A stretch of 64,000 nucleotides of DNA from Actinomycetota bacterium (GCA_039029735.1 JBCCFL010000003.1:12257-76256); one strand, 5' to 3'; counted from the stretch's first letter, positions 1 through 64,000 are shown. The notes: generated from the sequence alone by a model not told the origin. Translations and numbers: made by a program.

Positions 1-971
1 TACAGCTTCGCCATCGCCGCCTCCTTGAGCAGCGGTTTGCCCTGTTCTTCGAGCCAGGCGACCTTGTACACCAGGTTCCGCGCGGTCTCCAGGCGAACCA
101 TCATGTCGGCGATTCGATTCGATACCGACTGGTGCTTCCCGATGGGCTGGCCGAAGCTCTTGCGCGTGCGGGCGTAGGCCACGCACTCCTCGATCTGGCG
201 CTCCATGCGGCCGATCTGGCTGGCGTAGATGTAACTGCGTTCGGACTCCATCGCCGAGGTGAAAATCGCCACACCTCCCCCTTCGGGGCCGAGGCGGTTC
301 TCGGATGCAACAAAGCAGTCTTCAAGGCACAATTTTCCGAACGGTGTGGTGCGCAGCCCCATCTTCTCCTCGACGGGTTCGGCCCAGAAGCCATCGGCGC
401 TCTTCTCCACGAGGAACGCCGAGATGCCCCAGCGGCCGGCGGCCGGATCGGTGGTGGCGAAGATGACGGCGATGTCAGCAATTGGGGCGAAGGTGATGTA
501 TGCCTTGGTGCCTGTGAGTACATAACCGCCGTCGACCTTGGTGGCCTTCGTCTGCAGGGCGTAGGAGTCGGAGCCCGTCTCGACCTCGGTGATACCGAAC
601 GCACCGATGATGTCGCCCGACACCAGTCGCGGGAGGTATCGCTGCTTCTGCTCTTCGGAGCCGAACACCTGGATCGCCGGTTGCACGCTGAGCATCTGGG
701 AGAGCAGGGCGAAGGGGAGCGCGTTCTCCTTGCAGCCGTAGCCGATGCCTTCCATCGTGGCGACCATCGTGAGCGGGCCGACGCCGGATCCGCCGTAGGC
801 CTCGGGAACCGTGAGCCCGAGCAGGCCGTAGTCGGCGCAGGCCTTCCACGCCTCCGGTGACCAGGTGCTGTCTCGGTTTCGACCGATCAAATCGTCGTTG
901 AGGTTCGCCTCCGCGAACGCAATCGCCTCCTGACGGCGGTTCAGTTGGTCGACGGTCCAGCCGAAATCCAT
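1..971 (-). CDS. acyl-CoA dehydrogenase family protein (C-terminus runs off the window edge)
   Basis: My own minus-strand translation from the ATG at 969-971 gives MDFGWTVDQLNRRQEAIAFAE...GITEVETGSDSYALQTKA...GPEGGGVAIFTSAMESERS...GKHQSVSNRIADM, the typical ACAD domain pattern. The frame is absent from the ORF track because it has no stop inside the window. Confidence 0.85.
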   Translation of the reverse strand, partial: MDFGWTVDQLNRRQEAIAFAEANLNDDLIGRNRDSTWSPEAWKACADYGLLGLTVPEAYGGSGVGPLTMVATMEGIGYGCKENALPFALLSQMLSVQPAIQVFGSEEQKQRYLPRLVSGDIIGAFGITEVETGSDSYALQTKATKVDGGYVLTGTKAYITFAPIADIAVIFATTDPAAGRWGISAFLVEKSADGFWAEPVEEKMGLRTTPFGKLCLEDCFVASENRLGPEGGGVAIFTSAMESERSYIYASQIGRMERQIEECVAYARTRKSFGQPIGKHQSVSNRIADMMVRLETARNLVYKVAWLEEQGKPLLKEAAMAKL

Positions 972-1129
972 GACATCGGCCCCCTTTCGTTCGCAGAACA
1001 GGAAGCGGTATGCCCTGGGGCCGCCCGTCCCAGCAGGCGATTCTAGCTCCGAGTGCCGAGCCCGACCACCGGTTCGGTCGTCCAGGATCAGGGCTTGATT
1101 CAGCGGCGGAATCGGCCGATAGAAGCCAC

Positions 1130-2110
1130 ATGGTTGGAGCCGTCGACGAGAGTCTCTCACCCGCGGTCGACGAATCGTCGCTACACCCCGGGGCGTCACT
1201 CATTGGCGCGGACCTGCGAGGGGTGGACCTCAGCGGCTACGACCTGCGCGGGGCCGACCTGAGCCAGGCCGACCTGACGAGCGTGCGGGCCGTTGGCACG
1301 TCGTTCGCGGGGGCGGTGCTTCACGAGGCCAAACTCGACGGGGCCCAGCTGCTCAACGTCGACCTCAGCGATGCCACGCTCACCGGCGCCCATGCCACGA
1401 ATGCGAACTTTGGGGCCTCCACCTTGCGTGGAGCCCGGCTGTTCGGGGCCGATCTGACCAACGCAAGCCTGAGCCAGGCGTGCCTGGCCGACGCCGAGAT
1501 GCGCGCGGCGGTATTCGACGAAGCCCGCCTGCGTGATGTCGACCTGACCGGGGCTGATGCCTCGAGTGCGTCGTTCATCGATGCCGATCTGACAGGCGCC
1601 CAGGTGGCCGGGGCTGCGCTGCGTGACATCAACATCAGCGGCGCCCGCCTCAAGGGGCTCACCGGATACGCCAACGCCGATTGGGTGGGCTGCGACGCCA
1701 CCGGATCGGACTTCACCGGCGCCTACCTCGCCCGTCGAGTGATCATCGACCAGAATTACCTACACGAGTTCCGCACGCAGAGCCCGACCCATGAGTGGAT
1801 CTACCGGCTGTGGTGGCTCACGTCCGATTGCGGTCGCAGCTACCTCCGTTGGGGCCTGTGCACGCTGCTGTTCGCGCTGGTCTTCGCCGGGCTCTACGAG
1901 GTGGTCGACATCGACTACGGCGACAACGAGACGGCGCTGTCGTCGATCTATTTCTCGATCGTGACCCTCACCACGCTCGGCTACGGCGACGTGCTTCCGG
2001 CATCGCAGACAGCCCAGGCAGTGGTGATCGGTCAGGTGATCACCGGATACGTGATGCTGGGAGGTCTGCTCAGCATCTTCTCGACCAAGATGTCACGGAG
2101 GGGAGAATGA
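1130..2110 (+). CDS. pentapeptide-repeat domain fused to a 2-TM potassium-channel pore
   Basis: About 200 aa of A(D/N)LxG-type pentapeptide repeats (GADLRGVDLSGYDLRGADLSQADL...), then two hydrophobic helices flanking the selectivity filter TLTTLGYGD. The start is taken at the in-frame ATG at 1130 (MVGAVDE); the ORF track starts at 1010. Confidence 0.75.
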   Translation: MVGAVDESLSPAVDESSLHPGASLIGADLRGVDLSGYDLRGADLSQADLTSVRAVGTSFAGAVLHEAKLDGAQLLNVDLSDATLTGAHATNANFGASTLRGARLFGADLTNASLSQACLADAEMRAAVFDEARLRDVDLTGADASSASFIDADLTGAQVAGAALRDINISGARLKGLTGYANADWVGCDATGSDFTGAYLARRVIIDQNYLHEFRTQSPTHEWIYRLWWLTSDCGRSYLRWGLCTLLFALVFAGLYEVVDIDYGDNETALSSIYFSIVTLTTLGYGDVLPASQTAQAVVIGQVITGYVMLGGLLSIFSTKMSRRGE

Positions 2111-2949
2111 AGCTGTTCGGACGCCGCTCCAAGGAGCGCATCGATCAAGTTGCAGGGGTCATCGACGACTACGAGCTGCCGTCGTTCCCCGCCGTGATCG
2201 CCGAAGCCTTGAGCCGCATCGGGGATCCCGAGGTGGAACTGGCCGAGGTGGCCGACCTGTTGACCATGGATCCCGGCATGACGGCCCGGCTCCTACGTCT
2301 GGCCAACTCGCCAGCGACGGGCCTACGCAACCCCGTGCACGACCTCCGCCAGGTGGTGGCCCTGCTGGGTCGCAACCAGGTGGAGTCGATCCTCATCAGC
2401 GCCGGCGTACGCGCCGCGTTGCCCAGCGTGGCATCGCCGGTGTTCGACAGCAGCCGCTTCTGGCGGGCCGCTGCCCAGCGGGCGGTGGTGGCCACAGCGG
2501 TCAGCGCCCGACTCCAGCCGTCGCAACGCTCCGAGACCTTCACCGCCGCCCTGCTGCAGGACATGGCCCTGCCCGTGCTCGTGGATCACGTGGAGGGCTA
2601 CGACCGACTGCTCCAGCGGTGGTACGAGGGCGAGATCCCTGATCTGGCCAAAGCCGAGGCTGACACGTTCGGGTGGGATCATGCGGCGGTTGCTGGCCGG
2701 ATGGCGCAGGCCTGGGCCTTCCCCGACGCCCTGTTGGAAGCCTTGACCGACCACCACGACGGCTTCGACACCGACGTGATGGTGTGGCTGCGCCTCGTAG
2801 CCGGGTGGCAAGAGGCCAACCCCGATCTGAGCCGCGAAGAGCTGCTCCGCAATGCCGGGCAGATCCCACAGCTCGCATCGTTGGACTGTGAGGCCCTGCT
2901 CGACGACGCCCTCGAAGGCGTGGACGAGGTGGCGTCGCTCATCACCTGA
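2107..2949 (+). CDS. HDOD domain-containing signalling protein
   Basis: LPSFPAVIAEALSRIGDPEVELAEVADLLTMDPGMTARLLRLANSPATG matches the HDOD N-terminal signature. The ATG overlaps the stop of the channel gene (ATGA at 2107-2110). Confidence 0.75.
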   Translation: MKLFGRRSKERIDQVAGVIDDYELPSFPAVIAEALSRIGDPEVELAEVADLLTMDPGMTARLLRLANSPATGLRNPVHDLRQVVALLGRNQVESILISAGVRAALPSVASPVFDSSRFWRAAAQRAVVATAVSARLQPSQRSETFTAALLQDMALPVLVDHVEGYDRLLQRWYEGEIPDLAKAEADTFGWDHAAVAGRMAQAWAFPDALLEALTDHHDGFDTDVMVWLRLVAGWQEANPDLSREELLRNAGQIPQLASLDCEALLDDALEGVDEVASLIT

Positions 2950-3057
2950 GCCGTACTCGCTCAGGTGGCGGGCCGCGCTCTGCGGCCTGTGTGACGTGGG
3001 CATGTCGACCTGATCCGGACGGCTAAACGACGTGAAGCGCGAGCCGATGGCCGGAAG

Positions 3058-5241
3058 GTGCCACGCCCCCTTCCGACACAACTGACGGCGTCTCGCCTGG
3101 CCCTGGTGCTGGTGGGACTGGCCTTGCTCGCCTCGATCACCGCGTCGGTGGAGGCTGAACCCTCCGGCGCTGCGGTGCAGGCCCCCGCACCCGGTGACAT
3201 CGCCGCAGTACAACGCACCGACTGGGGGCTCGCCACGTTCGGCCAAGCCCGGTCGGTGGCCCGCTTCTCCGCCCTCGGGTGGGCGGTAGAGGAAGTCGAC
3301 GGCGTGGTCTACGCCGGAGGCAACTTCCTGGATGTGACCAACGGCGCCCGCACCGAGCGGCAGCCGTACCTCGCAGGCTTCGCCGTCGGCACCGGCGTGT
3401 GGAACGAGTCGTTCCGACCGACGGTCGGCGGGCCGGTGCTCGCCCTCGAGGCTGCGCCCGATGGTGGGCTGTTCGTTGGCGGCGAGATGGACGAGTGGAA
3501 CGGTGAGACGATCGGGGCGCTGGCCAAGATCGACCCGGCGACCGGTCAGCTGTGGCCGGGCTGGCGCACCCGGGTGTACGGGGGCACCTCGGTGGTTCGC
3601 GACATCAGCCTCGGCCCCGACGGCTGGCTCTACGTGGCCGGCACCTTCACCACCGCATCCGATGCTGGTGATCCGCGCACGGTGTACAACGTGATCCGCC
3701 TCGATCCTGACACCGGCGCGATCGATTGGTCGTGGTTGCCTCAGACCCAAGGTGGCGCCGTGTGGGGCGTGAGTGCGAGCCACATCCGCCCCACCGTCTA
3801 CCTCGCAGGATGGAACAACGTCATGGCCGGTCAGCAGGTGATCGGGGTCGACGCCGCTGACGGCAACCGGGTCACCTGGTCGACCTTCGAGGCCAACTTC
3901 CCGTGCTGCGATCACATGTACGACGTGCAGGCAACGCCGTTCGGCACCGTGGCCGTCGCTGGTGAACAGCACGGGTTCTACGTCTTCGACGAGAACCAGA
4001 ACATGCGGCTCCTGGCGGCCCACGTGACGTCGTTCGACAGCCGTTTCCAGGCAAGCAACGTTCGCCGGGGAGGCGACTACCAGGACATCGAGCTTGCTGG
4101 CGACGTGTTCTACGCATCGTGCCATTGCTGGGGGAGCCACACCACGGCGCTCGGCTTCCTCAACACCTACTCGGGCGACCTCGCCCGCGTTGCCGGCACA
4201 CACACCGGATCGGTGAGCTCAACGATCGCGTACGACGCCAGAACAGGTGTGCGTGATCAGTCCTTCAACCCCTACATGGCCGGTGACATCGGTGGTTGGG
4301 GCGTACTCGTTGCCTCGGACGGGTGTGTGTGGATCGCTGGTGGCATCAATGCCGTTGGGCCTCCCGGCCAGCAACGCCCAGGTCGGGATCTGGCTCGGCT
4401 GTGCGCCGAGGGATTCGACCCCGGCGTCGACCTGGCGGCGCCGGCGACATGTCGAGCCCAGGTGGCCCCCGATCTGGTCACCGTGACCTGGGATGGCGTG
4501 GACGGCGCCACCGACTACGTGATCTCGCGTTCGGTCGACGGCGGCAGGGTGTTCTGGCGGGGCCGCAGTGTGGAGCGCACCTTCGTCGACACCTCTCGCA
4601 CCGGCGACCTCGTGTACACCGTTGGCGGGCGGGACGCGAACCAGAGACTCGGGCCGGTCACCCAGTGCGCGACCCAGATCGTGAACCGGCCGGTGGATCC
4701 CGTGTCGGCGCCCACCGGTTGTGTGGCCCGCATCCAAGGTGACGCAGTCGCCGTGTCATGGAACGCGGTGGCCGAGGCTGCCAGCTACGTGGTGTATCGC
4801 TCCGTTGACGGCGGCACCGACCACTGGCGGGGCGTGTCCGACACGACGAGCTTCACCGACACCTCGCGGCGCGGCACCCTGGAGTACGCCGTGGCTGCGA
4901 AGGCGGCCGACCGCCGACGCAGCGACCGAGCTGCCTGCGTCACCGAAGTCGTGCCCGAACCGGACCCCGAGCCGATCCCGGAGGTCGCCGCCTGCGCCGT
5001 GACCCAGGGGGGCGGGCCCAATCAGATCTCAGTCACCTGGGACCGGGTGGATGACGCGAACGCGGCGTACGTGATCTACCGATCGGTGGACGACTCTCAG
5101 CCCTTCTGGCGGGGTCGGGTCGATGGCACCTCGTTCGACGACACGCTGCGGACCGGGGCCATCGAGTACTTCGTGGCCGTGAAGATCGACGACGAGCGCT
5201 CCGAGCGCACGGCGTGCACGCCGAGAGTCAGGGGCCAGTGA
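3058..5241 (+). CDS. secreted protein: beta-propeller-like N-terminal region plus three Fn3-like repeats
   Basis: Signal peptide (LALVLVGLALLASITASVEA). Repeated Gly/Trp/Asp-rich blades. Three roughly 85-aa tandem repeats (VTWDGVDGATDYVISRSVDGG..., VSWNAVAEAASYVVYRSVDGG..., VTWDRVDDANAAYVIYRSVDDS...). Confidence 0.6.
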   Translation: MPRPLPTQLTASRLALVLVGLALLASITASVEAEPSGAAVQAPAPGDIAAVQRTDWGLATFGQARSVARFSALGWAVEEVDGVVYAGGNFLDVTNGARTERQPYLAGFAVGTGVWNESFRPTVGGPVLALEAAPDGGLFVGGEMDEWNGETIGALAKIDPATGQLWPGWRTRVYGGTSVVRDISLGPDGWLYVAGTFTTASDAGDPRTVYNVIRLDPDTGAIDWSWLPQTQGGAVWGVSASHIRPTVYLAGWNNVMAGQQVIGVDAADGNRVTWSTFEANFPCCDHMYDVQATPFGTVAVAGEQHGFYVFDENQNMRLLAAHVTSFDSRFQASNVRRGGDYQDIELAGDVFYASCHCWGSHTTALGFLNTYSGDLARVAGTHTGSVSSTIAYDARTGVRDQSFNPYMAGDIGGWGVLVASDGCVWIAGGINAVGPPGQQRPGRDLARLCAEGFDPGVDLAAPATCRAQVAPDLVTVTWDGVDGATDYVISRSVDGGRVFWRGRSVERTFVDTSRTGDLVYTVGGRDANQRLGPVTQCATQIVNRPVDPVSAPTGCVARIQGDAVAVSWNAVAEAASYVVYRSVDGGTDHWRGVSDTTSFTDTSRRGTLEYAVAAKAADRRRSDRAACVTEVVPEPDPEPIPEVAACAVTQGGGPNQISVTWDRVDDANAAYVIYRSVDDSQPFWRGRVDGTSFDDTLRTGAIEYFVAVKIDDERSERTACTPRVRGQ

Positions 5242-6110
5242 TGACCGACCGATCGACCACTCTGCGGCGCACGGTGGCCTGCACCAGCCTCGTGGGGCTG
5301 TTGGCGCTCACCGCCTGCAGCTCAGCGGGCGAGGAGGCTGAGCCGGAGCCGGATCCCGAGCCGACCCCGGTGGAGAGCGACAGCGAGCTGCCCTTCGGTG
5401 AGTCCGAGGGCGCCGATGGTGGTGACGACCTGCTGGTGGACCCCGACGTGCCGACTCCTGAGGCCCAGGCTGCCGCTGCCACTCCGACCGCAGATGACGT
5501 GAACCGGGTGCTCGCGTCCGAGACCGGACTCGTCGAGCTGGCATCGGTCGAGCTGCTGGCGATCGAGATCGTCGAGGCCGACGTGATCGTGGCGTCGTTC
5601 GAGATGGAGTCGCATCACTGCTACGGCGTGACCACGACGGTTCGCGAGTCCGAACGTGAGGTGGAGATCGAGGTCGTCCGAGGACGACGAGCCACGTCAG
5701 CCCCCGGTGACTGTGCCCACGGCGCGTTCCCCTACGCCGCCCGATTCGAGCTCGACGCCCCGGTGGGCGAACGTACGGTGGTTGCGGCCGAGCCTCGCGA
5801 ACCGATCGATCCGGGTGTGACCGACGAACCGGGCCCGTCGGCGGCGGCCGAGCCGGCGGTGGCCGCCGACGCTACGTCCTCCGATGACGCTGCCTCGGAC
5901 GACGCGTCAGGCACGGAGTCCGGCGGAAGCCAGGAGTGGTTGCTCGGTCTCAACGTCGAGGATGGTGTTGAGTGGGCGATCGACCACGGACTTGAGTGGC
6001 GAGTGATCAGCTTCGATGGCGAGCCCGTCGACCACGACGGAGAGACCCGGCCTGATCGGATTGCCTTCGTGGTGGAGCGGGATCTGATCGTCGCCTACGA
6101 GTGGTCCTAG
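5241..6110 (+). CDS. hypothetical lipoprotein
   Basis: Lipobox LLALTAC-SS after a basic N-terminus, then an acidic low-complexity linker. The ATG at 5241 overlaps the upstream stop by 1 nt. Confidence 0.55.
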   Translation: MTDRSTTLRRTVACTSLVGLLALTACSSAGEEAEPEPDPEPTPVESDSELPFGESEGADGGDDLLVDPDVPTPEAQAAAATPTADDVNRVLASETGLVELASVELLAIEIVEADVIVASFEMESHHCYGVTTTVRESEREVEIEVVRGRRATSAPGDCAHGAFPYAARFELDAPVGERTVVAAEPREPIDPGVTDEPGPSAAAEPAVAADATSSDDAASDDASGTESGGSQEWLLGLNVEDGVEWAIDHGLEWRVISFDGEPVDHDGETRPDRIAFVVERDLIVAYEWS

Positions 6111-6126
6111 CGGCGACCGTCGTCGG

Positions 6127-6633
<507 letters not shown>

Positions 6634-6646
6634 GGGTACAAACAGT

Positions 6647-6684
6647 ATCTGACAATGATTTGTATCAATACATCAGTGACAGAT
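6647..6684. promoter_or_regulatory. nested inverted repeat, candidate GntR operator in the GntR/PII divergent intergenic region
   Basis: Inner repeat TGTAT-CA-ATACA at 6661-6672. It is flanked by ATCTGACA (6647-6654) and TGACAGAT (6677-6684), with one mismatch and nearly concentric. The local region is AT-rich. Confidence 0.35.
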
Positions 6685-6747
6685 CGATGTCATAGTTCCT
6701 GTTCACAGGGTTCTTGATTCAATACGTAGACAAGCAGCTTGCACTAG

Positions 6748-7161
<414 letters not shown>

Positions 7162-7188
7162 GCGTCTGCTCAACCAGATCGACAAACC

Positions 7189-7246
7189 AGAAGGGCCGGC
7201 GGCCAGGGACGAGAATCCCGAAGCCGCCGGCCCTTCTGTCGTTTTG
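7189..7246. terminator. intrinsic (bidirectional) terminator between glnB and the anti-sigma gene
   Basis: Perfect 15-bp stem AGAAGGGCCGGCGGC (7189-7203) / GCCGCCGGCCCTTCT (7223-7237), followed by GTCGTTTTGG. Confidence 0.8.
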
Positions 7247-7284
7247 GTAATTCGGATCCGGATCGAGGCTCCGACCGAATCGAA

Positions 7285-8109
7285 TCAGATCTCGAACGTT
7301 CCCCGGAAGACGCTCTCGCCCGAGTGGGCGGGGTTGCCATCGAACGCTTCGACCGACACATCCACGACCGGGAAGGCCGCAGGATCGAGGCCAGCGGGCA
7401 GGGGATACACGCCGTCCGCACGCAGCGGGCCCAGAGAGACCAGTTCACTGGCCTCGGCGTTCAGGAGCCACAGCTCGAAGTACCCGTCGGCCGGGTCAAC
7501 CCCGTCGACGGCCACGGCGATCTCGAGACCGCCTTCGCTCTCGCGGATCTCGGCCGTGGCCGCGCCTGCGTCCATCAGCTGATCGAGCGCAATCTCGTCG
7601 ATCGGTTCGGGGCTGCGGTCTCCGGTGAGGAACCAGGCCCCGGCGGCAATGGCGATCACAGCCGCCGCCACCGATGGCAACCACGTACGCATGCCCCGGC
7701 CACCGGACCGGGCAGCTCGCCCGAGGCTGACCACGTTCGGATCAGACGCAGGGGGGCTCGCATCGAGGCCCGACGTCGTGGATCGGGCGACTGGGCCCAC
7801 TGGAGCCTCGATCTCGGGCGTACCGAGATCAGCGAGCGGATCGGCGTCGATGGCCGGTACCACGCGCAGGTCGGGGGTGGTGTCGCCTTCGCGCAGCTGG
7901 GCTTCAATGGCAGCCCACTGCGAATCGGGTACCTCGTCGTCGATGTCCGACTCGGCGTTCCCGAGGTCGGCTTGGCGAGCAATGCGGCCCAGATCGAGTG
8001 CGATGTCCAGCTCAGACTGTTCCCGGTCGGCGTCGGGGCCAGGGGCGGCGTCGGTTGGCGCACCCCGGAGGGCGGCCAGCAGGCGGTCGTCAGCGTCAGT
8101 CGGCGGCAT
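7285..8109 (-). CDS. anti-sigma factor, RskA-like (anti-sigma-K C-terminal domain)
   Basis: Single TM helix (LPSVAAAVIAIAAGAWFL), then an extracytoplasmic domain with the YFELWLL motif. The gene overlaps the sigma gene stop by 14 nt. Confidence 0.7.
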   Translation of the reverse strand: MPPTDADDRLLAALRGAPTDAAPGPDADREQSELDIALDLGRIARQADLGNAESDIDDEVPDSQWAAIEAQLREGDTTPDLRVVPAIDADPLADLGTPEIEAPVGPVARSTTSGLDASPPASDPNVVSLGRAARSGGRGMRTWLPSVAAAVIAIAAGAWFLTGDRSPEPIDEIALDQLMDAGAATAEIRESEGGLEIAVAVDGVDPADGYFELWLLNAEASELVSLGPLRADGVYPLPAGLDPAAFPVVDVSVEAFDGNPAHSGESVFRGTFEI

Positions 8110-8689
8110 CGAGGCCCTCCAGGTCTCGCCTCATCCGAGCCAATCCCCTCCGGATGTCGCTCTTTACGGTGCCGAGCGGCATACCAACCTTCTCTGCAAT
8201 CTGTGCGTGTGTCAGATCACTGTAGAACGCAAGTTCCATGGTTTGCCGCATCCGTTCGGGCAGTCGGTCGAGGGCGGCGAGAACCACCACCTGTTCAGCC
8301 AGGCGTTCGACGGGTTCATCGCCTCTGATGATCTGATCTTCGGGTTGCCGTTCCGCCCTGGCTCGCCGCCGGAGGTGGTCGATCGCCTTGAATTTGGCGA
8401 TGCCGACCAACCAGCCGGCCATGCTGCCACGGCTGGGATCGAATCGATCCCGGGCCGACCAGGCGGCCAAGAAGGCCTCCTGGGCAACATCCGCCGCATC
8501 GTCGCTCCCAACCGTGCGCGCGCACAACCGTTGCACGTCACGGGCATACCGGTCGTGTGCAATGCGAAGTGCCTCGGGCTTGCCTGCCCGGAACGCCGAT
8601 TCGAGCTGGTCATCTTCGACCACGTTCGGAGCGTACCGGGGCGGCTCCACACCTACCGCGCGGGGGAGGGGAACAACGAGGGCGGTCAT
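8096..8689 (-). CDS. ECF (sigma-70 family) RNA polymerase sigma factor
   Basis: Region 2 DVAQEAFLAAWSARDRFDP...WLVGIAKFKAIDHLRR and region 4 LTHAQIAEKVGMPLGTVKSDIRRGL. The ATG at 8687-8689 overlaps the sortase stop (ATGA). Confidence 0.85.
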   Translation of the reverse strand: MTALVVPLPRAVGVEPPRYAPNVVEDDQLESAFRAGKPEALRIAHDRYARDVQRLCARTVGSDDAADVAQEAFLAAWSARDRFDPSRGSMAGWLVGIAKFKAIDHLRRRARAERQPEDQIIRGDEPVERLAEQVVVLAALDRLPERMRQTMELAFYSDLTHAQIAEKVGMPLGTVKSDIRRGLARMRRDLEGLDAAD

Positions 8690-9564
8690 GACACCGGCAC
8701 GGCGTAGGCCACGATGTTGTCCTCGTAGCTCCGGACCGATGGCTGGAACGAACCGCCGCACGACACCAGGGTCACGACGGGAGGCCCGTCTTTGGCGAAC
8801 ACCCGGTCGAAGGGCAGCTGTTCCTTGTTGTACTGCTCGTGCTCGACCACCTCGTAGGTGGCCGTCGTGCCGTCGGCGAAGTCGACGGTGAACTGGGCCC
8901 CGACCTCGAGGTCACCGAGGCGGCGGAACACACCGTCGATGCCGTCCTCGTTGATGTGGGCGGCGAGTACGGCCGATCCGGCTTCGCCAGGGCGGGAGCC
9001 GTATTCGTACCAGCCGACCCGCTCAGCGCCTGGCACTTCCATCTCGCCGTCCCGCTCGACGCCAACGGCGTCGATGGGGGCGTTCTCGACGCCGAGGCTC
9101 GGGATGGACATCGACACCGGCCTCGGGCCCGTATTGGGCGGAGGGATGTCGGTTGCGGTGTCGAGGGGGGTGATGCGAGCTGCGATCTCAGTTGGCGTCA
9201 GATATGCGCCAGGAGCGCCGGCCGAGGCGGTTGCTCCAGCCTCGTCGGAGGTGGCCGGGAGTGCCGTCTCGGACGTCACGTTCGCCAACTCGGCGACGTC
9301 GGACTCCGGAGCGGCCTCGACGGCAGTGTCGGGGGGATCGATGGCGATGGTGGCCTCGTCAGTCGACTCCGCCGCCCCGCCGCAGGCCGCGGCGATCAGG
9401 GCGATCACCCCGAGCAGCAGCCCAGCCAGCCGCCGGCCCCGAGGGGCGGGGGCTGAAACTGGCTGGACTGCGGGGGTGGAGTCCGGGCCGCAGGAGTTGC
9501 GGCCGGACTCTGGAGTCGGCGTACGTGTCATGAGGAAAGCTCCGGGAGAAGCAGTCACGTTCAC
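8686..9564 (-). CDS. class F sortase family protein
   Basis: N-terminal membrane anchor. Catalytic His context SAVLAAHIN, Cys context VVTLVSCGG and a downstream Arg (SVRSY). The start is uncertain (9564 or 9531). Confidence 0.75.
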   Translation of the reverse strand: MNVTASPGAFLMTRTPTPESGRNSCGPDSTPAVQPVSAPAPRGRRLAGLLLGVIALIAAACGGAAESTDEATIAIDPPDTAVEAAPESDVAELANVTSETALPATSDEAGATASAGAPGAYLTPTEIAARITPLDTATDIPPPNTGPRPVSMSIPSLGVENAPIDAVGVERDGEMEVPGAERVGWYEYGSRPGEAGSAVLAAHINEDGIDGVFRRLGDLEVGAQFTVDFADGTTATYEVVEHEQYNKEQLPFDRVFAKDGPPVVTLVSCGGSFQPSVRSYEDNIVAYAVPVS

Positions 9565-9576
9565 CGACTCCGGGTA

Positions 9577-10389
9577 TCAGGCCCGCCGGAAGGCGGGACG
9601 GGCGACGGTGAACACGGCGAAGCCGGCAGCCAGCAGGGCGGCCACAGCGGCGACGAGGGTCGTGGTCGAGGTGCCGTCGTTGATGGGTCCCGTGCCGGTG
9701 TTGACGGCGTTCGGGTTGCTGTGCAGGCCGCTGATGGTCTCGGTGAGAACGGTCAGGGTCTCGTCCTCGAGCGAGCCGACGGCGTACACGATGAGTGCCT
9801 CGCCGTCTGCGATGGCGAGATCAGCCGGGCCGATCACGACGGGCTCGTCGGCGCCAGCGGGCACGACCTCAGCGGTCACGGTGCCCACGGGAAGGTCGGC
9901 GCCGCCGCCCTCACCGTTGGCAACACCAGCGAACGCAACGGCGCCATTGGCCTTGATGTCCACCTCGGGGGCGGCAGCGGTGTGGCGGACGATGAGTCGG
10001 CCTTCACCAGCGCCGAGCTGGGAGGTGTCGTTGCTGAAGATGGACAGCGTCGGCGCGCCATCGGCATCGAGGTGGGCGATGATCGTGGTATTGCCGCTGT
10101 CGGGCAGGGTCACGTCACCGGCGTCGATGGCCACCGTGTCGGTGCCGGCCACCTTGACCTTCAGGCCCTCGAGGGTGGCGCCAGCGAGTGCGCCGAGATC
10201 CTGGGTGTCACCGAAGCTGAAGCCCTCGAACACGTTGTCGCCGCCGGCCTCGACGTCGACGTCGGTGTCCGGAATGCCGTGAATGAGGTGGATACGGGCG
10301 CTGTCCTGGGCCGAAGCCGGCGCCACGAAGGCGACGGCCGAGAGGGCCAGGGCCGCCAACACGGCGAGAATGGTACGGAAGCGGATCAT
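9577..10389 (-). CDS. secreted DUF4397-like protein with a C-terminal sorting-signal-like tail
   Basis: Signal peptide ...FVAPASA-QD. The C-terminus reads AVNTGTGP...LVAAVAALLAAGFAVFTV-ARPAFRRA (motif, hydrophobic helix, basic tail). AAGGAG precedes the ATG at 10389. Confidence 0.65.
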   Translation of the reverse strand: MIRFRTILAVLAALALSAVAFVAPASAQDSARIHLIHGIPDTDVDVEAGGDNVFEGFSFGDTQDLGALAGATLEGLKVKVAGTDTVAIDAGDVTLPDSGNTTIIAHLDADGAPTLSIFSNDTSQLGAGEGRLIVRHTAAAPEVDIKANGAVAFAGVANGEGGGADLPVGTVTAEVVPAGADEPVVIGPADLAIADGEALIVYAVGSLEDETLTVLTETISGLHSNPNAVNTGTGPINDGTSTTTLVAAVAALLAAGFAVFTVARPAFRRA

Positions 10390-10518
10390 TGCATCTCCTT
10401 GCATAGGGTTCAGCCGTCCCTACGCCCGGAGTCATCCGCATGGATGCACCTGGTTGAAGATTTTCTTCGCCGAGTGCGCTGACCAGGCCATTCGTGAGGC
10501 CCTGGTGGTTCGGGCTGG

Positions 10519-11958
10519 TCAGCTCTCGAGGCCCACCGCGGTGGCGAGTTCCTGCGTCGCGGCGTCGAGGAGGTCGGCCATCTCCCACAGGTTCGGCAGG
10601 AGATCCCGGTCGGCAACGAAGCCGAAGTGCAGGCCGCCGTCGATCGAGACCACGGTGACGTTCAGGCCGACGCCGTCGACGATGGCCGAGACCGGGAAGT
10701 GGCCCGTGATCAACGCCCCGGCGAGATAGAGGGGTATGGGCGGGCCGGGCACGTTCGAGATCACGACGTTGAACGGCAGCGTCACCCGGTCGGCCAGTTT
10801 CGTCGAGGCCACGAGCCTGGCGGCGAGGGCGGCCACCGCAGGTGGGGCCACCTGGGTGAGATCGGTCAGGATGTCGGCCGGCAAGGTGTCGTGATCCGCC
10901 TTGGCGGTGTCCATTCCTGCCTTCACCGCCGTGAGCCGCTCGGCTGGATCGTCGATGTGGGTGGCCAAGGTGGTGATCGTCGACGAGATGTAGTTGCCGA
11001 TCGCATGCTCGGACTCGGCGCCGCGAACCGACAGCGGGATCATGGCGGCGAGCGGCCGATCGGGGAGGGCGTCGTTGTCGACGAGCCACTGGCGCAGCAC
11101 GCCAGCGACAATCGCCAGGATCACATCGTTCACCGTCGTTCCGGCCTCGTTCTTGATCGCCTTGATCAGATCGAGGTCGAGGGTGGTGTAGGCCCAGCTC
11201 CGACGGGGCCCGATGGAGGCATTGAACGGGGTGCGTGGTGCGGCGCCGAAGCGACGTACGAGCTCCATCATCGACTCGTCGCCCCGGGCCACCGGGCTTC
11301 GCCGGCTGAAGCCGATGCCGATCACCGGCGCGGCCTGCGCGAGCGTGCGGCCCGCTTTGAACATCCGGGAGGGGGAGCCGACGAGTGAGCGTGCGGCCCG
11401 GCTCAGCATCTCCTCCTGGGACAGCGTTGGCTCGGGTTCGTGCTCTGGTTCGGGCTCGGGCTCCGGGATGTCGACCGGGCCAGGATCAAGGTCGACGAGG
11501 GCCGCAAGCAGCTCTTGGCCCGACAACCCGTCGATGGCGGCGTGATGGATCTTGGTGATCACGGCCATACGGCCGTCGGCGAGGCCCTCGACGAGCGAGC
11601 ATTCCCACAGCGGGCGGCGCCGATCGAGGGGGCGTTCGTGGGTGCGGGCGACGAGGTCGGCGAATGCCTCGCGCGAGCCGTCGCCGGGCACGGCGAGATG
11701 GTGCAGATGCGCGTCGATGTCGAAGTCGGGGTCGCGGGTCCAGTACGGGCGATCGAGGCCGAGGGGGACCTCGACGAGCTTCTGGCGGAATGGCTCCAGG
11801 CGGTCGATGCGAGACAGGAGATGGGCCCGGAGTCGTTCGAAGGTCCACGGTGCCGGCGACGACGACGGATCGACCACGATCACACCGGTGACGTGGCCGA
11901 CGGCGGTGCGGGTCTCGAACGAGAGGAAGCTGGCGTCGACTCCGGTCAGCTGGCGCAT
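10519..11958 (-). CDS. wax ester synthase/diacylglycerol acyltransferase (WS/DGAT)
   Basis: Starts MRQLTGVDASFLSFE. Active site HHAAIDG (HHxxxDG). The start is taken at the ATG at 11958, not the longer ORF. Confidence 0.85.
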   Translation of the reverse strand: MRQLTGVDASFLSFETRTAVGHVTGVIVVDPSSSPAPWTFERLRAHLLSRIDRLEPFRQKLVEVPLGLDRPYWTRDPDFDIDAHLHHLAVPGDGSREAFADLVARTHERPLDRRRPLWECSLVEGLADGRMAVITKIHHAAIDGLSGQELLAALVDLDPGPVDIPEPEPEPEHEPEPTLSQEEMLSRAARSLVGSPSRMFKAGRTLAQAAPVIGIGFSRRSPVARGDESMMELVRRFGAAPRTPFNASIGPRRSWAYTTLDLDLIKAIKNEAGTTVNDVILAIVAGVLRQWLVDNDALPDRPLAAMIPLSVRGAESEHAIGNYISSTITTLATHIDDPAERLTAVKAGMDTAKADHDTLPADILTDLTQVAPPAVAALAARLVASTKLADRVTLPFNVVISNVPGPPIPLYLAGALITGHFPVSAIVDGVGLNVTVVSIDGGLHFGFVADRDLLPNLWEMADLLDAATQELATAVGLES

Positions 11959-12002
11959 TGGTGTCTCCGTGGCGGCGGGGTCATGGCGGGCGGTGGCTCT
12001 GA

Positions 12003-12776
12003 TCAGTTGATCGACGGTTCGGCCAGGCGCTGTGGGAACAGCGTACGCAGGCTGCACGGCGCCTCGAACGGCATCCAGGTGTCGGCCTGGTGGCGGAGCC
12101 GGTTCAGGATCACGTAGGCGACTGCGACGTTCACACCGAGGCCGCTGTGGCTCCCGCGAACCTCGATGTTCTCTGCCATCGGTCCTGGCGTCTGGAGGCA
12201 GGTGGCCCACGACACCACACCGTCAGAACGGCTGTAGATCGAGGTTGAGGGGCACTCGAGCGAGTCGAGGCTTATCTCGCCCGCTCGTTTGATGAACCCG
12301 TTGCGGCGCTCCAGGAGGTCGTAGAGCGGGCTCACCGTCGTGCGCTCGCCCTGTTCGATGTTGAACGGGCTGCCGAGGGTGATCACCTGGTCCACGTACT
12401 CGCGCTCCCACAGGCCGAGAACCCGCGCGTAGATACCGCCCAGCGACCACCCGACCACCGTGACTGGCTCGCCCGCTTCTTCGCTGAGCGTTCGCAGTCG
12501 GCTCTGCAGCAGTTCGATACGCTCCGCGGTCGGCCCGAAGTTGCGGCCCAGGTTCCAACCGTGGGCCTGGTGGCCAACTCGGTTCAGCAGCCGCCGCAAA
12601 TGGCGGGTTGATGAGTCGTCAGCACAGAACCCCGGGATCACCAGCACGTGGCGCGACGGGCCCGTCGCCAGCGAATCGAAGAGTGGTTCGGCCACCCGAA
12701 ACACGCCGAGCTCGGCCGGTACCCGAAGTTCGCCCAGCACGAAGGCCGGACGCCGTCGCATCGCCATGGTCCCCAT
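12003..12776 (-). CDS. alpha/beta hydrolase (esterase/lipase-like)
   Basis: Nucleophile elbow GWSLGG and an overall alpha/beta-fold pattern. Lies adjacent to WS/DGAT. Confidence 0.7.
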   Translation of the reverse strand: MGTMAMRRRPAFVLGELRVPAELGVFRVAEPLFDSLATGPSRHVLVIPGFCADDSSTRHLRRLLNRVGHQAHGWNLGRNFGPTAERIELLQSRLRTLSEEAGEPVTVVGWSLGGIYARVLGLWEREYVDQVITLGSPFNIEQGERTTVSPLYDLLERRNGFIKRAGEISLDSLECPSTSIYSRSDGVVSWATCLQTPGPMAENIEVRGSHSGLGVNVAVAYVILNRLRHQADTWMPFEAPCSLRTLFPQRLAEPSIN

Positions 12777-13147
12777 CGTTCCGTTGTACTACAGCCCGCT
12801 GACCAGGTCCGTTTCCTGATCGGGCCGGCCGGCTGCGTAGACATCGAACGGTTACATGGTGACACCACTCGGCGCCCTGGATGCGCTATACCGACCGGAT
12901 TGCCAAGGCGACACGATCCGGAGACGGGTCTGGTATCGACGCTTACGCGCGTTCCTTCGCGTTTGTTGGCGGATCAACCGATGTGATGCTCCATCGCCTA
13001 GCAGGTGACCTGTGTCACCGCACGTTGTGTAATCGTTCCGTAACGCTTGTATCGTTCCGGGTCGGTCCAGACGACCGCATGCACAACCAACCATCAATCC
13101 GTTCCGACCGGCGGCGGAGCCGCGACGGAACCAGGGAGTGATTCCAC

Positions 13148-14026
13148 GTGCAACTCAACCCACGAATTCCCCTCAGTTCAGCGCGGCCCGGACGCGGCAT
13201 TGCCCTTGCAGCCGCATTCGGCGCAATCGTGCTGCTCCTGGCCGCGGGCTATGCCCGCGTCGGCGGTGAGGGCGCAACGATCGAAGCCGGTTCCCCTGAG
13301 GTGGTGCTGTCCGCATCACAGCTGGAGTCCACCACTCTGGGTGGCGGGTCTGACCCCGCCGACCTCGTCTCCAACTCTGCTGCCGCCCCCTCGGCGGTCG
13401 CAGAGAGCGTCGAGGAATCTCAGCTGACGGCGAATGCTCCGGCCGGTGTCGTCGAACCCGTGCTCGAACCGAGCGAACGTGTGCTCTCGGCAACGCCAGG
13501 CGAAGCGGATGCGTCCGACGCGCCAGGCGACACCACCACGACAGAGGCGCCGGCCGAAACCACGACCACCACCGAGGCCCCGGCCGAGGAGACCACCACC
13601 ACCGAGACCGCGGCGGAGGCCACCACGACGGAGGCTCCCGCTGAGGAGTCGTCGACCACCGAGGCTCCGGCCGAGGAAACGACCACGACAGAGGCGCCAG
13701 CTGAGACCACCACCACAGCGGCTCCGGCGAGCGACACGCCCGACGGTTGGGTCGACGCCGGGCATGGCGTGTTCGTCCCACCGGTGCTCCTGAAGATCCG
13801 GTTCTGTGAGTCGACCGACAACTACACGGCGGCCAACACCAGTTCCTCGGCCCGTGGCGCCTACCAGTTCCTGACCGGGAGCTGGGACTGGTACGGCCAC
13901 GCCGAACGCACCGGTGTGAGTCAGGCCCACCTCGCCACCCCGGCCCAGCAGGATCAGGCGGCGCTGCTCACGTGGCAGCAGGACGGCACCACGCCGTGGA
14001 ACGCCAGCCGGCACTGCTGGGGCTGA
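13148..14026 (+). CDS. secreted Rpf-like (transglycosylase-like domain) protein with a Thr/Glu/Ala/Pro-rich repeat linker
   Basis: C-terminal FCESTDNYTAANTSSSARGAYQFLTGSWDWYG...PWNASRHCW (the CES...GxYQF...W...C pattern). Linker repeats TTTEAPAE(E/T). GTG start preceded by AGGGAG. Confidence 0.7.
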   Translation: MQLNPRIPLSSARPGRGIALAAAFGAIVLLLAAGYARVGGEGATIEAGSPEVVLSASQLESTTLGGGSDPADLVSNSAAAPSAVAESVEESQLTANAPAGVVEPVLEPSERVLSATPGEADASDAPGDTTTTEAPAETTTTTEAPAEETTTTETAAEATTTEAPAEESSTTEAPAEETTTTEAPAETTTTAAPASDTPDGWVDAGHGVFVPPVLLKIRFCESTDNYTAANTSSSARGAYQFLTGSWDWYGHAERTGVSQAHLATPAQQDQAALLTWQQDGTTPWNASRHCWG

Positions 14027-14068
14027 TACGGCGCTGAGCTTGCCTCACATCTGGCGGCCGGGTCCGTG

Positions 14069-14180
14069 CAGATGCTGAACACCAGATAGTGAGTATCAGT
14101 TACTGGGTACCAGATACTGAGTGCCAGATACTGGGTGCCAGATACTGAATACAAGATGCTGAATACAACGTGATACTGCG
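14069..14180. repeat. tandem array of eight 14-bp units (consensus CAGATACTGRGTRC), low GC, intergenic
   Basis: Units read in register: CAGATGCTGAACAC, CAGATAGTGAGTAT, CAGTTACTGGGTAC, CAGATACTGAGTGC, CAGATACTGGGTGC, CAGATACTGAATAC, AAGATGCTGAATAC, AACGTGATACTGCG. Confidence 0.9.
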
Positions 14181-14302
14181 GCTGGGTCGTGGTGGGCGGA
14201 GCGGCTCGATCGCTCCGTGTGCTGCGGCCCAGCCGTTTCGCGTCCTGGCCTTGGTGATGGTTCGTCACTGGCATTCACGGCGACGAAACAGATCAGAAAC
14301 CT

Positions 14303-14794
14303 TTGCTTCCTACGGTTTCGCCCATGGAGGTCGAACTGCTCAACTGGCCAGCCGACACCGATCGGCGAGCCAGGCTGCAGGAACTGGCCCATCCGAGGAT
14401 CCTGCTCGTTGAGCCGGACGAGCCGGCACCGATAACGGCCGACCCCCTCGAGGACTGGATTCGCCTGCCCGTCGACCAGCACGATTTGCAGACCAGAGTT
14501 GAGACGCTGCGTCGTCGCACCAAGGTGGAGCCGACCCTCGACGGGGATGGTGTGCTGCGTTACGGCGCGAACTGGACGGCGCTCCCGCCCATCGAAGCAG
14601 CGCTCACCGAACTGCTGCTGGCCCGGTTCGGGCGGGTCGTGAGCCGTGAGGCGCTCCTCCGGCAGGGCTGGCCCGACGACGAGCCGACCAGGAACGTGCT
14701 CGACGTGCACGTGCTTCGGCTCCGGCGTCGGCTCGAACCGCTCGGGCTGTCCATTCGTACCGTTCGCAAACGGGGGTACGTGCTGAGCGTTTGA
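14303..14794 (+). CDS. OmpR/PhoB-type winged-helix DNA-binding protein with a vestigial receiver remnant
   Basis: C-terminal Trans_reg_C pattern (LTELLLARFGRVVSREALLRQGW...VLDVHVLRLRRRLEPLGLSIRTVRKRGYVL). The N-terminus keeps only RILLVEPD and DWIRLPVDQHDLQTRVETLRRR. The start could instead be 14324. Confidence 0.7.
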   Translation: MLPTVSPMEVELLNWPADTDRRARLQELAHPRILLVEPDEPAPITADPLEDWIRLPVDQHDLQTRVETLRRRTKVEPTLDGDGVLRYGANWTALPPIEAALTELLLARFGRVVSREALLRQGWPDDEPTRNVLDVHVLRLRRRLEPLGLSIRTVRKRGYVLSV

Positions 14795-14824
14795 GCTCGC
14801 TGCCTGCCCCTGGCCCAGATGTCT

Positions 14825-14859
14825 GATGCCCCGTTCGTTGGTTGGTCGAGCGGGGCATC
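14825..14859 (+). terminator. hairpin downstream of the OmpR-like gene
   Basis: 9-bp stem GATGCCCCG / CGGGGCATC with a 17-nt loop. There is no clear U-tract. Confidence 0.3.
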
Positions 14860-14927
14860 GGTCGCGTCCGCAGGGATGGCGACATCGGCCCGAATTCAGA
14901 TTTCTGTCAGAAGTGCGTCGAGATCGT

Positions 14928-14954
14928 GTAACGAGCAGCGAACAGCGTGGAAAC
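14928..14954 (+). promoter_or_regulatory. three direct pentamers at 11-bp phasing (GTAAC, CGAAC, GAAAC), GlnR-box-like, 50 bp upstream of amt
   Basis: The sequence is GTAAC-gagcag-CGAAC-agcgtg-GAAAC. It resembles the actinobacterial GlnR a-site/b-site architecture (gTnAc-n6-GaAAc); the middle site matches poorly. Confidence 0.3.
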
Positions 14955-15003
14955 CAGGCGTACCTAGCGTCGGGGCCGAAGAAGCGACAAGGAGCGTGTA
15001 CCC

Positions 15004-16419
15004 ATGAAGCGTAAACTCCTGTTGGCCGGCCTTGCGGGCGGGGCAACACTTTTGGCGCTGGCTGGTCCAGCCGCCGCCCAATCCGAGTTCGACCGCGATG
15101 CGGCGACCGGGGCAGAGCTGATGAACATGGTTGTCCTCGACAACATCTTCATCTTCTTCGCTGCCGTTCTCGTGTTCCTCATGCAGCCGGGATTCGCGCT
15201 GCTTGAGGCCGGCCTCACGCGGGCCAAGAACGCGGGCAACATCATGATGAAGAACCTGATGGACCTGGTCATCGGCGTACTCGCCTTTGCCCTCGTCGGT
15301 TGGGGCATCGCCTACCCAGGGGAGTTCATCGAGGTCCTCAACGGCGGGTTCATCGGCTTCGCCAGCTTCGGCGTCGACGGCTTCTTCGGCAGCTACCTGC
15401 CGGACACCTCTGAGCCGGGCTTCTACCCGCTGGCCGTCCCGGTCGACTTCTTCTTCCAGGCGGCCTTCGCTGCTGCGGCCGCCACCATCGTGTCGGGCGC
15501 CGTCGCCGGTCGTACGAAGTTCGTTGGATACCTCGCCTACTCGGCGATCATCACCGGCATCATCTATCCGATCGTGGTCGGCTGGAAGTGGGGCGGTGGC
15601 TGGCTCGACGAGATCGGCTTCGTCGACTTCGCCGGCTCTGGCCTCGTGCACATGACCGGCGGCTTCGCCGCTCTGGCCGGCGCCATCGTGATCGGCCCCC
15701 GTATCGGCAAGTTCGACGACAACGGCAAGCCCCGGGCCATGCCCGGTCACAGCATCCCGCTGGCCATGGCCGGTGTGTTCCTGCTGTTCATCGGCTGGTT
15801 CGGCTTCAACCCCGGTTCGCAGCTGCAGGCCGACATGGCCGTTCCTCTCATCGCCGTGCTCACCGCCTTCGCTGCGGCCTCCGGTGGCCTTGCCGCCATG
15901 ATCACCTCGTGGATCACCATGAAGAAGCCCGACGTCTCGATGGTGGGTAACGGCATCCTCGCCGGCCTCGTCGCCATCTGCTCGGGTATCGGCGAGCTGA
16001 GCGCCATCGGCACTCTGATCACCGGCTTCATCGCTGGCATCATCGTGGTGCTCTCGGTGCTCACCGTCGAGCGCATGGGCGTCGACGATCCGGTCGGTGC
16101 GTTCTCGGTGCACGGCGTTGCCGGCGTCTGGGGCCTCATCGCCACTGGCCTGCTCGCCACCACCAGCCCGATCAACGGTGCTGAGGAGAGCGCTGGCCTG
16201 TTCTACGGCGGTGGCGCTGGCCTCCTGATCGATCAGCTCGCTGGTGCGCTGGCCATTGGCATCTTCGTGCTGGCGGCTGCCGGTCTGCTGTTCTTCGTGC
16301 TCAAGTCGGCGGGTGTCCTGCGGGCCAGCCCCGAAGAGGAAGAGGCTGGCCTCGACCTCAGCGAGCACGGCAGCCCCGGCTACGGCCCGGACCTCATGCC
16401 GGTCAAGGTGCTCGGCTGA
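15004..16419 (+). CDS. amt: ammonium transporter (Amt family)
   Basis: Signal peptide followed by about 11 TM helices, with the Amt signature DFAGSGLVHMTGG and conserved His-containing helices. Confidence 0.95.
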   Translation: MKRKLLLAGLAGGATLLALAGPAAAQSEFDRDAATGAELMNMVVLDNIFIFFAAVLVFLMQPGFALLEAGLTRAKNAGNIMMKNLMDLVIGVLAFALVGWGIAYPGEFIEVLNGGFIGFASFGVDGFFGSYLPDTSEPGFYPLAVPVDFFFQAAFAAAAATIVSGAVAGRTKFVGYLAYSAIITGIIYPIVVGWKWGGGWLDEIGFVDFAGSGLVHMTGGFAALAGAIVIGPRIGKFDDNGKPRAMPGHSIPLAMAGVFLLFIGWFGFNPGSQLQADMAVPLIAVLTAFAAASGGLAAMITSWITMKKPDVSMVGNGILAGLVAICSGIGELSAIGTLITGFIAGIIVVLSVLTVERMGVDDPVGAFSVHGVAGVWGLIATGLLATTSPINGAEESAGLFYGGGAGLLIDQLAGALAIGIFVLAAAGLLFFVLKSAGVLRASPEEEEAGLDLSEHGSPGYGPDLMPVKVLG

Positions 16420-16469
16420 TCCACCCCTGGCTGGTCTGACCAGTCATCACACGAATACTTCCCCACACA

Positions 16470-16518
16470 CGCTTCGGGGCGGGAGACCGGCAGTGCCGCC
16501 GGCTTCCGCCCCGAAGCG
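16470..16518 (+). terminator. long GC-rich hairpin downstream of amt
   Basis: 13-bp stem CGCTTCGGGGCGG / CCGCCCCGAAGCG with an inner CCGGC/GCCGG helix. Confidence 0.5.
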
Positions 16519-16546
16519 CGTCCGGGGCCGGCTAGGTTCGGGCCTC

Positions 16547-17251
16547 ATGGACGCACTCGATCGTGCTGCCGGCAGAGTCCTGGAGCTGGCGCCCGAGGCC
16601 GATCTCAGCACTCCGGTGCCTCACCTCGGTCGCTGGAAGGTCCGTGACCTGATCGCCCATCTCGGCGGGGTCCACGAATGGGCCGCCCGCATCGTGACCA
16701 CCCGGTCGATGGAAGGGCCGGGAGCGACGAAGTCCGCGCTCGACGGTCCGGAGCTGTGCGAGTGGTGCGCAGCTGCCTATCACGGGCTTCGGGAGGCGCT
16801 CAGCACCAACCCGGTGGATGATCCCTGCCCCAACTTCAACCCCGGCTCCGAGCGCACGGTCGGTTGGTGGCTGCGGCGCCAGACGCATGAGACCACGGTG
16901 CACGCATGGGACCTCGAACGGGCGCTCGGCGGCGCCACCACCGAGATCGAGCCCGACGTTGCCGCCGACGGGGTGGACGAGTTCCTCGACGTCTTCGTGC
17001 GCACCAGAGGCAAGCGGACTCTCGTGGCGCCGCTCACCCTGGCAGTGACCGATCCCGCCCGCACCTGGACGCTCACGCTCGCCGATCGTCCCGGCCGTCT
17101 CGAGGTGGCCCCGGACGGCCCCGAGGCAGGCACCGCGCTCATCGGACCGGCCCACGCCATGGTGCTCGTGCTCTGGGGCCGGCTGACCGTGGCCGAGGCC
17201 GGGCTGGCGGTGCAAGGCGATCCCGAGGTCGTTCGCAGCTTCCGACCCTGA
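16547..17251 (+). CDS. maleylpyruvate isomerase family mycothiol-dependent enzyme (DinB-like)
   Basis: N-terminal WKVRDLIAHLGGVHEWAARIV plus WWLRRQTHETTVHAWDL, the His-containing DinB-like fold pattern. The start is taken at the ATG at 16547. Confidence 0.7.
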   Translation: MDALDRAAGRVLELAPEADLSTPVPHLGRWKVRDLIAHLGGVHEWAARIVTTRSMEGPGATKSALDGPELCEWCAAAYHGLREALSTNPVDDPCPNFNPGSERTVGWWLRRQTHETTVHAWDLERALGGATTEIEPDVAADGVDEFLDVFVRTRGKRTLVAPLTLAVTDPARTWTLTLADRPGRLEVAPDGPEAGTALIGPAHAMVLVLWGRLTVAEAGLAVQGDPEVVRSFRP

Positions 17252-17290
17252 CCGGCTGGGCCTCGAAGGGCGCAGCGCAGCGCCAGTTGC

Positions 17291-17809
17291 CTAGTCGGCG
17301 GCCTCGACCACGAGGCGTTCCAGCGCCCGCAGCGAGGAGCGGGTGTCACTGGTGACCGTGGCCAGGGACTGACCAACCGTGTAGGCCCCGAGGAGCCAGA
17401 ACAGCCACGTGCCGCTGAAGGCCACCTGGGCCCGGACCACGCACGAATCCGGATCACCCGCCACCGGCTCGACCACGAGTTCGCTGTAGTAGCGGCTGAG
17501 CAACCAGGCGAGCGACCCCGCCTCGACGATCGTCCACCCCAAGGCAACGGGTGGCTCCCACCGGACGATCTCGGACCGGTGGTGGAATACCCACTCGACC
17601 GTCCTGAACCGGGCCCCGATTCCTGAGCTGTCAGGCGTCTCGGCTTCGTGGGTGCGGTAGTCGGCCTGCCACGTGGTCCAGGTGGTGTGGTCGCTGATCA
17701 CTGCCCACGCCACCGCCGGTGCCACCGGCATCTCGCGGTGCGCCCGCGCCCGCAACAGGCGCCAGCGGCCATGGGTGAGCTCGGGCCCTGCAGGGTCGAG
17801 CGGCCTCAT
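17291..17809 (-). CDS. SRPBCC-fold (polyketide cyclase/START-like) protein
   Basis: 172 aa from the ATG at 17809. Composition and length fit SRPBCC. The upstream Pro/Arg-rich extension in the ORF track was rejected. Confidence 0.55.
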   Translation of the reverse strand: MRPLDPAGPELTHGRWRLLRARAHREMPVAPAVAWAVISDHTTWTTWQADYRTHEAETPDSSGIGARFRTVEWVFHHRSEIVRWEPPVALGWTIVEAGSLAWLLSRYYSELVVEPVAGDPDSCVVRAQVAFSGTWLFWLLGAYTVGQSLATVTSDTRSSLRALERLVVEAAD

Positions 17810-17834
17810 CAGACGGCCGGTCCTGCCGCCCCGC

Positions 17835-19988
17835 TCACGGGTTCGATGTGGTCGTCTCCGACTCGACCGCCGTGGTGGTGGTCTCGCCGGCTGCGGTGGT
17901 CGTGGTCGACTCGGTGCCGTCGGTGTCATCGGGGGCTGGGGCTGGTGCGGGATCGATGGCGGCGACCTGGTTGAGGAACGACGCTGCGATCGGGGCCGCC
18001 GTGGATCCGCCGAACTCGCCACCTTCGACGAACACGGCGAAGGCAAGGTTGCCCTGGAACCCGACGAACCAGGCGTGGGAACGGGGCGGCACCTCGATGC
18101 CGAACTCGGCGGTACCGGTCTTGCCCGACACCGGGCCGCCCGCCACGTTGCGAACGGCTCCACCTGTACCGTCGGTGACCACCTCACGCATGAGATCACG
18201 CAGGGTGGAGGCCGCCGCCGGATTCAGGTCGAAGGTGTTCTGTGGGCCCGGCGTTGGCGAGGTCACGATGCGGGGCGAGCGGTACACGCCATCGGCGGCT
18301 GACGACGCCATCACCGCCGCCGCCAACGGGCTGACGAGCGTTTCGCCCTGACCGAACGACGTGGCCGCCAATGACACGTTGTCTTCGGTCAGGGGCACGT
18401 TGCCGAGGTAGGCCTCGGTGCCCACCTCGGCGTCGTCGCCCAGGCCGAATGCCAACCCGGCGACCTGCAATGTGTCGGGTGCGAAGCCGGTCGAGGCATT
18501 GATGAATCCGGTATTGCACGAGAGCGAGAAGATCGTGCGGAACGGCACGGTGCCGAGCACCTCGCCGGCGGCGTTGGAGAACGTCCGGCCGCCAACCGTG
18601 ACGGTGAGGGGGCAGTCCACCGGACTCTGGGCCCCGAGCCCCGAACTGAGCAGGGCGTAGCCGGACACCACCTTGAAGATCGAGCCGGGCGGGTAGCGAC
18701 CCGTCATGGCGAAGTTGACCGACGCCCCACGTGGCCCGTTGGCGAGCGCCACGATCTCGCCAGTCGACACCTCGATCACCACCATCGCACTGGTGAGCTC
18801 GGTGGCGTCGAGTGCGTTCTCCGCCGCCTGCTGGAACCCCGGGTCGATGGTGGTGATCAGCGGCTCGCCATCGACGGCCGGCACCGTTGCCACCACGTCG
18901 GGCAGGAACGGGTTCCGCAGGGCCGCCGTCGTGGTGGGGCCGGTGCCCGTGGTGGTGGTGACCTCCACCTCCTCACCGGCGCTGCGGTCGACCACGATCT
19001 GGATGCCGGGCACGCCGGCGAGCACGGCGTTGTAGTCAGCCTGGAGGCCGGAGCGGCCAACGATGTCGCCCGGCTCGAACAACTCGGGGAACTCCTCGAT
19101 CTGCTCTGCGGTCACCTCGGCAGAGCGCCCGAGCAGTGCCCGGGCGAACGTGGCGTCGAAGGCTTCTGGCTGGTTCCGCTCGCGAAACACGGTGCCGGGC
19201 AACGGGAAGATGTCGTCGCGGATGGCGTCGTAGGAGGCACGGGGGAGCGTGGTGACATCGACGAAGGCATCCGGGTTGGCGGCGTTGACCCGGGCGATCA
19301 GATCCTCCGGATCGATCCCGACCAGGAGCTGAAGCTCGGCTGCCAGCGTCGGGAGATCCTCCACCCGGCTGGGCTGCACCCCGATGTCAACGAGGTCCAC
19401 CTCGGTGACGAGCACCGACCCATCGCGGCCCATGATGTCGGCCCGCTGCGGCGCAATCCGGTTTCGGCCGAGCGTGTCGCCGGGCCGCAGCGACGGCTCC
19501 AGCGCCGAGGGGCTCCAGACCGCAGCCCACCCGCCACCGGCGTCGTCGGGCTGGAGCTCGACCTCGGTGGACAGCGCCCATTCACGTTCGAGCGAGAACG
19601 TCCACACCAGATCGAGCGGGGCGACCACGAGCCCCCGGTCATTGCGCGCCACCGGGCCGGCGGTGGCCTGGACCTCGAACGGGGCGAGTCCGGCGGTGGT
19701 GGCATCGAGGGCGGCCGTGGCGAGCCCACCGTTCGTGCCGGCGAAGGCCACGTCGGTGAGGTCACCGCTGGTCAGCCCGGCGGCGAAGGCGTCGGCCACG
19801 ACCTGGGCTCCGTCGAGGGAGTCGATCGGTGCTGCTGTGGTCTCGGTCGACGTCGTCTGATCGCCCCCGGTGGCCTGCTCGGTGTCGCGGGGTCCGAAGA
19901 GGATCCCGAGCCCTGCGCCAACGGCGCCCAATGCGAGGATGACCATCGCGACGTTGATGAACGAGATCCTGCGACCTCCGTTGCTCAC
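17835..19988 (-). CDS. penicillin-binding protein (class B transpeptidase with an NTF2-like N-terminal domain)
   Basis: SxxK (GSIFKV), SxN (LSCNTG) and KTG (GKTGTAE) motifs. N-terminal TM anchor. GTG start at 19988. Thr-rich C-terminal tail. Confidence 0.85.
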   Translation of the reverse strand: MSNGGRRISFINVAMVILALGAVGAGLGILFGPRDTEQATGGDQTTSTETTAAPIDSLDGAQVVADAFAAGLTSGDLTDVAFAGTNGGLATAALDATTAGLAPFEVQATAGPVARNDRGLVVAPLDLVWTFSLEREWALSTEVELQPDDAGGGWAAVWSPSALEPSLRPGDTLGRNRIAPQRADIMGRDGSVLVTEVDLVDIGVQPSRVEDLPTLAAELQLLVGIDPEDLIARVNAANPDAFVDVTTLPRASYDAIRDDIFPLPGTVFRERNQPEAFDATFARALLGRSAEVTAEQIEEFPELFEPGDIVGRSGLQADYNAVLAGVPGIQIVVDRSAGEEVEVTTTTGTGPTTTAALRNPFLPDVVATVPAVDGEPLITTIDPGFQQAAENALDATELTSAMVVIEVSTGEIVALANGPRGASVNFAMTGRYPPGSIFKVVSGYALLSSGLGAQSPVDCPLTVTVGGRTFSNAAGEVLGTVPFRTIFSLSCNTGFINASTGFAPDTLQVAGLAFGLGDDAEVGTEAYLGNVPLTEDNVSLAATSFGQGETLVSPLAAAVMASSAADGVYRSPRIVTSPTPGPQNTFDLNPAAASTLRDLMREVVTDGTGGAVRNVAGGPVSGKTGTAEFGIEVPPRSHAWFVGFQGNLAFAVFVEGGEFGGSTAAPIAASFLNQVAAIDPAPAPAPDDTDGTESTTTTAAGETTTTAVESETTTSNP

Positions 19989-19989
19989 C

Positions 19990-20922
19990 TCAGTGTTCCT
20001 CCTGCTCGTCGATGTGGAACAGCGCCTCCTGGACGATCGACGCCACGAGCGTCCCCGACGCCGTCCAGACCTCGGCCCTGGCTGTGCCTCGCCCCTCCGT
20101 CACCACGACGGGGCGCTGATCGAGCAGCAGCCAGTCGGTGAGATCCACCGGCCGATGGAACCACATGGCGTGGTCGAGGCTGACGAACTCGACGCCGGGG
20201 CTGCCCCAGGTGGCGCCCCACGGGATGGCAACATTGTCGGCCAGCGACTCGTCGCTCTGGTAGGCGAGGAGCGACGCATGGAGGCCAGGGTCGGCCGGGA
20301 GTTCCCCGTCGGCCCGGATCCACAGCCGGATCCCACCGTGGGGAGAGGGCCCGGCCGGGGCCCAGGGAGCATTGACCGTTCGGAGATCGAGGCCGTAGTC
20401 GCGACGCGCCCACGCCTCGGGAAGCGGTAGCGGGTCGAGGCCCGCCATCAGGTCGCCGTAGCGAGGCAGCTCGTCGGGGCGGGGAACAGAGTGCAGGTCA
20501 TCCGGGGCGTCGAGGCCCTGATGGGCCGGCCCGGTCGTGGCGGCGGTGAACGACGCCATCATCTCGAGCTGCGTGCGCCCCTCGTCCTGCTCGACGCGCA
20601 CCCGCCGTGCCGCGAATCGGCGTCCGGTGCGAACCCTCTCGACCTCGAGCGAGAACGGTTGACCAGGTCGGCCGGCGCGGAGGAAGTAGGCGTGGAACGA
20701 GTGGATCCGCATCCCGGCGTCGACCGTGGCCGTGGCGGCCGAAACGGCCTGGCCGAGAAGGTGGCCGCCGAAGGTGGCGTCGACCCCGTCGTCGACCGAG
20801 CCGACCCCCTTGAATCGGTCGTCGCCGATCGGCGACGGCGTCGCGATGTCGATCAGCTGCTGCAACGCCGTAGTCACCAATGCTCCGGAACGGTCTCCGG
20901 GGACCGTCGTGTCGGGCCCCAC
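19990..20922 (-). CDS. tesB: acyl-CoA thioesterase II
   Basis: Double hot-dog pattern, FGGHLLGQAVSAA motif, and length of about 300 aa. Confidence 0.75.
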   Translation of the reverse strand: MGPDTTVPGDRSGALVTTALQQLIDIATPSPIGDDRFKGVGSVDDGVDATFGGHLLGQAVSAATATVDAGMRIHSFHAYFLRAGRPGQPFSLEVERVRTGRRFAARRVRVEQDEGRTQLEMMASFTAATTGPAHQGLDAPDDLHSVPRPDELPRYGDLMAGLDPLPLPEAWARRDYGLDLRTVNAPWAPAGPSPHGGIRLWIRADGELPADPGLHASLLAYQSDESLADNVAIPWGATWGSPGVEFVSLDHAMWFHRPVDLTDWLLLDQRPVVVTEGRGTARAEVWTASGTLVASIVQEALFHIDEQEEH

Positions 20923-21026
20923 CCAATGCGGCGAGACTAGCGCCCCTACCAGCGGTGGCCTGTTCGCCAGGCCGGTCGAGTGGCCCTAGCATCGCCGCCA
21001 CGGTCCGAGCCTGGGGGAGTAGCGCC

Positions 21027-21791
21027 ATGACGAACACGAATCCACGAGGTCGCCTGGCCGGCAAGGTGGCCCTCATCACCGGCGGAGCCCGCGGGCAAGG
21101 AGCCGAGGAAGGGCGCCTGTTCGCCGACGAGGGGGCAACGGTGGTGCTCACCGACGTGCTCGACGCCGAGGGCGAGGCCACTGCGGCGGGCATCGCTGGC
21201 GCCAGCTACCACTCGCTCGACGTCAGCTCCGAGGAACAGTGGAAAACGGTTGTCGACGCCGTCGTCGAACGTCACGGTCGGCTCGACGTGGTGGTCAACA
21301 ACGCCGGTATCGACTTCATCAAGAAGCTCGTCGGAACCACGCTGGAAGAGTACGAGCGGGTGATCGCCATCAACCAGGTGGGCGTGTTCCTCGGCATGCG
21401 AACCGCAGCCGAGGCGATGATTGCAGCCGAGACCGGCGGGTCGATCGTGAACATCAGCTCGGTTGCCGGCATCGAGGGCGTCCTGAACCGCACCGCGTAC
21501 TCGGCGTCGAAGTTCGCAGTCACCGGGATGACCAAGGTGGCAGCCAAGGAACTGGGCCGGCACGGCATCCGGGTGAACTCGGTGCACCCCGGGTTCATTG
21601 AAACGCCGATGACCGCCGATCTCCGACCGATGACCGACCCCGATATCCGGCAGCGGGTGGAACGGTCGGTGCCACTCGGCCGCTACGGCGTGTCGGGCGA
21701 CATTGCGCCGATGGTGCTGTTCCTCGCCAGCGACGAGTCGAGCTACTGCACGGGCCAGGCGTTCGTGGTGGACGGTGGCGTCCACCGCTGA
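21027..21791 (+). CDS. SDR-family oxidoreductase (3-alpha/20-beta-hydroxysteroid dehydrogenase-like)
   Basis: TGGARGQG cofactor motif, NNAG, and catalytic YSASK. Confidence 0.9.
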   Translation: MTNTNPRGRLAGKVALITGGARGQGAEEGRLFADEGATVVLTDVLDAEGEATAAGIAGASYHSLDVSSEEQWKTVVDAVVERHGRLDVVVNNAGIDFIKKLVGTTLEEYERVIAINQVGVFLGMRTAAEAMIAAETGGSIVNISSVAGIEGVLNRTAYSASKFAVTGMTKVAAKELGRHGIRVNSVHPGFIETPMTADLRPMTDPDIRQRVERSVPLGRYGVSGDIAPMVLFLASDESSYCTGQAFVVDGGVHR

Positions 21792-22416
21792 GCCTGGACG
21801 GGCGGACCTTCGCCGGTACTACGACGCCGAAGCCGCCGGCCGGCTGCGTCCGGCCAACGGTCCCCGCCGCCAGCACCTCCTCAGCCAGTTCATCACCCTC
21901 GTGCAGGGCGAGCAGCGCTCGATGGTGCTCGATCTCGGCGCTGGGCCCGGGCGCGATCTCGACGGTTTCACCGCCGCTGGCCTCCATGCCATCGGTGTGG
22001 ATCTCGCCCCTGCCAACGCCGTTGCGGCCGCCACTGAGAGCCTGATGGTCGTGCCTGGCGACGTCTCTGCGCCCCCGATTCGGCACCGCTCGTTCGACGC
22101 CGGCTGGTCGATGAGCACCCTCATGCACCTCACCGACGAGCCGCTGGCGGCAACGGCCGCCGGCATGGGCCGGTTGTTCGTTGTCGGCGCTCCGATCTGG
22201 ATCGGCCTGTGGGGCGGCGTGCGCCACGGCTACGACGATCACCACACCATCGATGGGGAGTCGCGTCACTTCGCCATTCGACCCGCCAGCGACAACCGAC
22301 GGCTATTGGCCGGCATCGGCGCGGTCGAGGGCGAGGAGATCTGGGACGTCGGGCCTGACAACTGGGAGTACCAGGTGTTCAAGCTGCGGGTGTCGGATCA
22401 GATCGGAGTGACCTGA
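21775..22416 (+). CDS. class I SAM-dependent methyltransferase
   Basis: Motif I VLDLGAGPGRD. The start is uncertain: GTG at 21775 is chosen here, while the ORF track starts at 21703 inside the SDR gene. Confidence 0.6.
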   Translation: MASTAEPGRADLRRYYDAEAAGRLRPANGPRRQHLLSQFITLVQGEQRSMVLDLGAGPGRDLDGFTAAGLHAIGVDLAPANAVAAATESLMVVPGDVSAPPIRHRSFDAGWSMSTLMHLTDEPLAATAAGMGRLFVVGAPIWIGLWGGVRHGYDDHHTIDGESRHFAIRPASDNRRLLAGIGAVEGEEIWDVGPDNWEYQVFKLRVSDQIGVT

Positions 22417-23275
22417 GGTCCGGCCACGAGTGGGCGGTGAGGCTCACCAGCACCACCAGCGCCCCCGCGATGCTCGCCACTGGTGGAGCCTCGCTGAGCA
22501 CGATCCAGGCCAGTGCGATCGCCACCGGCGTCTCGGCCGAGCCGAGGAGCCCGGACTCTGCTGCCGGAATCCGCATCGTGCCCGCGATCCAGCACACCGT
22601 GGCTGCTGCGAACACCACACCGAACAGCACCAGAAGGCCGGCGTCGCGAGCCGACACGGCGAGAGGGTCGGTCATGATCCAGCCGACGGCGAAGAGCATT
22701 GGTCCACCGGCCGCGCCGGCAAGGACGCCGTCGGTGTTCGGGAATGCCCGGATGAGCACCATGTAGATCGCGTTGAGCGCCACCATCGCGAGGGCCATGA
22801 CGTCGCCGACGAGATCGGGGGATCCCGTGCTCGCGCCCACCACCAGGATCACGCCGACGAAGGAGGCGCCGGCCGCGGTCACCGTGCGGGGGCGGATGGG
22901 CTCTCCCCGCACCAGACGTTCGAGCACCGCCGCCACGAACGGGATGGTGGCGTAGATCACCGACACATTGGCCACGTGGGTGTGCTTGAACGCCACGATG
23001 AACGTGACCGACCCGACGGCACCCACTGCGGCGATGAACCAGCCCGTGGGGCCGAGTCGGAACACCTCCCGGGTCGGGCGGCCGCGCCGGCGTGCCACCA
23101 CGTAGGCGGCGACGCCTGCGCCGCCCACGAGCCCCCGCCAGGTGAGGATCGTCCAGCTCCCGGCCTCGATTGCCTTGGTCAGCACCCCAGAGCAGCTGAA
23201 CAACACCGCCGAGACGAGTACGAGAACGGGCCCGAGCCAGCGCGGCCCTGTTCGAGAGGACCAGGTACTCAACAT
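22379..23275 (-). CDS. EamA/DMT-family transporter
   Basis: Ten predicted hydrophobic helices in two EamA-like halves. Start at the ATG at 23275 (MLSTWSS). Confidence 0.8.
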   Translation of the reverse strand: MLSTWSSRTGPRWLGPVLVLVSAVLFSCSGVLTKAIEAGSWTILTWRGLVGGAGVAAYVVARRRGRPTREVFRLGPTGWFIAAVGAVGSVTFIVAFKHTHVANVSVIYATIPFVAAVLERLVRGEPIRPRTVTAAGASFVGVILVVGASTGSPDLVGDVMALAMVALNAIYMVLIRAFPNTDGVLAGAAGGPMLFAVGWIMTDPLAVSARDAGLLVLFGVVFAAATVCWIAGTMRIPAAESGLLGSAETPVAIALAWIVLSEAPPVASIAGALVVLVSLTAHSWPDLRSLRSDPTPAA

Positions 23276-23344
23276 GGGAGGAGCGTATGATCGTCTCGAT
23301 GGCTCCAGAAGCACGTTCTTCGAATCAAGAACCTCGGAATCGGT

Positions 23345-24313
23345 ATGGCTGACTATCAGCAGGGTCTGCCGCCGCTTGCCACCCTCGTCGCCTTCGAGGC
23401 CGCGCATCGCCACCGCAACTTCACCAGGGCGGCGGCCGAGCTCCACACGTCCCAGGCCACCGTGAGCCGGCGGGTGCGTGAACTCGAGGTCGACCTCGCC
23501 GTGTGTCTGTTCGAGCGGAACCGCTACGACGTCACACCGACCCCGGGGGCCGATGACTTCGCCGCCTCGGTCCGTCTGGCGCTCGGTGCGCTCGTGTCAG
23601 GAGCCGACGAGCTGCGCCGCCAGGCAGTGGGGCCCGGGGCGCTGACAGTTCTCACGAGCCTGTCGCTGGCCTCATCGGTGGTGGCGCCTGTGATCGGAGA
23701 GATGCAGCGACGCCATCCGAAGCTCAATCTCCGGGTGCTCTCGGCGTGCGAGCCGATCGAGGCCACCACCGAGGTGTTCGACCTCGCCATCCAGTACGGG
23801 CCAGCCGAGGTCGCTCGCTACGAGGTCGAGGCGATCGCCGCTGAGCAGGTCTATCCGGTGTGTGCGCCGGATCTCGCGGCCCGGTTGTCGGCACGGCCCA
23901 CCGTCGAGGCGCTGGCCGACCAGGCGCTTCTCGACGTGGCCTACGACGATCCGAGCTGGATCGATTGGTCGCGATACCTGGCGGTGACCGGAGCCGGCAC
24001 CGCCGCTGCGCTCGGCCGGGTGGCGTTCTCGTCCTACCAGCTCTGCCTCGACGTGGCCGAGCGCGGCGAAGGGGTTGCCCTCGGGTGGGACCGGTCGGTG
24101 GCGAACCGGATCCAGGCAGGCACGCTCGTGCGTGTGCCGGGGATGGCGGCCGTCGATGCGGGCGCGATCAACGCCTACCTGCCTCGGTCGGTTGACTCAC
24201 GGGCTCGGCCCGGCGAGGTGCTGGAGCTCCTGGCGTTGCTGCGAGGAGCTGTGGCCGCGAACGAGCCCGGGGAGACAGCGCCGTTCGTGCCCAGCCCGAT
24301 ACGGGAGAGCTAG
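23345..24313 (+). CDS. LysR-family transcriptional regulator
   Basis: N-terminal HTH LVAFEAAHRHRNFTRAAAELHTSQATVSRRVRELE. Divergent from the EamA transporter gene. Confidence 0.85.
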   Translation: MADYQQGLPPLATLVAFEAAHRHRNFTRAAAELHTSQATVSRRVRELEVDLAVCLFERNRYDVTPTPGADDFAASVRLALGALVSGADELRRQAVGPGALTVLTSLSLASSVVAPVIGEMQRRHPKLNLRVLSACEPIEATTEVFDLAIQYGPAEVARYEVEAIAAEQVYPVCAPDLAARLSARPTVEALADQALLDVAYDDPSWIDWSRYLAVTGAGTAAALGRVAFSSYQLCLDVAERGEGVALGWDRSVANRIQAGTLVRVPGMAAVDAGAINAYLPRSVDSRARPGEVLELLALLRGAVAANEPGETAPFVPSPIRES

Positions 24314-24322
24314 CGTCGGGCT

Positions 24323-25168
24323 ATGGCAGACGACCCAGTGGCGCGCTCAGACCTCGAACTGGTGCGGGGTACCGTGGCGAACGAGGGCGAGGACGTGTAC
24401 TGGGAGCTCGTCCGGGCTGGCCGTGACGACGATCGACCAGCCGTGGTACTCACCCACGGAGCCGGCGGCACCCATGCCGTGTGGTTCCAGCAGATCCCGG
24501 CACTGGCCGCCCGCTACCGGGTGGTGACCTGGGACAGCCGAGGCTTCGGCAACTCCACCAACCGCAACGGCACCCCCACCGCCGACGCCGCCGCTTCCGA
24601 TCTCGCCGCCGTTCTGAACACCGCAGACGTGGAGCGGCCCCACCTCGTCGGTCAGTCGATGGGGGGCTGGTTCATCTCCGCCTTCGCCACCGCTGCTCCC
24701 GAGCGCGTGCGGTCGCTCACCTACGCCGACACCGTGGGTGGGCTCTGGACTGATGCCCTGCGCGAGGCGATCGCCGCCTTCACGGCCACCGGCGGCCTCG
24801 GCGAAGGCGGCCACGGGATCGGCACCCACCGGGCGCTGTGGCCAGGCACGGCAGAGACGAACCCCGCGCACGCCTTCCTCTATCAGGCCCTGGGCAGCTT
24901 CCATGATCCGCCCATGCGCTCGCTCGGTGCGGTGCTCGAGTGGACGGTCGCCCACGACACGATCGCCGGCATCGGGGTGCCCGTGATGATGATCGCGGGC
25001 ACCCACGACCAGATCTTCCCGGCGCCTGCCCTGGCTGCGTCGTGTGCATTGATCCCCGGCGCCCGCTACGTCGAGATCCCGGCGTCGGGCCACAGCCCCT
25101 ACTTCGAACAACCGGCAGCGTGGAACGATGCCATGCTCCAGTTCCTCTCCACCGTCGAGTCGAGCTGA
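24323..25168 (+). CDS. alpha/beta hydrolase
   Basis: HG oxyanion motif (LTHGAGG), nucleophile elbow GQSMGG, and a C-terminal His (SGHSPYFEQP). Confidence 0.8.
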   Translation: MADDPVARSDLELVRGTVANEGEDVYWELVRAGRDDDRPAVVLTHGAGGTHAVWFQQIPALAARYRVVTWDSRGFGNSTNRNGTPTADAAASDLAAVLNTADVERPHLVGQSMGGWFISAFATAAPERVRSLTYADTVGGLWTDALREAIAAFTATGGLGEGGHGIGTHRALWPGTAETNPAHAFLYQALGSFHDPPMRSLGAVLEWTVAHDTIAGIGVPVMMIAGTHDQIFPAPALAASCALIPGARYVEIPASGHSPYFEQPAAWNDAMLQFLSTVESS

Positions 25169-25184
25169 CAGGCCGGGGAGCACC

Positions 25185-25709
25185 GTGAAGGCTCGACACG
25201 TGGCCGCCCGCGACGGCTGGTCGTGCTGGCTGTGCCACGAGCCCGTCGACCCCGACGCCCCAGCCGGCTCGCCGGCATCGGCGACGGTCGACCACGTGGT
25301 GCCTCGGTCACGGGGCGGGCGCACGGTGCCGGAGAACCTCCGCTTGGCCCATCGGCGGTGCAACGGCGCCCGTGCGAACCATCTCCCTGAGCTGGCCTGG
25401 CCCGGCGAGTTCGGCTTGCTCGATGCGCCGTCGCTGTGGCGTTCGATCCGGCGGCTCGGAGCCCGGCCTGGAACAGCGGAGACCGTGGCGCTGGCTCCCA
25501 CGCCAGAGCTCGCCGAGCGGGCCGGGGAGTGGGCCGCCCGGGCCGCCGAGGCGTTCGTAGGGGCCGAGTGGACCTGGTCGGTGCGCCCGACCGGTGTCGG
25601 GCGCTGTCATGTGGTGGCGCTCCGGGTCGACGGGTCCCCGGCCGATCCCGGTCGCCCCTACGAACCCGACCCACGGGCGCTGAGCCGACGTCGTCGCCGC
25701 CGGCGCTGA
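25185..25709 (+). CDS. HNH endonuclease domain protein
   Basis: CWLCHEPV...DHVVPRSRGGRTVPENLRLAHRRCN (HNH with a Cys pair). GTG start preceded by GGGGAG. Confidence 0.7.
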   Translation: MKARHVAARDGWSCWLCHEPVDPDAPAGSPASATVDHVVPRSRGGRTVPENLRLAHRRCNGARANHLPELAWPGEFGLLDAPSLWRSIRRLGARPGTAETVALAPTPELAERAGEWAARAAEAFVGAEWTWSVRPTGVGRCHVVALRVDGSPADPGRPYEPDPRALSRRRRRRR

Positions 25710-25759
25710 CACGCCGGCCCATCTGACCCGCGCCGCCCCGGCGGCTACCGTCTCGTGCC

Positions 25760-28057
25760 ATGTCACCCACGCCCATGGCGGCCCACTGGGGCGCTGCCCT
25801 GATAGACAGCGACGGGCAGCGCGTCACCGGTGTGGAGGCGCATCCACTCGACCCCGATCCGTCGGTCATCGGCCAGGGCTTCCTTGCTGCCACTGAGTGC
25901 AGGGTGATGCGACCGGCGATTCGTCGCTCATGGCTCGAGGGCGGGCCCGGCACCGACGGCGATCGCCGCGGCCATGACCCGTTCGTCGAGGTGTCATGGG
26001 ATCGGGCGCTCGATCTCGCCGCCGCCGAACTGGCGCGGGTGCGCGACGAGCACGGCCACAGTGCCGTCTACGGCGCGTCGTACGGCTGGGGCTCGGCTGG
26101 GCGCTTCCATTTCCCCACCATCCAGATCGCCCGCTTCCTGCGGATGTTCGGGGGCTACACCGACGGCCGGGGCACCTACTCCGCGTCAGCGGCCGAAGCG
26201 ATCGTGCCCTACATCTACGGCATGCCGTACAGCCGGGCGATCGCCTCTCAGACGTCGTGGTCGCAGATCGCAGCCAACACCGACCTGGTGGTGAGCTTCG
26301 GAGGTCTGCGGATCTCGAACGCCCAGGTGACCTTCGGCGGCCAGGGGCCACACCATCTCGGTCGCTGGCTCCGGGCAGGTCGTGCCCGCGGCATCGACTT
26401 CGTCAACGTGAGCCCCCTCGCCGACGATCAACTCGATGATCTCGACGCCCACTGGATCGCACTGCGACCGGGCACCGACGTGGCCCTCATGGCCGCTCTG
26501 ATCCACACGATCGTGACCGACGGTCGGGCCGACGACGACTTCCTGGACCGCTACACCCACGGGTGGTCCGAGTTGTGGGCCCATCTGGCCGGCCACGACG
26601 ACGGCGTGGCCCGCTCCGCTCGGTGGGCCGCCGACATCACCGGACTGGCCGAGTCGGAGATCGTGGCTCTCGCCCGCCGCATGGTGGCGGGTCGCACGTT
26701 GATCAACCTGAGCCTCTCGATCCAGCGGGCCGATCACGGCGAGCAGACCTACTGGATGGCCCTCGCCCTGGCATCGGTGATCGGCCAGATCGGGCTACCC
26801 GGCGGCGGGATCTCGTTCCCCATGGGATCGAACGGCAGCACCGGTTCGGGCCAGGTTCGCAAGCGGGTGCCCGGCCTCCCCGTGCCGCCTCGCCCGGCCG
26901 AGGTGGTGGAGATCTCCACGTCGCGGATCGTGGAGCTGCTCGAACGGCCCGGTGAGGTGTTCCACTTCGACGGTCGGGCCGACGTACACCCCGACGTCAA
27001 GCTCGTGTACTGGGCCGGCGGCAACCCGTTTCACCATCACCAGGATCTGAATCGCCTGAGGAGAGCCTGGGCCCGGCCCGACACGGTGATCGTGCACGAG
27101 CCGTACTGGACCGCCACCGCCAAGCGGGCCGACATCGTGTTCCCCGTCACGGGGCCGCTCGAACGCGACGATCTCGGCGGGGCCGACTCGATGCTGGTCG
27201 CCATGACCAAGGCGATCGAGCCCGTCGGTGAGGCCCGCCACGACTACGACGTGTTCAGTGGCCTCGCCGCCCGCCTCGGGTTCGGGTCGGACTTCACCGA
27301 AGGGCGCACCGCGGAGGAGTGGATCCGGCACCTGTACGACCGGTTCGCCGCCGACAACGACGGCGCGCCCGACTTCGACACGTTCTGGGCCGATGGGTTC
27401 CTGCAGCACGACATGCCGACCTGGGGGGAGACCGAGCAGGTGTTCCTCGGGCCGTTCCGCGCCGACCCGCACGCCAACGCATTGGCCACGCCGTCGGGCC
27501 GGCTCGAACTCGCCTCGGCCACGATCGAGGGCTTCGGCTACCACGACTGCGCTGGCCATCCCCAGTGGTATGAGCCCTACGAGCGCCTCGGCGGCCCCGG
27601 GCCCGAAGCGGCGCGCTACGGCCTACACCTCGTCTCGAATCAGCCGAGCGTTCGGCTCCACAGCCAGTACGACCACGCGCCGATCAGTCAGGCCACCAAG
27701 GTTGCGGGACGAGAGCCGATCCGGATCCACCCCGATGCGGCCGCGGCACGCGGCATCGTCAACGGGGGAGTGGTGCGGGTGTTCAACGACCGGGGGAGCT
27801 GTCTCGCTGGCGTGGTGGTGAGCGACCGGGTGGCGCCGACGGTGGTGCAGATGGCGACCGGCGCCTGGTACGACCCGGACGCAGCCGGCATGTGCAAGCA
27901 CGGCAACCCCAACGTGCTCACTCGCGACAAGGGCACCTCCCAGCTGGCCCAGGGGCCCACTGCCCACACATGTCTGGTGGAGGTGGAGCCCTGGCAGGGG
28001 CCACTGCCGCCGGTGACCGCCCACGAACCACCGGAGCTGATCAGCGACGACGGCTGA
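25760..28057 (+). CDS. molybdopterin oxidoreductase, BisC/TorZ-like (biotin/S-oxide reductase family), cytoplasmic
   Basis: N-terminus AAHWGA...VSWDRALDLAAAELARVRDEHG...YGASYGWGSAG, as in BisC. No Tat signal and no Fe-S Cys cluster. Confidence 0.85.
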   Translation: MSPTPMAAHWGAALIDSDGQRVTGVEAHPLDPDPSVIGQGFLAATECRVMRPAIRRSWLEGGPGTDGDRRGHDPFVEVSWDRALDLAAAELARVRDEHGHSAVYGASYGWGSAGRFHFPTIQIARFLRMFGGYTDGRGTYSASAAEAIVPYIYGMPYSRAIASQTSWSQIAANTDLVVSFGGLRISNAQVTFGGQGPHHLGRWLRAGRARGIDFVNVSPLADDQLDDLDAHWIALRPGTDVALMAALIHTIVTDGRADDDFLDRYTHGWSELWAHLAGHDDGVARSARWAADITGLAESEIVALARRMVAGRTLINLSLSIQRADHGEQTYWMALALASVIGQIGLPGGGISFPMGSNGSTGSGQVRKRVPGLPVPPRPAEVVEISTSRIVELLERPGEVFHFDGRADVHPDVKLVYWAGGNPFHHHQDLNRLRRAWARPDTVIVHEPYWTATAKRADIVFPVTGPLERDDLGGADSMLVAMTKAIEPVGEARHDYDVFSGLAARLGFGSDFTEGRTAEEWIRHLYDRFAADNDGAPDFDTFWADGFLQHDMPTWGETEQVFLGPFRADPHANALATPSGRLELASATIEGFGYHDCAGHPQWYEPYERLGGPGPEAARYGLHLVSNQPSVRLHSQYDHAPISQATKVAGREPIRIHPDAAAARGIVNGGVVRVFNDRGSCLAGVVVSDRVAPTVVQMATGAWYDPDAAGMCKHGNPNVLTRDKGTSQLAQGPTAHTCLVEVEPWQGPLPPVTAHEPPELISDDG

Positions 28058-28093
28058 GCGCTGCCTGTCGCCGTGGCGCCCGTCGAGGTGCGC

Positions 28094-28648
28094 CTAGGAG
28101 GCGATCAGGTTCTCGACCTCGGCGATCAGGCGCTCCTCGTTCACCACACCGTACGTGGTGAGCTGTGATGCGCCGTCCTCGTTGATGAACAGGAAGGTGG
28201 ATCGACCGCCGGTACCGAACCGCTGCCAGAGGTCACCGGTCGAGTCGTCCAGGTGCGTGAAGTTCCCCGTGCCCGTCAGATCGATGAAGGGCTGGAAGTC
28301 GGCCCCCGGCGCCTCACCGGCGATCCCGACGAACCTGACCTGATTTCCGAATGCTGCTTCGACCTCTGCGACCGCAGGGCCTTCTGCTTTGCACGACGTT
28401 CACCACGGAGCCCAGAACCACAGCACCAGATCCCGGTCGGCCAACTCGCCGAGGTCGAACGGTTCGCCGCTCACCGTGGTGGCCTGGGCGTCGAACGTCG
28501 ATGCCGAGATCTCGTTGAGCGCACCCGTCCCGGCCTGCTCGTCGCCGGAGCCGCAGGCTGCGGCCACGAGAGCGAGCGCAATCGCCGCTGCGGCGAGCCG
28601 TCCGGTGCGGCGGCGCCGACCTGCTCGTCGGGGAGGAACGTCATTCAT
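28094..28648 (-). CDS. TlpA/ResA-like thioredoxin-fold lipoprotein with an in-frame TGA at the first redox Cys (candidate UxxC selenoprotein, or a pseudogene)
   Basis: Lipobox LVAAAC-GSG. The frame reads ...DLVLWFWAPW-TGA-TSCKAEGPAVAEVEAAFGNQVRFVGIAG...STFLFINEDG...LIAS-TAG. The TGA is at 28400-28402. The frame stays open for 100 more codons with thioredoxin-fold character, whereas the ORF track ends at 28400. Confidence 0.6.
28361..28381 (-). promoter_or_regulatory. candidate bacterial SECIS hairpin
   Basis: The mRNA sequence GGCCCUGC-GGUC-GCAG-A-GGUC forms 8 bp with one bulged A and a GGUC apical loop. It begins 18 nt after the UGA. Confidence 0.3.
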
Positions 28649-28788
28649 GGTCCCAGTGTGGCGGACCAGGGCGAAGGAGAACCGAAAGGCGAGGCGGAAC
28701 CGCCCGAGTTCATCAGTCGATAACCCCGTGAGCACCGTCGGCGCAGTGAGCTTGCGGTGCTGAGGGGTCACGACCACAGTTGGTCGCC

Positions 28789-29433
28789 ATGGAATTCGAT
28801 CTGCACCAGGTGGACCAGCTGCTCTCGACCACGCGGGCCGTGCGCAAGCGTCTCGACCTCGAACGCCCTGTGCCTGACGACGTCTTGCTCGAATGCCTCC
28901 AGCTCGCAGTGCAGGCCCCCACCGGGTCCAACCGGCAAGGCTGGCGATGGATGGTGGTTCGCGACGATGCGAAGAAGGCGGCGCTGGCTGATCTGTACAA
29001 CAAGGCCGGCGGTGCCTACCTGAAGGAGGCGGCCGCGAGCGTCGAGGAGGGGAGCCAGACCGGGCGAGTGATGACCTCCGCCAACTACCTCGCCGAGAAC
29101 CTGCACCGTGTGCCCGTGATGGTCATCCCGATGATCATCGGCCGGGTGGAGGATGCGCCAACGTCGGGCGCAGGCCTCTTCGGCTCGATCATTCCGGCGA
29201 TGTGGAGCTTCCAGCTCGCATTGCGCAGCCGTGGTCTGGGGAGCTGCTACACCACGCTGCATCTCGGCCATGAGGCCGAGGCCGCCGAGCTGCTCGGCAT
29301 CCCGGCCCACATGACCCAGGCCGGGCTGTTGCCCGTGGCCTACACGAAGGGCACCGACTTCAAGCCGGCAGCCAGGCCCCCGGTCGAGGAGATCACCTAC
29401 CTCGACACCTACAAGAACCCGATCCGCGGCTGA
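28789..29433 (+). CDS. nitroreductase family protein
   Basis: TTRAVRKRLDLERPVPDDVLLECLQLAVQAPTGSNRQGWRWMVV is the nitroreductase N-terminal signature. An alternative TTG start lies at 28780. Confidence 0.85.
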   Translation: MEFDLHQVDQLLSTTRAVRKRLDLERPVPDDVLLECLQLAVQAPTGSNRQGWRWMVVRDDAKKAALADLYNKAGGAYLKEAAASVEEGSQTGRVMTSANYLAENLHRVPVMVIPMIIGRVEDAPTSGAGLFGSIIPAMWSFQLALRSRGLGSCYTTLHLGHEAEAAELLGIPAHMTQAGLLPVAYTKGTDFKPAARPPVEEITYLDTYKNPIRG

Positions 29434-29458
29434 TCGAGGGCTCAGGGTCGGCCCAGCG

Positions 29459-30949
29459 TCACGGCTGGGCCGCACGAGCAAGGCGGAACAGATCCCGGAG
29501 CGCAGTGTCTCCGAGGCCGGCACGGGCCGCGGCGCGCCGGATCGCCCGCACCTCGGCATCGGTGAGTTCGTTGTCTTCACCAGCGGCGTTGACCAGAGTC
29601 ACGAGCCGCTGCTCGGCCGCGATGCGACCACCCCAGTTGCCGCTCACCTGTTCGGCTTCGGTCAGCAACGTCTCGGTGTGGCGTTCGCTCCAGCCGTGTT
29701 CGGCGGCCATCTCGAGCAGGCGCACCCGATCGTCGGCGCTGAGGCTGCCGGTGTGCATTGCCATCTGGGCTCGTTCGAGGAACGAGGCCTCCTGATGAGC
29801 GGCCAGCTCGTTGGCGGCCCACCGATCGGCGTTGTCGAGCTCGTCGGATCGGGCTGTTCCGCCCGAGCCAGAGCGAGGCCGGCGCCTCGTCACCACGAGC
29901 GCCGCTGCGACAGCCACGGCGAACACGAGGGCAGCGACAACAGGATTGGCAGCGATGAACCCGGCGCCGATGATGGCGAGGGCGATCGGCACACCAAGAG
30001 CGATCGAGACGACGAGCGCCACCACCTGCCCCAACAACACCGCAGGCCCTGCAACCGATCTCAGCCCGGGAATCAGCTCGGCCAACCGCACGAGGCCGCT
30101 GAGCACGCCGAAGATCCCGAGCACCGTGCCGAGCAGGCCGAGCCAGCGCACCGTCTTCTTGAGGCTGCCGATGTCGGCCGCGATCGTCGCCAGCGCCTCG
30201 TCTCGGTCGCCGGCCGCCAGGTGATGCAACACGCCGGAGTCCTCGATGAGCTCGTTGACCGTGCCGGCGTCGCGGGCCGAGGTCGTGTCAGCCACACCAG
30301 TTCTTCCGTTGTACGAACCGAACCACGTGGCCGAAGCCGGCACGGGAACGCCGCGATAGATCATTCGCTCGTCGCCCGCCCCGAGTTCGCGGCCCTTGCT
30401 CAGGTAGAGCCAGTCGCCCTGCACGTCGAGGTCGCCCGGCAGCCGGAGTCCCGCGGGGTCGATCGTCTCGAGGCCGTCGGGAAGCGCCAGTGCCGTGGTG
30501 TCGACGGTCAGGTCACCGACCGCGACGGTGGGTGGTTCGATCGTCGCCGACCGCAGGCGCTGCGACAGGCCCTCGTTGCGAGGGTTGGCCTCGAGCACCG
30601 GGCGCCATGCCAGGAACCAGTCCGTATCGCTCTCGCTGGTCGGATCACGGGTCCACGCGTAGATGTGCGTTTCGCGTTCGACTCGCAGATAGCCCCTGAA
30701 CGACTCGGCGAAGTCCCCATCGAGGGTCAGTGACTGGTCCATGGGGCCACTGAACGCGATCGTCTCGCCCGCAGATGCCTCGCGGGGTGACTGCACCTCG
30801 TTGGCGGAGGCCGCCGCCTGGTGATAGTCGAAGCGGGTTTCGTTCAGGAACAGTGCAGCGATCGCGAGGAGCAGCACCACCGGGCCCGTGACCAGGCCTG
30901 CGATCGGCGACGATCGCTTCGGGTCGCTCCCGCCTCCGAAACCGAGCAT
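29459..30949 (-). CDS. TMEM43/DUF1625-like membrane protein with an extra C-terminal cytoplasmic domain
   Basis: N-terminal TM helix followed by FLNETR, a large extracytoplasmic region, a cluster of TM helices, then a roughly 130-aa helical tail. This is a family guess from pattern only. Confidence 0.4.
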   Translation of the reverse strand: MLGFGGGSDPKRSSPIAGLVTGPVVLLLAIAALFLNETRFDYHQAAASANEVQSPREASAGETIAFSGPMDQSLTLDGDFAESFRGYLRVERETHIYAWTRDPTSESDTDWFLAWRPVLEANPRNEGLSQRLRSATIEPPTVAVGDLTVDTTALALPDGLETIDPAGLRLPGDLDVQGDWLYLSKGRELGAGDERMIYRGVPVPASATWFGSYNGRTGVADTTSARDAGTVNELIEDSGVLHHLAAGDRDEALATIAADIGSLKKTVRWLGLLGTVLGIFGVLSGLVRLAELIPGLRSVAGPAVLLGQVVALVVSIALGVPIALAIIGAGFIAANPVVAALVFAVAVAAALVVTRRRPRSGSGGTARSDELDNADRWAANELAAHQEASFLERAQMAMHTGSLSADDRVRLLEMAAEHGWSERHTETLLTEAEQVSGNWGGRIAAEQRLVTLVNAAGEDNELTDAEVRAIRRAAARAGLGDTALRDLFRLARAAQP

Positions 30950-31116
30950 GTGGCCCCCTGGGTCTGTCGCGTGCCCAAACGGGGATCGACGACTGCGGTC
31001 GGCACCTTGAGCTGCCTCGGCCGGTCACGCCGCGATGGCACCCGCCATCCGCATCAGCTCCTGGATCGAGCGGCCCTGGACGGCGGCCCTCGGGCCGGAG
31101 ATAGGCTGGCGCCGAG

Positions 31117-32673
31117 GTGGGAATGGACGGGATCGCCCAACGCACGATCAGCTCACGTCACCGACAGATCGCCGACGAGGTGTGGGCCACACTGCCGGGA
31201 CGGGCAACGCCGTACCGAACTGGGTCCGCGTTCGGCTACGTGCGCGACCAGTCGGTGCGCCGGGCCGTGGCCGACTCGAGCGCCGTCGCCGCGGATCTCG
31301 AGGTGTCCCTTCGCGCCATCATCGAAGACGATCTGAGCGTGCCGGCGCCGGGGCTCATCGGCCCATCAGCGCCACGGGTCACGCCGTCCGCTCCGGCCAG
31401 CCCGTCCGGCAACGAGGAGCACCCGCCCAGCAGTGGCGCGGCGCAGCGGCCCCGCCCGATGTCGGTCACCGATCAGCTCCTGGCCGCGCCGGCGAGTACA
31501 GCAGCGTGGGAGAAGGCCGAGCAAGCCTGTCTTGCCCTGCACCGCGGGTGGGACGACGAAGCCGAACGGCTCTTCACCGACGCCACCACACTCGTGCCAA
31601 CCGATCCGTTTCTGTGGTTCGGCGCAGGGCTGGCCTCAGCAACCAGCGACCCGGGGCGGGCGGCCCGAGCCATGACCAACGCCAGCCGCTACCTGGCCCC
31701 GACCGATCCCCAGGGCGGGGCATACTGCGCCATCGCCGCGTGCGTGCTGTGGGAGCGCCAGGGCAACACGCCCCGGGCTCGCCGCACGCTGGAGGAGCAC
31801 GCAGAACTCGTCGATCTGCCGTGCCCGGCGATCGCGCTCCACCTCGCCCGTCTCGACGGCGAACGCACCCAGCGCATCGAGGAGGCGCTCAGCGCCGATC
31901 CGCTCGTCGAAGCGGATCTCATGGCCCTCGGGTTCTTCGAACACGACGATGCGAGGGCCCGCTGGGAGGAACGACGTCGGCGCACCGCTGAGGAGATCCG
32001 CCTGCTCGAAGACTCTGTCGACGAATTGCGCCTCGTCGACGGCGGGCCCGGCTGGGGCGCGGATCGCGACCGGGCGGATGGCTCCGACGACGAGGGCGCA
32101 CTCCCGCTCACCCGGCTCGAGGCCCGGCTCTGGCGGCGGGTGCGCACGGTTGATGCGGCCCTCGACGCTGCCCGCCACACCGTGACCGAGCGCGAGCGAG
32201 CCCGGCGGGCCAAAGAGGACGAGTTGGCCTCGGAGCTGGCAGTCGCACGCCGCGACCTCGACACGTTCGGCACGCTGCGCTTCTTCCTCGTGGGCCTGGT
32301 GGTGGCGTTGGCACTGTTGGCGGCGATGGTCTGGGGCCGGATCTTCGCCGATGCCAACCCCGACTCCGCCTGGATGATCCGGGTGGCGGTCGTGGCGATT
32401 CAGGTCGCGCTGCTCGCCTGGGCGCTGGCGGAGTTCCTCCGCGCCTGGTGGCCTCGGCGGCACTTCGCCAGGGCCCGACAGGCCCAGCTCAGGGTGCCCC
32501 AACTGGAATGGGAGGCAGCGCAGCTCCGGCGCGGCGAGTTCGACGTTCGGCGACGGTTCAACCGGGCCGCCCGCGAGGCCGAACTCCGCAAGGGTCGCAT
32601 CAGTGATCGGCGCAAGACGATCGTGCCCGCCCGCCCCCGTTTCGGAGCCCGTCCCCTCGACGACACGCTCTAG
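31117..32673 (+). CDS. hypothetical protein (helical/TPR-like region, coiled coil, two TM helices)
   Basis: Protein-like composition in this frame. The overlapping ORF at 31035-31991 is Arg/Pro-rich and was rejected. No family was recognised. Confidence 0.45.
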   Translation: MGMDGIAQRTISSRHRQIADEVWATLPGRATPYRTGSAFGYVRDQSVRRAVADSSAVAADLEVSLRAIIEDDLSVPAPGLIGPSAPRVTPSAPASPSGNEEHPPSSGAAQRPRPMSVTDQLLAAPASTAAWEKAEQACLALHRGWDDEAERLFTDATTLVPTDPFLWFGAGLASATSDPGRAARAMTNASRYLAPTDPQGGAYCAIAACVLWERQGNTPRARRTLEEHAELVDLPCPAIALHLARLDGERTQRIEEALSADPLVEADLMALGFFEHDDARARWEERRRRTAEEIRLLEDSVDELRLVDGGPGWGADRDRADGSDDEGALPLTRLEARLWRRVRTVDAALDAARHTVTERERARRAKEDELASELAVARRDLDTFGTLRFFLVGLVVALALLAAMVWGRIFADANPDSAWMIRVAVVAIQVALLAWALAEFLRAWWPRRHFARARQAQLRVPQLEWEAAQLRRGEFDVRRRFNRAAREAELRKGRISDRRKTIVPARPRFGARPLDDTL

Positions 32674-32732
32674 GGCCCTCCGAGGAGGGTCAACGACCGG
32701 CGATCCGGCTCGGCCGAGTATCGTCAAAGGCC

Positions 32733-33458
32733 ATGTGTGGACGATTCGTGGCCGCATCGCCGCCCGACGAATTGGCGCGCTACTTCGAGGCAGGGCCGCC
32801 CGACAACAGCCTCGACGCCGATTTCAACGTGGCACCGACCAACGAGGTCTACGTCGTGCGCGCCAGCGACGGTCACCGTCAGCTGAGCTCGATGCGGTGG
32901 GGGCTCGTGCCGTTCTGGGCGAAGGACCGCAAGGTGGGCTCCAAGATGATCAACGCCCGCTCCGAGACCATCTTCGAAAAGCCCGCCTACCGGCGCGCCA
33001 TCCAGCGTCGACGTTGCCTGATCCCGGCCGACGGGTTCTACGAATGGGCCAAGGTCGCCGGCCACAAACGCAAGCAGCCGTACTACATCCATCGCAGCGA
33101 CGGTGAGCCCATCGTGTTCGCTGGCCTCTGGGAGCGGTGGTCGCCGCCTGAGGACAGTGACGACCCTCTCGGCCCCGACGGGGTGCTCGAGACCTGCACG
33201 ATCCTCACCTGCAGCCCCAACGAGACGATGGCGGAGATCCACAACCGCATGCCGGTGTTGCTCGCCCCGGGTGACTGGGACGAGTGGCTCGCGCCCCGCG
33301 AAGCCGACGAGGTTCCGGAGCTCTCGTCGTTGCTGGTTCCGGCCCCCGATGGGCTGCTCACGCTCCGGCCGGTGACCACCGCTGTGAACAGCGTGCGCAA
33401 CAACGGCGCCGAGTTGCTCGATCTCGAACCGGAACCCCTTCAGGAGACCAGTGAGTGA
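32733..33458 (+). CDS. SOS response-associated peptidase (SRAP/YedK family)
   Basis: Begins MCGRF (Cys2 nucleophile). Also MRWGLVPFW, MINARSET and PADGFYEW. Confidence 0.9.
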   Translation: MCGRFVAASPPDELARYFEAGPPDNSLDADFNVAPTNEVYVVRASDGHRQLSSMRWGLVPFWAKDRKVGSKMINARSETIFEKPAYRRAIQRRRCLIPADGFYEWAKVAGHKRKQPYYIHRSDGEPIVFAGLWERWSPPEDSDDPLGPDGVLETCTILTCSPNETMAEIHNRMPVLLAPGDWDEWLAPREADEVPELSSLLVPAPDGLLTLRPVTTAVNSVRNNGAELLDLEPEPLQETSE

Positions 33459-34959
33459 GCTGACGCTCCGGCGCCGTTTCGACCGCCAGGTCGTCCGCTT
33501 CCAGGCCAGGATCGAGGCCGGCGCCGGCGACCGGTGGATCCCAACGCTCACGGCGGTGACCCTCGCCGCGGTGCTGGCCCGATCGGGATTGGCTCGCCTC
33601 GCCTCGCTCGACACCGGCCTCGAACTCGCCGGCTACAGCCAGGCACTGTGGCTGCTCAGCGAGGGCAAGGTGCCCCAGGCGTCGCTGCTCGGCACCGACG
33701 TGCACCTGCTCGAGCTGCACTGGGCCTTCATCATGTACCCCTTGGCCCCCCTCGTGTGGCTGTTCTCGGCCCCTGAGGTGCTGATCGTGGCCCAGGCCGT
33801 GGCGCTGGCCGCCACCGTGTTCCCCCTGTGGTGGCTCGCCCGGCGAGTGGCGAAGCTCCGTATCGCAGCCGCGTCGGCGCTGATCGCCGCCTACGCGCTG
33901 CACCCCGCCACCCATCGGCTGGGAGTGGAAGACTTCCATCCCGAGGCGCTCGCGGTTCCCGCACTGGTTGGCGTGGCCTACTTCGGCGCCACCAAACGGT
34001 GGACCTGGTACTGGATCAGCATCGCCTTCGTGTTGGCGTGTCGGGCCGATCTCGGCCTTGCCGTCGCCCTCTGGGGGTTCGTGGTGCTCGGCCATCGCGA
34101 GCGCACGGTTGGTATCTGGACGCTCGGTGTCGGCCTGATCTGGTCGCTCGGACTGCTGTTCGTGGCCCAGCCCCTCACGGGGGAGTCAGGCGTCGTGCCC
34201 GGCACCTTCGGCTACGGCGGCGAGTCGCTGGCCAACATCATGCTCGGCGGCATCAGGGACCCACTCGGCCTCGTCCAGGACCTGCTGGCCCGCGACAACA
34301 TCAGCCTCGTCGTGGGGCTGCTGGCGCCGCTGATCTTCCTCCCGTTGTTGTCGCTGCGGCACCTGGCGCCGGCGATGCCACTGGCCACGCTGTACCTGAT
34401 CACCGACCTCCCGGCCGACGCGGCCTACGCCGAGCGCAGCTCGATGTTCCTCGCCTTCATGATGATCGCCGCCACCCATGCCCTGAAACGGTTGGGCAAC
34501 ATGGGCGTCGACCGGGTGTTCCTCGACGGTCGCGTGCTGTCGACGCTCGTGGCCGCCTCGGTGCTCCTCTACGTCAGTTCGTCACCGATCTCTCCCTATG
34601 AGCGACCGTGGCAGTGGGGTGAGCTTGACTCGTCCGACGTGGCCGCACTCGAAGCGATCGAGGGCCTCGACCCCGAGGTGGCCGTGAGGGCGTCGCCGAG
34701 CACGCTCGCCCAGCTCGCCGAACGACCGTGGGTCTTCCCGTTGGCGACCGACAGTGAGCCGTCAGCGGCCCAGGCTGGATTCCCCGACTTCACCAGGGCC
34801 GTGCTCGTGCTCGAATCGGAGATACCGGAGCGGACCGACGAGGAGCGGATGGAGTTCGATCGCAGCATGCAGGCCCAGGGCTTCCAGGTGGTGCTGCGTG
34901 ATCTCGAATCTCAGGTGGTGCTCTATTCCCGAGCCGACACCGCTGGAGCCGGAGGGTGA
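33451..34959 (+). CDS. DUF2079-like polytopic membrane protein
   Basis: More than 10 TM helices. LELAGYSQALWLLSEG and DFHPEALAVP resemble DUF2079. The GTG start overlaps the SRAP stop, with a CAGGAG RBS. Confidence 0.55.
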   Translation: MSELTLRRRFDRQVVRFQARIEAGAGDRWIPTLTAVTLAAVLARSGLARLASLDTGLELAGYSQALWLLSEGKVPQASLLGTDVHLLELHWAFIMYPLAPLVWLFSAPEVLIVAQAVALAATVFPLWWLARRVAKLRIAAASALIAAYALHPATHRLGVEDFHPEALAVPALVGVAYFGATKRWTWYWISIAFVLACRADLGLAVALWGFVVLGHRERTVGIWTLGVGLIWSLGLLFVAQPLTGESGVVPGTFGYGGESLANIMLGGIRDPLGLVQDLLARDNISLVVGLLAPLIFLPLLSLRHLAPAMPLATLYLITDLPADAAYAERSSMFLAFMMIAATHALKRLGNMGVDRVFLDGRVLSTLVAASVLLYVSSSPISPYERPWQWGELDSSDVAALEAIEGLDPEVAVRASPSTLAQLAERPWVFPLATDSEPSAAQAGFPDFTRAVLVLESEIPERTDEERMEFDRSMQAQGFQVVLRDLESQVVLYSRADTAGAGG

Positions 34960-35555
34960 CCACGTCCGAACAGACGGCAGGGGGTGTCGACTGGTCACAG
35001 CTCGCCACCTGGCCCAACCTCGTCACCCTCCTCCGGCTGTGTTGCCTGCCGCTGTTCCTGTACCTGCTGTTCGGGCCCGAGGAGCGGGGTATGGCGGCCT
35101 GGCTGCTCGCCGGGTTGGGGGCGACCGACTGGGTGGACGGGTGGCTCGCCCGCATCCTCGACCAGAAGACCGAGTTCGGGGCCATGTTCGACCCGATCGT
35201 CGACCGACTGTTGTTCGTGGCCGCCGTGCCTGCGCTGCTCATCGACGGATCGCTTCCGCTGCTGGTCGGGGCCGTGATTCTGCTGCGAGAAGCGCTCGTC
35301 AGTTCGTTCGCCGTTGCATTGCGGCTACGGGGTGCATCCCGGTTGGTGGTCACCTGGGAGGGCAAGACGGGCACCTTCTTCCTCCTGTTCGCTGTGCCGA
35401 TGTTCCTCGGCGCTGCAAGCACGCTTCCGTATGCCGGGGTACTCGAACCACTCGCATGGTTGTTCACCATTCCCGGCCTCGCCTACGGCTGGTATGCCGC
35501 GCTGTTCCAATACCTTCCGGCCACCAGAGCGAGCCTGGCCAGCCAGGCGCAATAG
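34956..35555 (+). CDS. CDP-alcohol phosphatidyltransferase family protein
   Basis: DWVDGWLARILDQKTEFGAMFDPIVD matches D-x2-DG-x2-AR-x8-G-x3-D-x3-D. The start overlaps the upstream stop. Confidence 0.85.
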   Translation: MTTSEQTAGGVDWSQLATWPNLVTLLRLCCLPLFLYLLFGPEERGMAAWLLAGLGATDWVDGWLARILDQKTEFGAMFDPIVDRLLFVAAVPALLIDGSLPLLVGAVILLREALVSSFAVALRLRGASRLVVTWEGKTGTFFLLFAVPMFLGAASTLPYAGVLEPLAWLFTIPGLAYGWYAALFQYLPATRASLASQAQ

Positions 35556-35604
35556 CTCTCGATGATGCCGATGGGGCGGCGAATCACGAGGTAGCGTAAG
35601 CCTC

Positions 35605-35985
35605 ATGGAAGCGCCAGAGGACCTCCGTTATTCGACGGATCACGAGTGGGTCCGGACCGAAGCCGGCAACCGGGTTCGGATCGGGATCACCGAGTACGCC
35701 CAGGATGCGTTGGGCGAGATCGTGTACGTGGACCTGCCCGCAGTCGGGGCCACGGTGGAGGTCGGCGCCAGTTTCGGCGAGGTCGAGTCCACGAAATCGG
35801 TGTCTGACCTGTTCGCTCCGGTGACCGGCACTGTCGTCGAGATCAATCAGGATCTGGTCGAAACTCCCGAGCGGGTGAACGAGGACCCGTACGGCGACGG
35901 CTGGATTTGCATCGTTGAGCTAAACTCCGGGTCCAACCTGGAACATCTCATGGATGCTTCTGCCTACCTCGCTCACACGGAGTAA
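35605..35985 (+). CDS. gcvH: glycine cleavage system protein H
   Basis: HEWVR...IGITEYAQDALGEIVYVDLP...GEVESTKSVSDLFAPVTG, with the lipoyl-Lys context. Confidence 0.95.
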   Translation: MEAPEDLRYSTDHEWVRTEAGNRVRIGITEYAQDALGEIVYVDLPAVGATVEVGASFGEVESTKSVSDLFAPVTGTVVEINQDLVETPERVNEDPYGDGWICIVELNSGSNLEHLMDASAYLAHTE

Positions 35986-35990
35986 GAGCT

Positions 35991-36479
35991 GTGACTGTCA
36001 CCTGCACCTCGTGCGGATACGAGAACGCTCTCGGTTCCCGCTTCTGCAGCTCGTGTGGCGCACCGCTGGCCCAACGCAATCCCACTGAACAGGCCACGGC
36101 GCTCCACCAGCCCGTAACGGCCGAGTCGGATGCGGTCCTCACCGATCCCATCTCCCTCGACGGTGTTCCCGAGGGCACGCCCGGCATGTTCGTCGTGCGC
36201 CAGGGCCCCAAGCGGGGCAGCCGGATCCACCTCGACACCGACTCGATCACGATCGGTCGCCACCCCGACAGTGACATCTTCCTCGACGACGTCACCGTGT
36301 CGCGGCGTCACGCCGAGGTTCGTCGCGAGGGCGAAGGATTCGTGGTTGCCGACGCCGGAAGCCTCAATGGCACCTATGTCAACCAGGCGCGGGTGGAGAA
36401 CGAGCGTCTCAACGACGGCGATGAGCTCCAGGTCGGGAAGTTCAAGTTGGTCTACATCGCCATCAACGGCGCGAGGTAG
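35991..36479 (+). CDS. FHA-domain protein (GarA/OdhI-like position) with an N-terminal zinc ribbon
   Basis: CTSCGYEN...CSSCG ribbon. FHA core ITIGRHPDSDIFLDDVTVSRRHAEV...GSLNGTYVN. Sits directly after gcvH, as garA does in mycobacteria. Confidence 0.85.
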   Translation: MTVTCTSCGYENALGSRFCSSCGAPLAQRNPTEQATALHQPVTAESDAVLTDPISLDGVPEGTPGMFVVRQGPKRGSRIHLDTDSITIGRHPDSDIFLDDVTVSRRHAEVRREGEGFVVADAGSLNGTYVNQARVENERLNDGDELQVGKFKLVYIAINGAR

Positions 36480-36560
36480 CGGCATGGCGGAGGCCCAGGG
36501 CGGATCGAGCCGGAGCGGTGGGCACCAGCGCTCCGGGTTGGCGGCTGCCGAGGTGAGCCG

Positions 36561-37061
36561 ATGACGGTCGAGATGGAACTCGTCGGAGTACGCGTCCAGA
36601 TGCCGACCAACACCCCGATCCTGCTGTTGCGAGAGACTGTTGGTCGTCGTCGCGTGGTGCCGATCTACATCGGTGGGCCGGAGGCTCACGCCATTGATCT
36701 CGCCCTTTCGGGTACTCCCACGGCACGGCCGATGACCCACGACCTGATGGCCGAGGTTGTCGAGAGCCTCGGCGCGGTTGTCGAACGAGTTGTCGTCACC
36801 GAACTGCGCGAAGGCACGTTCTATGCGGAGCTGTTCCTGCGTGATGGCAACGGTGGGGTGCAGACGATCTCGGCCCGCCCCTCCGATGCGGTGGCTCTTG
36901 CGGTCCGCACTGGCAGCCCGATCTTCGCCGAGGACGCGCTGATCGACGAGGTGGGCATCGAGGAAGCCGAGGCCGATTCTGATCCTGGCGACGAGGAGGA
37001 GATGGTGCAAGAGCTCCGCAAGTTCCTCGACGAGGTGAACCCCGAGGACTTCCTGCCCTGA
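36561..37061 (+). CDS. bifunctional nuclease (DUF151/BFN) family protein
   Basis: PILLLRE...VVPIYIGGPEAHAI...RPMTHDL...FYAELFL...ISARPSDAVALAVR. Confidence 0.85.
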   Translation: MTVEMELVGVRVQMPTNTPILLLRETVGRRRVVPIYIGGPEAHAIDLALSGTPTARPMTHDLMAEVVESLGAVVERVVVTELREGTFYAELFLRDGNGGVQTISARPSDAVALAVRTGSPIFAEDALIDEVGIEEAEADSDPGDEEEMVQELRKFLDEVNPEDFLP

Positions 37062-38075
37062 TCAGATCGAGCCCACGTCCCAGTCGCTGAGGGCGTGGCC
37101 GATCCGGTGCAGGCTCGTGGCAATGAAGGTTCGCGTTCGCTCGCTGTCGGCGTGGCGCTGGGCGAGCAGCAGCACCGCCAGCCCGGGAAGGACGAGTCCG
37201 GCCCGGTAGGCGTCAGGGGTGGTTCCGTAGGCGGCGATCAGGTCGTGGTCGACAGTCCTGCGGACCTCGACGGTCGTGCTGGTTGCGGCGAGCCAGGCGA
37301 TGTCGGCCGCACCGGCCTGGATCGCGATCTGTTGCCAGTCGAACACGATCGGGTGCCACTGGTCAGCGAACACCACGTTGTCAGCGCGAGGATCACCATG
37401 GCACAACGTGGGCGGACCGGCGGCCGTGAACGCCGCGACGGCCTGCTGGCGACGATCGACGAGGCGTTCGAAGCTGCGGCGGACCACCGGATCGAGATCG
37501 CCGGCCCACACCGTGGCCAGGGCCGCGATCCCCTTGTCGAGCGCCTCGGGGGCGAGCGTGGCCGGCGTGTTGGCTCGAAGCCCGGCCGGCGTCGCTCGTT
37601 GCGTCCAGTGGTCGTGGAAGGCCCGGAGCGCGCTGGTGACGGCGAGAGCCGCTGGCGCCGGAAGCCCGGCCATCTGATCGACCGCCCGGTAGGGGGTGAG
37701 GTCTTCCAACACGAACGATGCGTCGCCAGTGTGGGGGTCGTCGTCCACGAGGTGGCAGTGGGGCGCCCGGATCGGGCTGTTCGGAAGGATCGAGCGGTAC
37801 GCCTCGGCCTCGCGTCGGTAGGCTCCCGAGCCCCGTCCCGCATCGCCGTTGGGCCCTGCTGCTGGGATCTTGATCACCACTGATCGAGGTCGGCCCTCGA
37901 TGCCGTTCGGCCAGGCGAGATCAGCCCGTACCACCGAGCTGAACACACCCCGACCCCGGTTCACATCCGCCACGGCAGTGATGGTGGGCGTCACGGGATG
38001 CGGGGCGCCCTCGATCCTGACGGACAGCGCCCGGTGTACCAGGTCGGTGAGTCGGTGATCATCAACGGAGGCCAT
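37062..38075 (-). CDS. phosphotransferase (APH/choline-kinase-like) family protein
   Basis: Brenner motif LCHGDPRADN and the Mg-binding region FDWQ. Confidence 0.75.
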   Translation of the reverse strand: MASVDDHRLTDLVHRALSVRIEGAPHPVTPTITAVADVNRGRGVFSSVVRADLAWPNGIEGRPRSVVIKIPAAGPNGDAGRGSGAYRREAEAYRSILPNSPIRAPHCHLVDDDPHTGDASFVLEDLTPYRAVDQMAGLPAPAALAVTSALRAFHDHWTQRATPAGLRANTPATLAPEALDKGIAALATVWAGDLDPVVRRSFERLVDRRQQAVAAFTAAGPPTLCHGDPRADNVVFADQWHPIVFDWQQIAIQAGAADIAWLAATSTTVEVRRTVDHDLIAAYGTTPDAYRAGLVLPGLAVLLLAQRHADSERTRTFIATSLHRIGHALSDWDVGSI

Positions 38076-38374
38076 GTGTGCGGGCCAGGGTACGCAACGT
38101 GCTCCGCGCTGCGCGCGAATCGTTGACTGCCTGTGTTGGCCTAACTACCATCGGTGATATTCAAATGTCGTTGGCGTAATTACCGACGTCGTACTTGCTC
38201 GCCGCACATGCTGGTCGACCGTACGCCGTGTGGTGATCACGGCGGTGGCGCAGGCAAATGATCGCTGTTGGGTTGGCAGCGATCCGGGTGGTCGTCCGCA
38301 CACGTGGGCGCCGTTGATCATTTTCGACTCCTGGGGGTTGCCAGGGGTCGTCGGTGATTCGGAGAGGTACGTCG

Positions 38375-38833
38375 ATGAAGATCGAACAGAGCTATTCGGG
38401 CAAGAGAAGTGCTGAGATCGTGGGCATCACGTATCGGCAGCTCGACTATTGGGCTCGGACCGACCTGGTGAGGCCGTCGGTCACCGACGCCGCCGGCTCA
38501 GGCTCGCGGCGGCGCTACTCGTACCACGACCTCCTCAAGCTGAAGGTCATCAAGACCCTCCTCGACGCCGGTCTCCGTCTGGAAACCGTGCGTGAGGTGT
38601 TCACCTACCTGAAGGATGAACTCGGCGAAGACATCGCCTCGGCGAACCTCGTCGTGAATGGCTCCACCTCGGTGGTCACGCGCAGCGGTGAGGAACTGAT
38701 CGACCTGGTGCAGAAGGGCCAGGGTGTGCTCAACGTGCTCCCGCTGGCCGGCCTGAAGGACGAGGTCGACGCCAAGATCCTCTCCTTCCCGGCCGCCTCG
38801 GAGGGCGGCGAGGACATCAGTCGAGCTGGTTGA
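38375..38833 (+). CDS. MerR-family transcriptional regulator
   Basis: SAEIVGITYRQLDYWARTDLVRPS...RRYSYHDLLKLKVIKTLLDAG. GGAGAGG RBS upstream of the ATG at 38375. Confidence 0.85.
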   Translation: MKIEQSYSGKRSAEIVGITYRQLDYWARTDLVRPSVTDAAGSGSRRRYSYHDLLKLKVIKTLLDAGLRLETVREVFTYLKDELGEDIASANLVVNGSTSVVTRSGEELIDLVQKGQGVLNVLPLAGLKDEVDAKILSFPAASEGGEDISRAG

Positions 38834-40382
38834 GGCCTGCTTCGGGCGGGAAGTCCAGCGCCCGGTCGCTGGTGCCATCGCCGTTCTCGCTCACGGTCAG
38901 ACCCGGGTACCACATGTGGGCCCGGTTCTTGCCGGCCGCCTTCGCCTGATAGAGCGCCTTGTCGGCGCGGTCGAAGGTGGCATCGGTGCCGGTTGCGTCC
39001 TCGTGGAGGGCGACACCGGCGCTGATCGTGGTTGATCCGCCCTGCTGCGCCCAGCCGATCAGGATGCGATCGGCGACGGCGAGTGGGTCGGCGAACGCCC
39101 GCCGGGCCACGATGAGGAACTCGTCGCCACCAAGGCGGGCCGATGTATCAGAGTCGCGGAGGCACACCCGGAGGTGAGCGCTCAGGTCCTGGAGCACCTG
39201 GTCGCCCGCGGCATGGCCGAGGGAGTCGTTCACTTCCTTGAACCCGTCGAGATCCAACAGGATCAGCGCGTCGCCGGCCTCCATTGATTGGAGGAGGGCG
39301 TCGGCGTGCTTGCGGTTGCCGATCCCGGTGAGTTCGTCGCGGGTGGTGGCCCTCTCGAGCTCGTTGATCACGAAGAGGTGCTCGATGGCGATGCCAACCT
39401 GGGTGCCGAACAGTCGAGCGAGATCGAGGCTGAACTCCGGGTCGTCGGTCTGCATCGGATGCACCACCACCGCACCCGCAGGCACGTCGGCGGCCGGCAG
39501 CGGCAACACCAACATGTTGTCGTTGGCCGTGATGGGCACCAGCCGGGGCTCCTCACCACCGATCGTGTCGGCCACGAGCTGCGCCGTCTGGGGGTCTGGC
39601 AGCTCATTCGTCGATGGGCCGAGCGTCACTGGAATCAGGCCGCCCTGGGTGTCGCGCAGCACCACTGTGGCCCGCTCCACCTCGAAGATCTCGACGGCGG
39701 CCCTGGCAACCTCGTGGGCGGCCTCTTCAAGCGAACTCGGTCGGGTGAAGCGACGCAGCACGTCTTCCAGGCGGCCAAGCCGCTCCTTGCGGCTCGAGAA
39801 CCGGTTCGCCGTGCGCACACTGCGATCGGTCATGGCCGAGATCAGCTCGGCCACGAGCGCAGCAACCGGAACGCCGACGAGGGGGAGCGCCACGCTCACC
39901 CGGAAGTCGTCCTGCTGGTTCGCCGCCAGGAGCACGATCACGACGATCGGGGCGAACAACAATGCCGTGCCCGGCGGGAACACGAAGCCGACGTAGGCCA
40001 ACACGAGAACGGCGGCCGCGGCGAATCCGATCGAGGCATGAGCCGTGACCGCCGAGTTGGCCCAGTAGATCGCCCCGACCATGCCGAGCACTGCGCCGAC
40101 CGCGGGCAGGATCCGCCAGATCGGGCGGATCTGGTTCCAGTCGTTGATTGCGGCGTAGGCCCCACTCAACGCCAGCGCGAGAGCCAGGAAGAGCACGCTC
40201 GACCCAGGCGGGTCGCCGGTGGACCGGGCGAGGTAGTCGAGTACGGCCAGCAGGGCCGTACCGACGAGCACGCCACAGGCGGCCACCCGATATCGCTCTC
40301 GCCACAGCACGTTTCTCTCCACACCTCTGAGGTTGGTTGACTTGGGGGCGTTGGAATGCGAGCCGGGTGGGCACACGACCAC
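38817..40382 (-). CDS. membrane-anchored diguanylate cyclase (TM region, GAF-like, GGDEF)
   Basis: GGDEF active site RLGGDEFLIV with an RxxD I-site (RDSD) five residues upstream. Several N-terminal TM helices. The start is uncertain. Confidence 0.85.
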   Translation of the reverse strand: MVVCPPGSHSNAPKSTNLRGVERNVLWRERYRVAACGVLVGTALLAVLDYLARSTGDPPGSSVLFLALALALSGAYAAINDWNQIRPIWRILPAVGAVLGMVGAIYWANSAVTAHASIGFAAAAVLVLAYVGFVFPPGTALLFAPIVVIVLLAANQQDDFRVSVALPLVGVPVAALVAELISAMTDRSVRTANRFSSRKERLGRLEDVLRRFTRPSSLEEAAHEVARAAVEIFEVERATVVLRDTQGGLIPVTLGPSTNELPDPQTAQLVADTIGGEEPRLVPITANDNMLVLPLPAADVPAGAVVVHPMQTDDPEFSLDLARLFGTQVGIAIEHLFVINELERATTRDELTGIGNRKHADALLQSMEAGDALILLDLDGFKEVNDSLGHAAGDQVLQDLSAHLRVCLRDSDTSARLGGDEFLIVARRAFADPLAVADRILIGWAQQGGSTTISAGVALHEDATGTDATFDRADKALYQAKAAGKNRAHMWYPGLTVSENGDGTSDRALDFPPEAGLNQLD

Positions 40383-40476
40383 CCGGGGTGTCTAGAACAG
40401 TACCGTACGTGATGAGTAGCTCGAATTGGGCCACCCCGGTGAGAAACGCCCAGTGGGCCCATCTCCCCAGAACAGC

Positions 40477-41178
40477 TCAGCTGGACGTCGGATGCGCATG
40501 ATCCCTGGTCAGCGTGCCGGCATGGGAGCCGTCGTTGAACGAGCGCATCACCCAGCCCGTGGGATTCACCACGAGGTGCGAGATCGACGTGTGACGAGCG
40601 CCGTTGAACGCGAACGGGCGCGATCCAGTGACATGGGCCAGGACGGCTCCGATCACACCGCCATGGCAGAACGCCACGACGAACCGATCGGCGTTCGCCT
40701 CGGCGATCCGCTCGACCGCGCCAACGGTCCTGCTCATGAACTGGTCGGTGGTCTCGGCCCCCGGGATCTCACCCCACTCCTCGTTGGCCCGCATCGCCAA
40801 CACGGCGGGATGCTCGTCGGCCATCATCTGACGCAGGAAACCACCCTCGGCGTCGCCCAGATACACCTCGCGCAGGTCGGGTTCGACCAACAGGTCGAGC
40901 CCGAGCCGGCGGGCCAACGGTGCCGCTGTCTGGTGGGTGCGGGTGAGTGAGGACACGTAGATGGCGTCGATCGGCTCTGAAGCGAGGCGCGCCCCGACCA
41001 GTTCGGCCTGATGATGGCCCAGATCGGTGAGGTGAGGGTCGCCGTGGCCGCCGAGGAGCTCGAACGGCTCGTCGGGCACGAACGGAGCCGACTGGCCGTG
41101 CCGCACCAGAAGGATCTGGGCTGCACCGGGCTCGGGTTGATAGAGCGTCTGGGGGAACGACGCAGCATTCTGGGTCAT
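40477..41178 (-). CDS. histidine phosphatase (phosphoglycerate mutase-like) family protein
   Basis: LLVRHGQS (RHG motif) and a distal His (FCHGGVI). The start is taken at the ATG at 41178. Confidence 0.85.
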   Translation of the reverse strand: MTQNAASFPQTLYQPEPGAAQILLVRHGQSAPFVPDEPFELLGGHGDPHLTDLGHHQAELVGARLASEPIDAIYVSSLTRTHQTAAPLARRLGLDLLVEPDLREVYLGDAEGGFLRQMMADEHPAVLAMRANEEWGEIPGAETTDQFMSRTVGAVERIAEANADRFVVAFCHGGVIGAVLAHVTGSRPFAFNGARHTSISHLVVNPTGWVMRSFNDGSHAGTLTRDHAHPTSS

Positions 41179-41275
41179 GGGCGCGAACCCTAGTCGCCGA
41201 CGCTGACATCGGGACGAGGCGGCAACGGTCACCACGGGGCGGGGGAGCGGGAGGGCGACCGTAGGCTGCGGCCCC

Positions 41276-43423
41276 ATGGCCAACCCCGATCCCGCAGTCG
41301 CCCCGATCGCCGATCGGACCCCCGTCACCCGCTCCCTGTGGGGCGACGACGTTGTCGACTCGCTCGGTTGGCTGCGAGACCGGGACGACCCGGCGGTCCT
41401 CGCTGTGCTCGAAGCGGAGAACGCCCACACCGAGGCCCTCCTCGGCCCGGTGGCCGATCTCAGGAACACGCTGTTCGACGAGATCAAGGGCCGCATCCGC
41501 GAAACCGACCTGTCGGTGCCGGTGCCCAAGGACGGCTGGGCCTACTACACCCGCACTGTCGAAGGCGCCGCCTATCCAATCCACTGCCGCCGGCCCTTCG
41601 GCGCCGACGCTGATCTGATCGCCCTGATCGCGGCGCTCGATCCAGATCCCGACGGCGAGGGCCACGGCGTCGAGGCGGCCAACGCGGGCGCCGCCGAGGA
41701 GCAGATCCTGCTTGACGAGAACGCCGAGGCCGACGGCCATGAGTTCTTCGATGTCGGCCCGTTCGACGTGAGTCCAGACCACCGGTTGATGTTGTGGGGC
41801 TGGGACACCTCGGGCGACGAGCGCTTCACCGCCCGCATCCGCGACCTCGAACGCGGCGTCGACCTCGACGACGAGCTCACCGACATCGGCTACGCAACGG
41901 CCTGGGCCCTCGACAACCAGACGGTGTTCTACGTGCGCCAGGACGAGGCCAACCGCCCACACGAGGTGTGGCGTCACCGCCTCGGTACGCCCCAGTCGGA
42001 CGACGTGCGGGTGTACCACGACGACGACGAGCGGTTCTTCGTTGGCGTCGGTCGGGAGAAGGACGACTCCTTCATCCAGATCGGCTCGTCGTCGAAGATC
42101 ACCGACGAGGTCCACATCGTCCCCGCAGACGATCCCACCGCCGATCTCCGGCCGATCGCCCTGCGGCGCCAGGGTGTCGAATATGCAGTGAGTCACCACG
42201 GTGACCAGTTCGTGATCCTCACCAATGATCGCGGCCATCAGAACTTCACCGTCATGACCGTGAGCGACGTCGATCCAGGGCCGGAGAACTGGTCGGAACT
42301 CGACCTCGGTCGAGACCACGACGTGATGCTGAGCGACATCGACGTGACCGCTGACCATATGGTGCTGTTCGAGCGCGCCGATGGCCTCACCCGGATGCGG
42401 GTGAGGCGATGGGACGACGGCTCGATCACCGAGATCGACCAGCCTGAATCGCCCTCCACGGTGTGGCCGGGAGCGAATCCCGACTACCGGACCGGCCAGC
42501 TGCGCTACGGCTACAGCTCGATGGTCACTCCGCCCACGGTGTTCTCGCTCGATCTGGCCAGCGGGGAGCGCACCGTACTCAAGCAGCAACCCGTACTCGG
42601 TGACTTCGACGCCACTCGCTATGTGACGCAGCGGCTCTGGGCGACGGCCGACGATGGCACCCGCGTACCGATCAGCATCGTGGCGCGGGCCGATCGGCCG
42701 TCGGAGCCCGGGCCGTGTCTGCTCTATGCCTACGGGGCCTACGAGGTGTCGATCGATCCGACGTTCTCCGCCGCCCGCTTGTCGCTGCTCGACCGTGGGT
42801 TCGCGTTCGCCATCGCGCACGCCCGTGGTGGTGGCGAGATGGGCAGGGCCTGGTACGAGGCTGGCAAGTTCGAGGCCAAGGCCACCACCTTCGACGACGT
42901 GATCGCCTGTGGTCGCCACCTTGTGGCCTCCGGGTGGACCACGCCGAACCAACTCGCCCTTCGGGGCGGATCGGCCGGCGGGCTCATGGCGGGCGCCGTG
43001 ATCAACCGGGCCCCGGATCTCTTCGCCGCCGCCGTGGCTCAGGTGGCCTTCGTCGACGCCCTGAACACGATGCTCGACCCCAGCCTGCCGCTCACGGTCA
43101 CCGAGTGGGAGGAGTGGGGTAACCCGGCCGAGTCGGAGGCCATTTATCAGGCGATGCGGGCCTACAGCCCCTACGAGAACATCGGTGCGGTGCCCTACCC
43201 CTCGGTGCTGGCAACAGGTGGCCTCAACGACACGCGTGTTGGCTACTGGGAGCCGGCGAAGTGGGTGCAGGAGCTGCGCCGGATCACAACCGGACCGAAG
43301 CCGATCTTGCTGTGGACCGATCTCGGGGCCGGCCACGGCGGCCCATCGGGCCGCTACGACGCCTGGGCCGAAGAAGCGCGAATTCTGGCATACATCCTCT
43401 GGGCGCTAGGTTTGGCAACCTAG
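41276..43423 (+). CDS. ptrB: S9A prolyl oligopeptidase family, oligopeptidase B-like
   Basis: N-terminal propeller region and a C-terminal catalytic domain with GGSAGGLMAG, plus downstream Asp/His contexts. Confidence 0.85.
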   Translation: MANPDPAVAPIADRTPVTRSLWGDDVVDSLGWLRDRDDPAVLAVLEAENAHTEALLGPVADLRNTLFDEIKGRIRETDLSVPVPKDGWAYYTRTVEGAAYPIHCRRPFGADADLIALIAALDPDPDGEGHGVEAANAGAAEEQILLDENAEADGHEFFDVGPFDVSPDHRLMLWGWDTSGDERFTARIRDLERGVDLDDELTDIGYATAWALDNQTVFYVRQDEANRPHEVWRHRLGTPQSDDVRVYHDDDERFFVGVGREKDDSFIQIGSSSKITDEVHIVPADDPTADLRPIALRRQGVEYAVSHHGDQFVILTNDRGHQNFTVMTVSDVDPGPENWSELDLGRDHDVMLSDIDVTADHMVLFERADGLTRMRVRRWDDGSITEIDQPESPSTVWPGANPDYRTGQLRYGYSSMVTPPTVFSLDLASGERTVLKQQPVLGDFDATRYVTQRLWATADDGTRVPISIVARADRPSEPGPCLLYAYGAYEVSIDPTFSAARLSLLDRGFAFAIAHARGGGEMGRAWYEAGKFEAKATTFDDVIACGRHLVASGWTTPNQLALRGGSAGGLMAGAVINRAPDLFAAAVAQVAFVDALNTMLDPSLPLTVTEWEEWGNPAESEAIYQAMRAYSPYENIGAVPYPSVLATGGLNDTRVGYWEPAKWVQELRRITTGPKPILLWTDLGAGHGGPSGRYDAWAEEARILAYILWALGLAT

Positions 43424-43567
43424 TCTTGTCGTCACGAAGCATGTTGGAATTCCCGCCGTGCCCCTGGTCCGCCGTCATGTTCAGAGTGCCTCCCGCCCGG
43501 TTCGCCGGCGTCTTGAGGCGTACGACATCGTGCCGACAGGGGGTGTAGGGTCCACTCCAACGCAGCA

Positions 43568-45364
43568 ATGCGGAGCCGGACCCGCTCATCAGGAGGTAGG
43601 GCCGTCACTAGTCCCGAGTACGAACGCAGGTTGACCGCCTACGAGAGCGGTATGGCCGAGCTGCAAGAGCAGCTGAAGGCGATGGAGGAAGAAGTCGTCA
43701 CCCTCCGCCGCCGTCTCCAGGATGCGCCGAAGCGGGTGCGAACCCTCGAGGAACGTCTCCTCGACACGAAGGGCCAGCTGGCCCAAGCCGTGAGCCAGAA
43801 CGAGAAGCTCACCTACACACTGCGCGAGGCGCGAGAGCACATCGCCGCCCTGCGGGAAGAAGTCGACAAGCTCACCCAGCCGCCGAGCGCCTACGGCACG
43901 CTGCTCGGCATGAACTCCGACGGCTCGGCCGACGTGTTCTCGAGCGGTCGCAAGATGCGGGTCGAGTCTCATCCTGCGCTCGACGCCGACGAGTTGGTGC
44001 GTGGCGCCGAGGTCGTGCTGAACGAGTCGCTCAACATCGTCAAGGTTCGCCAGCCAGAACGTTCTGGCGAGGTGGTGAGCATCAAGGAGATGCTCGACGA
44101 GGGCACCCGAGCCTTCATCGTGGGCCGAGCTGACGAGGAACGCGTGGTCGAGCTGGCCGAGCACCTGATCGGCACCGGGGTGCGAGCCGGCGATTCGATG
44201 CTGCTCGACGTGCGGTCGTCAATCCTCGTCGAGAAGCTCCCCAAGGCCGAGGTCGAGGATCTCGTACTCGAGGAGGTGCCCGACGTCAGCTACGAGGACA
44301 TCGGCGGCCTCGAGGACCAGATCGAGACCATCGTCGATGCCGTGGAGCTGCCGTTCCTGCACGCCGACCTGTTCGCCGAGCACGAGTTGCCGGCACCGAA
44401 GGGCATCCTGCTCTACGGCCCTCCCGGATGTGGCAAGACCCTGATCGCCAAGGCCGTCGCCAATTCGCTCGCCAAGAAGGTGAACGAACTCGCTGGCAAC
44501 CAGGAGGCCCGCAGCTTCTTCTTGAACATCAAGGGCCCCGAGCTGCTCAACAAGTACGTCGGCGAAACCGAGCGCCAGATCCGTCTGATCTTCCAGCGAG
44601 CTCGGGAGAAGTCCGAAGAGGGCTGCCCGGTCATCATCTTCTTCGACGAGATGGAGTCGCTGTTCCGCACCCGGGGCAGTGGCATCAGCTCTGACATCGA
44701 GAGCACGATCGTTCCCCAGCTCCTCGCCGAGATCGACGGTGTGGAAACGCTGAAGAACGTGATCGTGATCGGCGCCTCCAACCGTGAGGATCTGATCGAC
44801 CCGGCCATTCTGCGGCCCGGCCGCCTCGACGTGAAGATCAAGATCGAGCGCCCGGACTCCGATGCCGCCCGGTCGATCTTCGCCAACTACCTCACCGGCG
44901 ATCTCCCGATCCATGCCGACGAGGTGGGCCGCCACGGTTCGCTCGACCAGGCGTTGGCGTCGATGATCGATGCCACCGTCGAGCACATGTATCGGGCCGA
45001 CGACGACACCCGCTTCCTCGAGGTGACCTACCAGAACGGCGACAAGGAGATCCTCTACTTCAAGGACTTCTCCTCCGGCGCCATGATCGAGAACATCGTG
45101 CGGCGGGCGAAGAAGCTCGCCATCAAGCGATTCCTCGACGACGGGTCGAAGGGCATCTGTACCGACGATCTGCTCGTGTCGGTCACCCAGGAGTACAAAG
45201 AGCACGAGGATCTTCCCAACACCACGAATCCGGACGATTGGGCCAAGATCTCGGGCAAGAAGGGCGAACGGATCGTCTACGTGCGAACTCTGGTCGGCCC
45301 AGAGGGTGGCGACAAGACCGGTGGCCGTACCATCGAACAGGTGGCCACAGGCCAGTACCTGTAG
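43568..45364 (+). CDS. arc: proteasome-associated AAA ATPase ARC/Mpa
   Basis: N-terminal coiled coil, Walker A GPPGCGKT, Walker B IIFFDEM, and the C-terminal ...GQYL docking motif. The exact start is uncertain. Confidence 0.95.
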
Positions 45365-45406
45365 CCACAAGCGCATCCACCGAACACCAGAGGGACAGTA
45401 CGGATC

Positions 45407-46915
45407 GTGGCGATTCCGAAGATCGTTGGCATTGAAACCGAGTTCGGCATCATGGTCCGAGGCACGCCGGACTGGAATCCGGTCTCGGCGTCATCGCTGC
45501 TGATCAACGCCTACGTCGGCACCGACGTCGGCAGCGTTGATGATCGGGCCGCGCCGATCGCGTGGGACTTCATCGATGAGATGCCGGGCGCCGACGCCCG
45601 CGACTTCTTGCCGCCCGAGTTCGCGCTGCCCCCCGAGGTGGAGACCCATCTCGTGAACGCGGTGCTCACCAACGGCGCCCGGTACTACGTCGATCACGCG
45701 CACCCCGAGCTGTCGACGCCCGAGTGCCGTGACGCCTTGTCGGTCGTCCGCTACGACCGAGCGGCGGAGCTGATCCTGATCGAGTCGATGAAGGCCGCCA
45801 TCGACGCCCTGCCCCCAGGGCAGGAGGTCATCATCTACAAGGACAACTCCGATCGGAAGGGCAACGCCTACGGTTGCCACGAGAACTACCTGCTCGATCG
45901 GAACCTGCCTTTCGGGCAGATCATCACTGCGGCCACCACCCACTTCGTCACGCGTCAGATCTTCACCGGGTCGGGCAAGGTGGGCAGCGAGCTGCCAGGG
46001 GTGAGCCGGGCCGACGTGCCCTACCAGATCACCCAGCGTGCGGAGCACTTCGAGGAAGAGGTCGGGCTCGAGACCACGCTCAAGCGGCCCATCGTGAACA
46101 CCCGCGACGAACCGCACGCCGACTCCCAGAAGTACCGCCGGCTCCACGTGATCGCGGGCGACGCCAATCTGGCGCAGGTCGCCACCTTCTTGAAGGTGGG
46201 CACCTCGGCCATGATCTTCGCCATGCTCGAAGACGGTGCGCTCACCAACCGGGCCATCGAAGATCCTGTCCCCGCGATGCATCACGTGAGTCACGACCTG
46301 AGCCTCGCCTCACCCATCCGGATGGCTGATGGTCGGTCGATGACGGCGCTCGAGGTGCAGTGGGATCTCCTCGGTCAGGCCAAGGCCTGGGCCGACAGCC
46401 ACGGGCTCGACGCCGTTGGCGAGGAGTGCGGCAAGCTCGTACTCGAACGGTGGGAGCAGGTGCTCGAAGGGCTCGAACGCGACCCGATGTCGGTGGCGGG
46501 CCAGGTCGACTGGGTGGCCAAGAAGCGCATCCTGGAAGGGTTCATGGAGCGCCACGACTGCGACTGGGACGACTCTCGCCTCGGTGCACTCGACCTCCAG
46601 TACCACGACCTGCGACCGTCGAAGTCGTTGGCGGCGCGGGCCGGGCTGGAGGCATTGGTCACCGATGCCGAGGCCGAGATCGCCGTCAGCGAACCACCCG
46701 ATGACACGAGGGCCTACTTCCGGGGAAAGTGCCTCCAGAAGTTCGCCGACCAGATCGTGGCCGCAAATTGGGACTCGATCGTGTTCGACGTGGGTGATGA
46801 TCCCCTACGGCGAGTTCCCATGTTGGAGCCAGCAAGAGGTACCGTCGAGCATGTCGGGTCACTCGTAGCCGAGTCCGACACCGTCTCGGAGCTGCTGGAT
46901 CGGCTCGGGGCCTGA
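45407..46915 (+). CDS. dop: Pup deamidase/depupylase Dop
   Basis: IVGIETEFGI..., a PafA/Dop-family fold, positioned immediately upstream of pup. Confidence 0.9.
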   Translation: MAIPKIVGIETEFGIMVRGTPDWNPVSASSLLINAYVGTDVGSVDDRAAPIAWDFIDEMPGADARDFLPPEFALPPEVETHLVNAVLTNGARYYVDHAHPELSTPECRDALSVVRYDRAAELILIESMKAAIDALPPGQEVIIYKDNSDRKGNAYGCHENYLLDRNLPFGQIITAATTHFVTRQIFTGSGKVGSELPGVSRADVPYQITQRAEHFEEEVGLETTLKRPIVNTRDEPHADSQKYRRLHVIAGDANLAQVATFLKVGTSAMIFAMLEDGALTNRAIEDPVPAMHHVSHDLSLASPIRMADGRSMTALEVQWDLLGQAKAWADSHGLDAVGEECGKLVLERWEQVLEGLERDPMSVAGQVDWVAKKRILEGFMERHDCDWDDSRLGALDLQYHDLRPSKSLAARAGLEALVTDAEAEIAVSEPPDDTRAYFRGKCLQKFADQIVAANWDSIVFDVGDDPLRRVPMLEPARGTVEHVGSLVAESDTVSELLDRLGA

Positions 46916-46961
46916 CGGGCCCGAGCGGTGGTCCTCGCCGAGGAGCGCGAAGGAGATTGAC

Positions 46962-47156
46962 ATGGCCGACCGAGAGCAAGTCCGCAAGAACCCACGCCCC
47001 CAGGAACAGGACGAGATCGTCGAGGAGGCACCGAGCACGGAGCAGGGCGAAGCCCTGAAGGCCGAGCTCGACGACCTGCTGGACGAGATCGACGAGGTTC
47101 TCGAAACGAACGCCGAAGACTTCGTGAAGAGCTACATCCAAAAGGGCGGGCAGTAA
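46962..47156 (+). CDS. pup: prokaryotic ubiquitin-like protein Pup
   Basis: 64 aa and acidic, with LLDEIDEVLE...FVKSYIQKGGQ. The C-terminal GGQ implies a requirement for Dop deamidation. Confidence 0.95.
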   Translation: MADREQVRKNPRPQEQDEIVEEAPSTEQGEALKAELDDLLDEIDEVLETNAEDFVKSYIQKGGQ

Positions 47157-47172
47157 GCACCTTCACGCGGAT

Positions 47173-47209
47173 GGTCCCAGGGGTGGCACCGAGTGCCACC
47201 CCTGGGACC
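47173..47209. terminator. strong bidirectional intrinsic terminator between pup and the convergent S8 peptidase gene
   Basis: Perfect 17-bp stem GGTCCCAGGGGTGGCAC / GTGCCACCCCTGGGACC with a 3-nt loop, followed by a T-rich tract (tctgctgcttttgggtt). Confidence 0.8.
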
Positions 47210-47231
47210 TCTGCTGCTTTTGGGTTCGTTT

Positions 47232-48788
47232 CTAGTCCCAGCTGGCGTTCGCCCAGCTGTCACCGGTCCAGCTGCTTCCGGTCCAGGACGAGCCGGTCCA
47301 CGACGAGCCGGTCCAGCTGCTACCCGTCCACGACGACCCGGTCCATGAGCTGCCGGTCCAGCTGCTTCCCGTCCATGAGCTGCCGGTCCACGACGATCCG
47401 GTCCAGCTGCTTCCCGTCCAGGCCGATCCGTCGGTGCTGGTCGCCACCCAGTCCTGGGGGCTCCACGGGCCGAACGGAGTCTCGTCGGCCCTGATATCAC
47501 GCCCGTTCAGCCTGATCTTGGCGTTGCCGCGGAGGTCGTCGAGTGAGCCCCGCCCGTTGGATCGAGCGTGGTTCTGCTGGGAGTTCTTCGGCGCGGACTT
47601 CTTGACCGCCTTGTGGATGTCGAGCGTCTTGTCCTTGCCCTTCGAGGCGTGGATCAGGAGCGCCTTCACCTCGTCGGGCGTGAGCTCCGGGCGGGCGTCG
47701 AGCAACAGGGCGACCGCCCCCGACACGACGGCCGCCGACTGCGAGGTGCCCGTGGCCTTGGTAAAGCGGTCACCGACGGCGCTGGTGGGGTGGAGCTGAT
47801 CGATCGTGCCGCCGGGGTTGCGGAGGCTCACGATCGTGGTGCCGGGAGCGAACACGTCCGGCCCGCGATTGTGTTTGTCGGCAGCGCTGGCGTAGTCGGT
47901 GTGTTCCCACTTCGGCTTCTTGTCCAGACAGTTGCCGTTCTTGACCTGATCCTTGCCGACCACTGCACTCACGGCGATGGCGAACGGGTCGTGCGCCGGG
48001 CTGGCGAGCTGGGTGGTGCCACTGCCATCGTTGCCAGCGGCCACCACCACGACGATGCCGTTGTCCCAGGCGTTCTGGATCGCCCGGCTCAGCGGATCGG
48101 ACTCGTATGCGATGGACCCTGGGGCTCGATACGACAGGTTGATCACCCGGATGTTCAGGCCGTTGGCGTTTCGGTTGGCCACGGCCCAGTCGATGGCGGC
48201 GATCACCTGGGTGACGTCGACGGCGCCGGTGTGGTCGGCCACCTTGAGGTTCACGATCCGGGCATCGGGCGCAATGCCCTGGAACTCGTCCTTCTCGTGC
48301 TTTTCGTCGGCGTCGTCGGTGTCGTTGGCGGCGATGATGCCCGCCAGGTGGGTGCCATGCCCGTAGGTGTCGAGGTGGCGCACGTCGGCGTGGTCGGCTT
48401 CGAGGGAGAAGTCGGGGCCGTTGATCACCTTGTTGGGACCGTCGAGGCCTTTCACCGGTACCACTCCGGTGTCGATCAGGGCCACGTCGACGCCGGCGCC
48501 AGTGTGGCCGTCCTTCCACACCTTGTCGGCCTTGATGGCATCCGCGATGTTGTAGAGCGAGCCGACGGCGTCCTCGTGTGAGTAGCCTTCGGCGCTCGAA
48601 CACGACACGCCCTTCTTGGGGTCGCCTTTCTTGGCCTCGGCCGGGCTGGCCGTGGCCGCCAGGAGCAGCGTGGCCGCGATGGCGACGAGGACCGACCCCC
48701 GCCGTCGTCGATGACGGCGGGCGGAGCGTCGGCGTGGATCATGCGAACTGATCTGGGTCACGAGAGGGGGTATCGGTACCCGGGCCAT
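47232..48788 (-). CDS. secreted S8 (subtilisin-like) serine peptidase with a C-terminal (GSSWT)n repeat tail
   Basis: Asp (VALIDTG), His (HGTHLAG) and Ser (GTSQSAA) triad contexts. Arg-rich signal peptide ...LLLAATASPAEA. The start is taken at 48788; in-frame upstream ATGs at 48884 and 48974 lie in the 90-bp duplication. Confidence 0.85.
   Translation of the reverse strand: MARVPIPPLVTQISSHDPRRRSARRHRRRRGSVLVAIAATLLLAATASPAEAKKGDPKKGVSCSSAEGYSHEDAVGSLYNIADAIKADKVWKDGHTGAGVDVALIDTGVVPVKGLDGPNKVINGPDFSLEADHADVRHLDTYGHGTHLAGIIAANDTDDADEKHEKDEFQGIAPDARIVNLKVADHTGAVDVTQVIAAIDWAVANRNANGLNIRVINLSYRAPGSIAYESDPLSRAIQNAWDNGIVVVVAAGNDGSGTTQLASPAHDPFAIAVSAVVGKDQVKNGNCLDKKPKWEHTDYASAADKHNRGPDVFAPGTTIVSLRNPGGTIDQLHPTSAVGDRFTKATGTSQSAAVVSGAVALLLDARPELTPDEVKALLIHASKGKDKTLDIHKAVKKSAPKNSQQNHARSNGRGSLDDLRGNAKIRLNGRDIRADETPFGPWSPQDWVATSTDGSAWTGSSWTGSSWTGSSWTGSSWTGSSWTGSSWTGSSWTGSSWTGSSWTGSSWTGDSWANASWD
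47253..47432 (-). repeat. 12 tandem 15-bp coding units encoding GSSWT-type pentapeptides
   Basis: DGSAW-T(GSSWT)x10-GDSW. The units use different Ser codons (AGC, TCG, TCC, TCA). Confidence 0.9.
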
Positions 48789-48824
48789 CCGAACTTGAAT
48801 CTGGTTCGTAGGCACCACGCCCCG

Positions 48825-48999
48825 CCGCCGGGGGCGTCCCTTCGGGAGTTCGGGGCGAACTCCTCGGTCGTGGTCCTCGGGCATGTTCTGGTTCTCGGTA
48901 GGGTTGGGGTCGGGCCGCCGGGGGCGTCCCTTCGGGAGTTCGGGGCGAACTCCTCGGTCGTGGTCCTCGGGCATGTTCTGGTTCTCGGTAGGGTTGGGG
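48825..48999. repeat. 90-bp tandem direct duplication (about 1.95 copies) between the S8 gene and prcB
   Basis: Copy 1 is 48825-48914 and copy 2 is 48915-48999, near-identical by eye. Each carries the hairpin GGAGTTCG-GGG-CGAACTCC (48845-48863 and 48935-48953). Confidence 0.9.
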
Positions 49000-49003
49000 C
49001 CGT

Positions 49004-49807
49004 ATGAACCTTCCGTATTTCACGCCGGGAGATGATCCCGGGCCCAGCTTCCTCGCGTTGCTCGGCCGCTACCAGGAGCCGTTCGGGTACGACGCCAATG
49101 CGTCAGCCGAGGGGCTCGACATCCCGCACGGCACCACGGTGGTCGCCGCCAAGTTCAATGACGGCGTTGTCATCGCCGGTGACCGACGGGCCACGTCGGG
49201 CAACCTCATCAGCCACCGCACGATGCGCAAGGTGTTCTCGGCGGATCGTTGGTCCGGGGTCGCCATCGCCGGTGCTGCCGGTCCGGCACTCGAGATGGTG
49301 AAGATGTTCCAGCTGCAGCTGCAGCACTACGAGAAGGTCGAAGGCCACGCCCTCTCCCTCGAAGGCAAGGCCAACCAGCTGTCGGGCATGCTGCGAAGCA
49401 ACCTGCCGGCCGCCATGCAGGGCCTCGCCGTCGTTCCGATTTTCGCCGGCTTCGATCGCCGCCGCGGGTACGGGCGGCTCTACGCCTACGACGTGACCGG
49501 CGGCCGCTACGAAGAGGAAGACTTCGTAGCCTCCGGCTCGGGCAGCCTGTTCGCCCGCACCGTGATCAAGATGGGGTATTCGCCTGAGAATGACCGAGAC
49601 GCAGCGGTGGATCTCATGATTCGGTCGTTGTTCGCCGCGGCCGACGACGATTCGGCTACCGGTGGCCCCGACCCCATGCGTGGCCTCTACCCGATCGTGG
49701 CGGTCATCACCGCCGACGGGTTCGTGGAGCTCGAAGAAGACGACATCGCTGCCCGCTTCGAGCGCCTGCTCGACGAGTTCAGCACCCAGGGAGGTGATCG
49801 CGCATGA
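49004..49807 (+). CDS. prcB: 20S proteasome beta subunit
   Basis: Propeptide followed by the HG-TTVVA processing site (Thr1). Confidence 0.95.
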   Translation: MNLPYFTPGDDPGPSFLALLGRYQEPFGYDANASAEGLDIPHGTTVVAAKFNDGVVIAGDRRATSGNLISHRTMRKVFSADRWSGVAIAGAAGPALEMVKMFQLQLQHYEKVEGHALSLEGKANQLSGMLRSNLPAAMQGLAVVPIFAGFDRRRGYGRLYAYDVTGGRYEEEDFVASGSGSLFARTVIKMGYSPENDRDAAVDLMIRSLFAAADDDSATGGPDPMRGLYPIVAVITADGFVELEEDDIAARFERLLDEFSTQGGDRA

Positions 49808-50484
49808 ACATGCCGTTCTATGTCGCGCCCGAGCAGTTGATGAAGGATCGGGCCGACTTCGCCCAGAAGGGCATCGCCCGAGGTCGCAGCCTGGTGGCGC
49901 TGGAGTGCGCGGCCGGGATCCTCCTCTGCGCCGAGAATCCCTCACGCAACCTCCGCAAGATCTCCGAGATCTACGATCGGATCGGCTTCGCCGGCGTCGG
50001 TCGCTACAACGAGTACGACCAGCTCCGCATCGCCGGTATCCGTCACGCCGACATGAAGGGCTACACCTACAGCCGCGACGACGTCGACTCCCAGGCGCTG
50101 GCCAACCAGTACGCCCAGATGCTCGGTCAGATCTTCACCCACGAGACCAAGCCGCTCGAGGTGGAGATTCTCGTCGCGGCAGTCGGGTTCGAGGCCGAAG
50201 GCGATCGTCTGTTCCACATCCGCTTCGACGGGTCGGTCACCGACGAACAGCGCTTCGCGGTGCTCGGTGGTGAGGCCGACGCCATCCGGGAGCGGCTGAG
50301 CAGCACCTTCGTCGAGAATCAGGACGAAGCCGGTGCGCTCCGCATTGCGGTCGCCGCCTTGGCCGGCGACGACCGAACGCTCGACTCTGGTGAGCTCGAA
50401 GTGGCTGTGCTCGAACGCCTCGGGGACGGGCGGTGCTTCCGGCGCCTCGAGAACGGCGAGATCGGCTCACTACTCGGCTCGTGA
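49804..50484 (+). CDS. prcA: 20S proteasome alpha subunit
   Basis: MNMPFYVAPEQLMKDRADFAQKGIARGRS... . Overlaps the prcB stop (ATGA). Confidence 0.95.
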   Translation: MNMPFYVAPEQLMKDRADFAQKGIARGRSLVALECAAGILLCAENPSRNLRKISEIYDRIGFAGVGRYNEYDQLRIAGIRHADMKGYTYSRDDVDSQALANQYAQMLGQIFTHETKPLEVEILVAAVGFEAEGDRLFHIRFDGSVTDEQRFAVLGGEADAIRERLSSTFVENQDEAGALRIAVAALAGDDRTLDSGELEVAVLERLGDGRCFRRLENGEIGSLLGS

Positions 50485-50544
50485 CGGTGAGGGTCACACC
50501 GATGTGATCTCTGGCCTGTCGGGCCGAACGGCTACGGTGGGGTT

Positions 50545-51906
50545 GTGTTCTCGCGACGGATCTACGGCATCGAGACCGAATACGGCGTCACCTGCACGCT
50601 CCGAGGCCAGCGGCGTCTGAGCCCAGATGAGGTTGCCCGCTACCTCTTCCGACGCGTGGTGTCGTGGGGGCGGTCGAGCAATGTCTTTCTCGTGAATGGC
50701 GCTCGCCTCTATCTCGATGTCGGGTCGCACCCGGAGTACGCCACAGCCGAGTGCGACTCGATCGGCGACGTCGTCATCCACGACAAGGCCGGTGAACGGA
50801 TCCTCGAGCAGCTGCTCGACTCAGCAGAGGAGCGGCTGCAGGACGAGGGCATCCGCGGCACCATCCACCTGTTCAAGAACAACACCGATTCAGCTGGCAA
50901 CTCCTACGGCTGCCACGAGAACTACCTCACCACTCGCAACGACGATCTCAGCCACTACGCCGAGATCCTCATCCCGTTCCTCGTGAGTCGCCAGATCTAC
51001 GCCGGGGCCGGCAAGGTGCTGCAGACGGCCCGGGGTTCGATGTTCGCGGTGAGCCAGCGGGCCGAGCACATCTGGGAAGGCGTGTCTTCGGCCACCACCC
51101 GTTCGCGGCCGATCATCAACACTCGCGACGAGCCCCACGCCGACGCCGAGCACTACCGCAGGCTGCACGTGATCGTCGGCGACTCGAACATGAGCGAGTA
51201 CACCACCTTCCTCAAGATGGGGGCCATGGCCGTGTTGCTGCGGATGGTGGAAGACCCCAGCTGCATCCTGCGGGACATGACGCTCGAGAACCCGATCCGG
51301 GCCATCCGTGAGATCAGCCACGACCTCGAGTTCGACCGCAAGGTGCGCCTGGCCAGCGGGCGCGAGGTGACGGCGCTCGAGATCCAGTCGGAGTATCTGG
51401 AACGGGCGCTTCGCTACGCCGAGACGTCCGGGTTCAGCGAGGACGAGATGCAGGCGCTGCGGATGTGGGAACACGTCATGACCGGTCTGCAGCGCGATCC
51501 GTTCTCGCTCGATCGTGAGCTCGACTGGGTGATCAAGCACAACCTCATCGAGGCCTATCGGGCCAAGCACGACCTGCCGCTCAGCGATGCCCGGGTGTCG
51601 TTGCTCGATCTCCAGTACCACGACATTCGCCGTTCGCAGGGCATGTTCTACAAGATGCAGGACCGCGGCCTGGTGGAGCGCACACTCGTCGACGAGGACA
51701 TGATGGCTGCGGTCGACACGCCGCCGCAGACCACCAGGGCGAAGCTCCGCGGCGACTTCATTCGGCGGGCCAAGGAGCGTAAGCGTGACTACACCGTTGA
51801 TTGGGTGCACCTCAAGCTGAACGACCAGGCCCAGCGCACCGTACTCTGCAAGGATCCGTTCAAGAGCTCCGACGATCGGGTGACCAAACTGATCGAGAGC
51901 CTCTGA
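50545..51906 (+). CDS. pafA: Pup-protein ligase PafA
   Basis: [10 protein letters not shown]...[24 protein letters not shown]. Confidence 0.95.
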
Positions 51907-51940
51907 CTCCTTGCGTGCCCCTGTGGGAGGGGGAGGGCCG

Positions 51941-52912
51941 GTGAACAAGCTCGAACGCCTGCTGAATCTCACTGCCGTGTTGCTGGCCACGCCGCGCCCG
52001 CTCACTGCCGAGGAACTCCGCACCAGAGTGGAGGGGTACCCCCCGGCGGGTGCCGCGTTCCATCGTGCGTTCGAACGCGACAAGGATGATCTGCGCGTGC
52101 TCGGCATCCCCCTCAAGGTCGAGCGGGCGCCGGCCACCGACCCACCCGTCGACGGGTATCGAATTGATCCCGACGAGTACTACCTGCCAGATCCTGGCCT
52201 TGATCCTGACGAGCTCGCGGCACTCCACCTGGCATCGCTCACCGTCCGGCTCGACGGCTCCAGCGATCACGAGGCCCTCTGGAAGCTCGGGGGAGTGGGC
52301 GAGGCCACTGGCGATGCACCACCGAGCCTGGCCGACCTTCCCTCAGACGAGTCGCTCGCGCCGCTGTTCTCGGCGATCGTGGCCTCGGAACAGGTTCGGT
52401 TCGGATACCGGGGTGAAACCCGCACTGTCGATCCCTGGCGCCTCGATTTCGAACGCGGTCGGTGGTATCTCGCCGGGCACGATCTCGACCGTGACGCCGA
52501 GCGCAACTTCCGCCTCGACCGCATCGAGGGCACCGTGGAGGCGGTCGGGCCGGCCCTCCACCCCCGCGCCCGGAGCGTCGACGCCCCCGCCGGCCCTCGC
52601 CCGGCCTGGGAGCTCGGCCCGGGGCACGCGGTGGCGGCCAGGATCCGGGTGGACGCCGACTATGTGGAGTCTGCCCGACGCCAGCTCGGCCCCAACGCCG
52701 ACATGCAGGCGCCAGCCGTTCCGGCTGATCATCCCGCTGCGTCCGATGGCAGCGTGGACTTCGTGGTACCCGTCACGAACCACGACGCGTTCCGCTCATT
52801 CGTGCTCGGCTTCCTCCATCGAGCCGAGCTGATCGAGCCGGCGGAGTGGCGCGACGACATCGTGTGCTGGCTCGATGGCCTCCGAGCGCCGACAGGCCAG
52901 GTGAACCGATGA
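51941..52912 (+). CDS. pafB: PafB-like HTH/WYL-domain transcriptional regulator
   Basis: N-terminal HTH (KLERLLNLTAVLLATPRPLTAEEL) and a WYL-type core (RGRWYLAGHD). Lies directly after pafA. GTG at 51941 has a GGGAGGGGGAGG RBS. Confidence 0.8.
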   Translation: MNKLERLLNLTAVLLATPRPLTAEELRTRVEGYPPAGAAFHRAFERDKDDLRVLGIPLKVERAPATDPPVDGYRIDPDEYYLPDPGLDPDELAALHLASLTVRLDGSSDHEALWKLGGVGEATGDAPPSLADLPSDESLAPLFSAIVASEQVRFGYRGETRTVDPWRLDFERGRWYLAGHDLDRDAERNFRLDRIEGTVEAVGPALHPRARSVDAPAGPRPAWELGPGHAVAARIRVDADYVESARRQLGPNADMQAPAVPADHPAASDGSVDFVVPVTNHDAFRSFVLGFLHRAELIEPAEWRDDIVCWLDGLRAPTGQVNR

Positions 52913-53907
52913 GCGCGAGAACCACGGCCTCAGATCGGATGCGTCGGGTACTGGCGGTCGTGCCGTGGATCGTGGCGAACCCCGGTCACACCGTGGCCGA
53001 TGTGGCAGCACGGTTCGGGCTGTCCGAGAAGGCCCTGCTGTCCGACCTCGACGTGGTGTTCATGGTCGGTCTGCCGCCCTATTCGCCCGACTCGCTGGTT
53101 GATGTGCAGATCGACGACGACGGGCGGGTGAGCATCCATCTCGCCGACTTCTTCTCACGCCCTCTTCGGCTCACCCCAGCCCAGGCACTGGCGCTCCTCG
53201 CGGCGTCCGACGCACTCCTCTCTGTACCGGGCGCCGATCCCGACGGCGCCCTCGCCCGGGCCTTCGTCAAGCTGCGCCAGGCACTGGGGATCGACGCCGA
53301 CTCGGCGATCGACATCCATCTCGGCGACGTGAGCGACGGCGTGCTCGACCTGCTGCGCACGGCGATGACGGAGATCCGTCCGGTCACCATCACCTACTAC
53401 TCCTTCGGGCGCGACGAGCGCTCCACCCGACGGATCACCCCCTGGCGGGTCTTCGCCGACGCTGGGGCCTGGTATGTGCATGCGTGGTGTGAACGAGCCG
53501 ACGGAGAGCGTGTGTTCCGAGTCGATCGCATCGAGTCGGCCGAAGCCCACGACGAACCGTCGCCGCATGGCCCTCCGAGTGACCTTGATGCCGGTGGCGT
53601 GTACAACCCGCGGGCCGACGATCCGGTGGTCACCCTGCGATTGACGCCCGAGGCAGCATGGGTTGCCGAGTACTACCCCGCAACGGTGATCGATCGGACG
53701 CCGGATCACATCGATGTGGAGCTCGTGGTGAGCGAGCGCCCTTGGCTAGAGCGCCTCCTCCTCCGATTGGGACCGCAGGCCGATCTGGTGTCAGCGCCAG
53801 GAATGGATGGTGCGGCCACCCTGGTGTCGGATGCCGCTGCTCGCGTGCTCAGCCGCTATGAGGTCGAACGCACAGGGGCGAATGAACTCCCGACGACCTC
53901 ACGCTGA
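52909..53907 (+). CDS. pafC: PafC-like HTH/WYL-domain transcriptional regulator
   Basis: RMRRVLAVVPWIVANPGHTVADVAARFG and the WYL core GAWYVHAWC. The ATG overlaps the pafB stop (ATGA). Confidence 0.8.
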   Translation: MSARTTASDRMRRVLAVVPWIVANPGHTVADVAARFGLSEKALLSDLDVVFMVGLPPYSPDSLVDVQIDDDGRVSIHLADFFSRPLRLTPAQALALLAASDALLSVPGADPDGALARAFVKLRQALGIDADSAIDIHLGDVSDGVLDLLRTAMTEIRPVTITYYSFGRDERSTRRITPWRVFADAGAWYVHAWCERADGERVFRVDRIESAEAHDEPSPHGPPSDLDAGGVYNPRADDPVVTLRLTPEAAWVAEYYPATVIDRTPDHIDVELVVSERPWLERLLLRLGPQADLVSAPGMDGAATLVSDAAARVLSRYEVERTGANELPTTSR

Positions 53908-53941
53908 ACGACAAAGCGATATCTGGGCTACTCTCGAAGGA

Positions 53942-55150
53942 ATGGCCCCGAACATCGACCGCGGCGATCACGCCGCCTCGGGTTTCGCACCCGAGTGGTC
54001 GCCTGATGCGGCTCCCGCCGACGGTGATGGTTACGCCAGCGGTCACGACTCGGCCCCATACGCCGATGAGTTCGAGGTGGGAACACAAGAAGGACGGCGG
54101 TCGACAACGCGGCATGAAGCTGATCGCCGGCCGGGTGATTACTTCTCCCGGGACATGCCGGCTCCGCCTCCGATGCACCGCCAGACCGGGCCACAGCCCT
54201 CGGTCGGTGATGCGCCACCCCCGTGGCTCGCCGCTGCGCCACCGGTGGAGCGCTCCTACGAGGATCAGCCCCGCCCTCACGAGAACGGCTACGAGGGTCG
54301 CGGGTCCACCACCGGGTTCGACAACGGCCACGACAACGACGCAGGTCAGGGCCCGCTCGCCGATCAGCCCTACGGCGGTCAGACCTTCGACGATCAGCCC
54401 TACGGCGACCAGACCTTCGACGATCAGCCCTACGGTGACCAGACGTTCGGCGATCAGTCCTACGGCGATCAGACCTACGGGCTGCGCCGGCCCGATGAAC
54501 TCGGGTCGAACTACGGCGGCGCCGGCGGGCCCGGGGGCCCCGATCGGGGTGGCCCTGGTGATTTCGGCGATCCTGAGTATGAGGCCTACTTCGACGACGA
54601 CGACGTCGAAGCGGAGATCGACTACGCCTCAGCCGTGACTCGCAACGCCCTCGAATGGGCAGTTGTGATCGTGGGTGCCGTGCTCGTGGCGTTGCTGCTG
54701 CGAGCCACGGTCTTTCAGGCGTTCTACATCCCATCGGAGTCGATGGAGACCACCCTTTTGATCAACGACCGGGTGCTGGTCAACAAGGTTGGATACCGCA
54801 TCGGCGACATCGAACGCGGCGACGTTGTGGTATTCGTCCGCCCCGACGATCAGCCTGGCGAGGTCCGAGACCTGATCAAGCGGGTGATCGCGCTTCCCGG
54901 CGAGACCATTCTCGCTACCGACGGTGAGGTGTACATCAACGAGCGCCTGCTCGACGAGCCCTATCTCACCAGTGACACCTTCACCAAGGACTTTGGCCCG
55001 GTGGTGGTGCCCGAGGGCCACATCTTCGTGATGGGTGACAACCGTCTCGAATCGTTCGACTCGCGGGGCTTCGGCGCCATCTCCCAAGACAGGGTCGTCG
55101 GTCGGGCGTTCGTCCTGTTCTGGCCGTTCAACCGGGCAGGCGCCCTGTAG
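53942..55150 (+). CDS. lepB: signal peptidase I with a roughly 240-aa disordered N-terminal extension
   Basis: The S26 catalytic region has IPSESMETTL (Ser), RVIALPGE (Lys region) and GDNRLESFDSRGFG. It is preceded by one TM helix and a Gly/Asp/Pro/Tyr-rich region with 30-bp repeats at 54362-54481. Confidence 0.85.
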   Translation: MAPNIDRGDHAASGFAPEWSPDAAPADGDGYASGHDSAPYADEFEVGTQEGRRSTTRHEADRRPGDYFSRDMPAPPPMHRQTGPQPSVGDAPPPWLAAAPPVERSYEDQPRPHENGYEGRGSTTGFDNGHDNDAGQGPLADQPYGGQTFDDQPYGDQTFDDQPYGDQTFGDQSYGDQTYGLRRPDELGSNYGGAGGPGGPDRGGPGDFGDPEYEAYFDDDDVEAEIDYASAVTRNALEWAVVIVGAVLVALLLRATVFQAFYIPSESMETTLLINDRVLVNKVGYRIGDIERGDVVVFVRPDDQPGEVRDLIKRVIALPGETILATDGEVYINERLLDEPYLTSDTFTKDFGPVVVPEGHIFVMGDNRLESFDSRGFGAISQDRVVGRAFVLFWPFNRAGAL

Positions 55151-55193
55151 CGCCCTCGGCCGTCCGTCAGGCCGGTCTGTGGCAGCTGCCAGC

Positions 55194-55949
55194 TCAGTCG
55201 TCGTCGCCGACCACGGCCGCCATGCGGTCCACGTGGTTGCTGAACACGCCGTCCACCCCGGCCACCACCACCTTGGCGATCTCGCGTTCGAACTCGGCCC
55301 CCCAGGCGAGGGCGTAGCGGTCGAACCGGTGGACGAGGGCGATCAGCCCACCGTTCCATTCCTCGTGGCGGAGGTTCAGGGCGTCGATCTCGAGCTCACG
55401 TAGCCGGGCGGCCAGCTGCTCCGGCTTCATCTTCGCTCGGCTCAACCGGGTGGTGAGCACCAAACGGGCCGACGTGCGGGTGCGCCAGCTCACGAGGGTG
55501 TCCAGATCGGTCGAACAGAGCCACAGGTCACGCTCGGTGTCGACGGTGCCGGCTGAACCGTGGCCTCGGGCGGTGGCGACCACTGCGTCGAAGGCCGCTG
55601 GATCCTTGATGTCGAGCGAGATGGGCGTACCCGGTTCAACGATGTGGAGCAGATCGACCAGCGACATGATCTCCGGGACCAGTTCGGCCTGGGTCAGGCG
55701 ACCGATGGGGCGTCGGCGAAGCCGCGGGCCACTCTTGCCGTGGTGATCGAGCACGGGCACCCCATCTGAGGTGAGCCACACGTCACTCTCCAGACCCCGC
55801 GCCCCGAGTTTGAGGGCCAACTGGAAGGCCTCCACCGTGTTCTCGGGTGCATGAGCCGATGCACCGCGATGGGCGAATGTGATCACCGATCCATCAAGGG
55901 GGGCCGTACGGGAATCCACCACCCCAGCATGGCGACCCAATCCTCTCAA
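55194..55949 (-). CDS. glycerophosphodiester phosphodiesterase family protein
   Basis: FAHRGASAHAPENTVEAF...LESDVWLTSDGVPVLDHH. Confidence 0.85.
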   Translation of the reverse strand: MRGLGRHAGVVDSRTAPLDGSVITFAHRGASAHAPENTVEAFQLALKLGARGLESDVWLTSDGVPVLDHHGKSGPRLRRRPIGRLTQAELVPEIMSLVDLLHIVEPGTPISLDIKDPAAFDAVVATARGHGSAGTVDTERDLWLCSTDLDTLVSWRTRTSARLVLTTRLSRAKMKPEQLAARLRELEIDALNLRHEEWNGGLIALVHRFDRYALAWGAEFEREIAKVVVAGVDGVFSNHVDRMAAVVGDDD

Positions 55950-56016
55950 GAGAACCTAGGGCACTGCCGAACACAGGAGTACCGAGCCACCAGGCGCGGG
56001 CAGGAGGTACCCGATC

Positions 56017-56349
56017 ATGGCAACCATTCGAGCCAGCTGTTGCGATTGCGGTGACGTCGAGTTGACCACCGCTGATGTTCACGTGCGGATCTGCGACGAC
56101 AACGAGGCCGGAACCTACGCATTTCGGTGCCCGTACTGCCAGATGATGGTGGTCAAGCCGGCTGAGTCCCGCACGATCGACCTGCTGATTGCATCGGGTG
56201 TTGCGTTCTCGACCTGGAGCCTCCCGGCCGAGTTGCACGAGACGCACATCGGAGAACCGATCAATCACGACGATCTGCTCGATTTCCACCATCTACTCCA
56301 GGACGATCGCCGTCTGAGCGAGATAATGGCGGACTTACCGCACCCCTGA
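56017..56349 (+). CDS. hypothetical small zinc-ribbon-like protein
   Basis: CCDCG...CPYC pairs of cysteines, 110 aa. No family was recognised. Confidence 0.5.
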   Translation: MATIRASCCDCGDVELTTADVHVRICDDNEAGTYAFRCPYCQMMVVKPAESRTIDLLIASGVAFSTWSLPAELHETHIGEPINHDDLLDFHHLLQDDRRLSEIMADLPHP

Positions 56350-56420
56350 CCAGCGGATCCTGACCGCAGGCGCCGCTGTCCGCAGTGAATGGGGGAGGGC
56401 CGAGGCGATACCCTGGTGCC

Positions 56421-57077
56421 ATGTTCTTCAACGTCGGCGGTCCTGAGATCCTGGTGATCGCCATGGTGGCCCTGATCGCCGTGGGCCCCGACCAGCTCCC
56501 CGGCATGATCCGCCGGATCGGACGGTTCGCGGCCGAGGCCAGGGCCGTCACGTCGAACCTCCGCAACGAGTTCATGGCCGGGATCGACGAGATCGCCGAC
56601 TCGGTGGAGGAGGCGAAGGCCGAAGTCGAGGGTACGTGGCTCGGAACCGGCTCTGCCGACGATCCTGTGGTTCCCCGGGGCTTCGCCGAGCAGGAGAAGA
56701 AGCGAGCCGCAGAGCTCGATGCCGATGCCGATGCCCGAGAGGCGGCGGCCGCAGTCGGTGCCTCGGCTGGGGGCCGGCTCGGACGTGACGACGGGCCCGG
56801 TGCAGACGACGGCTCGTCGAGCAACGGCTCTGGTGGCGGGCGGCTGGGCCGCAGCGACGACCCCATGGCCGATCCCGAGGTGGCGGCAGCCGTTGAACCG
56901 TCGGCGGTCGACACCCAGGTCGTCGACGCCGAACCCACCGAGGTCGCAGCGGCCGAGCCGGGGCCTGTGGACGTCTCGCCCACCGACATCCGGCCCGCCG
57001 AGTCGGAGGCTGCTGTCGATGACGAGTCTGTCGCCCATGGCGACGAGACGAGCATCGGCGACGGGGAGCGCTCATGA
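56421..57077 (+). CDS. tatB: twin-arginine translocase subunit, TatB-like (TatA/B family)
   Basis: MFFNVGGPEILVIAMVALIAVGPDQLP followed by an amphipathic helix and a long acidic tail. Overlaps the tatC start. Confidence 0.8.
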   Translation: MFFNVGGPEILVIAMVALIAVGPDQLPGMIRRIGRFAAEARAVTSNLRNEFMAGIDEIADSVEEAKAEVEGTWLGTGSADDPVVPRGFAEQEKKRAAELDADADAREAAAAVGASAGGRLGRDDGPGADDGSSSNGSGGGRLGRSDDPMADPEVAAAVEPSAVDTQVVDAEPTEVAAAEPGPVDVSPTDIRPAESEAAVDDESVAHGDETSIGDGERS

Positions 57078-57874
57078 GGAATCCCTTGCGATCCGGCTCA
57101 CAAGAGCCGCAGGAAGATCCCCAGCCCACCACGGCAGGGGAGATGCCCCTCCTCGGACACCTCCGCGAGCTGCGGGTCCGGCTGATCCGTTCGGTGCTCG
57201 CCATTGTGATCGGGTTCATCGTGGTGTGGATCTTGTTCGATCCCATCTTCGGCTTCCTCGAACAGCCGTACTGCGATCAGCAGGAGGCCGCCGGGGCCGA
57301 GTGCTCGTTCATCATCCGGGGGCCGCTCGAAGGCTTCTCCACCGTGCTGTCGATCGCCGGGTACGGGGGGCTGATCCTCGCCCTGCCCGTGATCCTCTAC
57401 CAGATGGGCCGGTTCATCCTGCCCGGGCTCTACCCCCACGAGCGCAAGATCCTGCTTCCCTTCGTGGCCGTGTCGGTGATCTTGTTGATGATCGGCATGG
57501 TGTGCGGCTACCTGCTGATGCCCAAGACGCTCGAGGTGCTCGGTGGGTTCGGGTCCGAGACCTTCCGCGACGAGTTCTCCCCCCGTGAGTACGTCAGCTT
57601 CTTCGTGAAGATGCTCCTGGCGTTCGGCATCGCCGCCGAACTCCCGCTCGTGTTGGTGTTCTTGCAGTTGATCGGTGTGGTGCCCACCCGGGTGCTGCGA
57701 AAGAACCGCCGGATCGCAATCGTGGGCGTGGTGATCCTGGCTGCGCTCGTCACCCCCACCGGTGACCCGTTCACCCTCGCGGTGCTGGCGATTCCGATGT
57801 ACATCTTCTACGAAGTGGCCATCATCATCGGCGGCCAGATGACCAAGCGCCGCACGCAGCCGCTGGCCACCTGA
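57074..57874 (+). CDS. tatC: twin-arginine translocase subunit TatC
   Basis: MPLLGHLRELRVRLIRS... with six TM helices, the typical TatC pattern. Confidence 0.95.
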   Translation: MRNPLRSGSQEPQEDPQPTTAGEMPLLGHLRELRVRLIRSVLAIVIGFIVVWILFDPIFGFLEQPYCDQQEAAGAECSFIIRGPLEGFSTVLSIAGYGGLILALPVILYQMGRFILPGLYPHERKILLPFVAVSVILLMIGMVCGYLLMPKTLEVLGGFGSETFRDEFSPREYVSFFVKMLLAFGIAAELPLVLVFLQLIGVVPTRVLRKNRRIAIVGVVILAALVTPTGDPFTLAVLAIPMYIFYEVAIIIGGQMTKRRTQPLAT

Positions 57875-60624
57875 TGGACGGCGAACGGCAGCCGGACCCG
57901 GCTCGCCGCACCTTCTACGACAGGCTCGGGTTCGAGCCGGACGAGTTCCAGGTGCGGGCCTTCGACGAACTCGACGACGGCCGGAACGTGATCGTTGCCG
58001 CCCCCACCGGGGCCGGCAAGACCCTGGTGGCCGGCTATGCCGTGGAGCTGGCGCTGCGCCACGGCCAGCGGGTGTTCTACACCACGCCGATCAAGGCGCT
58101 GTCGAACCAGAAGTACCACGATCTCGTTGCCGACTACGGGCGTGACGCCGTTGGTCTGCTCACGGGCGACAACGCCGTGAACCCTGACGCCTCGGTGGTG
58201 GTGATGACCACCGAGGTGCTGCGCAACATGCTCTACGCCGGCAACGAACTCGCCGGGCTGGCCTCGGTGGTGCTCGACGAGGTGCACTACCTGCAGGACG
58301 CCTACCGGGGTCCGGTGTGGGAGGAGGTGATCATCCACCTCCCGCGCACGATCCAGCTGGTGTGCCTCTCGGCCACGGTGTCGAACGCCGACGAGCTCGC
58401 CGAGTGGATCGAGACCGTGCGGGGCCCGACCGCCCTCGTGATCGAGACGGCGCGGCCGGTGGCGCTCGAGAACCACTACCTCGTCGGCGAGCGTAAAACC
58501 AGCCATCTGCACTTTCTCAAGACGGTCAAGGGCACCAAGCCGAACTCCAACGGCTTCCGCTACGACCTCGATCCACGCCAGCTCGGCAAGGCCCGGGGCC
58601 GCGGGTACAAGCAGGGCCGCCGCCCCCCTCGGCCGTGGCGCACCCCAGCCCGGCTCGATGTCGTGGAACTCCTCGCCGAACGAGATCTGTTGCCAGCCAT
58701 CCACTTCATCTTCAGTCGTGCTGGCTGCGACGAGGCGGCGGTGTCGGTGGCGAACTCGGGGTTGATCCTCACCTCCGACGCCGAACGGCAGCGAATCCGC
58801 ACGCTGGTGGCGGAGCGGGTGACGTCACTGGGGCCCGACGATCTCGACGTGTTGCAGTTCGACCAGTTCATGCGCGGGATCGAGGTGGGGGTGGCACCCC
58901 ACCACGCAGGCATGGTCCCGCCGCTGAAGGAGGCGGTCGAGGCCTGCTTCGTGGAGGGCCTCGTGAAGGTGGTGTTCGCCACCGAGACCCTGGCCCTGGG
59001 CATCAACATGCCGGCCCGCACCGTGGTGCTCGACAAGCTCACGAAGTTCACCGGCGACCACCACGAGCCGCTCACGCCAGCGCAGTACACCCAGCTCACC
59101 GGGCGCGCCGGGCGGCGGGGCATCGACACCCAGGGCAAGGCCGTGGTGCTGTGGTCGCCCTATGTGCGCTTCGAACAGGTGGCCGACCTGGCGTTGAGCC
59201 GCAAGTTCGTACTCACCTCGTCGTTCCGGCCCACCTACAACATGGCCGCCAACCTGGTGCGCCGCTACGACCCCGAGCGGGCGCGACAGCTCCTCAACCT
59301 GTCCTTCGCCCAGTTCCGGGCCGACGCTGGCGTGGCGCGCTCTGAGCACAAGGTGGAGCGGCTCGTCGATCGCCGTCGTCAGATCGAGCGCCGGATCGAG
59401 CGCGAGTTCGGGCCCGTGTCCGAGTTGCTCGCCGCGCTCGGAACTCCGGCGGGCGACGGTGACGGTGGCGGAGACGCCGCTGCCATCAACTTCGGCCTGA
59501 GCCAGCTCACGCCGGGCGACATCGCCACCTTCGTCGGCCCCGACGCGCCCGGCATGGCTGCGGTGTTGGCTGTTGCCTCCCGCAAGGGTGGCGCAGTGAA
59601 AGTGCGCGCCGTCGACCCGAGTGGCGACATCGTGGAACTGAGCGCCGCCGATCTGGACGAGCCGCCGATCCTCGCCGGCCGTCTCGATCTCCCCGAGCCC
59701 TACCTGCCAGCCAGCGTGGCGTTTGCCCACGAGGTGGCATCGGACCTGGCCCGTAGGCGGCCGCCGTCACCCAAGCGGGCCCGATCGCTCGGGCCGAGCG
59801 GTGGGGTACGCACCGCAGCCGACGTGCCTGCCGCGGCCCGCAAGGCCTTGCGCCGCCTTGACCGCATCGACGAGGACCTCTCCCGGATCAACTCCGCCGC
59901 CAACCGTCGGGCCGAGTCGCTCGCCGGCCAGTTCGACCGGGTGATCGAGCTGCTCGTCGAGCGTGGCCACGTGGAGGAGGAGAACGGTCGTGGGGAGCAG
60001 CGCTGGGCCCTCACCGACTCCGGCCAGCGGCTCGCACGGCTCTACCACGAATGTGATCTGCTCGTGATCGAGGCGATGGAGCGAGGGCTGTTCGACGATC
60101 TCCCCCCATCGGAGGTGGCCGCCCTGGCATCCGCCGTGGTTTACGAGGAGCGTCGCAGCACCGGCCCCGGCCTCCGGGAGCCGTGGTACCCATCGGACCG
60201 GCTCCGGCGTCGCTTCCTCCAGATGCAGGGGCTGCATCTCGACCTGGCGTCGAACGAGGCCGACGCGAAGCTGCCAACCACCCGCCAGCCCGATGCAGGC
60301 TTCATGGCCATCGCCCACGCCTGGGCGGCCGGAGGCGATCTCGCTGACGTGTTGGCCGATGAGGAGATCACGGCCGGTGACTTCGTGCGCACAGCGAAAC
60401 AGCTCATGGACCTGCTGCGTCAGCTCGGGCTCCTCGCGATGGTGCCGGCCACGGCGTCGGCGGCCCGCGCCGCCGCAGACGCTGTGTTCCGAGACCTGGT
60501 TGCCGCGTCGTCTGTGATCGACACACAGTCCGATTCGAGCGCTGACGCGGCCGACGACGGCGCGTCGACTGGCTCGGATGACACAGGCGAGGCAGATGAG
60601 GTCGACACCCCACCGGCGTCATGA
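57874..60624 (+). CDS. helY: Ski2-like DEAD/DEAH-box RNA helicase HelY
   Basis: Walker A AAPTGAGKT and the DEVH box. About 915 aa, positioned after tatC as in mycobacteria. Confidence 0.9.
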   Translation: MDGERQPDPARRTFYDRLGFEPDEFQVRAFDELDDGRNVIVAAPTGAGKTLVAGYAVELALRHGQRVFYTTPIKALSNQKYHDLVADYGRDAVGLLTGDNAVNPDASVVVMTTEVLRNMLYAGNELAGLASVVLDEVHYLQDAYRGPVWEEVIIHLPRTIQLVCLSATVSNADELAEWIETVRGPTALVIETARPVALENHYLVGERKTSHLHFLKTVKGTKPNSNGFRYDLDPRQLGKARGRGYKQGRRPPRPWRTPARLDVVELLAERDLLPAIHFIFSRAGCDEAAVSVANSGLILTSDAERQRIRTLVAERVTSLGPDDLDVLQFDQFMRGIEVGVAPHHAGMVPPLKEAVEACFVEGLVKVVFATETLALGINMPARTVVLDKLTKFTGDHHEPLTPAQYTQLTGRAGRRGIDTQGKAVVLWSPYVRFEQVADLALSRKFVLTSSFRPTYNMAANLVRRYDPERARQLLNLSFAQFRADAGVARSEHKVERLVDRRRQIERRIEREFGPVSELLAALGTPAGDGDGGGDAAAINFGLSQLTPGDIATFVGPDAPGMAAVLAVASRKGGAVKVRAVDPSGDIVELSAADLDEPPILAGRLDLPEPYLPASVAFAHEVASDLARRRPPSPKRARSLGPSGGVRTAADVPAAARKALRRLDRIDEDLSRINSAANRRAESLAGQFDRVIELLVERGHVEEENGRGEQRWALTDSGQRLARLYHECDLLVIEAMERGLFDDLPPSEVAALASAVVYEERRSTGPGLREPWYPSDRLRRRFLQMQGLHLDLASNEADAKLPTTRQPDAGFMAIAHAWAAGGDLADVLADEEITAGDFVRTAKQLMDLLRQLGLLAMVPATASAARAAADAVFRDLVAASSVIDTQSDSSADAADDGASTGSDDTGEADEVDTPPAS

Positions 60625-61232
60625 CCATCCGCAAAGGTGAGGAGTGGGGGTACGACGCCGAGCCCGGCCCTCACGTGGTGCAGGTGCGCGACGATGCCGA
60701 CCTGGCTCAGCGGGCCCACGACAGCGTGCGAGGCGGGCAACCGTTGATCGCCCGCCTTGGGGCTGGCGATCTCTTGGCAACACTGGGTGGGAGCCCGCCC
60801 CAGCCAGGGCGACTGGTACGCCATCTGCCCATCGATCTCGGGTTGATCGTCGTCGATGACGGCGACCCGCTGCCCTTCGTCTCCCACTGCGTGTTGCGGC
60901 GGCGGGCCTGGCAGGGACAGTCGGCGGTGGTGATGAACGCCGGGTGGCTCGGGCCGTACTACCTCGGCCCCAAGGCCCATCCCAACGACGGCATCCTCGA
61001 CATCACCTGGGGTGCACTCGGCTGGAACCAGCGGCTCCTGGCGCGACGGCGGGCCAAGACCGGAAGCCACCTGCCGCACCCCGCCCTCACCACGGCCCGT
61101 GTGGCGACATGGGAGTGGACAGCCGAGCAGCCGGTGAGGCTCTACACCGACGGCGTGGCGGCTGGTCCCCGGCGGGTGCGGAGCGTGGCCGTGTCGGTGG
61201 TTCCCGACGCATTCACGGTGGTGCTCGGCTGA
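60621..61232 (+). CDS. hypothetical protein (weak resemblance to the lipid-kinase accessory beta-domain)
   Basis: Translationally coupled to helY (ATGA). The HPNDGILDIT motif is reminiscent of the DAGK accessory domain, with no kinase N-domain. Confidence 0.45.
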   Translation: MTIRKGEEWGYDAEPGPHVVQVRDDADLAQRAHDSVRGGQPLIARLGAGDLLATLGGSPPQPGRLVRHLPIDLGLIVVDDGDPLPFVSHCVLRRRAWQGQSAVVMNAGWLGPYYLGPKAHPNDGILDITWGALGWNQRLLARRRAKTGSHLPHPALTTARVATWEWTAEQPVRLYTDGVAAGPRRVRSVAVSVVPDAFTVVLG

Positions 61233-61266
61233 GGCAGGGTCCAGCTGGCGGCAGAGCGTTGTCGCT

Positions 61267-62958
61267 GTGGACCGAGTGATGTGCATGGACAGCCTTCGCA
61301 GCGCGGTCCGCCCATTGCGTTCGTTCGCGTCCTACGCTCTCGCGGTGGCCCCGTACATTGTCGAGAGCTTCACGGACGACGAGCAGGACGTCCTGCGGCG
61401 CTACTTCACGAACCTCGACAAACCGGTGTTCGCCCTGGTGAACCTGCCTGAGGTGGTGAAGGGCGCCCTGTTCGCGCGCTACTCGCGGTCGTCGAAGAGC
61501 CTGCGGCGGCTGTTCCTCGACGAGTTCGTGGGTGAGCTCGACATCGAGGGCGACCAGACCGTCGACGCAACCATCGGCCTGGAACGAGCCGAGGAGCTCT
61601 ACGAGCGGGTGTTCGTGGAGTACGGCGACGATTCCGTCGCCCAGCTCGGCGGGGTGCACCTCGCCTGTGAGCAGGCCTCGAACCTCCTCACCAAGGTGCT
61701 CGAGTGGGGCCGGCTCGGCTCCTACCTGGAGCAGTCCACCCGCTACATCGCATACGACGGCCGCCCCGGTGGCCGCTACCGCTACTTCCGCGATCCCGAT
61801 GTGCTGTCGTCAACGCTCGGCACCCGCTACATCGGGGACCTCGACCGGCTCTTCGACGCCTATGCCGCAATGACGCCGGTGGCCCAGGACCATGTCCGAG
61901 CCACCACGCCGAAGGTGCCCGGTGACAGCGACTTCGTCTACCGCATGGCGGTGAAGGCCAAGGCCCTCGATGCCGTCCGCGGTGTGCTGCCCGCAGCTGC
62001 GCAGTCCAACGTTGGAATCTATGCCTCGGGCCAGAGCTACGAGCAGCTGCTCCTGCGGATGCGGGCCGAGCCGCTGCCCGAGGCCCGTCAGTACGCAGAT
62101 CTGATGCTCACCGAGCTGCGCAAGGTGATCCCGTCGTTCGTGCGCCGGGTCGACCTGCCCGATCGGGGCGTGGAGACCAGCAACTACATGGCGGCGAACC
62201 GGTCGTCGATGTCGGACCTGGCGGCCGAGATCTTCGGGTCGGCCGACATCTACGACGACGACGCTCGCGTCGACCTGGTGGACTTCGATCCCGACGCCGA
62301 GATCAAGATGGTGGCGTCGATGCTCTACCCCCATTCACATCTCGCCGAGCGCGACATCGAGCACCGGGTGAGAGCCATGTCGGCCGACGATCGGGTGCGG
62401 GTGGTGGAGGCGTACTGCGGTGATCGCACCAACCGGCGCCATCGTCCCGGTCGAGCGCTCGAGCGGCCCTTCTACCGGTTCGACGTTCTCGCCGACTACG
62501 GAGCCTTCCGTGATCTGCAGCGGCACCGGATGGCCACGATCGAATGGCAACAGCTCAACCCTCGGCACGGGTACACGCGTCCTGCGCTCGTCGACGAGGC
62601 GGGTCTGACCGATCAGTTCGACGAGGCCATGGAACGATCGGCCGACCTGTACGAGGTGCTTCGCGGCCAGTTCCCCGTGCAGGCCTCCTACGCCGTGGCG
62701 CTGGCCTACCGAGTGCGGTTCAACGTGAACCTCAATGCCAGGGCCGCGATGCACATGCTCGAGCTGCGCACCACCCCTCAGGGCCACCCCGCCTACCGCA
62801 GCGTGGCCCAGCAGATGCACCGGCTGATCGCGGATAAAGCCGGCCACAAGGCGGTTGCGGCTATGATGCAATTCGTCAATCACTCCACGGAGGCGGACCT
62901 GGAGCGATTGGATGCGGAGAGACGGGCAGAAGCAAAGCGCGCGGGTAATACTGCCTAG
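61267..62958 (+). CDS. long two-domain ThyX-like (flavin-dependent thymidylate synthase family) protein
   Basis: The C-terminal half has FRDLQRHRM (a ThyX RHR motif context). The N-terminal half has the degenerate FARYSRSS. About 560 aa, against about 250 aa for canonical ThyX. Confidence 0.6.
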   Translation: MDRVMCMDSLRSAVRPLRSFASYALAVAPYIVESFTDDEQDVLRRYFTNLDKPVFALVNLPEVVKGALFARYSRSSKSLRRLFLDEFVGELDIEGDQTVDATIGLERAEELYERVFVEYGDDSVAQLGGVHLACEQASNLLTKVLEWGRLGSYLEQSTRYIAYDGRPGGRYRYFRDPDVLSSTLGTRYIGDLDRLFDAYAAMTPVAQDHVRATTPKVPGDSDFVYRMAVKAKALDAVRGVLPAAAQSNVGIYASGQSYEQLLLRMRAEPLPEARQYADLMLTELRKVIPSFVRRVDLPDRGVETSNYMAANRSSMSDLAAEIFGSADIYDDDARVDLVDFDPDAEIKMVASMLYPHSHLAERDIEHRVRAMSADDRVRVVEAYCGDRTNRRHRPGRALERPFYRFDVLADYGAFRDLQRHRMATIEWQQLNPRHGYTRPALVDEAGLTDQFDEAMERSADLYEVLRGQFPVQASYAVALAYRVRFNVNLNARAAMHMLELRTTPQGHPAYRSVAQQMHRLIADKAGHKAVAAMMQFVNHSTEADLERLDAERRAEAKRAGNTA

Positions 62959-63009
62959 CTTTGGCCTACGGTCGCGTGGGCCCCGTACTGCATCGTCCCA
63001 GGAGGCCCG

Positions 63010-63873
63010 ATGGCCAATCCGAAGAAGATCGTCGCACCAGCCGCTGTGGTTGCCGTGATCGGCGCATTTGCACTGCTGCCCGTCGACCCGAGCTCGGCGC
63101 ATCCAACCCACGTGGTGGAGCCCGGCGACTCGCTCTCGGAGATCGCAGAGGCCCACGGCCTCTCGACCAGGTCGTTGGCTGACGCCAACGGGATCGGCAA
63201 CGCGAATCAGATCCGGATCGGACAAACACTGGTGATTCCCGGCGACGTCCAGCTCACCTACACGGTCGAGTCGGGAGACACTGTGAGTGGTATCGCTCGA
63301 CGGTTCGGCGTTCGGACCTCTGAGATCGTGAGCCTGAACGGCATCACGAACCCCGACCAGATCCGGTTGGGGCAAACGCTCAAGCTGCCCTCAGGTGCCG
63401 ACGAGGAGTCGATGCTGGCCCTCTATGCGGCTCGCTATCCGAACCTCCCCCGTTCGATCACCGACAACCCCGAGCGCCTTCGGTTGGTTCCGGTCTTTGA
63501 GCGCTGGGCCAAGGCCAACGGGATCTCGGTCGACCTGCTGATGGCCATGGCCTACCAGGAGTCCGGCTGGCAGGACGACGTGGTGTCGAGCGCCGGCGCG
63601 GTCGGAGTCGGCCAGCTGATGCCCGTCACCTCCGAGTGGGTCGCCGGGGAGCTCATCGGCGAACCTGGGCTCGATCCCTACGATCCTGAGGACAACGTGC
63701 GCATGAGCGCTCGGTTCATGCGGTGGCTGATCATTCGTATGGGAAGTGAGAGCAAGGCGCTCGCTGGCTACTACCAGGGGCCCACGTCCGTGGCTGCCCG
63801 TGGCGCCTATCCGGTGACCGATGCCTATGTGGCCAGCGTCACCAACGCACGTGCGCGATTCCAGTCGAGTTGA
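63010..63873 (+). CDS. secreted LysM x2 plus lytic transglycosylase (SLT) domain protein
   Basis: Two LysM repeats (HVVEPGDSLSEIAEAHG..., YTVESGDTVSGIARRFG...) and the SLT motif AMAYQESGW...GVGQLMP. Confidence 0.85.
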   Translation: MANPKKIVAPAAVVAVIGAFALLPVDPSSAHPTHVVEPGDSLSEIAEAHGLSTRSLADANGIGNANQIRIGQTLVIPGDVQLTYTVESGDTVSGIARRFGVRTSEIVSLNGITNPDQIRLGQTLKLPSGADEESMLALYAARYPNLPRSITDNPERLRLVPVFERWAKANGISVDLLMAMAYQESGWQDDVVSSAGAVGVGQLMPVTSEWVAGELIGEPGLDPYDPEDNVRMSARFMRWLIIRMGSESKALAGYYQGPTSVAARGAYPVTDAYVASVTNARARFQSS

Positions 63874-64000
63874 CGTCGATCAGGTTTGTTGCGAAGGTGC
63901 TCCCATCTCGGGCTGTAAGTGGCTAGAGTCCGGCCGATCCGAGAACGTGCGACCACGGGACTTGCTCGATGAGTGACGACACAGAAGAGGAACTCGAAGG

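Follow-up and report, generated by a model that had tools for sequence, protein, structure and literature searches.

A Putative UxxC Selenoprotein of the DsbE/DsbF Type Encoded across an In-Frame UGA Codon in an Acidimicrobiales Genome

Results

A Reading Frame That Continues Past a TGA Codon

The stretch of DNA analyzed here (the window) comprises 64,000 nt of an Actinomycetota genome assembly (GCA_039029735.1, JBCCFL010000003.1, positions 12257–76256). The PafA protein encoded in the window shares 88–92% identity with proteins from MAGs of Acidimicrobiales and Actinomycetota, and the source is therefore an Acidimicrobiales bacterium. The window also encodes gcvH, a garA-like FHA gene, and a Pup-proteasome cluster. 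The gene considered below is located on the minus strand (28648..28094), and is flanked by a divergent nitroreductase gene (28780–29433, plus strand) and a convergent molybdopterin oxidoreductase gene (25760–28057, plus strand).

Translation of minus-strand positions 28648..28094 revealed a single frame consisting of 82 codons, a TGA at 28400–28402, 101 further sense codons, and a TAG stop at 28094–28096. The TGA, found in the context WFWAPW-[TGA]-TSC, is the only stop that interrupts the 184 codons of the frame. It is followed by ACG-TCG-TGC (T-S-C), and then by KAEGPAVAEVEAAFGNQVRFVGIAG...LIAS. In the six-frame ORF list, the ORF ends at 28400, after ...DLVLWFWAPW; the first-pass annotation of this DNA had continued the frame through the TGA to the TAG, and translation confirms this. 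The ATG at 28648 was chosen as the start codon over a GTG at 28777, because it yields the signal peptide and lipobox layout seen in homologues. The predicted selenoprotein CDS (28094..28648, minus strand; 184 codons and the TAG stop), assigned on the basis of Pfam matches and homologue alignment, could be aligned end to end with Cys-containing homologues and, among the matches listed from the genome scan described below, with 110 TGA-containing relatives.

The part of the frame that lies downstream of the TGA (28097..28399, minus strand) is left unannotated by standard gene calling. Its 101 codons are open and keep the coding signature, with a GC content of 0.63, 0.46, and 0.81 at codon positions 1, 2, and 3, respectively, in a window with a G+C content of 67.5%; they would encode the remainder of a thioredoxin fold. 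With Cys substituted for the stop, the translation matched the Pfam families AhpC-TSA, Redoxin, and Thioredoxin. The TGA (codon 83; 28400..28402, minus strand), our proposed Sec codon, occupies the first position of a predicted U-T-S-C motif. It aligned with the first Cys of the almost invariant WFWAPWCxxC motif in 29 of 29 database homologues, so the earlier suggestion that the stop stands at the position of the nucleophilic Cys proved correct. The second Cys of the motif, Cys86 (TGC at 28391..28393, minus strand), which would be the resolving Cys of UxxC, falls in an invariant column of the homologue alignment.

The Logan assembly of SRR22824298, whose reads are possibly shared with the window, was 100% identical over 6427 bp (window positions 22935–29361), and contained the same TGA, which is thus no artefact of a single assembly. 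No other credible in-frame TGA with a coding signature on both sides was found in the window, two such cases being shadow frames of real genes. Reassignment of TGA in the genetic code was also considered, and was rejected because TGA is the main stop codon, terminating 37 of the 50 called genes in the window.

A DsbE/DsbF-Like Protein with a Lipoprotein Layout

M. tuberculosis DsbE and DsbF are secreted or lipoprotein actinobacterial thioredoxin-fold oxidoreductases. Among solved structures, the best matches to the window protein were DsbE (MPT53, Rv2878c; PDB 1LU4, E = 4e-23) and DsbF (Rv1677; PDB 3IOS, E = 2e-19). The alignments span residues 54–174; the post-UGA part aligns with 1LU4 through residue 164 and with 3IOS through residue 174. 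The WFW(A/T)PWCxxC active-site context of the two M. tuberculosis proteins is common to the window protein, while the nucleophilic position is occupied by Cys in both of them, unlike in the window protein. A further difference concerns the cis-Pro motif. The Q-P-A-F/W sequence is not present in the window clade: the window protein and its relatives L010, L002, L113, and L038 have G-R-S-T-F or R-S-S-F, so that R-S-T is found in this small clade in place of the Q-P-A of DsbE and DsbF. The other members of the family have Q-P-A-F/W at this site, a loop that faces the active site.

The first-pass annotation had proposed a TlpA/ResA-like thioredoxin fold. The thioredoxin fold is upheld by the Pfam matches, but the closest characterized proteins are M. 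tuberculosis DsbE (MPT53) and DsbF. When NCBIfam models were applied, the window protein scored 35 bits with ResA (cutoff 170), 30 bits with TlpA (cutoff 230), and 26 bits with NF041054, a model of WAxxUGC ResA-like selenoproteins (cutoff 300), with which ten diverse relatives scored at most 58 bits; the score with the DsbE/CcmG model was likewise far below the cutoff. For none of the NCBIfam models was the cutoff reached by the window protein or by any of ten diverse members of the family. The hallmarks of the ResA/CcsX/TlpA proteins of cytochrome c maturation, i.e., linkage to ccdA/dsbD and resB/resC or a match to a family model, were not found in the case of the window gene.

The N-terminus of the predicted protein (MNDVPPRRAGRRRRTGRLAAAAIALALVAAA/CGSG) is organized as an n-region, an h-region, and an AAAC/GSG lipobox. 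The putative lipoprotein signal peptide and the Cys that follows it (MNDVPPRRAGRRRRTGRLAAAAIALALVAAA/C) are encoded at 28553..28648 (minus strand), with the codon of the lipobox residue, Cys32, at 28553–28555. At least 90% of the homologues share Cys32. A strict signal-plus-lipobox pattern was present in 92 of the 111 TGA forms among the matches listed, and one can be recognized by eye in most of the remaining sequences. From this N-terminal layout and the conserved Cys it follows that the protein is most likely lipid-anchored outside the cytoplasmic membrane, where it would serve as a UxxC thiol-disulfide oxidoreductase. Judged by its sequence, then, the predicted product belongs with the lipoproteins of the type represented by DsbE (MPT53) and DsbF of M. 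tuberculosis.

Gene neighborhoods were also compared. The nearest Cys-form genes are flanked by a DUF3179 gene on one side and a DsbD_TM/CcdA-like gene on the other. There is no CcdA-like gene in the window, and one was found nearby in only 4 of the 111 TGA-form loci among the matches listed. In ca. 32 of the TGA-form loci among these matches, lpd and an E2 acyltransferase gene are located divergently upstream. Neighborhood clustering of the TGA-form loci from the same set, used to look for a conserved redox partner, yielded no universal neighbor.

TGA at the Same Codon in Relatives

To find relatives, 185,579 species-representative genomes were scanned for the pattern TGGTTYTGGGCNNNNTGGTGANNNNNNTGY (W-F-W-A-x-W-TGA-x-x-C). 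At least 120 matches were obtained, while ca. four would be expected by chance, as estimated from base composition; nine of the matches listed were obvious chance matches. At least 111 genomes carry this gene with a TGA in the equivalent position, and 76–106 open codons followed the TGA in the matches listed. The post-TGA part of these relatives exhibited recognizable thioredoxin-fold conservation. Nearly all hosts among the matches listed belong to Acidimicrobiia (Acidimicrobiales, Ilumatobacter, Microthrix, Ca. Poriferisodalis, and Aldehydirespiratoraceae), and other Actinomycetota, for instance Nitriliruptorales, Egibacteraceae, and Euzebyaceae, account for most of the remaining hosts. Marine Acidimicrobiales MAGs are present among the TGA-form matches listed. 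Two genomes among these matches have two copies each (L040 and L057 in one, L075 and L079 in the other).

In the matches listed, the relatives nearest to the window protein are L010 (56% identity), L113, L002, and L038, with identities in the range of 44–56%. All four have the TGA, and in a neighbor-joining tree built from 111 sequences with TGA and 60 with Cys they make up an all-TGA clade together with the window protein. The identity to L010 is 61 of 101 residues downstream of the TGA and 22 of 50 in the 50 residues upstream of it; the part that would be lost upon termination at the UGA is therefore the better conserved one. A search for disabling mutations beyond the TGA found none.

As a control for random nonsense mutations, metagenome contigs were searched for TGA at the second Cys (CxxTGA). 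None of the 39 pattern matches was in a thioredoxin-like gene. The stop codon is thus confined to the nucleophilic position in this family. It had been argued from the window alone that a random nonsense mutation was unlikely to hit precisely this codon, and the occurrence of the TGA in at least 111 species, with none at the second Cys, bears this out.

A SECIS-Like Hairpin Downstream of the UGA

The first-pass annotation had also described a hairpin, GGCCCUGC-GGUC-GCAG-A-GGUC, 18 nt downstream of the UGA. It is present at 28361..28381 (minus strand), and corresponds to nt 22–42 counted from the U of the UGA, with A38 bulged. The apical loop, GGUC, is located at 28370–28373 (nt 30–33), so that 26 nt separate it from the UGA. 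The hairpin is the minimum free energy (MFE) structure of the local 63-nt segment, and has a folding energy of −10.3 kcal/mol when folded alone. Shuffled sequences gave comparable values: the z-score of the 63-nt fold was −1.4, 21 of 200 shuffles being at least as stable, and the MFE structure of a 141-nt segment did not include the hairpin (z = −0.1). By itself, the hairpin is therefore statistically unremarkable and within the range of shuffled sequences; its significance comes from the comparative data presented in the next section.

According to the bacterial SECIS model as set out in PMC13188914, an apical loop of 3–9 nt with a G in its first two positions is carried by an upper stem of at least 4 bp, at a UGA-to-loop spacing of 16–37 nt and with an MFE of −7.5 kcal/mol or lower. 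The window hairpin is within each of these limits, with a 4-nt GGUC loop, a stem of 4 + 4 bp with one bulge, a spacing of 26 nt, and an energy of −10.3 kcal/mol. Nothing relevant was returned by Rfam, whether the whole window was searched with gathering thresholds or positions 28200–28500 with E values of up to 10. A UGA followed 16–37 nt later by a GGUC hairpin was encountered 38 times outside of the family in the window and related loci, and all of these matches, which are in Arg-rich or short frames, are implausible.

The E. coli fdhF SECIS was compared directly. In E. coli K-12, the UGA occurs at codon 140 of fdhF, and nt 22–25 from the U form the GGUC apical loop. The window hairpin resembles this element in being located within the CDS directly after the UGA, and in having a GGUC loop, a G/C-rich stem of 3–4 bp, and one unpaired base. 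It differs in the position of the loop (nt 30–33), which is exactly 8 nt farther from the UGA, in agreement with the ca. 8 nt given in the first-pass annotation, and in the unpaired base, which is an A on the 3′ side of the window stem and a U on the 5′ side in fdhF.

Conservation and Covariation of the Hairpin

The 75 nt around the UGA could be aligned without gaps in 108 distinct sequences, which fell largely into two classes. In class 1 (71 of the 108 sequences, including the window), all four apical pairs can form, and the loop at nt 30–33 is GGUC in every sequence. The layout is that of an apical 4-bp stem (nt 26–29/34–37), one mismatch or bulge, and three further pairs. There are 35 versions of the stem, among them CUGC/GCAG, GUGC/GCAU, CCUC/GAGG, CGGC/GCCG, CCGC/GCGG, CCAC/GUGG, and CUGU/ACAG; many of these variants alter the encoded amino acids, and they are compensatory. 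The invariance of GGUC is not explained by the protein, because the loop spans two third-codon positions. In class 2 (29 of the 108 sequences), two tandem hairpins (nt 13–29 and nt 32–48) are found, the second with an AGGUN or AGUUG loop. Their stems also vary in a compensatory manner (UCGCGC/GCGCGA, UCGAGC/GCUCGA, UCGCUC/GAGCGG, and UUGCAC/GUGCAG).

When the class 1 pairs were evaluated over all 108 sequences without selection, 78.4% were paired, compared to 71.0% in shuffles, and there were 62 double-change cells, compared to 23.7 in shuffles. None of 500 shuffles reached the observed pairing or the observed double-change count. Sliding the 3′ partner, as a further control, lowered pairing to 32–54%. 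RNAalifold predicted no consensus pairs for the unsplit 108-sequence alignment, because the two hairpin classes are mixed in it. When the class 2 sequences were set aside, in a split made without the use of the class 1 pairs, RNAalifold returned exactly the 26–29/34–37 helix for the remaining 79 sequences. Each apical position is paired in 75–76 of these 79 sequences, and 75 of them have the GGUC loop at nt 30–33. The covariation check proposed in the first-pass annotation thus revealed a GGUC hairpin in a fixed register, with compensatory stem changes in excess of both the shuffled and the slid controls.

Comparison of the window gene with that of L010 showed identity at 39 of the 42 nt that follow the UGA, including 13 of 14 third positions, compared to 41 of 60 (10 of 20 third positions) in the stretch beyond. 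In three of the four nearest Cys-form genes, both GGUC and the helix are missing from this register. The fourth, P0002, has a CGGC-AGUU-GCCG hairpin in the SECIS register, which is possibly a fossil SECIS.

Selenocysteine Machinery and Alternative Explanations

Homologues of SelA, SelB, and SelD were searched for by tblastn with E. coli queries in the window and ca. 120 related 8-kb loci (ca. 0.9 Mb). None was found; the SelB query gave only weak, GTPase-like N-terminal matches in L091, L085, and L035. No tRNA-Sec was detected by ARAGORN in the 64-kb window or the related loci (ca. 0.9 Mb), and the window is devoid of any tRNA. There was also no second selenoprotein candidate in the 64-kb window. 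Complete Sec machinery has been described for another order of Acidimicrobiia, Actinomarinales, where selA, selD, a divergent selB, and tRNA-Sec were reported in all 84 complete Actinomarina genomes (bioRxiv 10.64898/2026.04.03.716425); in the literature searched, Sec in Acidimicrobiia is covered essentially by this 2026 preprint alone.

The empty search of the window for Sec genes, tRNA-Sec, and further selenoproteins would be accounted for if the window gene were a relic, i.e., a member of a genuine selenoprotein family in a lineage that has lost the Sec machinery, where the UGA terminates translation and leaves a dead fragment of 82 residues. According to the literature, Sec use is patchy among bacteria, which is in line with such losses. 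After a loss of Sec decoding, however, decay or reversion of TGA to TGC is expected, and neither is seen. The 101 codons beyond the TGA are free of stops and more strongly conserved than those before it, and the near-identity of the SECIS region to that of L010 (39 of 42 nt) extends to an intact GGUC loop and stem. We therefore consider a relic unlikely. The intact frame and the intact SECIS of the family type point instead to SelB-dependent decoding in this organism.

Slightly less probable still is that the UGA is recoded in some other way, either as Cys, by a tRNA-Sec-like or suppressor tRNA, or as Trp or Cys, through near-cognate read-through stimulated by the hairpin. Sec machinery was not seen in the window or the related loci, and about a quarter of the family has a different, two-hairpin element, so that details of decoding may vary. 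Nothing specific speaks for recoding of this kind, however: the position is the classic Sec/Cys site of a UxxC redox motif, the hairpin fits the constraints of SelB-type bSECIS elements and has the GGUC loop of fdhF, and insertion of Cys would offer no advantage over a TGC codon.

That an ordinary CxxC gene was hit recently by a random nonsense mutation, or was misread in sequencing or assembly, is effectively excluded, for while a single base change converts TGC to TGA and the closest proteins in the protein database all have Cys, the same TGA is present in the Logan assembly of SRR22824298, in the four nearest relatives (44–56% identity), and in at least 111 species in all, no family gene in metagenome contigs has TGA at the second Cys, and the conserved hairpin of the family is present in the window gene.

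Discussion

Among bacterial selenoproteins, those with UxxC in a thioredoxin fold represent the classic type. The minus-strand gene at 28648..28094 very probably encodes another one: a 184-residue exported lipoprotein, a thiol-disulfide oxidoreductase of the DsbE (MPT53)/DsbF type, in which Sec would serve as the nucleophile (U83-T-S-C86). This was the main proposal of the first-pass annotation, which saw a UxxC selenoprotein with a SECIS-like hairpin hidden behind a truncated ORF, and it has gained support from the relatives, the covariation, and the intact downstream frame. The frame is continuous apart from the TGA and homologous to known oxidoreductases on both sides of it, the TGA and the frame downstream of it are conserved across more than 100 species, and the hairpin is conserved and covaries.

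The following sequence of events can be proposed. The hairpin at nt 22–42 after the UGA, with its GGUC loop and bulged A, would recruit SelB together with GTP and Sec-tRNA(Sec), and the ribosome would place Sec at the UGA rather than terminate. The full-length protein would then be exported and anchored to lipid via Cys32, the export and the lipidation at Cys32 both being predicted from the N-terminal layout. Outside the cytoplasmic membrane, the protein would act through a selenenylsulfide/selenol-thiol couple. As to the direction of the redox reaction, it may be an oxidase, like M. tuberculosis DsbE, or a reductase, like ResA/TlpA.

The case represents a new member rather than a new mechanism: it is mechanistically expected, and the understanding of Sec decoding is unchanged by it. 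Predictions of TlpA-like UxxC selenoproteins date back to 2005 (PMC1088965), which lessens its novelty. The family in question, named "thiol-disulfide isomerase-like protein", is described in that source as a UxxC family predicted from four Sargasso Sea sequences and marine metagenomes (PMC1088965); it appears in Table 1 of a 2026 review under cd02966 (TlpA-like), next to entries for the "thiol:disulfide interchange protein" and "UGC-containing TlpA" families (PMC13188914). Compared with it by description, the family reported here is alike in having UxxC in a TlpA-like thioredoxin fold and widespread Cys homologues (PMC1088965, PMC13188914). It differs in extent and definition, since the four sequences of the 2005 description come with no assigned taxon (PMC1088965), whereas at least 111 species, a lipoprotein layout, and a conserved SECIS are involved here. 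NF041054 similarly covers ResA/TlpA-like selenoproteins with Sec in a WAxxU context. Unlike the window protein, it is represented by a model of 354 positions, and the motif named is UGC, not UxxC.

We propose, tentatively and with doubt slightly outweighing confidence, that the window gene belongs to a large, undescribed clade of selenoproteins, made up of exported DsbE/DsbF-like UxxC lipoproteins in at least 111 species of Acidimicrobiia and neighboring Actinomycetota, sometimes with two copies per genome. On this tentative proposal, the clade would have a fixed-register SECIS of its own, with a GGUC tetraloop 26 nt after the UGA, and ca. a quarter of its members would use tandem hairpins with a G/U-containing loop ca. 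35 nt after the UGA. There is no NCBIfam model for the clade, and its members would therefore be systematically truncated in annotation. The breadth in Acidimicrobiia, the lipoprotein architecture, and the two SECIS classes may all be previously undescribed.

The expectation that standard annotation would truncate the gene was borne out. In the protein database searched, the window gene is represented only by a truncated product of 125 aa, and TGA-form relatives of full length are absent. Gene callers end the window gene at codon 82 or miss it, and more than 100 species-representative genomes are affected in this way. A family model combined with a SECIS pattern would permit correct annotation of the TGA-form genes. 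In addition, the 35 stems around an invariant GGUC and the two-hairpin class constitute a natural set of actinobacterial SECIS variants that could be used to derive the rules of SelB recognition and spacing.

The results point to widespread Sec use in Acidimicrobiia, an abundant and little-studied class of marine, sponge-associated, soil, and wastewater bacteria, and to a selenoenzyme involved in disulfide exchange outside the cytoplasmic membrane. If the proposal of a large clade is true, Acidimicrobiia would use Sec far more widely than the single Actinomarina report indicates, and redox chemistry based on selenium would regularly take place outside the cytoplasm in this class.

Hairpins downstream of the UGA

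The GGUC-loop hairpin occupying nt 22-41 (counted from the U of the UGA) was missing in 29 of the 108 distinct TGA-form sequences of the selenoprotein family, about a quarter. These sequences instead carry a tandem pair, one hairpin spanning nt 13-29 and the other nt 32-48, the latter with AGGUN or AGUUG in the loop, and stem variants among the 29 sequences are compensatory in each of the two hairpins. The tandem class, which spans nt 13-48 after the UGA, includes loci L003, L013, L015, L018, L033, L037, L072, and L081, and about 20 others. The pair would amount to a second SECIS architecture in the family, its G/U loop ~35 nt from the UGA. At L032 and L062, the first tandem hairpin is joined with a GGUC-loop hairpin moved 9 nt downstream.

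The closest Cys-form gene, P0002 at L125, retains, within the 60 nt that follow its first Cys codon, a hairpin (CGGC-AGUU-GCCG) in the register of the GGUC-loop class. No such hairpin in this register was found in three other Cys forms. The P0002 hairpin may be a SECIS relic that has outlasted a recent change of Sec to Cys.

Gene neighbourhoods

The Cys-form genes (L124, L125, and L126) are flanked by a DUF3179 gene and a gene for a DsbD_TM/CcdA-like membrane protein. Among the matches listed, a CcdA-like gene lies nearby in only 4 of the 111 TGA-form loci (L032, L046, L062, and L067), and there is none in the window. In ~32 TGA-form loci among the same matches, the divergent neighbour of the selenoprotein gene is lpd, coding for dihydrolipoamide dehydrogenase, with a lipoyl-E2 acyltransferase gene beyond it; at L111, for example, this arrangement lies on the opposite strand, 0.5-2.0 kb upstream of the TGA; L031, L048, and L101 are further examples of the arrangement. 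The lpd and E2 arrangement is absent from the window, and the adjacency may be plain synteny.

Several other features of the window were recorded. A complete Pup-proteasome cluster (43568-52912, plus strand) encodes an Mpa/ARC ATPase, Dop, PrcB, PrcA, PafA, and a WYL-domain PafB/C-like protein; its dop and prcB genes are separated by an inserted, oppositely oriented subtilase gene (47232-48974). A gene for a 193-aa HNH endonuclease (25128-25709, plus strand) shares ~40 nt with the end of an alpha/beta-hydrolase gene, is directly followed by a molybdopterin oxidoreductase gene, and may be a small mobile insertion. In a 563-aa ORF (61267-62958, plus strand), the ThyX (Thy1) domain is confined to residues 341-524, and Pfam finds nothing in the 340 residues N-terminal to it; the ORF may reflect a mis-set start or a fusion. 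Three long ORFs with good coding signatures, of 727 aa (3058-5241, plus), 496 aa (29459-30949, minus), and 518 aa (31117-32673, plus), matched no Pfam family with the E cutoff set at 1e-4 to 1e-5; of these ORFs, two are near the selenoprotein gene, immediately past a nitroreductase gene.

Variants of the selenoprotein

Absence of the cis-Pro is unusual for a thioredoxin-fold oxidoreductase. At the cis-Pro site, the window protein and those of L002, L010, L038, and L113 share G-(G/S/I)-R-S-(T/S)-F, where every other member of the family, like the Cys homologues, has the thioredoxin-fold motif Q-P-A-F/W. The replacing residues in the window, G-R-S-T-F, are encoded at 28178-28192 (minus strand), and occupy the same position in the other four.

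Proteins of the WFWA(E/G/P)W-TGA subgroup (L014, L023, L034, L068, L094, and L109) are extended by a long N-terminal region that contains repeats, for example 'TRGQMATFLHRAL' or 'MATFLVRAF'. The similarity of these repeats to cell-surface (SLH-like) modules suggests that the selenoprotein is wall-anchored in this subgroup.
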